From Chiloscyllium plagiosum (lineage: Eukaryota), in contig NC_057757.1 of NCBI RefSeq assembly GCF_004010195.1, forward strand, positions 8,338,759-8,402,758: 64,000 nucleotides of DNA. The letters run 5' to 3'. Both the position numbers and the translations under genes were made by a program. Below, one piece after another: positions 1-64,000 of the stretch (positions are counted from its first letter, which is position 1; each line of letters begins with the position of its first letter). Under the pieces are notes generated by a model, which ran no database searches, was not told the origin of the DNA, and saw nothing but the letters and a program-made list of their open reading frames with translations.

Positions 1-690
1 GGAACTATAGACCAGTGAGCCTGACATTGGTGGTGGGCAAGTTGTTGGAGGGAATCTTGAGGGACAGGATTTACATGTATTTGGAAAGGCAAGAACTGAC
101 TAGGGATAGTTAGCATGTTGTTTGCATGGGAAATCATGTCTCACTAACTCAATTGAGTATTTTGAAGAAGTAACCAAGAGGATTGATGTGGACAGAGTGA
201 TGGACGTAATCTATAAGGACTGCAGTAAGGCATTTGACAAGGTTCCTCAAGGTAGACTGATCAGTAAGGTTAGATCTCATGCAACACAGGGAGAATTGGC
301 CATTTGGACACAGAACTGGCTCAAACGTAGAAGACAGAGGGTGGTGGTGGAGGGTTGCCTTTCAAACTGGAGGCCTGTGAACACTGGTGTGCTACAAGGA
401 TCAATATTGGGTCCACTGCTTTTTGTCATTTATATAAATGATTTGGTTGTGAACATTAGAGATACAATTAATAAGCTTGTAGATGACACCAAAATTAGAG
501 GTGTAGTGGACAGCAAAAAGGTTACCTCAGCTTACAACGGGATCTTGACTGGATGGGCCAACGGGCTGAGGAGTGGCAGATGGAGTTTAATTTAGATAAA
601 TGTCAGGTGCAGCATTTTGGAAGGACAAATCAGAGCAGGACTTATACACTTAATGGTCCCGTCCTGGGGAGTGTTGATGAACAAAGTGAC
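1..690 (+). mobile_element. CR1-type LINE, RT fragment (degenerate)
   Basis: ORF 122-595 carries CR1 RT motifs GKSCLTN, D..KAFDKVP, GVLQGSILGPLLFVIYINDL, LVDDTK; continues frameshifted as WQMEFNLDKC. Confidence 0.92.
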
Positions 691-699
691 CTTGCAACA

Positions 700-935
700 G
701 AAGGAGACTTTTATTTTCGAAACATATTCTGGGACTGGATGGGAGGATTTTGTTAGGTGTGTTCAAGAAAACTTTCTCAATCAGCATGTAGATGGTCCTC
801 TGAGAGAAGGGGCAAAACTCAACCTCCTCTTGGGAAATAAGGCAGGGCAAGTGACAGAGACATACATAAAGAAGGAATTACCATAATTCTATTTGTTTTA
901 AAATAGGGATGGAAAAGAATATGCCTGACCTACAA
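700..935 (+). mobile_element. CR1 endonuclease-region fragment
   Basis: FVRCVQENFLNQHVDGP.REGAKLNLLLGN; similar segments at ~48170-48260 (minus) and ~52035-52145. Confidence 0.75.
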
Positions 936-2312
936 GTTAAAGTTATTTGGAGATGACTGTAGGGTTCATTCACTATCTGAATATTACAGCCTGGAAGTGT
1001 GATTAGTAGAGTTTATTTCCCGGTCTTTGGTATTGTATATGAGAATGAGGTTCTGTCTGCACTTAGGTCTCTTTTATTCTTCACATGTTTAATTGATTAT
1101 ATTCATATATGTAATGTTTAATTTGTGTTTGTAATATATCTATAATATTGTATAACTAGTTTTCTATGTGGCATGTCAATTAAACATAACCAGAACTCTT
1201 TGAGAATATCTGTTTTCATTAAGTAAGTTGCAAGCCTTCTGAACATGGAACAAACCGACTGGATGTAAAACAGAAAATGCTGCAAAAACTCAGACAGCAG
1301 CTGTGAAGAAAAAAGCAAAATGAACATTTCTGGTCAATGACATTTCATAAGGGGAAATGTCTTAGTATTTCCAGGAGTCTCTGTTTTTATTTAAGGTTCA
1401 CAATATCTGGTGTATAAGCTTTTAAAATTATAATTCTCCGTAAGTTATTATTCAATTGATTGCTGTGGGTTACTACTGAGATACTAACATAGTCCTTTTC
1501 GATGTTATAGTCGATGTGACTTGGAGACTGATTTGTACACAGACCAGCTTGGAGAGAACTGGAAATGGGTTCTTTCTCTTTTGCTCTGTTTGAGTGTTAG
1601 AATAAAAGTAGGTCACTGGAACGTGGGATTAGAGTGGGACTGAACACTGTCTCTGTCTGAGCCTGTGGGATTGTGAACCTCTGAGAGTGATAACGTACCG
1701 ACTGTGCGTGAGAAAGATCTACTTGCGCTGCTCCTTGTATTCCAGGTGGAAGGCGGAAGGATGAGCAGAAGGGAAAGTCTATGATGGGGTAGAGGGCAAG
1801 AGAAACTTAGATGACAGAGTGACAATCATGACCAAAATGGTGCAAGAATAAGGGTGGGAGTGAAATGGGAGAGAGAAGAAGCAAACCATAGGGTGTGAAT
1901 GACAGGATCCTCACTAACTGTCAACTGAAAGCAATTAAAACAAAAGAAAATGGTGCCAGAGAAAACAAAGAGAGCTACTCAGTCATTTCCCCATCATTGT
2001 TTACAGGATGTACGGTTACTATCAGATTCTGAATGAATTCTATTTGGTTTCTCATCATTAACTTCAGTGTGGTCAGTTACTCTCAGCTTTAAAGTACGTG
2101 TTTTAGCAAACAGACATGGACACAAGACGCCAATTGATAGTTTTTACCAGAAAGTCCAACCAGCCCAGTTTCAGTGGGAAGACATGGGGAACTCCCTTCT
2201 GTCTGTTGGTGTGGTGGGCCCTCCCGCTCCTTGTTATATTCTGAGAGCTCTGCTTTAAACAAAGACTGCCTGGGTCTGTTGATGAGCATTCCTTGGGCAC
2301 ATGACGAGTCAA

Positions 2313-5300
2313 AGTGGGGTCAGTCTGCTCTCCCCTGGGTCAGTGACAGTGACACGGTGGGGCCTGTCTGCTCTCCCCTGGGTCAGTGACAGAGGCATAG
2401 TGGGGTCAGTCTGCTCTCCCCAGGGTCAGTAGCAGAGGCACAGTGGGGTCAGTCTGCTCTCCCCAGGGTCAGTAACAGAGACACAGTGGGGTCAGTCTGC
2501 TCTCCTCTGGGTCAATAACTGAGACATAGTGGGGTCAGTCTGCTCTCCCCTGGTCACTGACAGAGACACTGTGGGGGTCAGTCTGCTCTCCTCTGTGTCA
2601 GTGACAGAGAAACAGTGGGATCTATCTGCTCTCCCCAGGGTCAGTAACAGAGATACAATGGAGTGAGTCTTCTCTTCCCTGGGTCAGTGACAGAGACACT
2701 GTGGGGTCCGTCTGCTCTCCCTTGGGTCACTGACAGAGAAACAGTGTGGTCAGTCTGCTCTCCCCAGGGTCAGTAGCAGAGACACAGTGGGGTCAGTCTG
2801 CTCTCCCCAGGGTCAGTAGCAGAGACACAGTGGGGTAGTCTGCTCTCCCCTGGGTCATTAACAGAGACACAGTGGTGTCAGTCTGCTCTCCCCAGGGTCA
2901 GTAGCAGAGACACAGTGGGGTCAGTCTTCTCTCCCCAGGGTCAGTAACAGAGACACAGTGGGGTCACAGGGGCACAGTGGGATCAGTCTGCTCTCCTCTG
3001 GGTCAGTGACAGGGGCACAGTGGGATCAGTCTGCTCTCCTCTGGGTCAGTGACAGGGGCACAGTGGGATCAGTCTGCTCTCCTCTGGGTCAGTGACAGGG
3101 GCACAGTGGGATCAGTCTGCTCTCCTCTGGGTCAGTGACAGGGGCACAGTGGGATCAGTCTGCTCTCCTCTGGGTCAGTGACAGAGACACAGTGGGGTCA
3201 GTCTGCTCTCCTCTTGGTCAGGGAAAGGGACACAGTGGAGTGTGTCTGCTCTCCTCTGGGTCAGTGACAGGGACACAGTGTGGTGTGTCTGCTCTCCTCT
3301 GTGTCAGTGACAGGGGCACAGTGGGGTCAGTCTGCTCTCCTCTGGTCAGTGACAGGGACACAGTGGGGTGTGTCTGCTCTCCTCTGGGTCAGTGACAGGG
3401 ACACAGTGGGAAAAGTGTGGTCCCCTCTGGGTCAGTAACAGACACACAGTGCGATCAGTCTGCTCTCCTCTGGGTCAGTAACAGAGACACAGTGGGGTCA
3501 GTCTGCTCTCCCCTGGGTCAGTGACAGAGACACAGTGGGGTCAGTCTGCTCTCCCCGGGTCAGTGACAGAGACACAGTGGGGTCAGCCGGATCTCCTCTG
3601 GGTCAGTAACAGAGTCACAGTGGGGTCAGTCTGCTCTCCCCTGGGTCAGTGACAGAGACACAGTCGGGTCAGTCTGCTCACCCCTGGGTCAGTAACGGAG
3701 GCACAGTGCTATCAGTCTGCTGTCCCCTGGGTTAGTGACAGAGACACAGTGGGGACAGTCTACTCTCCCCTGGGTCACTGACAGAGACACAGTGGTGTCA
3801 GTCTGCTCTCCTCTGGGTCAGTGACAGAGACACAGTGGGATTGTCTGCTCTTCCCTGGGTCAGTAGTAGAGACACAGTGGGATCTGTCTGCTCTCCCCTG
3901 AGTCAGTAACAGAGACACAGTGGGGCCTGTCTGCTCTCCCCTGGGTCAGTAACAGAGACACAGTGGGGTTAGTCTGCTCTCCCCAGGGTCAGTAACAGAG
4001 TCACAGTGGGATCTGTCTGCTCTCCCCTGAGTCAGTAACAGAGACACAGTGGGGTCTGTCTGCTCTCCCCTGGGTCAGTAACAGAGACACAGTGGGGTCT
4101 GTCTGCTTTCGCTGGATCAGTAACAGAGACACAGTGGGGTCTGTCTGCTCTCACTGGGTCAGTAACAGAGACACAGTGGGGTCTGTCTGCTCTCCCCAAG
4201 GTCAGTGACAGAGGCACAGTGGCGTCAGTCTGCTCTCCCCAGGGCCAGTAACAGAGGCACAGTGGGGTCAGTCTGCTCTCCCCAGGGTCAGTAACAGAGA
4301 CACAGTGGGGTCAGTCTGCTCTCCCCTGGGTCAATAACAGAGACATAGTGGGGTCAGTCTGCTCTCCTCTGGTCACTGACAGAGACACTGTGGGGTCAGT
4401 CTGCTCTCCCCTGGGTCAGTGACAGACAAACAGTGGGATCTGTCTGCTCTCCCCAGGGTCAGTAACAGAGATACAATGGAGTGAGTCTGCTCTACCCTGG
4501 GTCAGTGACAGAGACACTGTGGGGTCAGTCTGCTCTCCCTTGGGTCACTGACAGAGAAACAGTGTGGTCAGTCTGCTCTCCCCAGGGTCAGTGACAGAGA
4601 CACAGTGGGCTCAGTCTGCTCTCCCCAGGGTCAGTAGTAGAGACACAGTGGGGTAGTCTGCTCTCCCCTGGGTCAGTAACAGAGACACAGTGGTGTCAGT
4701 CTGCTCTCCCCAGGGTCAGTAGCAGGGACACAGTGGGGTCAGTCTGCTCTCCCCTGGGTCAGTAACAGAGACACAGTGGGGTCAGTCTTCTCTCCCCAGG
4801 GTCAGTAACAGAGACACAGTGGGGTCAGTCTGCTCTCGCTGGATCAGTAACAGAGACACAGTGGGGTCTGTCTGCTCTCCCCAGGGTCAGTAGCAGAGAC
4901 ACAGTGGGGTCAGTCTGCTCTCCCCTGGGTCAGTAACAGAGACACAGTGGTGTCAGTCTGCTCTCCCCTGGGTAAGTAACAGAGACACAGTGGTGTCAGT
5001 CTGCTCTCCCCAGGGTCAGTAGCAGAGACACAGTGGGGTCAGTCTGCTCTCCCCAGGATCAGTAGCAGAGACACAGTGGGGTCAGTCTGCTCTCCCCTGG
5101 GTCAGTAACAGAGACACTGTGGGGTCAGTCTGCCTCCCCTGGGTCAGTAACAGAGACACAGTGGGGTCAGTCTGCTCTCCCTAGGGTCAGTAACAGAGAC
5201 ACAGTGGGGTCAGTCTGCTCTCCCCTGGGTCAGTAACAGAGACACTGTGGGGTCAGTCTGCTCTCCCCTGGGTCAGTAACAGAGACACAGTGGTGTCAGT

Positions 5301-5481
5301 CTGCTCTCCCTAGGGTCAGTAACAGAGACACAGTGGGGTCAGTCTGCTCTCCCCTGGGTCAGTAACAGAGACACTGTGGGGTCAGTCTGCTCTCCCCAGG
5401 GTCAGTAACAGAGACACTGTGGGGTCAGTGTGGTCTCCACTGAAACAGTAACAGAGGCACAGTGATGTCAGTCTGCTTTCC
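2313..5481. repeat. 43-bp minisatellite, roughly 70+ units, consensus CAGAGACACAGTGGGGTCAGTCTGCTCTCCCCTGGGTCAGTAA
   Basis: Directly visible tandem periodicity of 43 nt with point variants. Confidence 0.97.
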
Positions 5482-6149
5482 TGTGTTCTTCCACTGGTGT
5501 ACAAGTGTGATGATGCCTTTTGTCATGAATGTGAACATGTTGCCAGCCAGCGTCATGCTCTCATGCACTGCGAATGAATCATGGCTGTTCATGTCCCAGT
5601 AGAGGCAAATGCAAGCCATTGAGTCATTCCTTCTGGGAGTTTTTTCTTCCCAATGCATTTCCCGTGTTTCGTGGTTTATCCACACTCCCCCGTATGCCAT
5701 TGTCCGTGGTATCAATTCTGTCATCCAGTTGTGGATGGAAGGCCGTGCACTTTGTGGCCTTTGTATTATACAGTCCATTATTGAAGAAAACTGTTGTGGA
5801 AAAGCCAGGGAACTACCCATCAGTGAGCCTGACATCAGTGTTGATAACTTCTGATAAATTAAAAATTATGTACAAAGACATGAAGAAGGAGTGATCATTT
5901 ACACTTGGCCGGTGATTGAATGCTGAATGTTGGACTTTTTGAGGAGGAGTCATTCTTTGTTCGGTTAAGTGCTTGATTTCTTTTTAATATTTAAATGATC
6001 ATTCTTCTATGTTTTGCATGCTTCATATTAAATCAGTGGCTAAGGTAAGGTAGTTTCCTTTTATGTTGAAGGTGCATTGATAGCTGCTTCTTTTTCGGCT
6101 CAATGTAACTGAGGACAAACAAAAGCTACTGAGTTTGATGATGAGCAGA

Positions 6150-8160
6150 TGTAGAGAAGTGATTTCTCAGCGGGATCAGTCAGATAGATAATTGACTGTC
6201 AAGAAAGTTAAGAAGATGGCTCCAAAAGCTCCTGTAGTTATTCCTCTCTCAAACAGATATTTAGTTTTGGTTACTCTTGAAAGAGACAGACTCGCAGAGG
6301 AAAATAGAGGTGATCATCAGATCTTTGGCACCATTAAGAAATCTTGTGTAAAACGGGTCTGTCAGGATTTCAAAGAATAAATTTTAACAGGAGAATCTCC
6401 TGTCAGGGGCACCGAGAGGAGATTTTGCAGCAGTGAGCGTGAATCTGCGTATTTTCTGATATCAGGGTTAAGGAAGCATATAAGGAACAAGACACTCAGA
6501 AATGAGAGGAAGAATTTCTTCACTCGGACTGTTTTGAACCTATAGAATTCTCTCCAGCAGAAAGCTGTTGGAGTGAGTTTGTTAGATATATTCAAGAGGG
6601 AGTTGGGCATGCTTTTGCAGTGGAAGGGATCAAGGGGAATGGAAAAAGGTAGCAGTGGGATCCTGATATTGCCTGATCAGCCATGATCATATTGAATGGC
6701 GATGCATGCTTGAATGGTCAAACCGCCTAATCTTGCACCTATTTTCCATGTTTTTATATTGTTAAAGGGAGAGTACGACTCCGGAAGTTGCGGTACCCGT
6801 TGGTAGGAATGACATAACCAGGGAAAGCATTAAGAGGTTCGGTGGAAGGTTAAGAAACAGAACACCAAAAGTAGTAACTCTGGTTTACTTCTGGTGCCAA
6901 GTGCTAATGAGGGAAGGAATTAAAAGCTCGGGCAGATAAATCAACGGCTGAAGAGGGTGGTGCAATGCACAGGGCTTCAGTTTCTTGGATCATCAGGATC
7001 ACTTCTGGGACAGAAACGACCTGTTCAAAAAGGATGGGCTTCACCTCAACTGTAAAGGGATCCACATCCGAGGGGGCAGATTTTATAGTTCTATTTCCTG
7101 AGCCTGTCAATTTTGAGAGGAGGGGTTTGAGGGCTTCCTAAGTTGCAGGGAAAATAGAAAGCTGAGAATGGTTCTAAATCAGAAAGGAGTAAGTTAATTA
7201 GAAAAGACAGACAAGAGCAAGTCAGACACAAAGTAACTCTAAAGAATTAAACTGCGATTATGGCTGTCAAAAGTGTGATAACAAGAGTTCAGAAGCATTG
7301 TATTCCTGTTCGAGTGAAAGGCAAGGCTGCTAAGATTGGGGAATATTGGATGATAAAGGTATTGAAGTTCTAGTCAGGAATAAAAAAAGTATATTATTTA
7401 TAGACAACCAGAATGAACTGAATCACTAAGAATATAAAGAATGTAGGGGCATTAATAAGGAGGAAATCAGGAAGGCAAAGAGGAGATAGGAGATAGCCTT
7501 GGCAGAGAAGGTTAAAGATAATTCAAAAAGATTCTCCAAGTACATTAAGAGCAAGAGAGCAATTGGAGACAGAGTAGGACCCCTTAAGATTATGTTGTGT
7601 TGAACCTTAGGAGATGGGAGAGATATTAAATGAATATTGTACATCTTTTTTTAATGTTGAGAAAGAATTGAAGGGTAGAGAATTGCCAGGAATGGAGGGT
7701 TTGAGGAATACGAAGAGACTGGAAAGGCTGGGATTCCTTTTTCACTGGAGCTTTGATGTTGAGGGATGACCTTATTGAGGTTTATAAAATCATGAGAGGC
7801 ATACATAAGGTGAATGATAAGAGTCTTCTCCCTAGGGCGGGGGGAGGGGGGTGTCACGACTAGAGGGCAAGTTTTTTTAAGGTGAGAGGGGAAACATTTA
7901 AAATGGAAATGAGGCACAACTTTTTTACACAGAGAATATTTTGTGTGTGAAATGCACTGCCAGAAAAGGTGGTGGATGCAGGTGCAGTTACAGTGTTTAA
8001 AAGAATCTGTGTGACTTCATGAAAAGGAAAGGTTTGGAAATATACGGGCCAAGCACAGGCAGGTGGGACTAGACTAGTTTTGGAATAACATTGGCATAGA
8101 CAGGTTGGACTGAAGGGACTGTTTCCGCGTTGTCTGCCTTTATGACACTGTGACATTGTG
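6150..8160 (+). mobile_element. Decayed CR1 LINE pieces (ORF1 esterase-like remnant, ORF2 pieces, 3' end)
   Basis: FLDHQDHFWDRNDLFKKDGLHLN near 6980-7050 (SGNH-esterase-like CR1 ORF1); typical CR1 3' region at 7700-8150. Confidence 0.7.
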
Positions 8161-8429
8161 GTAGGCAATCAAAAGATAGGTTTGTCTCTGCACATGCTCA
8201 CTTTGTTCTCCACCCCAGGAGCTAGGACATGGTGAGAGGAAATGGTATTGTGGATGGATGGAGATACAGGTGGGCGCTTTCATTTACTTTGGGTGTGTAA
8301 TGGAGGAATGACAGAGAAGGCAGTTCATGAGCGATGAAGCTACACAAAGGAGGACAATTAGACAGAGACCATGGACGGGGGAGGTGCTAAATGTTGGAGA
8401 CTCCAATTCTTGAGGGCTCCTACAAAATT

Positions 8430-8770
8430 AGAGAGGAGGAGTTTCAGGATTGAAAGGCAGAAATAGGGAAGGAAAGAAAGAGATGGAAAGAGAGAAGGAG
8501 AAGAAAAAACGCAAGAGAGTTGGAAAGAACAAGCACAAAGGGGAAAAGAAGAGTTAAGAGAGAAAAAGACAAAAGGAGAGCCTATCAGTAAAAAAGAGAG
8601 AGAGAAAGAGAAAGAGTGAGAAAGACAAAGATTGGAAGAGAGGAGGAGAGGTAGAAAGTGGCAAAGACAGAGGTGAGAAACAGAGAGAAAGAGAGAGACA
8701 GAGAGAGAAAATTAGAAAAAATCAGACAGTCACAAACAAGAGTTAAGGAAAGACATGGCGAGATTAAAGA
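8430..8770. repeat. Purine-rich (GA) low-complexity tract
   Basis: Strongly A/G-biased, with AGAG runs. Confidence 0.85.
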
Positions 8771-9314
8771 TATCATACTCACCAGGCAGGTTAGTCCCAG
8801 CTCTCTCAATGGTCTCTCATTTTCCATGTCTCCCATTAGTAACTCCAGGGGTATGCTTTAGGAGGGGCTGATTCAGGGAGGGGATGAGGTTAAAGGGTCA
8901 AAACTGGGACTGAGATTCAAACATGACCCAGACTGTCACACACAGAGACAGACAGAAACACACAGGTACTCAGGCCCTGCTCAGTGCACATAGTGCCAGA
9001 CACTGATTGAAATAGTTCAGGTCTGTCATTCAAAGACCCAGCTCATCCAGTTAGCTCCGTGCATCCTCTACCTGGGGCACACCTCCCTCAGGGATGGACC
9101 ACAGTCAGACTCGTCTCTGTCGGATGAGGTGTGGTGGTGGGGAGGGAGGAGGTATGAGAGAAAGCAACAATGAAATAGTTTTGGCCAGACTACCTCTGTC
9201 TTCTGCTTATCAATTTTCTAACTGTCTTGGAGTAAAGGCTGCATGTATTTTCAAACTGATCAAATTCCTTTTGTCTTTGGGTTTTCCTACTGATCAATAT
9301 AAAAAATCTCAACT

Positions 9315-9387
9315 TGTGATTGCCAGGAATCAAACCCAGGTCAGCTGCTCAGAAGGCAGCTATACTCAGCACAGTAGCACCATCAGT
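9315..9387 (-). pseudogene. tRNA-Gly(TCC)-derived pseudogene
   Basis: Reverse strand reads ...GAGTATAGCTGCCTTCTGAGCAGCTGACCTGGGTTTGATTCCTGGCAATCACA, resembling vertebrate tRNA-Gly(TCC), with mutated anticodon loop and B box. Confidence 0.6.
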
Positions 9388-9954
9388 ATACACTTTAACA
9401 CAACACAATCCCCAAACATACTTAAAAAGACATTATTCATGATGAATTGAATAGAGTTATGTTGACTCACTGCTAGTGATATCATATCAGGATGATAATA
9501 ACTTTTATGAAGAGGTAGTTTATAAGGAGCATTTAAATATGAGGGAGAGGTGGATCATTGGAAGATGCAGAGAGGGAGTCCAAATGTCCCTCTGGTTGGG
9601 CTTGGATTCCCCACAAAGTATCAGTTGGTTCGTGGAAAGGAACAAATAAAGAAATGGAATGATATCAGTGAATTGAATAGAAACAAAGTAAACTATTGTT
9701 GAACATAAATTTGTAATCATATGTCACAGAATCTGTACAGGATATTACCGACACTTTATAATAGAAAGTTATTTCTGTTAACTTTTGCCCAGATGTGTGG
9801 ATCAAAGAATTCAGTGAGGAAGAGTGGGGAGGATTCTGTCGTTACATTTTCCACTCTGGCCTGCAGTGAAAGATGATCCTTTCCTCCAGGTCATTTAGTT
9901 TTGTATCCTTCACTTACTGAGAACTGATTACTTGGGCTGAATGTATTTTTTGTG

Positions 9955-10940
9955 CATTTATGTGCATATACATCAATGACTTGGAGGAAGGAACAGGCAG
10001 TCTGATTTGCAAGCTTGCAGATGACACTAAGATTGGTGGAGTGGCAGATAGTGAGTGGGACTGTCAGAGAATACAACAGAATATAGATAGACTGGAGAGT
10101 TGGGCAGAGAAATGGCAGATAGAGTTCAATCTGTGCAAATGCAAAATGTTGCATTGTGGAAGATCCAATTCAACAGCGAACTATACAGTAAATGGAAAAG
10201 TCCTGGGAAAAATTGATGTGCAGAGAGATCTGGGTGTTCAGATCCATCGTTCCCTGAAGGTGGCAACGCAGGTCAGTAGAGTGATCAAAAAGGCATAAGG
10301 CATGCTTTCCTTTCACCGGACAGGGCACTGAGTACAAGAGTTGGCTGGTCATGTTACAGTTGTGCAGTTTGGTTCGGCCACAGTTGGAATACTGCTTATA
10401 GTTCTAGTTGCCACGTTACCGAAAAGATGCAGATACTTTGGAGAGGGTGCAAAGGTGGTTCAACAGGTAAGGAGGGTGCTAGGTATGAAGAGAGGTTGAG
10501 TAGATTAGGATTATTTTCATTAGAAAGATGGAAGTTGAGGGGGACCTGATTGCGGTCTACAAAATCATGAGAGGTAAAGACAGGGTGGATAGCAAGAAGC
10601 TTTTTTCCCAGAGTGGAGGACTCAATTACTATGAGTCATGAGTTGAAATGGAGAGGGAAAAGACTTAGGGGAGATATGCGTGGAAAGTTCTTTCTTCAGA
10701 TGGTAGTGAGTGCCTGGAACCTATTACTAGCGGAGGTGGTAGAGGCGAGCATGATAACATCATTTAAGATGTCATTTAGGATATATTTAGATAGATACAT
10801 GAAGGGGCAGGGAGCAAAGGGATATAGACCCTTAGAAAATAGGTGACAGGTTTAGATAGAGGACCTGGATCGGCGCAGGCTTGGAGGGCTGAAGGGCCTG
10901 TAACTGTGCTATAATTTACTTTGTTCTTTGTTCTTTGTCT
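9955..10940 (+). mobile_element. 5'-truncated CR1 LINE (RT C-terminus to 3' tail)
   Basis: ORF 9960: IYINDL...KLADDTKIGG...WAEKWQIEFN; 3' tail with TTGTTCT repeats. Confidence 0.9.
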
Positions 10941-11167
10941 ATTTCCTCTTTCGGTTTTGCTTTTGTTGTTCCGCTTTCTACTAACTGCTGCTCATTGCTA
11001 ACAGCATTTTACACTACTTTGCTCCTCAATATTTTTTATTTTGTTCCGCAGATGGAGTCATTCCTTGCTTATTAGAAAAGCAGTATTATCATGTCCCTAC
11101 TACTACTCCTCCTCCTTTCAGTCTATCCGTCATTCCATTATCTGCTGTATCTAATGCTGGCTTTCAG

Positions 11168-12053
11168 TTACTTGGATTTATTCATCAATTGAATTATTTT
11201 TATAACTGGATATTTCACAGTATGCTTTAGCTGATCTCTGAATTGTTTCTGTGTCACCACATAAATAAATGCATTTGTGCAACAACTTAGATTCTGCAGC
11301 ATAAATGCAGCTTGCATAAAGAGAGAATAAGTAGCGGCATCCAAGGAAATACCAGCATGAAAGGAAAATAAAATATACACCAACCAGAGAAGTATGAAGC
11401 TGGCAGATATGGCAAAGAGTAAAATCACATACTTCGTTCTGCTCTCTATCTCTGGGTCATTCCCTATTTTTCTCTGACCTCTCAGGCCCTTACGCACCTT
11501 AATGGCCTCGATGACATATCTGACTGTCAGAACGTTGATGAAGAGAATAAAAGTGAATGGTAACATTGGTGTTAAAAAATGTTCAACATACTTAAAACTT
11601 TTCCATGGACGGTCATTATAATAACTGGAGCTGGTCTTACAGTACCATGGAACATTGTTGATGATCCTTCGTGTTTTAAATCAAAAGTAATTGGGAATGT
11701 TCTTTAAAGAAAAGAAAATACAGATAGTTGCTAGAACCCTCATCGCAGTTTTCTCTGTGCAATACCTAGTCTTCATCTGATAAAAACAAATGGTGACAAA
11801 TCAATCAAAAGAAAAGGCAGCACTGAACCAGACAGAACAATCAATGGTCCAATGGCTCAACACATAGATAACGCTACAGACAGGAGTGATGTCCAAAAAC
11901 ACGGGGGATAATAATAAAATGGTAATTGGTGAAGTACGACATAAAAAATAATGAACAGTAGGTCAGACGCTGCCATGGACACCAAATAGCGAGTGGTGCA
12001 AATTGAAAGACCACACTTGCCCCGAGCTTAGATTATAATCACCAACATACTAA
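11168..12053 (-). pseudogene. GPR139/GPR142-like class A GPCR pseudogene, exon 2
   Basis: Acceptor cttacag|; translates ..RGKCGLSICTTRYLVSMAASDLL..ITPVCS..CSVWF..RYCTEK..LSCCTNAFIY; in-frame stops at 12028-30 (TAA), 11801-03 (TGA in the DRF motif) and 11681-83 (TGA); frameshift near 11897. Confidence 0.9.
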
Positions 12054-13184
12054 CTGTAAGAGAGAGAAAGGAAAGAAAAAGACTTGCAGTTACTATCAAA
12101 CATTCTCTGTCTGAGCTCAGACTGTAAGTTATAGCACAAAGATAATTGCTGTTCCAAGTCATATGAAGTTTAAAGAATCTGAACCACAACATCAAATTTT
12201 CTCTATAAATGAATCATTTGAACTTTTAAACAACACAGGGAAGAGTATTAGCATCAGATTGTTCACAGAAGCATGGTCACATACACAATGTTTTTTTGGA
12301 GGGTGGTGTCGGCAGTGGTTGATTTCACCTGCTTGATAGGTTACTGTGTTTGGCTGGAGTTTCCTATAAGATCACAATGTCCACCCAAAGACATCTGGAA
12401 TCAGTTAGACAGAGAATGGGAGACATGTAACACATTGCAAAATTTCTGTATTCAGTTTTAGAGCCTTCGCAGTTCAGACTGCCTCCAGAATTGTATAGCC
12501 ATACTATATGAACGATAGTACAGGACATTGAATCACTCCACAGTGTCCAGGAATGGATGCTATCTACTATGTGGATGAACAAATGATCACACATTGAATT
12601 CCTCCCTCATGCAAAGAATTGACCATCCTGACAATCTGAACCAGGGAAGTATTCAGCAGTGAACCCGACCACCATATCCCAGGTTGGATATCTACAATCA
12701 GAAGAACATCAACATTTCTGAGACACTTCCACCCACCACCTGCCCAAGACTGTGTAGCACAGCCCACCGCCAAATAAAACATACAGCATTGGTCATTGCA
12801 ACTTCCCATTTTAGAAATCAGACACTTTATCTGGGACGAATCAAAGTTTCCTACCTGGTGCCCAGGCTGACACTGCCAAGTCCTCTCCTCGGCCCCCTCC
12901 TTGTGAAGAGAGATTCTCCCTTCCAGATTCAGAGCACATACTGGAGCTAGAAATGCCCATAGTTCAATCAGCATTCTCCATGGAGATCACCAGAATTGTA
13001 CCACAGCTTGGCATCAGGGACTGTCTCTATGATAGAATCCTAGAAACCCTGAAGTGCAGAAAGAGGTCATTTAGCTCATTAACTCTGCAGCAATCCTCCA
13101 CAGAACATTCTACCGAAACCCCTCACTCCTCTCTCCACTAACCCCATACCCCACTTCTGTAGTATTTATCATGGCTAGCCATCA

Positions 13185-13530
13185 TGGGGAAGTGATGGCC
13201 TTCTGTTAATCCAACAACTCACGTAATGTTCTGGAGATGTAGGTTCGAATCCAGCCATGGAAGATGGTGGAATTTGAATTCAATTAAATAAAAGTCTGGA
13301 TTTAAGAGTCTAAAGATGGCCATGAATCCATTGCTGATCATTGGGAAAAATCCCATCTGGTTGACTAATGACATTCAGGGAAGGAAACTGCAATCCTTAC
13401 CTGGTCTGGCCTACGTGACTCCAGACCCACAGCAATGTAATTGACTCCTAGCTGCCCTCTGTGCAATTAGGGATGGGCAACAAATGCTAGTTTAACCAGC
13501 AACACCCACATCCATGAATGAATGTTAAAC
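13185..13530 (+). mobile_element. tRNA-derived Deu-domain SINE (SacSINE1-like)
   Basis: B box GGTTCGAATCC, core GGAAGGAAACTGCAATCCTTACCTGGTCTGGCC...GACTCCAGACCCACAGCAATG, tail GGGATGGGCAACAAATGC; a more decayed copy at ~13745-14080. Confidence 0.7.
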
Positions 13531-13544
13531 AAAAAAACACACCT

Positions 13545-13705
13545 AATCTGTACATCTTTGCAATGTGAGTGGAAACAAGAGCAACGCCAAGCAGGAATAG
13601 GGACAATGTGCAAACTCCACACAGACAGTCACCTGAGGCTGGAATAGACACCCAGTCCCTTGTGCTGTGAGGGAGCAATCCTAATGACTGTGTGATGGTG
13701 CTACC
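13545..13705 (-). mobile_element. HE1-like tRNA-derived SINE (partial)
   Basis: Reverse strand has GTCTGTGTGGAGTTTGCACATT downstream of a tRNA-like head; same family as 51287-51575. Confidence 0.65.
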
Positions 13706-14559
13706 CTTAAATCCCTGTGGATTCAGGCCAGTGCTAAAGATTTGGTGAGACGATGGCCTATTGGTCTTTTCACTGGACTGTTAAAAGAGAGAATGAGGTA
13801 ATGTTCTGGGAAGTTGGGTTTGACATTCATCATGGCAGTTTGTGGAATTTCAAATCAATAAATATCAGATGTAAACAGTCTAATGATGATGATTAAACAT
13901 TTGTCATCGTCAGGAAAGAAAAATATCATCTTGCTCACTCCTGTCCTTTAGGGAAGGTCTGGCCCACGAGGGACTTCAGATCCACAACAACCTGGTCAAC
14001 GTTTACCTGCCGCCTGTACAAATCGGGAAGGGTGGTAAGTGTTGGCCTAGCTAGTGACACCCATATACATTTAATAAATGAAAGAAAATGGAGCTCCACA
14101 TTCACACCCAACTCACTGCTACAGATGGCTGCTCTCTTTTTCAACCACTCCCAGGGATTTGATATGCCCACACTGAGGCCATTATCACACATATGAAATG
14201 ATCTACTCCAGATTTGGTCCACTTTTGAAGACAAGGGATCCTCTACTTCATTTAATGTGGTTTACTGGAATAGGGAATATCCCCAACACATCAACCAGTA
14301 CCCAGCATAGACGACTGAGGCAAAATGATCTGTCTCCTGGCTTTGAGACCAGCAAGAGTTGGGTAACTTATTTGACTTGGAAAAACAAGCTATGATGGCT
14401 GGAATAGCTGATGCCCTGAATTCGGCCGAGCCTTGGCACCAACATTCACCCTCTCGCCATGTGCATTTCTGCTGATCTCTGCCATACAGAACGTTCTCTT
14501 GGACACTGACCACTCTCGGGTTCAGAGATATCCTTTTGCAGTTTTGGGAATGGGTATTA

Positions 14560-15560
14560 TTTTTAGATGTACTCACGAAATGAGAGCTTCAGTGGCCAGG
14601 CCAACGTTTATTGCCCAGCTCTATTCACCTTTGCAACAGTGTGCGTTTGATCCGCATTTGGAAATATCTGCATTTACTGGGGTGCAGGAAGATCCACAGT
14701 GATTTTGGAACAGAGTTGCAGCATTTTTAACCAGAAATAGTGATGGAACAACAATATAATTCCAAGTCAGAATGAAATATAACTTGAAAGGGGACTTGCA
14801 TAGGATGGTGTTTCTATGCATCAGCTGCCCTATTTCTATAGGATCTGGAGGTCATGGGTTTGTGAGGTGCTGCCGAAAGAGACTCAGTGTGTTACTGTTT
14901 TGCATCTTGTAGGTGGTATCCATTGCTGGCCATGCATGTCATTGGTGAAGGCAGTGAGTACTGACTGTGGTGATTGGCATGCCATTCAATCAGCTGTTTG
15001 TCCTGCAGAATGTGGTGCTTTGTAAGTGTTGCATTCAGTGTTGTATTTGAGCTGCTCTCAGCCAGACAGCTGCCTTGAGCTGTGCTTTCTGGGTGGTGGA
15101 CATGGATAGGAGAGGCAGGCAGGGAGCTTATTGCTACAGCAATCAGAACGTTTGACATACTCCTGTATCTACAGTACTTATCTGGCTGGACCAGGTCATT
15201 TTCTTATCAATGGTTGGCCCAAGTTGTTGACAGCCAGGCATTCAGCGATGTATTATCAAAGCAAACAAATGGGAGATTGGTAGGATGTTACCTTTTGAAG
15301 TGGTCATTACCTGGTGCTTGTGGGGTGCGAATGTTACTTGTCAATGATCAACACATTCTAAATGTTATCTTACTGTATATGGACACAAACCCCTTCATGA
15401 TCTAATGAGTCATAAATGGACGCAGAACGTTGTGCAATCACGAGAAAGCATCTATAATTTTGAAATTATGGTGAAAGGAAGGGCAGAAATGAGGCAGCTA
15501 CAAATTTTGGATTGAGGATATGACCGTGATGAATTCCTGCAGAGCTGTACGATGGCTGAG
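14560..15560 (-). mobile_element. Old CR1/L2-clade LINE 3' fragment
   Basis: Homologous to 28630-29500, 44370-45000 and 57770-58265, all with a tail shared with the Deu SINE. Confidence 0.55.
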
Positions 15561-15614
15561 ATGATTGACCTCCAACAGCCTTCTGCACCTATAGTCAGGA
15601 TGAAACCAAAGCAC

Positions 15615-15886
15615 GTGGAGAAAACACGCACCAACAGGTTGAAGAACAGCTTCTTCCCTGCCATTATCAGACTAATGAATGGACTCTTTAACTTCAAATA
15701 ATGTTGATCTTGCGATTGTTGATCGTACTTTGCACACCTACTATGCAGTGTAACCTGTATCCCTCACTCTGTCTAAGCACCCCATGATCTGTGTGTCCTT
15801 GTTTGATATTATCTGCCTGTACTGCTCGCAAAACAAACCTTTTCACTGTACTTAAGTACATGTGATCACAATAAATCAAATCAAAT
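15615..15886 (+). mobile_element. Rex1/Babar-like LINE 3' end
   Basis: KTRTNRLKNSFFPAIIRLMN C-terminal motif, AATAAA and (TCAAA)n tail. Confidence 0.55.
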
Positions 15887-18800
15887 GCATGTGATATTTC
15901 CACAAATGAGAAACTACAACTGGAGTTCATTATTCAGGGTAACGGGAGAGATTTACATCTATATTAAAACACCATGTTAAATGTACTGTATTCTGTTCTG
16001 TTAATACTATGCAATTCTCTCCAACTCAGTTATAAATAATACTCACAATATTGCAGGTACTAAAGTTTGTTATTTTTTGGAACAGACATTTTTCCCTCTT
16101 ACTTTTAGTAATTTATTTTTATACATAAAACTGTACGGTCCTCATCAAAACCTCTTTCTCCCAAGGAGGACACACATTACAAAGCAAAAAGCAGCCTGCT
16201 CTCACTGGAAAAAATAACTGAGGGAAGATTGTGAATTACAGGTTTAAAAATTGTTAATCTAAATCGAACCACATACAGATGTGAAATTGTGTCAAATTTT
16301 CCAGCTCTATATTCATCCTTATTAATTTAGATAATAAATTAATGTAGCTATGATCCAGAACTTGTCCTAATCTTGCTGAAAGATTAATCAGTACCAAAAA
16401 TATAATTTGAGTCAACATAATATGTCTATAGGACATTTTATTGAATTAACATAGCTACTCTTCCATTTAAACTGTATTTAAAAATCAGATTTGTTTATCT
16501 CCAATCGGAAATTTGTAAATCTCACAGCAAACATATGCAAACAGCTGTGAAGCTTTTCCCACTTGCAATCCATTGTATAATTACAAATTATATTCACAGC
16601 TCAGTAGTGGGTAGGCAGGAATGTAATACAAATGAAGCATTGTATGATACAGATCATTATGGTCCTAGTTCTAACTGTGGGCAGATATTCTATTTAATTT
16701 AATTTTCCACAAACAGATAAATTCTATCGTCAGAGATGCTCTTACTTACATAGGGCCACTGTGGCAAGTTGTTCCCCTCCAGTTAATAGCCCCCACTCAG
16801 TATAATTTTACTCTGAGAGATGCTCCCACTAACACTTGGACACTAGGTTAATTGTTCCTCTTTGGCAAGAAGCCCACACTTGATACAATTCTCACTGAAA
16901 GATGCTCACTGAATCACATTGCTGCTGGAGTCAGGCATTCCTTTCAGGCTATTGACCCACATGCAATACAGTTCTATAGTGAAAGATATTCTCAGTAATA
17001 CTTGCAAGTGAAGTATTCTTCTCTTACAGCTCCACACTTCCCTTAATGCTGTACCTACAAATACCCAACAAAAGCAAGAACACTTGGTCAGAAGTTCATA
17101 ATTGAGCAATTACCTGCACTTAGTACAACTCTACAATGACGCATCCTTCCAGCAACATGAGGCCACAGTAATCTGAGGATTCAGCCTGAGCTTCGTGATC
17201 CCCATCCAGTACAGTTCCACAATCAGTAATCCCTTTGTTCAGAGTGATTCCTGGAGATCTGGATCAACAGTACGCCACATTCCAATCAATCTCAGTTAAG
17301 GAATTACACCACAGAGTTAGTTTGGAAATGTTAACAATGTAGATTAATATCACACATCTGGAACCTGTACTGCCCCAGTCTTGTGCCCATTAAGTTAAGG
17401 GTTAAATGTGGCCAAGCACGGTAATGATTCAGCATTCAGACAACACCCCACATCAGTGAGTCGGATGCTCTGGGGAAGTAAAGACTGAACATCAAACGAT
17501 GAATTAAAAACTCTAAGACAGCCCATCACAGAATGCTACTGCCGCAGAACACTCAGTCTTCTGTGCTGTACTAACATCTTACATTATGGAAATAACTGAT
17601 AGTTTCTGAATCTTACAAAGTCTTATCAGCGATCAAATCAAATTCGTTTGATGCTTTGCCACTCAGCACTGAATTTACAGCATTTCAGAATTGATGAAAC
17701 AGGATGTCAGTGCGTCAAAGAGTTTGATCCACTATGTTACTCCCCTGCTGTAAAACACACTATCCCAGATATGTCGCAGCCAGCAGTGTTGATGCAGCAA
17801 CCCTGACATTTGTAATGTACTGTAGGAATGTTTAGTTTGGTGCTATCATTACTGCAAGCATGTATAAACTTCTGAGTGCTAGCTGGCAACAGCAAATCCC
17901 TTCATTACTACCTCACTCCCTCCCCAACACTCTCAATCACCACAAAACAGTCTTGCGGGATGGTTACTCAACACCTCAGTGTTACCTCCAGTAAACCACC
18001 TCACCCTGATACAGCGATTCGATCAAGCTGAAACATTTCATCCCAGTAGAAGGAGCTGAACATCCTGAACTGCCCTGTGTGGGGTCAGCTCCCTGAATGG
18101 GCCATCCTTAACCAGGCCAGGGTCCAATCATGAACGACTTTCCAAAAAGTGAAAGTAGGTGAGCAGTCATTCCCATTGCCCTCTGCTTTCCAGTCATCAA
18201 GAGTGCAAGGAAGAGGTGACAAAATTTCCAAGAGGCAGTTCACTCAAATTGATCAGTACGATCTGAAGCTGCATCAATGTAACCACAGCAAGTCACATTA
18301 CAACTGTTGGAATTTATATGTCTGTATAAATCTGTGGTGAAAAACACCCTCAGTGTTTGGACAGATATTCCGTGTGAGATTAGGTGCAATGATGTCCCAC
18401 ACCATGAGGTAAAGAACATCATGCAATACCAGGGTTGATAGATGATTAATACCTTTCTAGCAGTGTACTGCCGATGGTCTATGAACCAATTGGCGACACT
18501 GATACAGAATCCAACTCACTGAGTCCCTCACTGCTAAATGTCAGGTCAAGTGGAGATCACAACAGCAGGGCTGACTTTCACTCCATGTGGCCGAATGCTC
18601 TTCATCACGTTTAGTGTCTCGGAGCAGCACAACAATATCAAATATCCTAAACTGTGCACCATTCACCCCAAACTAATTTGTCTTTAATTAGTGAAAATCC
18701 TGTCGTGCCACACAGTGTCCACTGTTCTGAGCCTTATAGACCAGGTACAACAACAGATTTCACAAAGTTAACAGAGTACTGCACTACATGGTGTAACACT

Positions 18801-19754
18801 ATGTTCTCACAGTGACTCGGTCTAAAAATATATCCAGGGGATTCATCTCCAAAATGTCTGTGCCAATAAAATAACAACAATAATAACAATAAATACTTAT
18901 CCAAATTGATAGCCAAAGACTAAATAACAATCCTAAGTGAAGGCACATGGGAGCACCTTCACATAGACCAGTATTGCAACAAAGGGCAAGTTTCCCAATG
19001 TCCTGATGAGAAAGTTGTTTGGTCCTCTGGGAGAATTGCTGCACAACACTCCAGGTCTCAGCTTTTATCCTATTAAACTCTGCACCACAGCACTGTGCAT
19101 TCTTTTACAAGTGAAACAAGTTGCATGTCTTTTTGACAATCAAAAAATTCAACAATGCACATCATAATTGGAATTCTGTTCCCAATGCCTCTCCCAGCGA
19201 TCTGTCCTCACAAATAACATGTCTCCACACATCCACTGACTGGTAAAAACACACAGGATGCCATCCATGCTGACCTCTGATTTATCACTCTATAGTGACC
19301 TGCCAAACCCACCCATTGTCTAGGTTGTATCTGAGCTCCCACTTAGAGCAGGATCCACCAACAGAATACCTTTACATCAAGGAATGTCACTGAGAGGTGG
19401 CTTGTTACAAAACCCATTTGGTAGATAGCAGGCTTTGAACTCGCACAGAGAGAGAGACAGTGGTCTTCTAAATACCTTCTCGACCAGCCATGGCCAGTAA
19501 TCAGCCAAAGTGCATCAATGTGGTCTCAGTGCAAACCCATTCTGGACAGTGTAGAGAAACAGACAATGCTGCACATTACTGAGGAGGCTCCAAACCAACC
19601 AAATATTCACTTTAAACTCAGTAAGAGAGAAAGCTGTCGTCTGATACTGGGATTTTCCTTGCTAAATGGAAATAAAAGTATTATCAGTCATAGAGTGGAA
19701 ATAAGTCTGATTTTGTGCAGGGATTTATGCAATATAAGTTGTTACAAGACTCAC

Positions 19755-19803
19755 CAGGAATGCCAACAACGGCTAGGGTGGTGTAGTAAATTTCTCTGAT
19801 CAT
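19755..19803 (-). pseudogene. Probable exon 1 of the 11.2-12.1 kb GPCR pseudogene
   Basis: MIREIYYTTLAVVGIP followed by phase-1 donor G|GTGAG; homologous to exon 1 of the other cluster members; pairing across a 7.7-kb intron is inferred. Confidence 0.8.
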
Positions 19804-20247
19804 TTGTGTTGGAAAATACGCTTTGTTGTATGTGAAACAGCCTCTCTCTTCCTGCCTCTGTCATTCTCTCAGAATTGGAGAATTCTCTTGGAACCTGAGA
19901 TGACACAGTTCCAGCGACTTTATTTTCTATTGTGTTGTATTTCCATTGGGAAATTGTGATTACACAGTCACCTTTTTAAAAATCATTTTGAAAAGAAAGA
20001 CTGGATTAATCTGATGCTGTTTGGTCTCAAGTGCTAATTGTAACTTGTCTTCAAACAACAAGACTTACATTATTTCACACATTATCAGATCAATCACTAT
20101 CCAAATATCTTTTGATTTTCTTTACAGTGATGACCTTCATTTTGCTGATGCTATTCACTCATTCAATACCTTGTGTTGTAGAGCTCCTTGAGTGCTGTTC
20201 CAGTACAGATTGTTACACCACTGCTTTCCTTGGTAATTCAGTTGTAG

Positions 20248-21890
20248 AGTCATAGAGATTTACAGCACAGAAACATACCATTTAGTCCAATGCATCCATG
20301 CCAACCACATATCCTAAATCAATCTGGTCCCATATGCCAGCACTTGGTCCATATCCCTCTCAACCCTTGCTGTTCATAAATCCATCCAGATGCCTTTTAA
20401 ATGTTGCAACTATACCAGCCTTCACCACTTCTTCTGGCAGCTCAGTTCATGCACACACCACCCTCTGCATGAAAAGGTTGCCCCTTAGGTTCCTTTTAAA
20501 ATTTTGCCTCTCACCAGAAAACTCTGCCCTCTAATTCTGGATTCCCCCACCCTAGGCAAAAGATTTTGTCTATTTACCCTATCCATGATTTTATAAATCT
20601 CTATAAGGTCACCCCTCAGCCTCCAACACTGCAGGGAAAACAGCACCTGCATATTCAGCCTCTCCCAATAGCTCAAACCCTTCAACCCTGGCAACATCCT
20701 TGTAAATCTTTTCTGTACCCTTTCATGTTTCACAACATCCTTCCAATAGGAAGGAGACCAGAATGGCACACAAAAGTGGTCGAATCAATGTCTTGTATAG
20801 CTGCAACATGACATCCCAACTCCTCTGCTCAATGCTCTGACCAATAATGGAAAGTATACCAAATGCCTTATTCACTATCCAGTGACTCAAGGAACTATGA
20901 ACCTGCACTCCAAAGTCTCTTTGTTCAGCAACCCTCCCTAGGACCTTGCCATTGAATGTATAAGTCCTGTTCTGATTTGCATTTCCAAAATACATCACCT
21001 CACATTAATCTAAATTAAATTTCATCTGCCACTCCTAAGCCCATTGTCCCATCTGATCAAGATCCCATTGTGATCTGAGGTAACCTTCATCGTTGTCCAC
21101 TACACCTCCAATTTTGGTGCCATCTGCAAACTTACCAACAATACCTCTTATGTTCACATCCAAATCATTTACATAAATGATGAAAAGTAGTGGACCGAGC
21201 ACCAATCCCTATGGCACAACACTGGTCACAGGCCTTCAGTCTAAAAAGCAACTCTCCACAACCACCCTCTGTCTTCTACCTTCAAGCGAGTTCTGGATCC
21301 AAATGGTTAGCTCTCTCTGTATTCCACAAGATGTAACATTTCTAACCAGTCTTTCATGGAGAACCTTGTTGAACACCTTAGTGAAGTCCACTCTGCACTC
21401 ATCAATCCACTTTGTTACTTCTTCAAAAAACTCAATAAGTTTGTGAGACATGATTTCCCACGCACAACACCATGCTGACTATCCCTAATCAGTCCTTTTC
21501 TTTCCAAATACATGACAAATCTTGTCCCTCAGGATTCCCTCCAACAAGTTGCCCACTGCCGATGTCAGGCTCACCAGTCTATAGTTCCTTTGTTTTCCTT
21601 GCTACCTTTCTTAAATAGTGGCATCACATTAGCCAACCTCCAGTCCTGCAGCACGTCACCCAAGACTACTGATGATACAAATATCTCAATAAGGGGCCAA
21701 GCAAGCACTTTCCTAGCTTCCCACAGAGTTCTAAGGTACACCTGATCAGATCCTGGAGATTTGTCCACTTTTATGCATTTCAAGATGCCCAGCACCTCCT
21801 CCTTTATAATATGGATATTTTTCAAGATGTCACCATCTATCCCCACATTCTATATCTTCCACGTTCTCCTCCACAGTAAACACTGATACA
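20248..21890 (-). mobile_element. CR1 LINE, 5'-truncated
   Basis: Minus ORFs FWSPSYWKDVVKHERVQKRFTRMLPGL, LIEFFEEVTK, IKVDKSPGSD. Confidence 0.92.
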
Positions 21891-21894
21891 GGTG

Positions 21895-22982
21895 TGACAT
21901 TGCTTCCCAACTTTTAGCTCAGTGCCCTAACTGATGAAGGCCAGTGTGCCAAAAGCTTTCTTCACTGCCCTGTCTACCTGTGACTCCACTTTCAACAACT
22001 GTGAACCTGAACTCCAAGGTCCCTCTGAGCCAATGCACTCCTTAAGACCCTACCATTCACCGTGAAACTCCTACCTTGATTTGACTTTCCAAAATACAAG
22101 ACCTCATAATTATCTATATAAAACTCAATTTGCCATCTCTGAGCCCACCTCCCCAACTGATCAAGGTACCACTGCAATTTCTGATAACCTTCCTCACTGT
22201 CCACGATAACGCCTATTTTAGTATCATCAACAAACTTATTAATCATACTTTGTACATTTCCGTCCAAAACATTGATGTAGGTAACAACAGTAAATGAGTC
22301 CAGCACCAACTCCTGAGGCACTCACAGGTTTCCAGTCTGACAAGCATCCTTCCACTATTACCCACATCAACCCAATTTTGTATCCAATTTGATTGCTCTC
22401 TCTATCATTTGATCTAACCTTCCAGAACAGCCTACCATGTGGAACCTTATCAAAGGCCTTACTGAAATCCATATAGACTACATCTATTGTCCTGATGTTG
22501 ACAACTTTCCTGGTCACTTCAGCAAAGTATTGAACCAAATTTGTGAGGCATGATCTCCCACTGTCAAGCCATGCTAACTATTCTTCATCAAACTCTGTCT
22601 TTCCAAATGCATGCATATCTTATCTCAGAATCTTCTCAAGTCAGTTACCCTGTAGATGTTAAGCCTACTGGTCAATGGTTCTCAAGCTTTTCTTTGCAGC
22701 CCTTCTTGAATAATGGCACAATATTCACTACCCTCCAGTCTTACTGTACCTCACTCGTGGTTAACGATGTTGCAAAAATATCAGCCAGGGCTCGTGCAAT
22801 TTCTTCTCTCAGCTGCTGCAGTGTTCTTGGATATATCTGGTCAGGACCAGGAGATTTATCCACTTTTATATATTTTAATACATCCAACACTTCCTCTACA
22901 GTGATATGGACTGTCCCCAAGGTATCACTACTAACTTGAGCAAGTTCCCAAGTTTTCATGTCTTTCCCCACTGTAAACACAA
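21895..22982 (-). mobile_element. CR1 LINE RT fragment
   Basis: YMDFSKAFDKVPHGRL, KFVDDTKIG, IKVDKSPGPDQIYPR. Confidence 0.9.
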
Positions 22983-23910
22983 AGAGAGAGAGAGAGAGAG
23001 GATTGTGCGTGTGTGTGTTTAAAAGACAGATATGTAACATCAGCGGTGGATGAAGAGATCTGTGCATAATCCTGTTCTTATTTATTGTGGTCTCATGGTC
23101 TTATGCTGTTTTTAATTTTTCCAGGGATGTATGTGGCTGTCGTGGACAAGACGAACATCTGCTGTCTGACCCTCCTGACTGTACACCATAGTGTTTGAGC
23201 TTGATCGACCATTTCAAAGTGTAGTTAAGAGTCAGAGACATTGCTGTCACATATATGCCAAATGAGATAACCCCGACAGGTTTCCATCTGGAAGAGGGAT
23301 TAATGAGACACATTTTCCAGGGATAAAAGCAAAACACGTGGATGCTGGAGATTTGAAACAAAAATGGAGAAACGCAACGGGTCCAGCAACATGTGTGAAG
23401 AGAGAGAGAAACGTTTCGACTCCGGTATATGTCTTCTTCGGAACTCAGTTTCTTCATTATTTACTGATATTATCTCTGATCACTACAGTGAGTTGCTACA
23501 TTCCCAGCCAGTAATTTTTTCCCCCTTATTCATGGGATGGGGCGTCACTAGCCAGGCCAGCATTTATTGCCCGTTTATTATCAGAATGCGAATCTGGTGC
23601 GCCAGAACACTGTCCGGGTTTCTGGATTAACAGTCCAGCGATAATGCCACTACGGCATTCACTTTCCGTGACATCACTAGTACAGGCCGAGTCAGAGTTT
23701 GCAAATCAAAACACCAATGCAGGACAATATAAAGGAGCTGAGTGTAAGGGTTGGGTCCTTAAAATAATAACCCTGAATGAGATTGTGTTTGTTAGAACGA
23801 GCCTTCTCAATTCGGACATATGTAAATCGGGACCCCTTGTCCATAACAGTCTCTTTATAGCACCAGTTTATAGGAGATTATGGGATGAAGTGTAATGCTT
23901 GAAATGTTTA

Positions 23911-24827
23911 TTATATGTTAAATTTAAAAATCTTCACAATGAAATTGACAGAAAATTTAATGCCATTCCTTAACTCATTTCTGAACTTACTCTGGGTCCC
24001 TGCATAAATAAATGGGTTTATGCATGAACTTAAAATCTGAAGCATGTACCCACTTTCTTCCAGGTTGTATTTGGATTTGTTGTAATTGGAACCTGAGAAA
24101 TAACTCATGTTTGAAATTCTGACGTAGAGAAATGTTAACACATACAGCAGCCATAACAGGAGGAAACTGCCCGAGATACAGAAGAGCAGGATGATGGACT
24201 TTCTCCGGTTCCTCACCTCCGTGTCATTCAGATTTTCCACTTGTTTTCCAACATGGAGTCTTTTGCGAGTTTGAATGGCCTTTAGAATTTGTTTGACAGT
24301 CACAGCATTGAGCAGTAAGATCAAAACAAATGGGAGGCAAGGGGTTGAAATGAAATTAATCCAATGATATGCAGCCCATGAAGGCAAGGTGTAAAATATG
24401 GACTTAATTTTGCAATACCATGGTACATTACCAATTGTATACAATGGTTCGTAAATGAAATACCAGAATGTATTTTTGATACAGCTCATTCCACAAACTG
24501 CCCCTATAACCACAGCTGCTACTTTCTCTGTGCAATATCTTGTCTTCAATTTTGGGCAAGAAATAGCTACAAATCGATCAATAGTGAATATGACAGTTGC
24601 CCAGACAGAACAATCCTTGCTTCCAGACATTAGCACAAAATTGACACTACAGACTGGAGTGACATACAGGACGCTGAATGGGAAGTAAATTCCAACAATA
24701 CGGTTCAATATTACAGCTGTAATAATGACCAACAGGTCTGTCACCGCCATGAATGCAAGGTAAGAAGTGATGCATCTGGAGAGACCACACCTTCCTCTGT
24801 ATAGTATCACAACCACTGCCACGTTAG
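23911..24827 (-). CDS. GPR139/GPR142-like class A GPCR, exon 2 (intact; full protein ~328 aa)
   Basis: Open 7TM reading frame with MAVTDLL, CSVW..IDRFVAI, RRKSIILLF, SSCINPFIY; acceptor ttgcag| at 24828. Confidence 0.93.
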
Positions 24828-26816
24828 CTGCAATGTGAAAAAAAGGTGAATCCAGAGGATGAATGAAATGGAATAGAGATAAAGTGTGAGCAGAACGATT
24901 AGACTTGACTGCCCTATAAAGTTTGTGCCTAATGAGAGTGCAGCCTTATGGTCTAGTCAGAAAATGGTAACTTTAGCTTTAACTTATTCAGATAAAGACA
25001 TACCATGCACCAGCACTCCCACTGGAGCTACACAGGAGAATCAGGATAAGGTATTTCCTTCATCAATCATGCATTTTGAAACAACATTTAAACACATATA
25101 GGTAAGATACCACTTAACTATAGCTCCATAAAAAAGGATTGAGAAAAGGACCAATTCGGAGCATTGCCTCAGTATGACCTCTGCATGTTCACTGAGCAAC
25201 CATCAGTCACAGGTCATTTTGAAGATCAAGCTGACAGTGAACCACGAGCGGAGTTAGAGACTGAGAATGGAAACCTCGCATTTTGTATATGAAGAAAGAA
25301 AAAAACTCATGAAGAAAGAATCCAGATGCCTTACATTTCACCACATGCACACACTTTTTGTTAACAATTTGTTACAAAATACTATTTCGCTGCAGTCATT
25401 TGTTACATTCAGGCAAGAAATTTTAAACCCCTGAATACTGCGACTTCACATCATGCATGTTATATTAGGTAGAGTAAGAAATATAACATTGAGATAGTTA
25501 CCCCTTGATTGTAGCAAACCAATAACAAATCCAATCATTACATTCAATACCTTTCCAGTCTCATCCAGTATGTAAACCTGTCACAAAAGGCAGGAGGTTT
25601 AGAGAGGTTTCTGAGGACCATTCCTTTTTACAGAGAGGCGGTGAGGTCTGGAATATACCGTCTGGGTGTGTAGTGAAGATGGAAAACCTGACACCATTCA
25701 AACAAAGGATGTGGATGAGCACTTGAGATGGCATAACGTTCAAGGCTCTGGGTTTGAAAGTGGGACTAGTGTAGATTTCGAGTAATTTTTGTTGTTGCAG
25801 ACTTGATGAGCCTCTTCTACACTATATTGATCTATGCTTCTATGGTTACACTCCTGCGATCCAGATAATGAAGTTGCACACCAGAATCAAGTATTCACTG
25901 CATTTTTAGCTTACATTTCAGAGTGAAACATTACATGTGGATACTTACCATCTTCAGTCCATGCTGGTGTCAACATCTTTCCCTTCATAATCATTTCAAA
26001 TCAAACTGTTGGGATAGATTGTGAAATAACTACAATGGAGATGGGACTTCAACATCTGACCCAAACTTTGGAACACTGTTTGGGAGTCCAACCACAGCTC
26101 GTCAATGGTCCTTTGCCTCAGTCCTCACCTTCGGCAGAACTGGGGTTCCACCATAAGTTGAATCAAAATGACTGGATTCAGAGACCAGAGTGCTCATCTT
26201 TACACCATAGAATGTATTGCTTACAGTTTAGCAATTTTGCATGTCAAGTGAACTTCCCTGCATGACAGGAACAGAACATGCAATTATTTTTGTACCATCA
26301 GTGCATGTACAGTTATTTCTCAAACTCAAACCTCATGGCACAGTGATAGAGACCCGACTACACTGTCACAAGGCCCTTTTTGGGTTAGGTTTCTCGATAT
26401 AACAGGCTCAAGAGATGACCCACTTAAAGCTCTCCACAGGTACATAGTTTATGTTATGTTATAAAATCAACTTGTGCGTCAGAAACACTTACATTTTACC
26501 ATACTTTATCTATTCCTTCAGGGAATGTAGCCATCTTCACTGGCTGGACCAGCATTTATTGCCTCTCTCAGTTGCCCTGAGAATCGTCTTTGAGAGTTTC
26601 TCCTGTGAATATCTGACATGCCTTCCCTATCACCGCTGGTCAGAGTGTGTTTAGCTGACTGGATGTCAACTATTGGGAGCTGTATAAGATCAATCTTTTT
26701 CCTACAGTCTGTCTTCCTTTAAAACACTATTTAAAAACACACTTAACAAACAATTAAGTTTTTTTTTGCATCAAGTTGCTCACCATTGTACTGGATAACT
26801 TGCTGGTCTGACCACC

Positions 26817-27428
26817 ATTAAGGACCAGACCAGATCCACTCAAAATATTTACAGAAGGTGGCCTCGACGCTAACGCTTTCTTATTTCAAACGTAGATGTG
26901 TAGTGTCTCGTTACAGATGTGATGCGATTGGTCGAACTACTGACATTAACCAAAACACAATTTATTTAAACTCAGAAGTTAAAATACAAACAAAGGAAAG
27001 GTGTTCATAATAATTTAAAACCTATTGGAAAACTTAATTGAATAATAGATGAAGTAATCGAAACAAACTGTTCTAATAAAGTAGCATCCCATAAACACAC
27101 CTGTTAGCAAAAAGTCAAATTCCAACACAGATTTTTATATGCAGTTCACCAATGCAGGCGGAGCAACCATCAAGAGAAGGTTCAAAGTGAATAATATTGT
27201 GGAGACATTCACTGGAGCTTCATCATTTTTCAAATCCCAAAAGTTTCTGCTGCATAAATGTAAAAAAAAACCTAGAAATCCTGGTCCATGAGAGCTGGCC
27301 ACACCCATTCAGGCTGTTTCCATTGTTTCAACTTTATTAAACAAAAACCCAAAGCTTCACAAACTGTTTGTGACTTTTTCATGGCAAACTCTCTTCAAAA
27401 AAAAACAGGACAGCATGGTCTCACTACA
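26817..27428 (-). mobile_element. Decayed solo LTR related to the Gypsy LTR at 33349-33952
   Basis: Reverse-complement similarity (e.g. CATCCCATAAACACACC vs GGTGTGTTTATGCGATG); paralogous copy at 38586-39549. Confidence 0.6.
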
Positions 27429-27929
27429 TTACAGGTGAGACAAATGCACAACATTCTTTTGTAGCTGGTGGTTATCATTCACTAAAATTGGTGGCTCAAA
27501 TGCTGGAAGACCACCTACAGTCACATTGCCAAGAATGATAAAGGAAACACTTAAAAGGAAGGCCTGACACATTAACACAAAAAAATTTGCAAACTCAAAC
27601 AGGAGACTGATGATTCACCCGTAGAAATAGTACATTAGATGATATTTTAAAGGAAATGCTATTGTGGGGGCAAACTATTATGTGCAAGTCAAGAAAATAT
27701 TCAGTTGAAAGAGAGAAATTATAGTATAGTCAAAGCAATGATAAAATCAAAAGATAGAATTATAGCTCAAGAGATATACTAATGTGTTCCAAGAAAACGT
27801 GTTTCCAAGAAGGACATTATAATGCTAAAAGGGAAGAAGATGCACAAAACGGACTAGTGATCACAACAATATTATTTTATGGCAGCTAAAATCAGAATGA
27901 CTTTCAAAACATACAAGAAATTTAAGTAC

Positions 27930-27999
27930 CTGGCATCCCAATAGCTGCAAGGATGGGATAATAAATGGCAAAGAGCAGACCTCTTGGTGCACCATGCAT
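27930..27999 (-). CDS. Exon 1 of the 23.9-28.0 kb GPCR
   Basis: MHGAPRGLLFAIYYPILAAIGMP plus phase-1 donor G|GTACTT, splicing in frame to ..ANVAVVV; TATA-like TATAAT ~45 nt upstream. Confidence 0.88.
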
Positions 28000-28629
28000 T
28001 TCGATAAGATTCACTACTCCACATGAAATGGGTGAGACAATTATACCTGACGTGAGGCTCCCAGGAGCAATTAGGCATTTTGCGTTTGGAAAATGTGAAA
28101 CTGCAACAGAAAAAAAGTTGTTTTGAAATGTCTGTGGTTTGACGTCATATGCACCAAAGGTGAACTATGAAAGACCCCTGTCTGATCCCAATCACATATT
28201 CTCAGATTTAATAAAAAAAATCAGAAACAACAGAATGGAGTCATTACTTACAGCAAACACAAAGAATGCTGGAGAAACTCAACAGGTCTGGCCGTATCTG
28301 GAGGGAGAGTTAGTGTTTTGAGTCTAGCTTAATACTTTTTCAGAGCTCAGTTTGTTGCCAAAACAGTTTTTATGAGTTACTGTAACTGGATGGGACACAC
28401 TGCTGTGACTCTGCAAGGAGGTCCACTTAGACATAAGAGAGACAGAGAGTATTTTGTTTAAAAGATAAATTACAGAATGGAAAAGACTGAAAAACTGTAA
28501 TGCCAAGATGAAGTGGATTCCAGAGGTGAGGTGAGACAGAGTACCTTTAATATCAAGTCCACAATTTACTTGGTGTGGCTTCAAGGAGCCCCAGCAAACC
28601 TGGTGCCAAAGGGAATCGGGGTTAACTCT

Positions 28630-29505
28630 CCCCTGGTTACAATCATACCTGGGACCTAGGAAAATGTTGTAGTTGTCACAGGTCAGTCATCTCAGCTCCA
28701 GAACATCTCTGCAGGAGTTCCTCAGGGTAATGTCCTAACATTCTCATCACCCAAATGCCATTCAATAACCGTCACCAATAAGAGACAATCTAATCACCAA
28801 TCCTTAACATTCAATGATGTTACCATCACTGTACTCCCCACTATTAACATCCTCGGGGTTAGCATTGACCAGAAACTGAACTGGACTTGCTAAATAAATA
28901 CAACTTTTAAAGAAAAGCCATTATAGGCATAAAATACTGCTGCACATAACTCACCTCCTGGTTCCCCAAAGACTGTCCACCACTTACAAAGCACAAGTCA
29001 AAAGTTTGACAGAATGCTTCCCACTTATCTGTACGAGTACAGCTCTAACAACACTCAAGAAGTTTGATACCAAGACAAAAAAGCCTGCTTTATTGACATT
29101 GCGTCCACGAATACCCACTTCTACCACTGTCGCTCAGTAGCAGCAGTGTGTACTATCTCCAAGATGCACTGTCCAAAGTCACCAAAGGCCCTGAGACACC
29201 ACCTTCCAAACCTACAACTCTACCATCCAGAAGGACAAGAGCAACAGATACATGAGAATACCAACCCCTGCAAGTTAACCTCAAACTCACTCACCTTCCT
29301 GACTTGGAAATATGTCGCCGTTCCTTCAGCGTCACTGCGCCAAAATCCTGGAGCTCCCTCCCTAACAACATTGTGGGTCTACCTACTCTGCACAGACTGC
29401 AGCAGTTCAAGAAGGCAGCTCACCCCTAACACTTTATGAAGGAGTAACTGGGGACAGGCAATAAATACCGGAACAGTGGTGACCACGTCCTGCAAGTGAA
29501 TAATA
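28630..29505 (+). mobile_element. Old CR1/L2-clade LINE 3' fragment
   Basis: ISAGVPQG RT remnant and 3' tail; paralogous to 41790-45000, where it is interrupted by younger insertions. Confidence 0.6.
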
Positions 29506-30394
29506 AAGTGCATGCCGGTAAATGCAGAAACAGCAGTGAATCTGATCAACACAACACCATCTTAACTGGAGATGTTCGGGATGGGCCATAAATACTGTTT
29601 TAGTCAGGGATCCCCACATATACAAAGTAAAAATAATTGAGGGGAGGACAGTACAATTTATAATAAGAAACATTATTAAAAAATCAAACAGAATTTTAAC
29701 ATAAGGCAAGTAAGAGTGTCAAAGAATAGATAATGATAATAAATTGGCAGCTGATGTAAAAGGTTAGTCATTATACAAATCGGATAATGGTAATCAGACA
29801 AGGGCTGATTCTGTCCCAAAATTGCAAATGTAGGTCGTGCACACTGAGCTGAAGTAATAACTGAGAAATTAAGATTTGTTTTATGGGGGGTGATAGGATG
29901 GGACAAACACAGGGAGACCTGTGGGAGCAGAGTCCCTGTGCATATTTAAGACTGAGAGAGAGAAATCCTTGTCGGAGCTAATTACTGCACATGCTGGATT
30001 CTGTACTGAAAACAAAAAAATGTTGGAAATCACAGCAGGTCAGGCAGCATCCATGGAGAGAGGGCAGGCTAATGCTTTGAGTTTATCTCCATCAGAGATA
30101 GATCCTTGATCAGTCGGAGAATCGAGGTTTACAGGGAAAAGGCAGGAAAGTGGTCATGAGGAATTCCAGATCAGCCACGTTCCTACTGAATGGTGGAAAA
30201 GGCTGGAGGGGCCAAATAAATAGTAGATCTGAGGGGAGTACTGAGGATCAAAGGGATCTTAGTGTACAAGTCCATAGATCGCTGAAGCTGTTAGCACAGG
30301 GAGACAGGATGGTTTAGATGATATGCTCGTCTTCATTAGCCAGTGTGAAAAATCACGCAACACCAGGTTATATTCCAACAGGTTTATTTGGAAG

Positions 30395-30430
30395 TATTAG
30401 TTTTCGAAGCACTGCTTCTTCATCAGGTCG
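30395..30430 (-). ncRNA. Minimal hammerhead ribozyme motif in a PLE-type short repeat
   Basis: Reverse: GAC-CTGATGA-A-GAAGC-AGT-GCTTC-GAAA-ACTA; intact core and 5-bp stem II; stem I/III weakened. Confidence 0.6.
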
Positions 30431-30544
30431 CTGTGTAGCAGGATCACAGCATCATGAAACTGAAACGAAATATTAAACTATGTTCCATCCCAGTCCAACA
30501 CCAGCACCTCCACATCAGGTCTTCATTCACCAGGGAATAGAATA

Positions 30545-33500
30545 TCAAACATAGTATACAGAATCTGAGTGCATCCCCAGATGTTACAATCTTATAAATG
30601 AGGTCTTGATGAGGCAATGGAGACCATCACACATTCAGGTGGATGGGAAATGGGCAGAAGTTCACCAAGTTGCCTTACTGGTGAGTTATAGAAAGGAGGT
30701 ACTGCAGGTAGCAGATGAATTACCAGTAGGAGGTCATTTGGGAGTAAGGAAAACTTATACAAAATACAAAAAACATTTTTATTGGCCTGGACTGCATAGA
30801 CACGGGGTTGAATTCTGCAAAACATATCCGGTAATAGGAAAACCCGACAGCAATAAAGCCAACACCTTTAATATCCATTACTGCATTTGAAGGACCTTTT
30901 ACAAAGGTTTTAATTGATTGCAGAGGACCGTTATTAAGTGGGAATCAATATTTGTTGACCATAATGGCTGCATCTACTAATTTTTCAGAGGCCATTCCAT
31001 TGCATAGTACCATGGCAAAACGGATTATAGAAGTTAACCTTTTACTCAATGTGGACTACACTCAGAAATACAATCAAATGAAGTGTTACATTTTCATTAA
31101 AATTATTCCAGGAATGGACAGCTTAGAAATAATACAATGCAAATCCAGAATAGCAGGGAGGTTTAGAACAGTAGCACCAAACTTTAAAGACCTTGTCAAG
31201 TGCTCAGAGTTGAGTCTGTGCAGGGGATTGGGATAAAGGAATTCCACTTGTACTTTTGAAAATGGAGTGCACCAAATGAATCTTCCAAGGTTAGTTCATT
31301 TGTATTAGTTGTTAGTTGTGAGATGAGAGGACCACTGAAATTAATTAAGGCAAAATTGTTGAGTCAGAGTTCAGAGACCACATATTTGGATTATTTGTCA
31401 AATTTTTAAGATAGGTTAAATTGAGTGGAAAGCTTGGCTAGATATCATATAAAAAACAGCGTGTGATGAAACCGGAAGCAGACAAGAAATCAAAAACTCA
31501 CAGTTTTGTTAATTGAGACAATGTGTTAGTGTTACTTCCATTGAAAGGTGAACCTCTAAAGAAAGGTTTAGTGAACTTTATCCAGTAAAATGGAAATAGA
31601 GTGAGGTGAATTGTTTCATAAGAATGCCAAGACAGAAAGAAATCTTCAGAGTGTGTCATGTGAATATGCTCAAATAGAGATAGAGTTAGATAGAGAAGAA
31701 AAGCAGAAGGAAAATGTTTTACTGATTATAACAAAGAGTGAGGAACCTATTTCAGAGGATTCTGAATTGGACATTGCTCAAATTAAACTGGACAGTGCAG
31801 AAGCTCTCAAAAATTGAGATAAATTATTGAGATATCTTCCAGAGGAAAGTCAAACTGATCTGCAAGAGCTATTACAATTACACAGGGAGATATGTGGGAA
31901 TAAGCTAGGAAGTACTAATCAAATTACATAAGATGTAAACAATGGAAATGCTGTTCCAATTCAGCAATATCGTTATAGACTTAATCCTGTCAAAGTTGGC
32001 ATAGGTTCTAAAAGAGATTGTACAACCAATGTCAGTTGCAGTGACTGGAGCTCACCCATCGTAAAGGTGACAAAATCTGCTGGTACCCAATGATTATGGG
32101 TGGACTATCGCAAAGTCAATACACTGACAAAGTCTGATTCATATACTATTCCACATTTGGAAGACTGTATTGAGGTGGGGCAAGCAATTTATATTTCTAA
32201 GTTGGACCTACTCAGAGCATACTAGCAAATACCTTTCTCTGAAAAAGCAAAGACAATTTTGGTTTTTGAGACGCTGAATGGACTGTACCTGTTTAACGTC
32301 ATGCCATTTGTTATGAAGTATGTGCTCGCCACATTTCAAGATTAACCAATAAAGTCATTCCTGGATAGTGTGGTGTACATCGGTGACCCTTAGACACATA
32401 TGGAAGGAACATTTGTGGCATCTATCGGAATTGTTCAATTAACAATGGGAAGCAAACTTGGTGATAAAGCTGGATAAGAGTGAGTTCACAAAAGCCAAAG
32501 TCACATTTCTTGGCCATGTTATCCAACATGGTCAGATGGTCAATGGGATTTGAAAAGTTATTCAGGAGTTTCCAACACCATTGACAATGAGATCAGTACT
32601 GTGAGTCCTAGGATTGAATGGAATTTAGTTGAAGTTTGTACTGAATTTTAAGTGTGGTTGCTCCACTGATTGAATTATTTAAGACATATCCAAAAATTAC
32701 CATGGACGATGAACTGTCAGCAGGCATTTGACAGCCTGAAAGCTGTGCTACCCACTGCTCTGGTGTTAGCCACACGCAGTTACACAAAGCCAATCAAGGT
32801 GGCTACCGGTGAGAGTGATGTGTGCATGTCAATGCTGTACATTTATAAGAAAATGACAAGATAAAAAAGACATGTTTTACAGAAAATTGAATAATAAATC
32901 ACAGAAATATTTCTATAATTATGAACGAGACTTTGAGTTTGATATTGCAACATTTCAACATTTATATTGCCAGTAATGTTTCTGAGACAATTGCATATAC
33001 CGACCATAACCCATTAAAGCTTTCAGGAAATCTTGAGGATAAAAATTCCAGACTGTTTAGATGAAGTTTATTACTGCAACCAGTCAATTTGAAAGCTATA
33101 TATGTGGCAGGATGGGAAAACATAACTGCTGTTTGTGATGTCACAACTTTGATGAAGGAAGACCGAGGTGTTCAATGGTAGGACAGAACATATTGAAATG
33201 TACTGTATCAGTGATTGTTTGCGTGCTTAGAGTCAATATAAAGTAAATGTATATTAGTGTACTAGTAGCAGGAGACAAAAGTTGTTTATAAAATGAGGCC
33301 ATCTTTGTATATTGATGGTTTATGGGCTTTTTTTAAAGAATGGAGAGCTGAGAATACTATGGCTTTAAGAGGTGTACTTTGTTCTTTTTTTATGAAGAAG
33401 AGTTGAGTCAGTCAACAAGCAGTCTGCTTCAAAGCAAACAGCTTGTGAGACCTTGTTTTTTTTAAAAAAATTCGAACACTAGAAGCAGTCTGTTTGGGTG

Positions 33501-33952
33501 GGGTCAAGCTCACACACAAACATGATATTTACTTTTATCTTTCAGCAGCTGCTGAGGGTCTTTAAACTTAATGTGGTAACTTTTATTCCTCTCTCTGTTC
33601 CAGCTAAAAGCTGGGGTTCTCTTCCTGCTGCTAGAATTGCACGTGAGACAATCTCTTTTACTGAAGTTGCCTTTGCCAAAGGTGTGTTTATGCGATGTTC
33701 CTTTCTTAGAACTATTAATTAGAAGTTATTTTATATAATGTTTTGTTATGCATTTCAATAGTTACAGTGAATCCAATTCTGCTGTTTTTACTTTGTCTAT
33801 ATTTTAACTGTTGTGCAAAAATAAAGTTTGTTTTGTGCAAAGTCAAATATTTTGACAGATCAAATGGCACACTTACCTTTACTAATAAACGGTTAGAGTC
33901 CAGGCTATCTCCTTCATTCATGTTGAGGAGGTTTGGTGTCGGGTCTGTAACA
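30545..33952 (+). mobile_element. Degenerate Gmr1-like Ty3/Gypsy LTR retrotransposon (INT-RT-RNaseH-3'LTR)
   Basis: Integrase GGHLGVRKT..FYWPGL..FCKT (30.6-30.9 kb), then RT WSSPIV..VDYRKVN..SKLDL..VMPF (32.0-32.4 kb), RNase H YTDHNPL (~33.0 kb), purine tract and TG...CA LTR at 33349-33952. Confidence 0.85.
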
Positions 33953-33959
33953 CAGGATC

Positions 33960-34645
33960 CGGCCACAGTTGACTGGGAACAGCTCCTTGTGGATAGGTCT
34001 ACAGCAGAGTAATGGGAAACATTCAAAAGGTACCGGGGAGAGTACAAGTCCAAGATGTATCCACTGGGGGGAGTATAGGATTAATAATCTCAGATAAGTG
34101 TGGATGTCTAGGGCAATTCAGGACTGTATAAGGATGAACAGAAAGCATTTTAGCAAGTCCAAATGAGGCAATTCAGATGTGGCCCTAGAGAATTATGGAA
34201 AGTGCAAGAGAGAATTGAGAAGGCAATGTGAAGAGCAAAAAGGGGAATGAAAAATGACTTGTAAAACTATTTGGGAGAATTATAAGCTATGTCATGAATT
34301 CATATGTGAGAGGAGGTTAACTAGGGAAAGTGTAGTGTATGTTAGGGACCAAAGGGACAACCCATGTGTGAAGCTGCAGGATATTGGAAGCGTTTAAAAA
34401 GAATGTTTCTCTTCAGACTTCATTTTAGAAAAGAAGAACATAGGTGTGGAAAAGAGTCTATGAGAAGCTTGTACAGGAAATGGGGAGGCATCGGAGGCTC
34501 ATTCAGGTTTAAAAATGGACGTCCCCAACCCAGAATTGTATCCCAGGCTGCTGTAAGAGGTGAAGTAGGAAATTACAGAGTCTCTGGCACACAGTTTTAA
34601 TTCCTGTCTGGGAACAGTGGAAGTGCCAGAGGCCTGGAGGATGGC
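33960..34645 (+). mobile_element. CR1 ORF2 linker fragment, decayed
   Basis: VDWEQLL.., YPRLL, VPEAWRMAKV remnants. Confidence 0.55.
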
Positions 34646-34904
34646 AAAAGTGATTTCGGTAGCTAGATTACAGGTGGGAATGGATCCTACCATGATTGAA
34701 AGGCCATTGGAACATCAGGCAACTGAGATGTTACAGGAAGTATATCCTGGGATTTTTCCTGACTGTGTGGTAACAAGGTTACAAAGGCTCAGGTAGAAAC
34801 ATGATGATTGTCATTGCACCCAGCTGAGGGAGGGGAAAGTGAGATTGTATACTTGTGAATGAGGTTATATTGTCACCCAGCAGGGGGAGGGCGAAGATTA
34901 AATT

Positions 34905-34932
34905 TTGTGCGTGTGTGAGTGAGTGAGAGAGG

Positions 34933-34968
<36 letters not shown>
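34905..34968. repeat. (GT)/(GA)n microsatellite
   Basis: Direct. Confidence 0.9.
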
Positions 34969-34973
<5 letters not shown>

Positions 34974-34994
34974 GCACCCAGCCCTAGAGACAAT

Positions 34995-35029
34995 CACCTG
35001 ATGAAGGATCGTCGCTCCGAAAGCTAGTG
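34995..35029 (+). ncRNA. Minimal type I hammerhead ribozyme motif
   Basis: Stem I CAC/GTG, CUGAUGA core, stem II, GAAA, palindromic AGCU stem III and CUA cleavage triplet. Confidence 0.7.
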
Positions 35030-35085
35030 TGCTTCCAATTAAACCTGTTGGACTATAACCTGGTGTTGTGTGATTTTTAACCTTG
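34995..35085 (+). mobile_element. 91-bp hammerhead-bearing insertion with 14-bp TSD
   Basis: GCCCTAGAGACAAT at 34981-34994 and 35086-35099; insert starts CAC-CTGATGA-AGGA..TCC-GAAA-GCTA-GTG. Confidence 0.85.
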
Positions 35086-35677
35086 GCCCTAGAGACAATG
35101 GTGAAATTGTGTATGTTTGAATGAGATTATTAAAGTCCACAAGAGAGGAAGGTAAAGGTCATGTTGTGTTTCTTTTACAGATTTTAGCAGTACCAAGTCA
35201 AGGATAATGAAGCTGTGTTATTTCTGTATGTGTGGGAGTAGGTTTGTGTGCATGTCGGTTTGTGTGTGTGATCTTAATAACATTTGCCAGAGGGAGATGA
35301 AGATGAAATTGTGGGCATCAGCTGCAGTTTGTTACATCACACAGTAGAGGGAGATGTGTGTGTGAAAATGCACGTGTGTAAATGTCTACGCCTAGCACTA
35401 TGGCTGAAGTTTGCAAATCAAAACACAATGCAGGATAATATAAAGGAGGTGGTTATTAGTGTTGCATCTTTAGAATTATACCCCTGAATGAGATTGTGTA
35501 TGTAAGTAAGAACCTTCTTAAATTGAACGTATGTAAATCGGGCTGCCTTGAACACTGTCTCTTTATTATGCCAACTGCAAGATTATATGAATAAGTCTTA
35601 GTCTATGAAATATTTATTTTTTGTCAAAATTTAAAAATCTTCACAACAAAGTTGATGGAAAATTTAATACCACTCCT

Positions 35678-36526
35678 TTACTTATTTCTGAACCTACATT
35701 GGGTCCCTGCATAAATAAATGGGTTTATGCAGGAACTTAAAATCTGAAGCATATAGCCATTTTCTTTCAGATTGAAATTGGATGCTTTATAATTGAAACC
35801 TGAGAAATAACTCACTTTTGTAATTCGGACATAGAGAAATGTTAAAACATACAGCAACCATAACGGGAGGAAACTGCCAGAGATACAGAAGAGCAGGATG
35901 ATGGACTTTCTCCGGTTCCTCATCTCCGTGTCATTTTCTGCCTGTTTACCGACGCGGAATCTTTTGCGAGTTCGAATGGCCTTTAGAATTATTCTGACAG
36001 TTACAACGTTGAGCAATAAGAGCAAAACAAATGGGAGACAAGGTGTTGAAATGTAATTAATCCAATCAAATGCAGCCCATGCAGGTGAGGTATAAAATAT
36101 AGACTTAATTTTGCAATACCATGGTATATTACCAACTGTATATAATGGTTCGTGTATGAAATACCAGAATATATTTTTGATACAGCTCATTCTACAAACT
36201 GCCCCTATAATCACAGCTGCTACTTTCTCTGTGCAATATCTTGTCTTCAATTTCTGGCAGAAATGGCTACAAAACCAAAATAGTGAATACCACAGTTGCC
36301 CAGACAGAACATTCACTGCTTCCAACCATTAGAATAAAATTAACATTAGAGACTGGGGTGACATACATGACACTGACTGGGAAATAAATGCCAACAGTAC
36401 GGTTCAATATTACAGCTGTACTAATGACCAGCAGGTCTGTCACCACCATGAATACAAGGTAGCATGTGACGCATCTGCTGAGACCGCACCTTTCTCTGGA
36501 AAGGATCAGAATCACTGCCAAGTTAG
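35678..36526 (-). pseudogene. GPR139-like GPCR pseudogene exon 2 (duplicate of 23911-24827)
   Basis: Colinear with the 23.9-kb gene; net 1-nt deletion at ~36272-36280 destroys the DRF motif and shifts frame; premature TAA at 35678-80. Confidence 0.9.
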
Positions 36527-38585
36527 CTGCAATATGAAAAAGAAGCACAATCCAGAGAATGAGGGAATAGTGAGACAGACAGCATGAGCAGCACCAGTGT
36601 ACTTGACTGCCTTAACAAAGTTTCATCTTCAAATTTGTGTGAACTTTTCAGATCTGGCACTTTATACTGAAACCAATTTTCTATTTTGTCAACAGTAAAT
36701 TTTAATTTGAAACAGTAAACCAGACACAAAGGCACACTGTATAGTTATCAAAATGTAAAATAATATAATATTATTCATATTAAATGTGAAGATTGTGGAG
36801 AAGGAAGTAAAGGTATTGCAGCAATTAGGTCAGAACTATCATTGTTAAAAGAACATTAAATTAGTATCTAAAATGTAGTAAGAACATTCAAAATTGAATC
36901 TGACAATTTCACTCTCAACAATTAAAATGCGATATTATTATTCACATTATTCAGTCTGTTAAACAGAAACGTATCACAATTGGATACGATTATGGTTTTC
37001 TGAATTTGCATTGGTACTGTTGGTGAATCCTCAGGAGCAATTTTCACTAATTCCCCCCGATTCCTCGTTGTAAGGTTCAGTTATATACATTAACACACAG
37101 GTTATGAGGTTTTGTTTTCAGACGGGGTTGATTCATTCAGTTGGTTGGGTGACTGGGATGGAATGCCATTTAATGGTAATAGAGTAGGTTCAATTGCTGC
37201 ACTGGCTGAGGTTAACATGAAGATCTCTCCTTATCAACCTCTCCCCTTCCCTGAAGTATGATGACCTCCAGGTTAACCCACCACCAAACATTTCTCTGTA
37301 TTGAGGGAGTAACCATTTGGTCAAGATGGACAATGGCAAATTTAGCTTTACCTCATTTGGATAAAGACATACCATGCAAGAAGCACTCCCTCTGGAGCTG
37401 CACAGCAGAATCAGGATAAAGTATTTCCTCAAGTCAATCATGAAAATTGAACTACTACATCTAAATACATGTAGGAAAGATGCCACATTACTATAGCTTC
37501 TTAAGAAATAATTGAGAGCAGGAACAATTCAGAGCATTGCCTCAGTATGACCTCAGCATGTTCACTGAACAACCTCAGTCACAGGTCATTTTGAAGATCA
37601 AGCTGACACTGAACCACAAATGGAATTAGAGACTGAGAATGGAAACCCAGCATTTTGTGGTATGGAGACCAAAATACTTATGAAGAAAGTGACCAGAAAC
37701 AATGCATTTCCACGATATGCATGCACTTACTTTTAACAATTGTCACAAAATAACATCAGTTTGCTGGAGTCATTTGTTAGATACAACAAAGAAATTTTAA
37801 CCACTGAATATTGTGACTTCACCTGAGGCATGTGATATTACATGGATAATAGTGATCATAATGTCAAGATACAGCTACGCCTTGATTGCAGCAAACCAAT
37901 AACAATACAATCATTACATTCAATACCTTTCCAGTCTAATCCAGCATGCAAACCTGTCACAAAAGGAAGGAGGTTTAGAAAGGTTCTGAGGGCAACTTTC
38001 TTTCACCCTGAGTGTGATGAGGTCTGGAATATACTGTCTGGGGGTGCAGCTGAGATGGGAAACCTCATGCCATTCAAACAAAGGATGTGGATGAGCCTTT
38101 GAGATGGCATAACATTCAAGGCTATGGGCCTGTAGATCTAGAGTAACTTTTATTGGCGCGGATTTGACGGACCTCTTCTACAATGGTATGATTTTATAAA
38201 ATCAACAAGTGCTTTTGAGAAACCTACATTTTTCCATACTTTTCCTATACATTGGTAGAATGTAGGTATCACTGGCTGGACCAGCTTATATTCCTCTTCC
38301 TAGTTTCTCTTAGAATTGTCTTTGGAGTTTCTCATGTGTATCTCTGACATGCTATACCCACCCTACCCCTCCTCCCCTTCTGCCCCCCCCCCCCCCTCCA
38401 CAATCCTGTTCGGGGTGTCTTCAGCTGACTGGATGCTAATTGTTGGGACTTGTGTAAGGCCAGCCGTTCTCCTACTGTCTCTCTATGTTGAAGACGCTAC
38501 TTGCAAACACAATTACCGACTGACCTTTCTTTCTTTTCCGTAAAAGTGTTTAACATTCTATTTGATGACTTGTCAGTCTCACTAC

Positions 38586-39549
38586 TATTATGGATCAGAA
38601 ATGACCCCCTGAAGTACTTGTAGAAGATAGCCTGTTACCTAACGTTTTCTTAGCTTAATGGTAGATGTGGTGTAAATTCCTATTGCTCTGCCTGATTGTC
38701 ATGACAGCACAGCACTGACATTGACTTTATAAACATCATCTATTACCCTTGGTCATCTGAAGAGACTTACCTGACACATTGATGTGAGTAGAGTATGGCA
38801 TTTTGATGTTTCAGCCTTTGATCTCTGCCTATAAGTTCTGTGTCGGTATGCTCTCCTCTCACTGCACCTGACAAAAGGACTGCACTCTGAAAGCTTGTGG
38901 TTTTAAATACACCTGTTGGACTACAACATGGTGATGTGTGATTTTTGAGTTAACTACTCCAGTCCAAAACCGGCACCTCCACATCATCGATACAATGTGA
39001 CTTGTCAAATTACTTGATGTTAAGCAAAGCATAACTTATTTAAAAACAGTAGTTCAGATATAAATAAAAGGAAGTGAAATTTTGAATACCTTAGCTGCAT
39101 TGGAAAACTGAATAAAAAATACAGTGCCTATTCCTAATGAACAGTTCCAAAGCAGTGACATCCCATAAACACACCCTTTGGCAAACATGCAAATTCAGAT
39201 GCAGAATCTCAAATGCAGTTCTCCAATCCAGGAGGAAAAACAAAATAACAAGAAGGTTCAGAGAGAATAGCAGTGAGCAGACATTCACTGAAGCACCCAA
39301 ATCTTTTTAGACTCAAACAGCTTCTACTGCTTAAAGCTAAATAAAACACTAGAAAGCCTGGACTGAGAGAGTTGACTATACCCATTCATCAGGCTGCTTC
39401 CATTGCTCCAACGTTTTAAAAAACACCTAGTCCTCCCAAGTTCTTTATTTAAGTTCTGTTCAGTAGCCAGTTTGTGCCTTTTGCATTACAATCTCGCTTC
39501 AAAAAAAGGACAACATTACCTCTTAAAGTGACAGCATCATCTCGCGACA
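38586..39549 (-). mobile_element. Solo LTR (Gmr1-like family) with an internal ~300-bp PLE-type insertion
   Basis: Reverse begins TGTCG..CTTTAAGAGGTAATGTTGTCCTTTTTTTGAAG, resembling the start of LTR 33349; nested insert ~38680-38990 with a decayed hammerhead at 38865-38899. Confidence 0.6.
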
Positions 39550-40044
39550 TTACAGGTGACACAAATGCATGGTTTCTTGTAGCTGGTCGCTATCATTCAC
39601 TCAAATTGATAGCTCAAACCTTGGGATAACATCTGCAGTCCAACTATCAAGAATGATAAAGGAAACATTTGAAGGGAAAACTTAATGCATTAAATCAAAA
39701 AATTGCAAATTTGAATAGAAGGTGTATGATTCACTGGTAAAGGTATTACATTACATGATATTTTAAAGGGAACACTGTTAAAGGCGGCAAACTATTATGT
39801 ATGAGCCAATAAAATATTCAGTTAAAGGTGAGAAATGATAGAATAGCCAAAGCAATGGTATAGTTAAAAAGTAGAATTATCATTAAAGAGATAAATTAAT
39901 ATGCTCAAAGCAGTTATATTTCCAGTAACCACATGACATCACTGAAAGGAAAGAAGTTACACAAAAGTGATCAAAGCCACTTTGTTTTGAGGCAGCTAAA
40001 ATCAAAATGATTTTCAAAACATTTTTAAAAATTCAGTACAGTAC

Positions 40045-40114
40045 CTGGCACCCTGATAGTTGCAAGGATGGAGTAATAAATTGCAAAGAGCAGACCGTTT
40101 GGTGCACCATGCAT
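40045..40114 (-). pseudogene. Exon 1 of the 35.7-40.1 kb GPCR pseudogene
   Basis: MHGAPNGLLFAIYYSILATIRVP plus G|GTACTG; paralogous to 27930-27999. Confidence 0.85.
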
Positions 40115-40440
40115 TTCGGTAAGATCCACATTCCACATGAAGTGGGTGCGACAGTTATACATGATTTGAGGCTCCCAGGTGTTTGAGTTTGGAAATTAAT
40201 TGTAAAATTGCAACAGTGAAGAAGTTGTTTTGAAAAGTCTGTGGATTGACCTCATACGAACCAAAGGTGAAATGCGAAAGACCCCCCTCTGGTAACAATC
40301 ATGCATCCTGAGAAAACATATTTGGTAACAAAAGAAATGGAGTCATTACTTACAGCAAACACTGAGAACGCTGGACAAACTCAGCAGGTCTGGCAGCATG
40401 TGGAGGGAGAAATAGTGTTTGGAGTCTGATGTGACACTAT

Positions 40441-41465
40441 ATCATAGAGTCATAGAGATGTGCAGCACGGAAACAGACCCTTCAGTCTAACCAGTCCATG
40501 CTGACCAGATATACCAACCAAATCTAGTCCCACCTGCCAGCCCACGGCCATATCCCTCCAAACTCTTCCTATTCATATACGCATCCAAATTCGATTTAAA
40601 TGCTGTAATTGTACCAACCTCCATCACTTCCTCTGGCAGCTCATTCCATACACATACCACTCTCTGCATGAAAAGTTGCCACTTAGCTATCTTTTTATAT
40701 CTTTCCCCTCTCACCTATACCAATCCCTCTAGTTCTGGACTCTCCCGCCCCAGGGAAAAGACTTTGTCTATTTATCTTATCCATGCCCCTCATAATTTTG
40801 TAAACCTCTATAAGGTCACCCCTCAGCCTCCAATGCTCCAGGGAAAACAGCCCCAGCCTGTTCAACCTCTCCTTATAGTTCAAACCCTCCAACCCTGGCA
40901 ACATCCTTGTAAATCTTTTCTGAACCCTTTCAAGTTTCACATCATCTTTCTGATATGAAGGAGACCAGACTTGCACGCAATATTCCAACAGTGCCTTAAC
41001 CAATGTCCTGTACAGCTGCAACATGACCTCCCAAATCTTGTACTCAATACTCTGACCGATAAAGCAAAGCATACCAAACGCCTTCTTCACTATCCTATCT
41101 ACCTGTGACTTCACTTTCAAGGAGCTATGACACTCCAAGGTCTCTTTATTCAGCAACACTCCCAAGGACCTTACCATTAAGTGTATAAGTCCTGCGAAGA
41201 TTTGCTTTCCCACAATGCAGCAGCTCACATTATTTGAATTAAACTACATCTGCCACTTCTCAGCCCATTGGCCTATTTGATCAAGATGATTGATGCAAGC
41301 CAATGCACATTCCTGGGATACTGGTTAGCAAGGTTAGATCTCACGGAATAGAGGGAGAACTAGCCATTTTGATATGGAACTGGCTCAAAGGTAGAAGGGA
41401 GAGGGTTGTGGTGGGGGGTTGTTTTTCAGACTGGAGGCCTGTGACCAGTGGAGTGCCACAAGGAT
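40441..41465 (-). mobile_element. CR1 LINE with inverted 5' segment
   Basis: 40441-41290 is a CR1 3' end on minus; 41310-41465 is upstream RT (SKVRSHGIEG..VTSGVPQGS) on plus; flanked by CACTAT/CACTAT. Confidence 0.85.
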
Positions 41466-41824
41466 CACTATCAGAACTGAGTTCTTTGTCAGAGCAGCTT
41501 CGATGAGTTACTGAAGTGCATCTGTTGGATGATAAACACTGCTGTTAATCTGCATAGAGTCCAGTTAGACAGCACAGAGACAGAGAATTTCATGAGAAAA
41601 TAATTAATGTCTCTGAAAGACTGAACTGTCAAGATGAAGTGAATTCCAGCTGTGAGGTGAGTCTGACTACCAAGACCACATGTGACTGGGTGTGGCCTCA
41701 AGAAACCCCAGCAAACTTGGAGTAACAAGGAATGGTGGGGTGGGGGGAGAGGAGGAGTTGAATTCTCTGTTCTGTTGTCCTGTTACATAGGAAAATGTTG
41801 TGGTTATTGGAGATCAGTCATCTC

Positions 41825-42800
41825 ACCCCCAGGACATCTTTGCAGGTTTGCAGGAAGTGGGAGGATTGGAAAGAAAAGTTGTTCAGGGTGAGGATCAGTT
41901 CAGTCAGTCGAAGGAGGGTGTCAGTGGAAGGGTATTGGTTGGTACGGCGGGAAAGGAAGAAGCGGAGGCCTTTAAGTCTTTCGTGATGGGGGATGGAGGT
42001 GTACAGGGACTGTATGTCCATGGTGAAGATTTCTTCAAAGACTGCAATTTCCCCCAGACGTGATCGATGATGCTCTCCACCGCACCTCCTCCACTTCCCG
42101 CTCCTCCGCCCTTGAGCCCCGCCCCTCCAATCGCCACCGGGACAGNNNNNNNNNNNNNNNNNNNNNNNNNNNNNNNNNNNNNNNNNNNNNNNNNNNNNNN
42201 NNNNNNNNNNNNNNNNNNNNNNNNNNNNNNNNNNNNNNNNNNNNNNNNNNNNNNNNNNNNNNNNNNNNNNNNNNNNNNNNNNNNNNNNNNNNNNNNNNNN
42301 NNNNNNNNNNNNNNNNNNNNNNNNNNNNNNNNNNNNNNNNNNNNNNNNNNNNNNNNNNNNNNNNNNNNNNNNNNNNNNNNNNNNNNNNNNNNNNNNNNNN
42401 NNNNNNNNNNNNNNNNNNNNNNNNNNNNNNNNNNNNNNNNNNNNNNNNNNNNNNNNNNNNNNNNNNNNNNNNNNNNNNNNNNNNNNNNNNNNNNNNNNNN
42501 NNNNNNNNNNNNNNNNNNNNNNNNNNNNNNNNNNNNNNNNNNNNNNNNNNNNNNNNNNNNNNNNNNNNNNNNNNNNNNNNNNNNNNNNNNNNNNNNNNNN
42601 NNNNNNNNNCCCCTCCCCCAAGTCCCTCCTCCCTACCTTTTATCTTAGCCTGCTGGACACACTTTCCTCATTCCTGAAGAAGGGCTCATGCCCAAAACGT
42701 CGATTCTCCTGCTCCTGGGATGCTACCTGACCTGCTGCGCTTTTCCAGCAACACATTTTCAGCTCTGATCTCCAGCATCTGCAGTCCTCACTTTCTCCTT
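41825..42800 (+). mobile_element. Penelope-like element with inverted 5' RT piece, spanning an assembly gap
   Basis: Minus 41825-42025: FTMDIQSLYTSIPH..LTELILTLNNFSF (PLE RT); plus 42026-42145: FFKDCNFP..IDDALHR; tail 42610-42800 with hammerhead-like CTGAAGA-AGGGC..GCCC-AAAAC-GTC. Confidence 0.8.
42146..42609. other. Assembly gap (N run)
   Basis: Ns. Confidence 1.
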
Positions 42801-42875
42801 TAACATCTGGACAATATCCAGGCTAGGGCTGCCAAGTGGCAAATGCATCCAGGCCAGACAAATAACATGCAATGA

Positions 42876-42970
42876 TTCTGGATCAGCGGTGCTGGAAGAG
42901 CACAGCAATTCAGGCAGCATCCGACGAGCAGCAAAATCGACGTTTTGGGCAAAAACCCTTCATCAGGAAT
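42876..42970 (-). mobile_element. 95-bp hammerhead-bearing insertion with 10-bp TSD
   Basis: CATGCAATGA at 42866-75 and 42971-80; reverse starts ATTC-CTGATGA-AGGGT-TTTT-GCCC-AAAAC-GTC. Confidence 0.8.
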
Positions 42971-43094
42971 CATGCAATGACCAGCACCAATTGGAGAGAC
43001 CTAACTATTAGCCCATACCATTTAATTCTGTGATTATCACTGACTCACCAACTATTGACATCCTTGGGTTGCGCATTGACCAGGAATTGAACTG

Positions 43095-43286
43095 CACAGC
43101 AGTTCAGGCAGCATCCGAGGAGCAGTAAAATCGATGTTTCAGGCAAAAGCCCTGTATTCCTGATGAAGGGCTTTTGCCCGAAATGTCGATTTTACTGCTC
43201 CTCGGATGCTGCCTGAACTGCTGTGCTTTTCCAGCACCACTCTAATCTAAACTCTGGTTTCCAGCATCTGCAGTCATTGTTTTTAC
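43095..43286 (+). mobile_element. Hammerhead-bearing insertion with a 60-bp inverted 5' copy and 15-bp TSD
   Basis: TSD CCAGGAATTGAACTG at 43080-94 and 43287-301; arms 43094-153 and 43167-226 are reverse complements (3 mismatches); core CTGATGA-AGGGC-TTTT-GCCC-GAAA-TGTC. Confidence 0.85.
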
Positions 43287-43324
43287 CCAGGAATTGAACT
43301 GGACTTACCATATAGGTGCTATGA

Positions 43325-44345
43325 CGTTTTTGGCCGAGCTGCTGGGTTACCGTGTAGATGTTTTGTTATCATGCTGGGTGACATCATTAGGGTGACTTCC
43401 GTGAAGTGCTGTTGTTCTGTTCCACTTGGTTTTTCTGTGGGTCCGGTCTACTGGGGGGAGTGTCACTTCCGGGTCTTCCCTGCAGCAGTTTGTACATGGA
43501 GTCGAGAATTGGATTGTCCTGGAATGGTTACATTGTCATAGCTGAATTGATGGCCCTCTTGTTCTGTGTGTATGGAGATGAGAGAGAGGAAGGAAGATGA
43601 AGAATAGATACAAAAAGTAATTGTTAACAACGGATACCATATCAGCTTCATCTGCTAATGCCTGTCCAACAGACATTGCTAAGAAGAAACTGTACCTACC
43701 AACACACTGGCCACCTTGCCATATGTGAAGAACATATCCGGATTAACTACCAGGCTGTTAAAACCGTAGGTATTATGGTAGCACACCAACCATCAGCCAC
43801 ACTATGCCAACGACTTACCAGGACCAAGGGCCCCATACCCACAATATGTAGGACCAGTGTGGTGCACAAAATTCCCTGTAACAACTGCAGCAAATGCGGC
43901 ATCAGAAAAACAGGAAGAAAACTATCCACCTGACTTCACAAACACCAACTGGCAACTAACTAACTGGATCCACTCTCCCTCATCTCTGTACACAGACCAA
44001 GAGAGCTATCAATTTAGTCTATGACAAGTGAACCAGAGTCACACAAAACAGTTCTTGGAAGCCTGGTTTTCAATCAAAAAAGGCCATTAACAAAAAAATA
44101 GAGATAGACCTAGGAGGCAAACACATCGAGATAGACCCAGTATACAAACACACAGATGGACCCAGTGTACAAACCGCAGAGAAGACCTGGAAGTGACACT
44201 CACCTCAACAGACCAGACCCACCTTAAAACCAAGTGGGACAGAACAATAGCGCTTCACAGAAGTCGCACTGATGATGTTACCCAACATGGTTTTGAAACA
44301 TCTGCATGGTAACCCAGCAGCTCAGGCAGCTAACCAACTACCTCA
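43325..44345 (+). mobile_element. Penelope-like element 3' part (GIY-YIG) with inverted terminal (pLTR) copies
   Basis: SVVHKIPCNNCSK..KTGRKLST (GIY-YIG-type); 43330-43480 is an inverted copy of 44180-44328; hammerhead GCA-CTGATGA..GAAA-CATC-TGC at 44266-44305. Confidence 0.75.
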
Positions 44346-45937
44346 TCACAAGCTACAGAACTTGGTGAAAACTGTACAAAATAATTAGGTACTATGGCTT
44401 CCAGAATCTCGTGGAAGCTCGGAATACAGCTATGAGTAACCCACCTCCTGAATCCCCAAAGCCTGTCCACCATCTCCAAAACACAAGTCAAGAGCGTGAC
44501 AGAATTCTCCCCAATTGCTTGGATGAGTGTAGTTCTAAAAACAGTCAAGAAGTTCGATACCATCCAGGACAAAGCAACCCACTTAATTGACTCTGCACTC
44601 ACAAACACCCACTCCTTCCACTGTCGCTCAGTAGAACAGTGTGTAATATCTTCAAGATGCACTGTCCGAAGTCACCAAAGTTCCTTAGACAGTACCTTCC
44701 AAACCCACAACCTGTACCATCCAGAAGGATAAGGGTGACAGATACATGAAAATACTGACCCCTGCACGTTAACCTCAAACTCACTCACTATCCTGACTTG
44801 GAAGCATGTCACCTTTCCTTCTGTGTCACTGGGTCAAAATCCTGGAGCTCCCTCCTTAACAGCATTGTGGGTCTACCTACACCACATGGACTGCAGCAGT
44901 TCACGAAGACAGCTCACCCCTGCACTTTATGAAGGAGCAACTGGCAACAGGCAATAAATACCGGACCAGCGATGACCATATTCCGTGAGTAAATAACAAA
45001 AAGTGCATGCTGGTAAATGCAGAAACAGCAGTGAATCTGATCAGCTCACCACCGTCTTCACTGGGGATGTTAAGGATGAGCCATAAATGCTGTTTTAGTC
45101 AGAGATCCCTGCATCCCATGCACAAAGTAAAAATAACTGAGGGGGAGGGGGGAAACATTAGAATTTAGAATAAGGAACACGATGCAAAAATTCAAACAGA
45201 AATTGAAATGTTACGTTAACAGTTAATAAGGGAAATAAGAGTGTCAAAGAAAAGATAACAATAATGGATTGGCAGCTGATCTAAAAGATTGGTTGCTATA
45301 CAAATAGGCTAATGGTCATCAGACAAGGGCTAATTATACCCCAAAATCACAAAAGTAGGTAGTACACACTGACTTGAGTTAAAAAATGAGAAATTAAGAT
45401 TTGTTTCATGGTGGATGAAATAGAGGCATAGCCACAGGGAGAGCTGAAAGAGATAGATCTTTGTAGGAGCTAATTACTTGAAACTGTACTGAAAACAAAA
45501 AAATGTGGATATCACAAAGGGTGGGGCAGCATCCATGGAGAGAGGGCAAGTTAATAATTGAGCTTATCTTCATCAAAGATAGATCATCGAAAAGTCGTGA
45601 ATGAAGGGTTACCGGGAAAATGCAAGAAAGTGGATGTGAGGAATGTCGGATCAGCTATGTTCCTATTAAATGATGGAACTGACTGGAGGGGCCAAATATA
45701 TGGTCAGTCCGAGGCACTGAGAACACCAAATTCTCGAATCATTTCTAACCAAGCTCATTAGCACAAAGATACAGATAACAATTCCAGGTGTAATCTTCTG
45801 AAATGAAACTGGGCTATTAGATAAATTGCCGGAGAGGGAATATTTTTGAACCAGTGACCTTCGTACAGTTACATTTAGCATAAATATGGAACAAGACAAA
45901 GACAACATGGGTAATGCTTTGATGTCCGGTACAGACA

Positions 45938-48490
45938 AGAGTCATAGAGATGCACAGCACGGAAACAGACCTTCGGTCCAACTCGTCCATGCCAACTACA
46001 CATCCCAACCTAATCTACTCTCACTTGCCAGCACCTGGCCCATATCCCTCCAAACACTTCTACTCATATACCCATCCAGATGCCTTTTCCATATTGCAAT
46101 TGTACTAGCCTTCACCACTTCCTCTGGCAGCTCATTCCATACACACAGGACTCTGTGCATGAAAAGGTTGCCCCTTAGGTCTCTTTTACATCTTTCCCCT
46201 CTCACCCTAAAACTATGCTTTCAAGATCTGGACTCCCCCACCAGAGGGAAAAGACCTTGTCTATTTACACTATCCATGCCCCTCATGATTTTATAAACAT
46301 CCAAAAGGACACCCCTCAGCCTCCAACACTCCAGGGAAAACAACCCCAGCCTTTTCAACCTTTCCCTATAGCTTAAATCCTCCAACCCAGGCAACATCCT
46401 TGCAAATCTTTTCTGAAACCTTTCAAATTTCATAACATCTTTCCGATAGGAAGGAGACCAGAATTGCACGCAATATTCTAAAGTGGCCCAATCAACGTCC
46501 TATACTCAATACCCTGACTAATAAAGGCAACCATACCAAACGCCTTCTTCACTATACTATTGATCTGCGACTCCACTTTTAAGGAGCTATGAACCTGCAC
46601 GCCAAGGTCTCTTTGTTCAGCAACACTCCCTGGGCCCTTACCATTAAGTGTATACGTCCTGCTAAGATTTGCTTTCCCACAATACAACACCTTACATTTA
46701 TCAATATTAATCTTGATCTGCCACTCCTCAGCCCATTGGCCCATCTGATCAAGATCCTGTTGTACTCTGAGGTAACCTTCTTTGCTGTCCACTACACCTC
46801 TAATTTTGGTGTCATCTACAAACTTACTAACTATACCACCCCTTGGTTCACATCCAAATCATTTACTTAAATGACAAAAAGTAGTGGACCCAGCACCTAT
46901 CCTTGTGGCACTCCACTGGTTACAGGTCTCCAATCTGAAAAGCAACCCTCCACCATCATCCTCTGTCTTCTCCCTTCAAGCCAGTTCTGTATCCAAATGG
47001 CTAGTTCTCCCTGTATTCCATGAGATCTAACCTTGCCAAACAGTATCCCATGGGGGAACCTTGTCGAACGCCTTACTGAAGTCCATACAGATCACGTCCA
47101 CCACTCTGCCCTCATCAATCCTTTTTGTGACTTCTTCAAAAACCTCAATCAAGTTTGTGAGACATGATTTCCCATATACAAGGCCATGCTGACTATCCCT
47201 AATCAGTCCTTGACTTTCCAAATGCGTGTAAATTCAGGATTCCCTCCAACAACTTGCCCATCACTGACATCAGGCTCACTGGTCTATAGTTCCCTGGCTT
47301 GTCCTTATCACCTTTCTTAAATAGTGGTACCACATTAGCCAACCTCTAGTCTTCCGGCAGTTCACATGCAACTATCAAGGATACAAATATCTCAGTAAGG
47401 GGCCCAGCAATCACTTCCCAAGCTTCCCACAGAGTGCTAGGGTACACCTGATCAGGTCCTGGGGTCTTATCCACTTTTATGTGTTTCAAGACATCCAGCG
47501 CTTCCACCTCTGTAATATGGACATTTTTCAATATGTCACCATCTATTTCCCTACATTCTTTATCTTCTGTGTCTTTCTCCACAGTAAACACTGATGCAAA
47601 ATACTCATTTGATATCTCCCCCATCTTCTGCAGCTCCATACAAAGGCCACCTTGCTGATCTTTTGAGGGGCTCTATTCTCTCCCGAGTTACTCTTTTGTC
47701 CTTAATCTATTTGTAAAAACCCTTTGGATGCTTCTGAACCCTACTTGCCAAAGCTATCTCTTGTCCTCCTTTCTCCCTCCTGATTTCCTTCTTAAGTATA
47801 CTTCTACTATCTTTATACTCTCAGGATTCACATGATCTATCCTGTCTATACCTGACATATGCGCCCTTCTTTTTATTAACCAAAACCTCAATTTATCAGC
47901 ACTCCCTACAGCTCCCAGCCCTTCCTTTCACACTAACTGGAATATACTGTCTAAGGACTCTCGTCATCTCATTTCTGAAGGCTTCCCATTTTCCAGCCAT
48001 CTCTTTACCTAAGAACATCTGCGCCCAATCAGCTTTTGAAAGTTCTTGCCCAATACCATCAAAATTAGTCTTCCTCCAATTTAGAAGTTCAACGTTTAGA
48101 TCTGGTCTATCCTTTTCCATCACTATGCTCACTGGCCCCAAAGTGCTCCCCCACTGACACTTCAGTCACCTGCCCTGCCTTATTTCCCAAGAGTAGGTCA
48201 AGTTTTGCACACTCTCTAGCAGGTTCATCCACATACTGAATCAGAATTGTTCTTTGTACACACTAAAATAATTCCTCTCCGTCTAAACCCTTAACAATGT
48301 GGCAGTCCCAATCTATGTTGGAAAGTTAAAATGCCCTACTATAACCATCCTATTATTCTTACAGATAACTGAAATATCTTGCAAATCTGTTTCTCAATTT
48401 CCTGCTGACTATTAGGGGGTCTATAATACAATCCCAATAAGGTGATCATCCCTTTCTTACTTCTGAGTTCCACCCAAGTAACTCTTTTGA
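45938..48490 (-). mobile_element. CR1 LINE (EN to 3' end, ~2.5 kb)
   Basis: Minus ORFs LLGLYYRPPNS, NWRKTNFD, NEYFASVFT, GKSCLTNLIE..DFSKAFDKVP, FWSPSYRKD. Confidence 0.93.
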
Positions 48491-49509
48491 ATCTGAGATT
48501 TTTCTGGCAAAGTTGGACTGGATGTGGATAGAAGAAAAAAATGATGAAACAAAAGGATTTCAAAAGTGACATTCTAAAGACACAATTTAGACATGACCCA
48601 ACAACATAAATAGTTATATTTCCAGATCAAGAGACCTATTCCTGTCCCAGAAGAATACAGGGTGAGAGAGAGCAGCAAAAGAAAGATTCTTATCATGACA
48701 AAAAATTTCTAAAATTATAGCTCAATAGAAAATCTAAATGGATGAAATATAAATTAAAAACAAAACTCAGAAAGGCCAAGGGAGCATAGGGAAATTATTC
48801 GCGGTATAGTTTGACAAATACAAAAGATATTTTACCAGTAGATTAAGACCAAATGGATATCTATGAAAATAAGATGTCAAAGAAGTACAAGATGATTGAT
48901 GTAAGCCAATGCACATTCGCATACTAATGTTCATACACAAACCTTGAAATCCAATGCATTACTTATTATTTTATAACTTCAATCGCTTTGAATCATGTAA
49001 CAGAGTTTGTGATTTATTCCATGTTGATGAATATAAACTGGTTGTGGTGAAGATCCATGTGAAAGATCGGTCTGAAGGAGCATCTCATGAACTGACATTG
49101 AAGTCGACATTTTCCCATGCCCAAGAAATCTGCATCAAGGGAAGATAGATCGGGTCATCAACACTGTGTTGGAGAACTATATCCCATTGTTTCGCTGACT
49201 ATTAAGATAAGGCATTTTTTAAATAACACCCTAGCTAGCTGCTCATGTTTCTTTAACTATAACATTGAAGACAGGAGCAGAGAGATGGTATCTGGATATG
49301 GCATCATTCATGAGGAGTGCTTATGCCCATAACATCGAATCTCCTGCTCCTCAGATCCTGCTTGACCTGCTGGACTTTTCCACTCTGACTCTCCAGCATC
49401 TCAGTCCTCACTTCCTCCTGATGGCTTCATTTAGGACAGTGATGTCATTAAAACCAATTAACTGGTCCAATACCAAGGATTTCCTAACATGACAGGCTAG
49501 GCAGGGTAT

Positions 49510-51165
49510 CGAACACAGGACATAGAACAGTACAGCACAGTACAGGCTCTTCAACCCTTGATATTGTGCTGGCTTTTTATCCCACTCTAAGATCAGACTA
49601 TTCTGCATACCCTTCATTGCACTATCTTCCATGTGCCTTTCCAAGATTCACCTACAGGTCCCTAATGTCTCTGACTCTACAACCACTGCTGGCAGTGCAT
49701 TCTACGCATCCACCATTCTCTGCATAAAGAACCGACCTCTGACATTTCTGCTAAACCTTCCTCCAATTCCCTTAAAATTAAGCTCCCTTGTGATAATCAT
49801 TTCTGCTTTGGGGAAAAGTCTTTGACTATCCACTCTATTTATATCTCTCGATATCTCTGCACACCTCCATCAAGTTACCTCTCATCCTTCTTGGCTCCAA
49901 TGAGAAAAACCCTAGCTCCTCAGCCTTTCTTCCTAAGACATGACCTCCAGTCCAGGCAGGATCCTGGTAAATCTTCTCTGCACCCTCGCTAAAGCTTGCA
50001 CATTTTCCTATAATGAGGCAAACAGAACTGAACACAATATTCCAAGGGTGGTCTAACCAGGACTCTGTAGAGCTACAGCATATCCTCACGGCTCTTAAAC
50101 TCAATTGTCCTGCTAAAGAAAGCCAACACGCTTTCTTAACAACTCTATCAATTTGGGTGTCAACTTTGAGTGATCTATGGACACAGACCTCAAGATCCCC
50201 ATGTTCCTCCAAACTGCCAAGAATCCTGCCTTTAACCCTGTATTCTGCATTCAAATTCAACCTTCCAAATTTTTCCAGACTGAACTCCATCTGCCACTTA
50301 TCAGCCCAGTTCTGCATCTTCTCAATGTCCTGTTGCAACCTCCAACAGCCTTTACACTATCCACAACTCCACCAACCTTTTGTGTCATCGGCAAACTTAC
50401 TAACCTACCCTTCCACTTCCTTATCCAAATCATTTATAAAAGTCACAAAGCGCAAAGATCCCAGAACCGATCCCTGCAGAACACCACTGGTCACCGATCT
50501 CCAGACTGAATACTTTCCATCTGCCATCATCCTCTGTCTTCTATGGGTCACCAATTTGATATACAGCCAGACAAGATTTCCCTGTATCTCACGACTAATT
50601 ACTTTCCGAATGAACCTCCCATGGAGATCCGCATCAAACGTCTTGTTAAAATTCATGTACACCACATCCACTTCATCAATGTGTTTGTCACATCCTCAAA
50701 GTATTCAATAAGGTTTGTGGGCACGATTTGCCCCTCATAAAGGCATGCTGACTATCTCTAATCAAACTAGCTTTCCAAGTAATCATAAATCCTGTCTCTC
50801 AGAATCAATTCCAATACTTTGCCCATCACAGACATAAGACTGACTGGTCTGTAACTCCCAGGATTATCCATACTCCCTTTCTTGAAGGAGGGAATTACAT
50901 TTGCCACCCTGCAATCATCTAGCAGTACTCCCATGGACAATGAGGATGCTAAGATCATTTCCAACTGCTCAGAAATCTGCTCCCACGCTTCCTGATCTAA
51001 CGTAGCATTTATCCCGTCTGGCTCAGGGGATTTATTAATCCTTCTATTTTCCAAAATTTTCAGCACATCCTCCTTCCTAGCATCAACATGTTCTCACACA
51101 TCAGTCTGTTTCACACTATCCTTGCAAACGTCAAGGTCCCTTCCAGTTGTGAATACTGAAGCAAA
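49510..51165 (-). mobile_element. CR1 LINE, 5'-truncated
   Basis: KSPEPDG..NPGSYRPVSL, SGVLQGSVLG..FINDLD, WADKWQMEF. Confidence 0.92.
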
Positions 51166-51197
51166 GAACATAGAGGTCCCTCTCAATAGTGATAGGT

Positions 51198-51281
51198 GTC
51201 TGTGATGGTCAGAATGGTTAGGGTGATGGCTTAGAAAAGCCACTGGTGTTTCACCATGCAGGTTCGAATCCTGCCAATTAT
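51198..51281 (+). pseudogene. tRNA-Ser(AGA)-derived pseudogene
   Basis: ..TGGTTAGGGTGATGGCTTAGAAAAGCCACTGGTGTTTCACCATGCAGGTTCGAATCCTGCCAATTA; long variable arm, intact B box, disrupted acceptor/D stems. Confidence 0.7.
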
Positions 51282-51286
51282 ATAAG

Positions 51287-51577
51287 GATGGTACGGTAGC
51301 TCAGTGGTTAGCAATGCTGCTTCACAACATCATGAATTTGGGTTTGATTCCAGCCTTGGATATCTGTGTGGAGTTTGCATGAGTTTCCTCCCACTGTCCA
51401 AAGATATGCAGTTTAGGTGGATTGGCCACGCTAAATTGCCCAAGTGTCGAGGATATGTAAGTTAGCCATGGGATATGCAGGGTTATAGTGTCCTTGCAGT
51501 GAGTCTGGGTAGAGTGTTCTTTGGAGTTGGTATGGATTTGCTGGGCTGAATGGCCTGTTTCCACATTATATTCTACA
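51287..51577 (+). mobile_element. HE1-like shark SINE
   Basis: tRNA head GGTAGCTCAGTGGTTAGC..GGGTTTGATTCC, body GTGTGGAGTTTGCA, CR1-like tail GGGCTGAATGGCCTGTTTCC. Confidence 0.75.
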
Positions 51578-51704
51578 TGTAAGAAAGGGGTGCTGAAACA
51601 GAAGAGCACAACGGAAATTGCTGGAAAACCTCAGCAGGTCTGGCAACATTTATGGAGAGAAAACAGAGTTAACGTTTCCAGTCCAGTAACCCTTCATCTG
51701 AAGT

Positions 51705-52148
51705 GGTTTGATTGGGCGCTCCAAATCAAGCCCAATCATCTGAAATAGGAGGGGAGGCAAGACAGGAAGGGGAGTGGCATTTTTGATTAGGGAAAACACC
51801 ATGGCAGTACTTTGAGAAGACATTCCTGAGGTATCGTCCAGTGAAACTATATGGGTGAAGCTGAGAAAAAAGAAGAATATGATCACTTTGATGGGATAAT
51901 AGTATAGGTCCTCCAATAGTCAGCAGGAAATTGAGGAGCAAATATGAAGGGAGGTTGCTGATAACTGTGAGAAACAGGATTGTAATAGAAGGGGATTTCA
52001 ACTTTCCAAACATGGACTGGAACTGTATGAAAGGGAATTTGTTAAGTGCATTCAAGAAAACTTTCTCAATCAAAATCTAGATGGCCCTGTGAGAGGAGGG
52101 GAAAATCTCAACCTCCTCTTGGGAAATAAGGCAGGGCAAGTGACTATG
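51705..52148 (+). mobile_element. CR1 endonuclease fragment
   Basis: NRRGGKTGRGVAFLI..YRSSNS..GDFNFPNMDW. Confidence 0.8.
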
Positions 52149-55100
52149 GCATTCCTGGTGATCCCAGACAGTGTGAGAATTTAACCTGTGCTGTTGCTGT
52201 CACTTGACATCACAAACCAGTCATCCAGCCACCACTGCTAAGGGAGGTCAGCTAGTACAGTTGGCTGGAAGGCTAGTGTGAGATGAAGAGTGGTGAGGTA
52301 ATCCTCAGATTAAACTCAACATTAATTTTATTTGTCCATGAGGGAAAAATGCTCTGGAACTAGAGGGATTTGCCCCTCTATCAAAATCCTGGAAAAGCGC
52401 TCGCCCCTGCTCTCCTTCATCGACCAATTGTTTGTCCAGCACCAGGAGTACAGTAGTACAAGAAAGTATCATTATCAAGGACAATAAATTCTGGCTCAGC
52501 ATCAAAGGCCAAGTCAACTTAATTGATGAAACACATCTGACATCTGAAACACATTTTTTCAGGAAAGATTACCCTTGCCACTGTGTGTGTGTGTGCGCGC
52601 GTGTTAACAGGAAGGGTTGTTCCCACTACTGCGAGGAAATTCAGCAGATTGTTGAATGATCACTTGCACCACATTTTAACCATGATGACATTCATTGAGC
52701 ACACAGCAGTGCTGACTCAATTTTCTTTGAGAAGTTTCTGAATTGTAAAGCATTTTCAGACTGCACTATTAGGGGTCCATGTAACAGGCTATAAAATTCC
52801 TGCTGCTGAAAGCTGGAAAAACTCTGTATAATCCTGAACAATAGTCTGCTATTTGGTCAGTCCTTGTATCTCAGATGTACTTTTATGCCTCGTTATCCAA
52901 AACTGTCCTGTGTATGTGTTTGAGAGGAATAAAACATAGTCCCCATGCCAACAGCACTGGAAATTGGTTACCGTCATTGCAATGAGAGTGTGTTTTGTAA
53001 CCAGCACTGAAGCTGTAATTGTATCAGAATATTGTTATCTCTTCTGTTGTTGTGAATTTGTATAAGTATCAGGAGAGCACACTAACGTTTAGAGTAAGCA
53101 GTTTCCCATTCAAACTGACAATGATTGATTACTATTAGTGTAAGGGTATGATATTAAAACTACTGATTGGAAGGAGATGGGGAATGAGACCTGGGTCAAG
53201 AGCAGGCTCAGGATGTTGTGTATGAGAAGAGTTCCTATCACCCGTTCTGTGGGGATAGACTCGCTCCCTGTACTTCAAAACCTCACTTTCCAGTTGTAAA
53301 TGTTGTCTTACTGAATTATCCAATGTTGCCAACTAATGTTTTCAATGTGATATACCCAAAATAAACCATACCTGAGTGGATTTGTAAAATGACTGTAAAT
53401 AATGTAACTGTTTAGTCAACCTAATTGATTCCTTAGACGTTTGATTTAAGAATTACAACCAGAATTAGGTTATACATATATGTGTACTCATAAATAAGAA
53501 TACATGAGGACAGGGTAAAGATACAGAGTTACCATTCTCTGCGGCATCGTAGTATCAAAATCAAGATGTCTGCAAAAATATAGATTCAATTCTATTGCCT
53601 TGTTCATACACCGGTCAGAAACTTTCAGCTCCTAAAGAATCCATCCGTTCTGACGGAGAATGGGGAAACCGCTATCTAGCGAGTGAAAAAGCTTTATTAT
53701 TGGATCCCTGAAATTGTTGCTCTTCCTGGTGATTCATGGTTCACTCCCACTGTATTGGAAGATAGCAAGTGGATGCCCTGCATTCAAAATGGAGTATGAA
53801 AGCAGGAAGCATTGGCCAGTTAGCTTAACATGTCACAGGGAATCTGTTGGAATGTAATAATCAACTAGATACAGCAAGACACGTCGATCAGTTAAAATTA
53901 ATCGGGCAGAATCAGCACTGATTTGTGATTCTATTGAATTTCTTTGAGGATGTAACATGTGTCATTGACAAAATTAATGTACAGAGCTTAGCTTTTCTTT
54001 AAATGAAGTGACACAGCAAAAGTCATGGCAGGAAGTAAAAAGGTTCGAGGTTTGGGGAAATGATCCCTCCTCAGTCTAACATCAAAAACATTGGTTCACA
54101 TCTCATTGTATTTCATCTGCAGGAGGCTGAGAGATGATAATGTACAATATGTGAGGTGCCTTTTAACTTGCAAAGCCGAGACAAATGATTCTGACAGTCA
54201 GTCAGCCAGCCATTTGTTTATGGTATCCATTTCATGTTAGTACAGCACTAACACTGACTTTATAAACAGAGAAGTACAAGAAACATTGGGGGTTTGGGAG
54301 TCCATGTCAATGTGTCACTGAGTCATTCAATGTTATATCCATTCTGACCCTTTTACCCTAGAAATCTCCATTTACCCTGACTCCCACCAAACACTGTTGT
54401 CAGTGTTCCAAGCTAACAACAGTGGGGCACATATAAGATTCAAAGTAAAGCCTACCCTAAACCGTCCTCATCTAAACCTCGCAGAGCTGGTCAGGAGTGG
54501 AGTTAGATGCAGAGTAAAGATGCCTTTACAGTTTCTGCATGGAACACTCCCAGGACAAGACAGCACAGGGAGCTCTCTTAATGATATCACAGTCAAATAT
54601 TTGAAGGAAAAGCACAATCTGATAAGTGATGCAATGTTTTACTCAGTCTAACCTGTCTCCATCACATACCCCCCAAACACAGATACACATTAATACATCA
54701 GGATGGACATTGACAATAAGAGTGAGATCAGGGATGTCTCCAGTGTTGGAAGCCCATCTTGTTCACTAAGATCCTTTCCCTCAGGAAAGGCAGTATTATA
54801 TCCTCACTTGGTCCTTCATGTGTCTCTAGATCCTGTAAAATTATGGATGGGGAATAAATGCAGACCTCAGCAGCAATGCGCACATTCCGTGTGCGCGAAG
54901 AATCACATTTCAATCAGTGAGTGAAATGTTCTTGTTTAAAAAGGGCAGTTCCTACCCAATAATACAGAAGGACAGCTCAGAGACATAATTTCACACTTGA
55001 AATACACTGTCTTGATACAACATTGTTTGAAATAATTTGTGATTGAGGGATGGGGGTGTTATTGCAGGTAGATTTCAAATTCTGCTTTTGTTATTTTATT

Positions 55101-55335
55101 ATAATGTGCTGAGCAGCAGCTTCTCCATAATTGGGATTGAACTCAGTGTTGTAATTAGTTATTCATTGGCAGAAATGTGAAAAACAGCAACAAAAGCTGA
55201 GCAATGTTGCAATCTCGATCTCCCCAAGGAGCTTCCACACAGTATAAGGCAACGTCTCTGGGAATGCATCAGTTCAGAGCTTCTAATAAGAAACCTGTCA
55301 GCTGCCTGAAGGGACAGATCACCTCACATGGAAAA

Positions 55336-55402
55336 ATGCATCGACCAATTGATCAAATGAAGAAAGTGTTCTACACCATCCTTGCTTTTGTTGGCCTTCC
55401 TG
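55336..55402 (+). CDS. Exon 1 of a GPR139-like GPCR
   Basis: MHRPIDQMKKVFYTILAFVGLP plus phase-1 donor G|GTATGG; TATAAG at ~55243. Confidence 0.88.
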
Positions 55403-56808
55403 GTATGGCATTATGACAATTGATCCTGTTTTAATCTGCTGTTGATCTGCTCTCTGGTTTCATCTTTTGAATAATAATGTCTCCAGCTCACTGACTGATC
55501 AGCCTTATCCACACACTTGAGCAGTGAAAACAATTCACTGAGCAGAACTCTTGGTACAATTCCCCACTGACAGAGACTCCCAACATCCAAACGATCAGCA
55601 TTTTCTGATCTCAGTGTTATCATCTCTTCCGGTTTCATACGATTTGAAGGTATGAGGTGAGATTATGCAAGTTAGTTCAGAGGAAGTGTGACTGGACCTG
55701 AAACATTAAGTCTGCTTTATCTTCCACAGATGCTGCCAGTCTTGCTGAGCATTTTCTGTTTTGTTATACAAATGAAGCCTGTTTACTTGAGAAGTTTGAA
55801 GGTTAAGGGATGATCTGTGCAAAGTCCTATAATAGTCCATAAAGACACGAAAAGATAAACCACTTCCATCGGTTGGAGATTCGAGGATGAGGGAGCAGAC
55901 TCTGGGAATGATGTCCTGAGTGTTCAGGAGTGATGTTAGGAAGCACGTCTACACACAAACGGTGTGAGAGGTTTGGAACTCTATTCCACAAATGGCAGTC
56001 GATACTGGATCAGTTAGTCAGTTTAAATGAGATAGTATTATTTTTGGAAAGCAAAGGAATTGAAGGATATATGTCCTGTTATGATTTGTAAGGCTTCATC
56101 CAACTACCACCCCTTTTGTAAATTCTCTTCTCCTTATCACATCTGGTCAGGAGACAGGAATTTTGATAGATTGCCCTCCTGATCTCTGCACGTTGAGATG
56201 TTTTTGTCATGTACAAATGTATTGACTTATAGTGTAAAAACCACAACAATCCTAACACTCTCAGATTGTCATTGAGGGAGCCCTGCATGCTCTGTTATAC
56301 TGTATTTGTGTAAGGCACATAGAGTAGACCGGTTTGAAATATTCTGCAGGTTCTGATGACCTGTTTCCTGGTCTTGCTGTGATTTCAATGAGAATTTGGT
56401 TCAATGTTAAGAGGGGTCGGTTTATTTTATTGACAGTTCTATGCCTGAGTTGTGAGTGAGATCTCGAATGGGATTTTGTAGCTGCCAGAGTTGGAGCTGA
56501 GAATGTGTTGCACTCATTCAGATAGTTCACTTGGAAACAAACAAAATCACAGACTGCTTTCTGCTGTCCTGAGGAGGGCCTGTATGCTCAGTCCCTGTCC
56601 AAACTCCATAATAGCTGGAGTGATCGTCTGGAGGCCAATCTGAGGTGGGTGTGAAAGTATTAAAATTCAAACTCATTCAACCCCAACCATGTCCACTCAC
56701 ACAGTTCACCAGGTTTTGGTGGTAAAACCTTGTTGTTGCACTCTGGAACAGGCAGGGGGAATTTCTGATCAGTAGTTAACTGTTTCATTTTTCATTTGTC
56801 TTCCACAG

Positions 56809-57710
56809 TTAATTTTCTGGCGATTGGTATCCTTTCAAGGGGGAAGTATGGCATTTCCCCTTGCACTACTCGCTACCTGGTGGTTATGGCAGCTGCTGAT
56901 CTGATGGTCATTATCACTGATGTTATAGTGAGGATATTTCGCTATTATTATTACCCACAGTCTTTCCTGAACATCACTCCTGTGTGCAGTGTTAATGGGG
57001 TCCTATTACGTGCTGCCACTGACTGCTCTGTCTGGTTCACTGTCACTTTCTCCTTTGACCGATTTGTGACCATTTGCTGTCAGAAGCTGAGAGCAAAATA
57101 TTGCACTGAGAAAACTGCGACTGTGGTTCTGGCAACAACCTGCACCCTGTTCTGTCTGAAAAACATCCCCTTCTACTTTCAATTTGATCATGTGAGAATA
57201 ATCAACAATGTTCCATTCTACTGTAAAACAAAGTTAAGCTACTTTACTGAGACTTGGTGGGTGGTATTAGATTGGCTTGATACAGTTTTGACCCCTTTAC
57301 TGCCATTCGCTTTAATTCTGTTCCTCAATGTTCTGACTGTCAGACACATTTTAGTGACCAGTCGAGTCCGGAAGAGGCTGAAGGGTGAGAGCAAAGGAGA
57401 GAAGCATAGAGACCCAGAGATGGAGAGCAGAAGGAAGTCTGTGATTTTGCTCTTCAGCATCTCTGGAAGCTTCATTCTCCTGTGGCTAATATTTGTTGTA
57501 GATTTCTTATATTATGTCATTCGAGGAATCAATCCTGATGATTACTCGCCTTTTCTAGATAACTTCAGTGCAGTTGGTTACATGCTGCAGAACCTAAGCT
57601 GTTGCACAAACACATTTATTTATGCAGCAACATTGTCCCGGTTCAGAGCGAAGATCAGTAACACAGTAAAATACCTGGTTACACGAATTCCTTGTGTTGT
57701 GAATAAATAA
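56809..57710 (+). CDS. GPR139/GPR142-like class A GPCR, exon 2 (intact; full protein ~322 aa)
   Basis: Acceptor ttccacag|; MAAADL, CSVWFTVTFSFDRFVTIC, DPEMESRRKSVILL, LSCCTNTFIY; uninterrupted to TAA. Confidence 0.94.
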
Positions 57711-57769
57711 AACTCCTCAACGAAGCTCACAGGAGGGTCCTACTGTTTCCAGACTGTGATTTATTTTAT

Positions 57770-58265
57770 TCACTCGAGGGATGTGTATGTCACTGACTGG
57801 GTCAGCATTTAATACCCATCCCTAGTTGAACCTTGAGAAGGTGGGGATGTGCTGCTTTCTTGAACTGCTGCAGTCCATGTGCTGGAGGTAGATCCACAAT
57901 GTTGTTAAGAAGGAATTCCAGGATCTTGAAGCAGCAACACTGAAGAAACGTGAACTTTTCCAAGTCAAGATGGTGAGTGACTTGGAAGAGAAGTTGGTAT
58001 TCCCATGTATCTGCTGCCCTTGTCCTTCTGGATGGACGTGGATGTGGATGTGGATTTAGAAGGTCCAGTCTGAAGACATTTGGTGACTTTCTGCAGTGTA
58101 TCTTGTAGATGGTACTCACTGCTGCTACTGCACCTCAGATGTAGGGAGTGGATGTTTGTGAATGTGTTGCCGATCAAGCGGGCTGCTTTCTCCTGGATCG
58201 TGTAGAGCTTCTTGAGTTTTATTGGAGCTGCTCTCATCCAAGTGGAGAGTATTCCATTACAGCCC
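57770..58265 (-). mobile_element. Old CR1/L2-clade LINE 3' fragment
   Basis: KLKKLYTIQEKAARLIG; same family as 44370-45000. Confidence 0.65.
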
Positions 58266-58589
58266 TGACAGAGAGTCCTTTTCCCAGTGTGGGAGAGAGT
58301 TGATCTGGAAACCTGTGGATTCCAATGGAATTATCGGGGGAAATGAAATTTCCTGCTTTATAAATCCTATCGATTTGGAACCCTCTAAGTCTTCGTCAAA
58401 ATCGAATCTTTCGGAGGGTTTTGATGTAATTCAATAGATCATCACAAAATGTTTAACTATTAAATACATGGTCTCACTGCTCAGTAACAATTCAACAGAC
58501 CGCCGTAGTAATGTCACTGACAGCAACTATGAGCTGCTCTGATGTGAGAAATAGTGGCAGATGATTATATAATGTTATTAGAAACCACC

Positions 58590-58672
58590 CACCAAACATT
58601 TATTTATGCAGCAAAATGATCTAGGTCAGAGAGAAATTTCGTAAAGCAGTAAATTCCTAGTCACATAAACTA
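58590..58672 (+). pseudogene. Orphan fragment of a GPR139-like TM7/helix-8 region
   Basis: ACATTTATTTATGCAGCAA..AGCAGTAAATTCCTAGTCACA resembles 57611-57683. Confidence 0.55.
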
Positions 58673-59239
58673 CGTGAAAACAAAGTTCTCTGGTGTTGGA
58701 GGTAATACAAGCCACCCTCTGCTTGCCTCCGCATGTCACTACACGTGATGTTGGAGGGTGAGAAATCTGACTGAGTCAACGAGAGAGGGAGAGAAGGAGT
58801 GCAGCAGCTCACAGCATCATCCAAACTAACAGCACAATCAACGCAGACACACAGAGATACACACAAGGCCGGTGTGGACAGGGTTGCAATTGGACTGAGG
58901 TCCCTCAGTGTGGAACAGACTCATGTGGAGAAATGGTGTGCTCTCTCTGCTATGTGGAAATGATTTGTCTTTGAGCAATTAAATAGAATGTTTCCACTGC
59001 AATTGTATCCAGATGTCACCTAATGAACTGTTTCGTGAGGAGACAGAAACACATACACAGAAAAGACATGCAGAGACTCACATACAGACAGAAACACATA
59101 CAGATAGACATGAAGATACAATGACAACAGAGACACACAAACAAATACACGTACAAATACAAATACAGATACCCATACACATCCAGAAACACAAATATTG
59201 CTGAGGACAGCAAAAGTGAAGACTCTAATAGAATTCCTT

Positions 59240-60140
59240 GTTCTGAAAACTAAATGAGAAATTACTAGAGTTTTAGGAATGTGAGTTTACTGTAAATTTG
59301 CACATAATTTTAGCTGAAGAGCTGCACCTTTAACAAATTTGTGAAGGAAACAAGCAGAAGTGGTCTGGTTAGGAAAATGCCAGCTGTCTTTGAAAGAATG
59401 AAAGTAATTTGAATCAATGGACCAGAGTTGGTTATGGCTGAGCTTTACAGACTTTTCAAAATGACAGCTAATGCTGGTGACTTGGGACTATGTGCTGTCT
59501 TATTACAGGATGATAAATCAGGAGTAGAGTAATCCGTAGTGTATTTTTCTTAGAAATAAAAATGCTATGTGCTGCGTTTTGAGAAAACAAATCTTAGCAG
59601 GATTATACACATAATGGTAAGGTCCCAGGGAGTGTTACTGAACAGAGAGACTTTGGAGTGCAGGTTCATCGCACCTTGAAAGTGGAGCAAGACGAGGTGG
59701 TGGAGGCTAGTACAATTGCAACATTTAAAAGGCATCTGGATGGGTATGTGAATAGGAAGGATTTGGAGGGATACGGGCCGGGTGCTGGCAGGTGGGACTA
59801 GATTGGATTGGGATATCTGGTCGGCATGGACGAGTTGGACTGAAGGGTCCGTTTCCATGCTGTACATCTGTATGACTCGATGAGTCATAGGAAAAATAGT
59901 CTCCCAGAGGAAAAAGAGGCTTTATGATTATTGTTGGTTCTTCAAGACTTTGAAATCTGAATCTGAAAGAGAACAATGAAATGCTGAGTTACAGTGATCA
60001 TGATCCACTGGCCTTCATTGAAAGGTTTCAAATAAAGAACGCAAGATTATTCTGATGGAGTCTTTTGGTGGAACCATTTAATGTAAAGATCATCCACATT
60101 AGTGGAAAACTTCATATAATTGCTGATATTATGCCCAAAA
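59240..60140 (+). mobile_element. Gypsy RT/RNase H relic interrupted by a CR1 3' fragment (59565-59885)
   Basis: GLCAVLLQD..V.YFS, YSDHDPLAFIERFQIKNARLF*WSLL..IHISGK..IAD. Confidence 0.7.
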
Positions 60141-60389
60141 TGCTGTAAATGCTGGAATTAGTGAAAGCTTTAAGGAATGCTATGATTGTATAGCATTGAG
60201 AAAAGGAATAAATGGATTGCAGTCAGGTGAAGGAGCAGTGCTCTGAAAGCTTGTGACTTCAAATAAACCTGTTGGACTGTAACTTGGTCTTGTGTGACTT
60301 CTAACCTTGTCCACCCCAGTCCAACAGCGGCACCCCTCATCACAACAAGCCAAAGAGATCACTTACACATATAAAACTCTACTAGAAAA

Positions 60390-60880
60390 ATAATTTTTAA
60401 AAAAACAAAACAAAAACAGGGGTGTTAGTGGTGGGGAAAAAAAAAGAAAATAAGACTCTACTTAATGCATTTGAGACACTGGGAGGACCTAATAACTGAA
60501 CAGACTCCAAATTACCTTCAGCAGACAAACCTCAGTCTTTGCCCACTATTCCTTGGCAGCAGCTGTCCCAAGCTTTAGTGTGTCCCTCAGCACATAGTCC
60601 TGGAATGTGCCAATCTGCAACACTTGGTCAGGGTCAATGCCTTGTTCTGGAAGAGCAACGAGGTTTGGGCAGAACAAGGAGTGTCTTCACCAAGTTGATG
60701 GTCCTCCAGGTGATGTTGATGTTTGTTTTGGTGTGCGACCCGGGGAGCACACCATAGAGCAGAGTCCTGCATCACGGAGCTGCTCGGGACAAACCTGGGC
60801 AAAAACAGCGGCATCCTTCTCCAGACTTCCCTCTGGAAAGGCACATTCCAGCTGGAAATGTGTGACAGTCTCTCTCTCTC
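60390..60880 (-). mobile_element. Tx1-like LINE 3' fragment
   Basis: ETVTHFQLEC..VWRRM (CCHC/zf-RVT remnant)..DYVLRDTLKLGTAAAKE C-terminus. Confidence 0.65.
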
Positions 60881-61639
60881 TCACGAACACATCCCCTCAC
60901 AGCCGCTTAAAGGGCATCAGTTCAACTCCAATGTTTATTTTGTTTTATTCAATTGTACAGAACCTAAAAGTGTATATAGTATGAGTACATTACATTATTG
61001 AAATCCTTCCTTAGGTACAGGACCCAAAACTGCTCATAATATTCCAAATATCTAATACAGCCTGAGCAGTACATAGCTGCTCTGGTGTTCTAACCTTCCC
61101 AAATAAACACTAACATTACATTTACCTTCCTAACTGCCAAATGAAGCTGCATTTTAACCTGAAGAGAATCCTGAACAAGGGCCAACAAGTCCCTTTGTGC
61201 TCCCGATTGCCGAGGCTTTCTCCATTTAGAAAACAGTCTGTGCCCCTCTCCTTCTAATCCCAGTACATAACCTCACACACTTTACCACATTGTATACTCC
61301 ACCCGCCAACTGAACCTGAAGAGAAAGCTGAGCGAGGACTCACCTCGCTGAGTAACCTTTACTTGTGTTTCAGGTCTGGCAGCATCTGCCCAGAGAGAGA
61401 TAAAGCAGAGACAACGTTTGGAGTCTGGGGGCGGCCGTCCTTCGGGGAGAGAGCGCTTTGGGACTTGATGCTCCGACACACAGTTTCTGCATCACTTTCC
61501 CCTCTCTGTCTGTGAGGATTTCTCATTCTGATCCATATTATTGTGTTTGGTGACACCCGGAGCCGAATTCTGTTTGTATTCTCTCCTGAAAGAGGTTGTT
61601 TCTCTTCAAAGGGGACATTTTCCCTGAAGCAGCTGCTGA

Positions 61640-61860
61640 CGGTCACTTGGGGCACGAGGCGGCCGTTAACCGCCATCTCCCGCGCGCGGGGCCTGAGGGG
61701 GCGGGGCCTGGAGCTAAAATGGCGGCGGCTGTTCACCGCCATCTCCCGCGCGTGGGGCCTGAGGGGGCGGGGCCTGGAGCTAAAATGGCGGCGGCCGTTA
61801 ACCGCCATCTCCCACGCGTGGGGCCTGGAGCTAAAACACCGGCGGGCGGTCCCACCCAGA
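61640..61860. promoter_or_regulatory. CpG-island promoter made of ~2.7 tandem 66-bp units with YY1 and GC-box motifs
   Basis: CGCCATCT at 61671, 61737 and 61803; AAAATGGCGGC (YY1) and GGGGCGGGGC (Sp1/KLF) twice each; CpG-rich against a CpG-poor background. Confidence 0.7.
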
Positions 61861-61947
61861 AAGGGGCAGAGTCGGAGGGAGAGCGGACTGTGTCAGCTAA
61901 GTGCCGTTCCTGAAGGTAATGATGATGGTTATTCGGGAGATTGAGGG

Positions 61948-62541
61948 TGTAAGAAATGAGGAAGTGTGTTGTTTTCGCAAAAAGGTAGTGATAATAAGCT
62001 TAAGTATAGTGCTGATAAATCGAGTGTGAAGGGCAGCTGCAGACAATGATTAAATCAGCAAACACTAGGGAAATGTATAATTGGGTACTAACTTTAGTGC
62101 ATAATTATTCTATTAAATAATTTCTTTCATCATGATAGTTTAAATAATTTAGTCTCAGCAAAATAGCTGAAACACATAAACTAGGCAAGAAAAGACACAT
62201 TGTTAAAATGTATATGCAGGAATGGAATGTACCTATGAACAATGGAAGATGTTACAAGCAAACAGATTAAGTGAAAGGAACATCAAGATCCAAGTTTAGC
62301 AAAATCGTCCTAATGTCAGCACTTACAGAGGGAGTTAGTCAGAGAATAAAGTTGATTAGGTAATGTAGGAGTCAGAAGAGGTGACCTCACGCAGCTCAAA
62401 AGTATAACTGTGTACTAGTTTGAATGTTCATTACTCACTTGCTTCTGCATTTGATGTCCTTTCTTGCAAGATCGTAGAATAAATAGTCTTGTTTCCAGTT
62501 TTGGTGGTCTCGTCTAATTTTATCAAAACTTGTTTCTAACA
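61948..62541 (+). mobile_element. Solo LTR with 4-bp TSD
   Basis: TGTAAGAAA...TTTCTAACA inverted termini, AGGG on both flanks, TATAA ~62403, AATAAA ~62478. Confidence 0.8.
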
Positions 62542-62782
62542 AGGGGGAGCGAAGAGATTCCACTTGGAGCAATCCATTTATCCTTCCCCTGGAAATGTAA
62601 TAGAGCTGGACCCCACTCTCAGTATTCCTCCCTCATACTGTCCAACACATGGGGAATAATTATTGTTTCCCCCTCCCTCACACTGCCCAACACAAGTGTG
62701 GGAAGATTAGAAATGTTGTTTTTGCAGATGGGTGAGGGGGTGTAGTGTGCGGGGAAGGGAAGGGGAACATTATACAAACGGT

Positions 62783-64000
62783 TGTGGAATTCTTGTAGCA
62801 TGTCGCATACTTAAGGCTAAGACTTTAATGAATATAAAGGGTCTTTTAAAGAAAATAGTTTTAAGCTAGGAAATAACTTTAAAGTGTTGTAGTTGACCAC
62901 AAAAAGAAGCAGCAGGGGCATTTCACAATAAAGCTTATAGCATGATAAGAGAAACTGGATTAAAGAACAAGCTGTAACAAACAAGGAACAAAGAATGCAG
63001 ACAAGGACAGCAAGATGGCCATATACGAAAATAACTAACAAGTGACGTAATCGGCTTACGATAGGATGGGAAAAGGGAGGTGTGATTCCGCAACTTGTAA
63101 ACTGAATAAGAAAGCTAACATGCTCTGTTTTGGCGCACATTTCTGCTTGATTGCAGAAGCGTCCAGTACTTGCAAGACTGTAATAAATTGTTCTTGTTTC
63201 CAAGGCTAGTCTCAGGCTGATTGATTTGTGAGTGAGTTCTGTTTCTCACAATTGGGGGCCTTGTTCTGGGATCCAAAACCCCGACTGCTGAACACTCTTG
63301 GGCCAACGGGGGAGGTGCACCTCACCGATTTTGGTGATCTCCGACTCCCTTGCTTGTTGTTCGCGGTTTGGGCGAGTATGATCCAGACTGGGAGACCCTG
63401 GAAACAAGGTGGGCAGACGTGGCGCTATCGGTCGGGCAACTCTTGTGCACAAGACCTGGGTAGGGAAAGGTCTTAAAAGATATACCTGGGCAACCGGGGG
63501 CAGCGGTATTTGCTGCAGGAATTGCCGTGGAACGGGACGCACCGAAATGACCAGATAACTCTGTGCACAGACCAAGGTAAGAAAAAAAACCTTTTAAGTA
63601 TTGCCTTGGTGATCGGGACGTACAAAAGTGTGGGGAATTGGCGATATATAAAATTAAGCATATGTCAATGGAAAACATCCCGTGTTAGAAGGGCTAGTAG
63701 CTGAAGGGCTACTGAGGGTGCACTTCGTAACTAACTTATAGCCAGACGTCCAGAAGAATATTCAAAAGCTAGAGGAGTCGTTGCAGGAACTCAAAGTGTC
63801 TGTGAGACACGGTGTGTGTATGTGAGAGAAAGAGCTGTACAGCTAGTAGAAAGTTTAACCCTTTGTGATTCAGTTTGAATGCACATTTGTTTGTTGGTGA
63901 TTGGATGTTTGTGCTTTGTTCCCCGGAGCTTGAGATCCGGGACTGTTTTGAATCTGATTTCTACTTTGGAAATTTTAACATGATTTCTTTCAAGTTAAGG
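62783..64000 (+). mobile_element. 5' LTR, PBS and leader of an endogenous retrovirus (runs off the window)
   Basis: TGTGG...CTCACA (62783-63250), AATAAA ~63182, then TGGGGGCCTTGTTCTGGGAT resembling the tRNA-Pro PBS TGGGGGCTCGTCCGGGAT; donor-like AAG|GTAAG ~63576. Confidence 0.72.

Follow-up and report, generated by a model that had tools for sequence, protein, structure and literature searches.

A 91-bp hammerhead-headed insert in a shark receptor-gene cluster, probably an end fragment of a Penelope-like element

The insert and its hammerhead motif

The window, by which we mean the whole 64,000-nt stretch of Chiloscyllium plagiosum contig NC_057757.1 that was analysed, holds rhodopsin-family receptor genes (7tm_1) clustered in tandem and many LINE remnants, and the named homologues of its retroelement fragment come mainly from sharks and rays. 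The intronless receptor genes all lie on the minus strand (11168–11680, 23911–24945, 35678–36611 and 56769–57710); the one at 23911–24945 has an open frame of 344 residues matching 7tm_1, and the paralogue at 35.7–36.6 kb is broken across two frames. A duplicated block occupies 23.7–30.2 kb and 35.4–45.7 kb. Also present are a GC-rich tandem array at 2290–5485 (period ~43 bp, ~85% identity between registers), a 66-bp GC-rich repeat at 61658–61827 (~2.5 copies, 94% alike) and, on the minus strand at 9315–9386, a tRNA-like match (33 bits, pairs broken) that is probably a SINE head.

At 34995–35085 lies an insert of 91 bp, enclosed by exact 14-bp direct repeats and belonging to a dispersed repeat family, family A, of the Penelope-like element (PLE) type. 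The features of this locus are:

34981–34994, plus strand: target-site duplication, left copy, 14 bp; its last 2–5 bases fit family A too (microhomology)
34995–35085, plus strand: 91-bp insert, a probable tail-less end module (pLTR part) of PLE-type family A
34995–35029, plus strand: minimal type I hammerhead motif, from a descriptor scan using the definition in PMC4209133
34995–34997, plus strand: stem I, 5′ strand
34998–35004, plus strand: core
35005, plus strand: extra A
35006–35018, plus strand: stem II
35019–35022, plus strand: GAAA
35022–35025, plus strand: palindrome AGCT
35026/35027, plus strand: predicted cut
35027–35029, plus strand: stem I, 3′ strand
35038–35058, plus strand: poly(A) signal (35038–35043) and family A poly(A) addition sites past 35055 and 35058
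35086–35099, plus strand: target-site duplication, right copy, 14 bp

The two repeats agree at 14 of 14 positions, a duplication score reached at none of 292 random anchors. These data support a sequence-only reading of the locus, which had proposed a 91-bp insert between perfect 14-bp repeats that arose by retrotransposition. Outside the tandem array at 2.3–5.5 kb, the window has only six exact 14-mer pairs spaced 60–400 bp apart, and the remaining pairs sit at other PLE-type inserts or at one short tandem repeat. Because family A sequence also matches the last 2–5 bases of the left repeat, the 5′ junction is placed to 34990–34995; the same reading had the insert begin exactly at the hammerhead, and the start at the motif edge stands, with its exactness relaxed to this interval. 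Among the full-span family A contigs listed, 14 of 20 align from 34990–34993. A tRNA-derived SINE was rejected as an identity for the insert, given no tRNA match at the locus and no A run at the insert's 3′ end.

Contig record 16 (organism C) enters from the right flank, carries the repeat once and then runs into 41 letters that the insert does not match, which is consistent with an empty site, short of proof. Together with the identity of the repeats, this suggests that the insertion is young. Two other candidate empty sites were set aside: the match in contig record 8 (organism B) is weak (40 letters, 85% alike) and contig record 7 merely stops at 35092. The paralogous gene block, which does not align at the 35 kb and 30 kb family A copies, supplied an empty site for neither, and run X4, which sampled a different individual of the species, gives no coverage to the right of the insert junction.

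The descriptor scan, run on both strands, found two hammerhead cores in the 64 kb, one of them at 34998. As the sequence-only reading had it, the head of the insert carries a minimal PLE-type hammerhead: a core of CUGAnGA and GAAA, stems I and II, an extra base between positions 9 and 10.1 (A35005), a G10.1–C11.1 pair (G35006–C35018) and, at positions 15–16, a palindrome that could allow a dimer helix III. This palindrome is AGCT in the insert, and a 4-base palindrome (AGCT or ACGT) occurs at 8 of 15 window anchors. Stem II of the insert copy has a mismatch at T35009, where the family majority pairs: the base there is G in 1,284 of 1,361 RNA reads and, in run X4, in ~98% of the family depth. 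Stem II sequences differ between family A and a second family, B (described below), with pairing in both; variation within family A falls mostly in loop II and past stem I, with no double compensatory change among the rows listed (27 others are unlisted). A search with hammerhead models, proposed along with the original reading, did not recover the motif, Rfam giving no hammerhead among nine matches up to E = 5. Free folding of the insert likewise did not yield the hammerhead (z-scores of −1.4 to +0.3, no evidence either way), and the monomer hammerhead fold comes to −2.0 kcal/mol versus −5.2 kcal/mol for the best fold. No frame opens in the insert's motif, where a stop follows nine codons. 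The predicted cut lies ~32 nt downstream of the insert start, so ribozyme cleavage did not make the insert's 5′ end; the putatively self-cleaving ribozyme appears to be a passenger in this copy.

Copies and transcripts of family A

Family A is a very large dispersed family. Contigs matching the stretch numbered 30,623, 48,828 and 42,458 in three organisms, figures that are contig counts and not copy numbers, with depth nearly all on 34985–35089. The original reading had also placed the family at three further positions in the window; these copies are real (81–83% identical), but they are not 90-bp units, one being a 312-bp insert and another, at 30 kb, an inverted copy.

30329–30533, no single strand: family A inverted insertion; duplication 30329–30343/30519–30533, 13/15
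30344–30483, minus strand: tail-less arm of the 30 kb insertion, extending ~57 bp upstream of the core
30484–30518, plus strand: tail of the 30 kb insertion
38674–38985, plus strand: family A copy with tail, 312 bp, aligned to an empty paralogous site at ~26906
60218–60342, plus strand: decayed family A copy with a 33-nt AC-rich tail (60310–60342)

The 5′ ends of these copies vary, two of the four in the window reaching 57 and 194 bp upstream. The longer extension belongs to the 38 kb copy (core at 38868), for which a duplication was looked for and not found. The 60 kb copy starts near the hammerhead edge, with an uncertainty over 60218–60228, and a duplication was not found there either. The upstream sequences of the 30 kb copy and the 38 kb copy aligned with each other no better than shuffles did (74 of 300 as good), and the 194 bp may therefore not all be family A sequence. 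At the 3′ side, the 33-nt tail (76% A+C) of the 38 kb and 60 kb copies, which pairs back with the module, is absent from the insert; contigs behind 35085 show both the tail and unique 3′ flanks (agreement 0.46–0.48). The optional tail, the variable 5′ ends and the head-to-head inversions of family A are hallmarks of PLEs.

When PLE homologues were compared by tblastn with the surroundings of the four family A copies, no open frame matched. Pattern scans for the module gave no match in viral contigs or in prokaryote genomes, and a 23-mer pattern gave none in metagenomes; three metagenome matches to a 19-mer pattern were dismissed as chance, none of them extending beyond 19–22 bases. A remnant with an integrase zinc-binding domain (PF17921; 30555–31236) adjoins the 30 kb insertion.

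RNA reads were drawn from one single-cell poly(A) run, of which 2% of reads were taken, and 2,181 of them matched the stretch. A runs followed 35055 in 411 of these and 35058 in 498 (909 in total), 12–15 nt behind the poly(A) signal, and RNA depth fell from ~1,740 to 740 at these sites. No reads entered the flanks of the insert locus and only 61 were 99% alike, so the reads reflect expression of the family and not of the insert copy. Some continued upstream (462 past 34990 and 344 past 34993), and reads span the predicted cut site. No site at which many RNA molecules begin or end was listed, at the motif edge included, nor a pile of read starts at 35027, in a fragmented single-cell poly(A) library of a kind that cannot show true starts. 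The insert passes the poly(A) sites by 27–30 nt and has no A tail, which argues that its template read through them. With the family A poly(A) site located within the unit, RNAs polyadenylated at that site cannot have served as the template of the insert.

Family B and other PLE pieces

A second hammerhead-bearing family in the window, family B, shares the anatomy of family A and offers a comparison with the insert through the following features:

41821–42800, no single strand: broken PLE, with an RT fragment at 41821–42030 (minus), a thumb fragment at 42030–42143 (plus), a gap, and a family B hammerhead end (core 42674)
42876–42970, minus strand: family B tail-less insert, 95 bp, starting at the stem I 5′ strand; exact 10-bp duplication 42866–42875/42971–42980
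43095–43286, no single strand: family B head-to-head insert; exact 15-bp duplication at 43080/43287
49309–49420, plus strand: decayed 112-bp copy of family B that starts at the motif edge; duplication 49298–49308/49421–49431, 10/11

The RT fragment shares 74% identity with a bamboo shark protein and 46% with a 901-residue protein that has RT and GIY-YIG domains and a CxxC linker. Through this match family B is probably the end of a PLE, by a link that spans the assembly gap (N at 42146–42609) between the RT fragment and the family B end. From the CxxC linker, family B looks Neptune-type. Pfam gave nothing on the RT fragment or on broken frames at 43.5–44.2 kb. A 158-residue protein labelled Proteus mirabilis (P0001), on a contig of 474 bases, shares 95% identity with the RT fragment of the window and is probably host contamination in a bacterial record.

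Of the five family B arms, three start at stem I, two of these sharing a start base; a fourth starts within the motif, and the fifth is the terminus of the long element. Within the head-to-head insert, the direct arm (43156) begins at the same base as the 95-bp insert, and the inverted arm begins inside the motif. At its 5′ edge the family B motif bears a putative initiator-like sequence.

The family B pieces cluster at 41821–43301, with an inverted RT/thumb junction at 42030. Next to them, at 43320–44340, a third family is represented by a broken PLE that has inverted ends (43336–43496 versus 44166–44323), frameshifted endonuclease-like frames and decayed hammerheads at 44269 (plus) and 43390 (minus). 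Decayed hammerhead-headed ends of other families lie at 30095, 28343, 23441, 51700 and 61445 on the minus strand and at 55678 on the plus strand. The 30095 end fragment has a 13/15 duplication ending at the core; this fragment and that at 28343 predate the block duplication, because they have counterparts at about 45580 and 40445.

The start at stem I and the origin of the insert

The window contains at least 16 decayed hammerhead-type anchors from several families. A duplication ending at the motif, defined as one with a score of at least 9.5 that ends −8 to +3 from the core, was found at 3 of 16 hammerhead anchors, which were hand-picked, compared with 4 of 292 random anchors (Fisher p = 0.004). 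These three are 34998, 42966 and 30095; a fourth anchor, 49310, scores 8.5. Within the window, then, the non-random 5′ ends that the sequence-only reading called for are supported. Head-to-head inversions account for 8 of the best-supported 15 of 32 family A joint rows (18 contigs), as seen among joints detectable only inside the 91 bp; the loose-end rows available were 24 of 533. All eight listed inversion rows have one arm that starts −9 to −1 from the core, for which a uniform null gives 7e-6, and a second arm that starts at 35021–35034. Twelve of the 18 inversion contigs fall within three bases of the stem I pairing register, and in 10 of the 18, from three species, the second arm starts at 35029 regardless of where the first one starts, a position at which a 2-nt subfamily gap makes alignments break. 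Small as the numbers are, a 5′ end at stem I recurs beyond chance in both families.

As to its cause, RNA that begins at the motif edge has not far from an even chance of being the explanation, and an enzyme that stops at stem I, or a new strand that folds back through it, stands somewhat below even; a start at stem I through chance is improbable. Shark PLE micro-insertions may also record two fixed RNA ends, the hammerhead 5′ edge and the cut site, because 35029 directly follows the cut in a subfamily shorter by 2 nt. As the aligner may itself break at 35029, this doubtful reading is a lead only. If it is true, the insertions would form a genomic fossil record of minimal PLE hammerheads cutting in vivo, and the hammerhead would build the head-to-head inverted ends of PLEs, either by cutting or by stem I fold-back. 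More broadly, the 5′-end pattern could bear on the role of the PLE hammerhead, as templates may begin at the motif, undergo cleavage by it or fold back through its stem. In the one purified PLE system, the hammerhead proved dispensable for insertion, and read starts at its cut were absent (PMC11167929).

We consider the insert to be probably a by-product of PLE copying, a short version of the terminal module that lacks the tail and has a preferred 5′ end. The original reading went further and saw a discrete, retrozyme-like mini-element; this part was not sustained, given that both ends vary, the tail is optional, the insert is single and starts ~32 nt before the cut, and the poly(A) site is internal. 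A non-autonomous mini-element whose short hammerhead-headed copies are themselves transcribed, with PLE protein copying them again in trans, in the manner of a SINE, would fit the recurrent 5′ end, the sizes of 91–125 bp in two families and the very high copy number. It also has precedents, in that pLTRs are reported in part of PMC3846280 to suffice in cis for mobilisation in trans and putative non-autonomous PLEs are known in Chlamydomonas (PMC8557442, in part). We nevertheless regard it as unlikely: longer copies exist, there is no tRNA-type head, the drop in RNA depth past the internal poly(A) site means that many transcripts stop short of the unit's 3′ end, and 806 RNA loose ends run on upstream of the motif. 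Ordinary random 5′ truncation, with the start at stem I a coincidence picked out by the reader's eye, is rather less plausible again. PLEs are typically heavily 5′-truncated (PMC8557442, in part), two of four family A copies begin far upstream, summed depth climbs gradually from 5′ to 3′ with no step, the junction has microhomology and the anchors were chosen by motif. Against this stand the excess of duplications at the motif, the two family B copies that share a start base and the clustering of all eight listed inversion rows at −9 to −1.

A non-LTR retrozyme monomer, produced by dimeric ribozyme cleavage, circularisation and reinsertion, is highly improbable, and at the insert locus this reading is largely refuted. 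Such elements resemble the insert in being short, non-coding, equipped with a type I hammerhead and related to PLE pLTRs, from which an origin has been proposed, and they have been found in one chondrichthyan genome (bioRxiv 10.64898/2026.07.22.740005). Retrozymes are, however, tandem and circular, with monomers running from cut to cut (PMC7229834, in part; bioRxiv 10.64898/2026.07.22.740005), whereas the insert is a single duplication-flanked copy that starts at 34990–34995, away from the cut at 35026/35027, and its motif is minimal and not canonical. Head-to-tail joints that restore the unit occur in 3 contigs, at single-copy depth, versus 30,000–49,000 contigs per run (units more than 40 letters longer being invisible to this count). 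Read starts do not pile up at 35027, in a library that cannot show true starts.

On the by-product reading, the insert is likely to be a dead end, copied from the terminal module (pLTR) of a PLE of the endonuclease-positive kind. PLE protein would nick the target and prime reverse transcription, leaving the 14-bp duplication; the duplication is observed and the enzyme conjectural. Of two internal start sites on the RNA, one on either side of the 33-nt tail, copying would use the nearer, which would leave the insert tail-less and without poly(A). Two classes of 3′ end are indeed observed, and their proposed cause is borrowed from an Anolis element, in which the tail lies between two internal reverse-transcription start sites (PMC11167929). 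The template may have been a transcript through the module's poly(A) site, for example read-through RNA or the leading part of the mRNA of an element downstream. Copying would end ~90 nt on, at the 5′ strand of hammerhead stem I, and the end would join the target through the 2–5 bases of microhomology. Fold-back through stem I would also account for the inversions in register, and self-priming has been proposed for PLE inversions (PMC3846280, in part). For a model in which the RNA begins at the motif, Drosophila offers a comparison: one end of an intron falls at the motif edge there (PMC4209133), and the transcription start lies 46 bp ahead of this intron (PMC2377424, in part).

Much of this has counterparts in described elements. 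Part of PMC4209133 reports minimal hammerheads in the pLTRs of metazoan PLEs and thousands of single motifs per genome, ascribed to truncated PLEs; family A shares with these hammerheads the core, the extra base between 9 and 10.1, the G10.1–C11.1 pair, the palindrome at 15–16 and a short stem I. Some of the single motifs occur as opposite-strand pairs, as in the family A inversions, and the Results and Discussion of that paper mention no family from sharks and leave the 5′ ends of single motifs unmapped. Endonuclease-positive PLEs (Neptune, Penelope/Poseidon) are described in parts of PMC8557442 and PMC3846280 as having an optional tail of 30–40 bp and an inverted pLTR. Family A resembles their insertions in its duplication, optional AC-rich tail, head-to-head inversion and 5′ junction microhomology, and differs in its preferred 5′ end at stem I and in having no frame that opens in the motif. 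The end of the family A tail, ~113–118 nt past the start of stem II, lies close to the 111–118 start site of the Anolis element (PMC11167929).

Solo minimal hammerheads from truncated PLEs are thus already known, and family A is a further member that adds a modest end pattern. The literature searched, a scope that leaves Repbase and subscription journals outside, gave no account of shark family A or of 5′ ends clustering at stem I; Fig. S2 of PMC11167929 maps genomic copy ends and may already show a 5′-end pattern. As an element the insert is ordinary, one among vast numbers of PLE end fragments, and it is the end pattern that could matter. Shark genomes hold tens of thousands of such short, duplication-flanked copies from several families. 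The module also supplies a poly(A) site that is in use, so that dispersed copies may end host transcripts.
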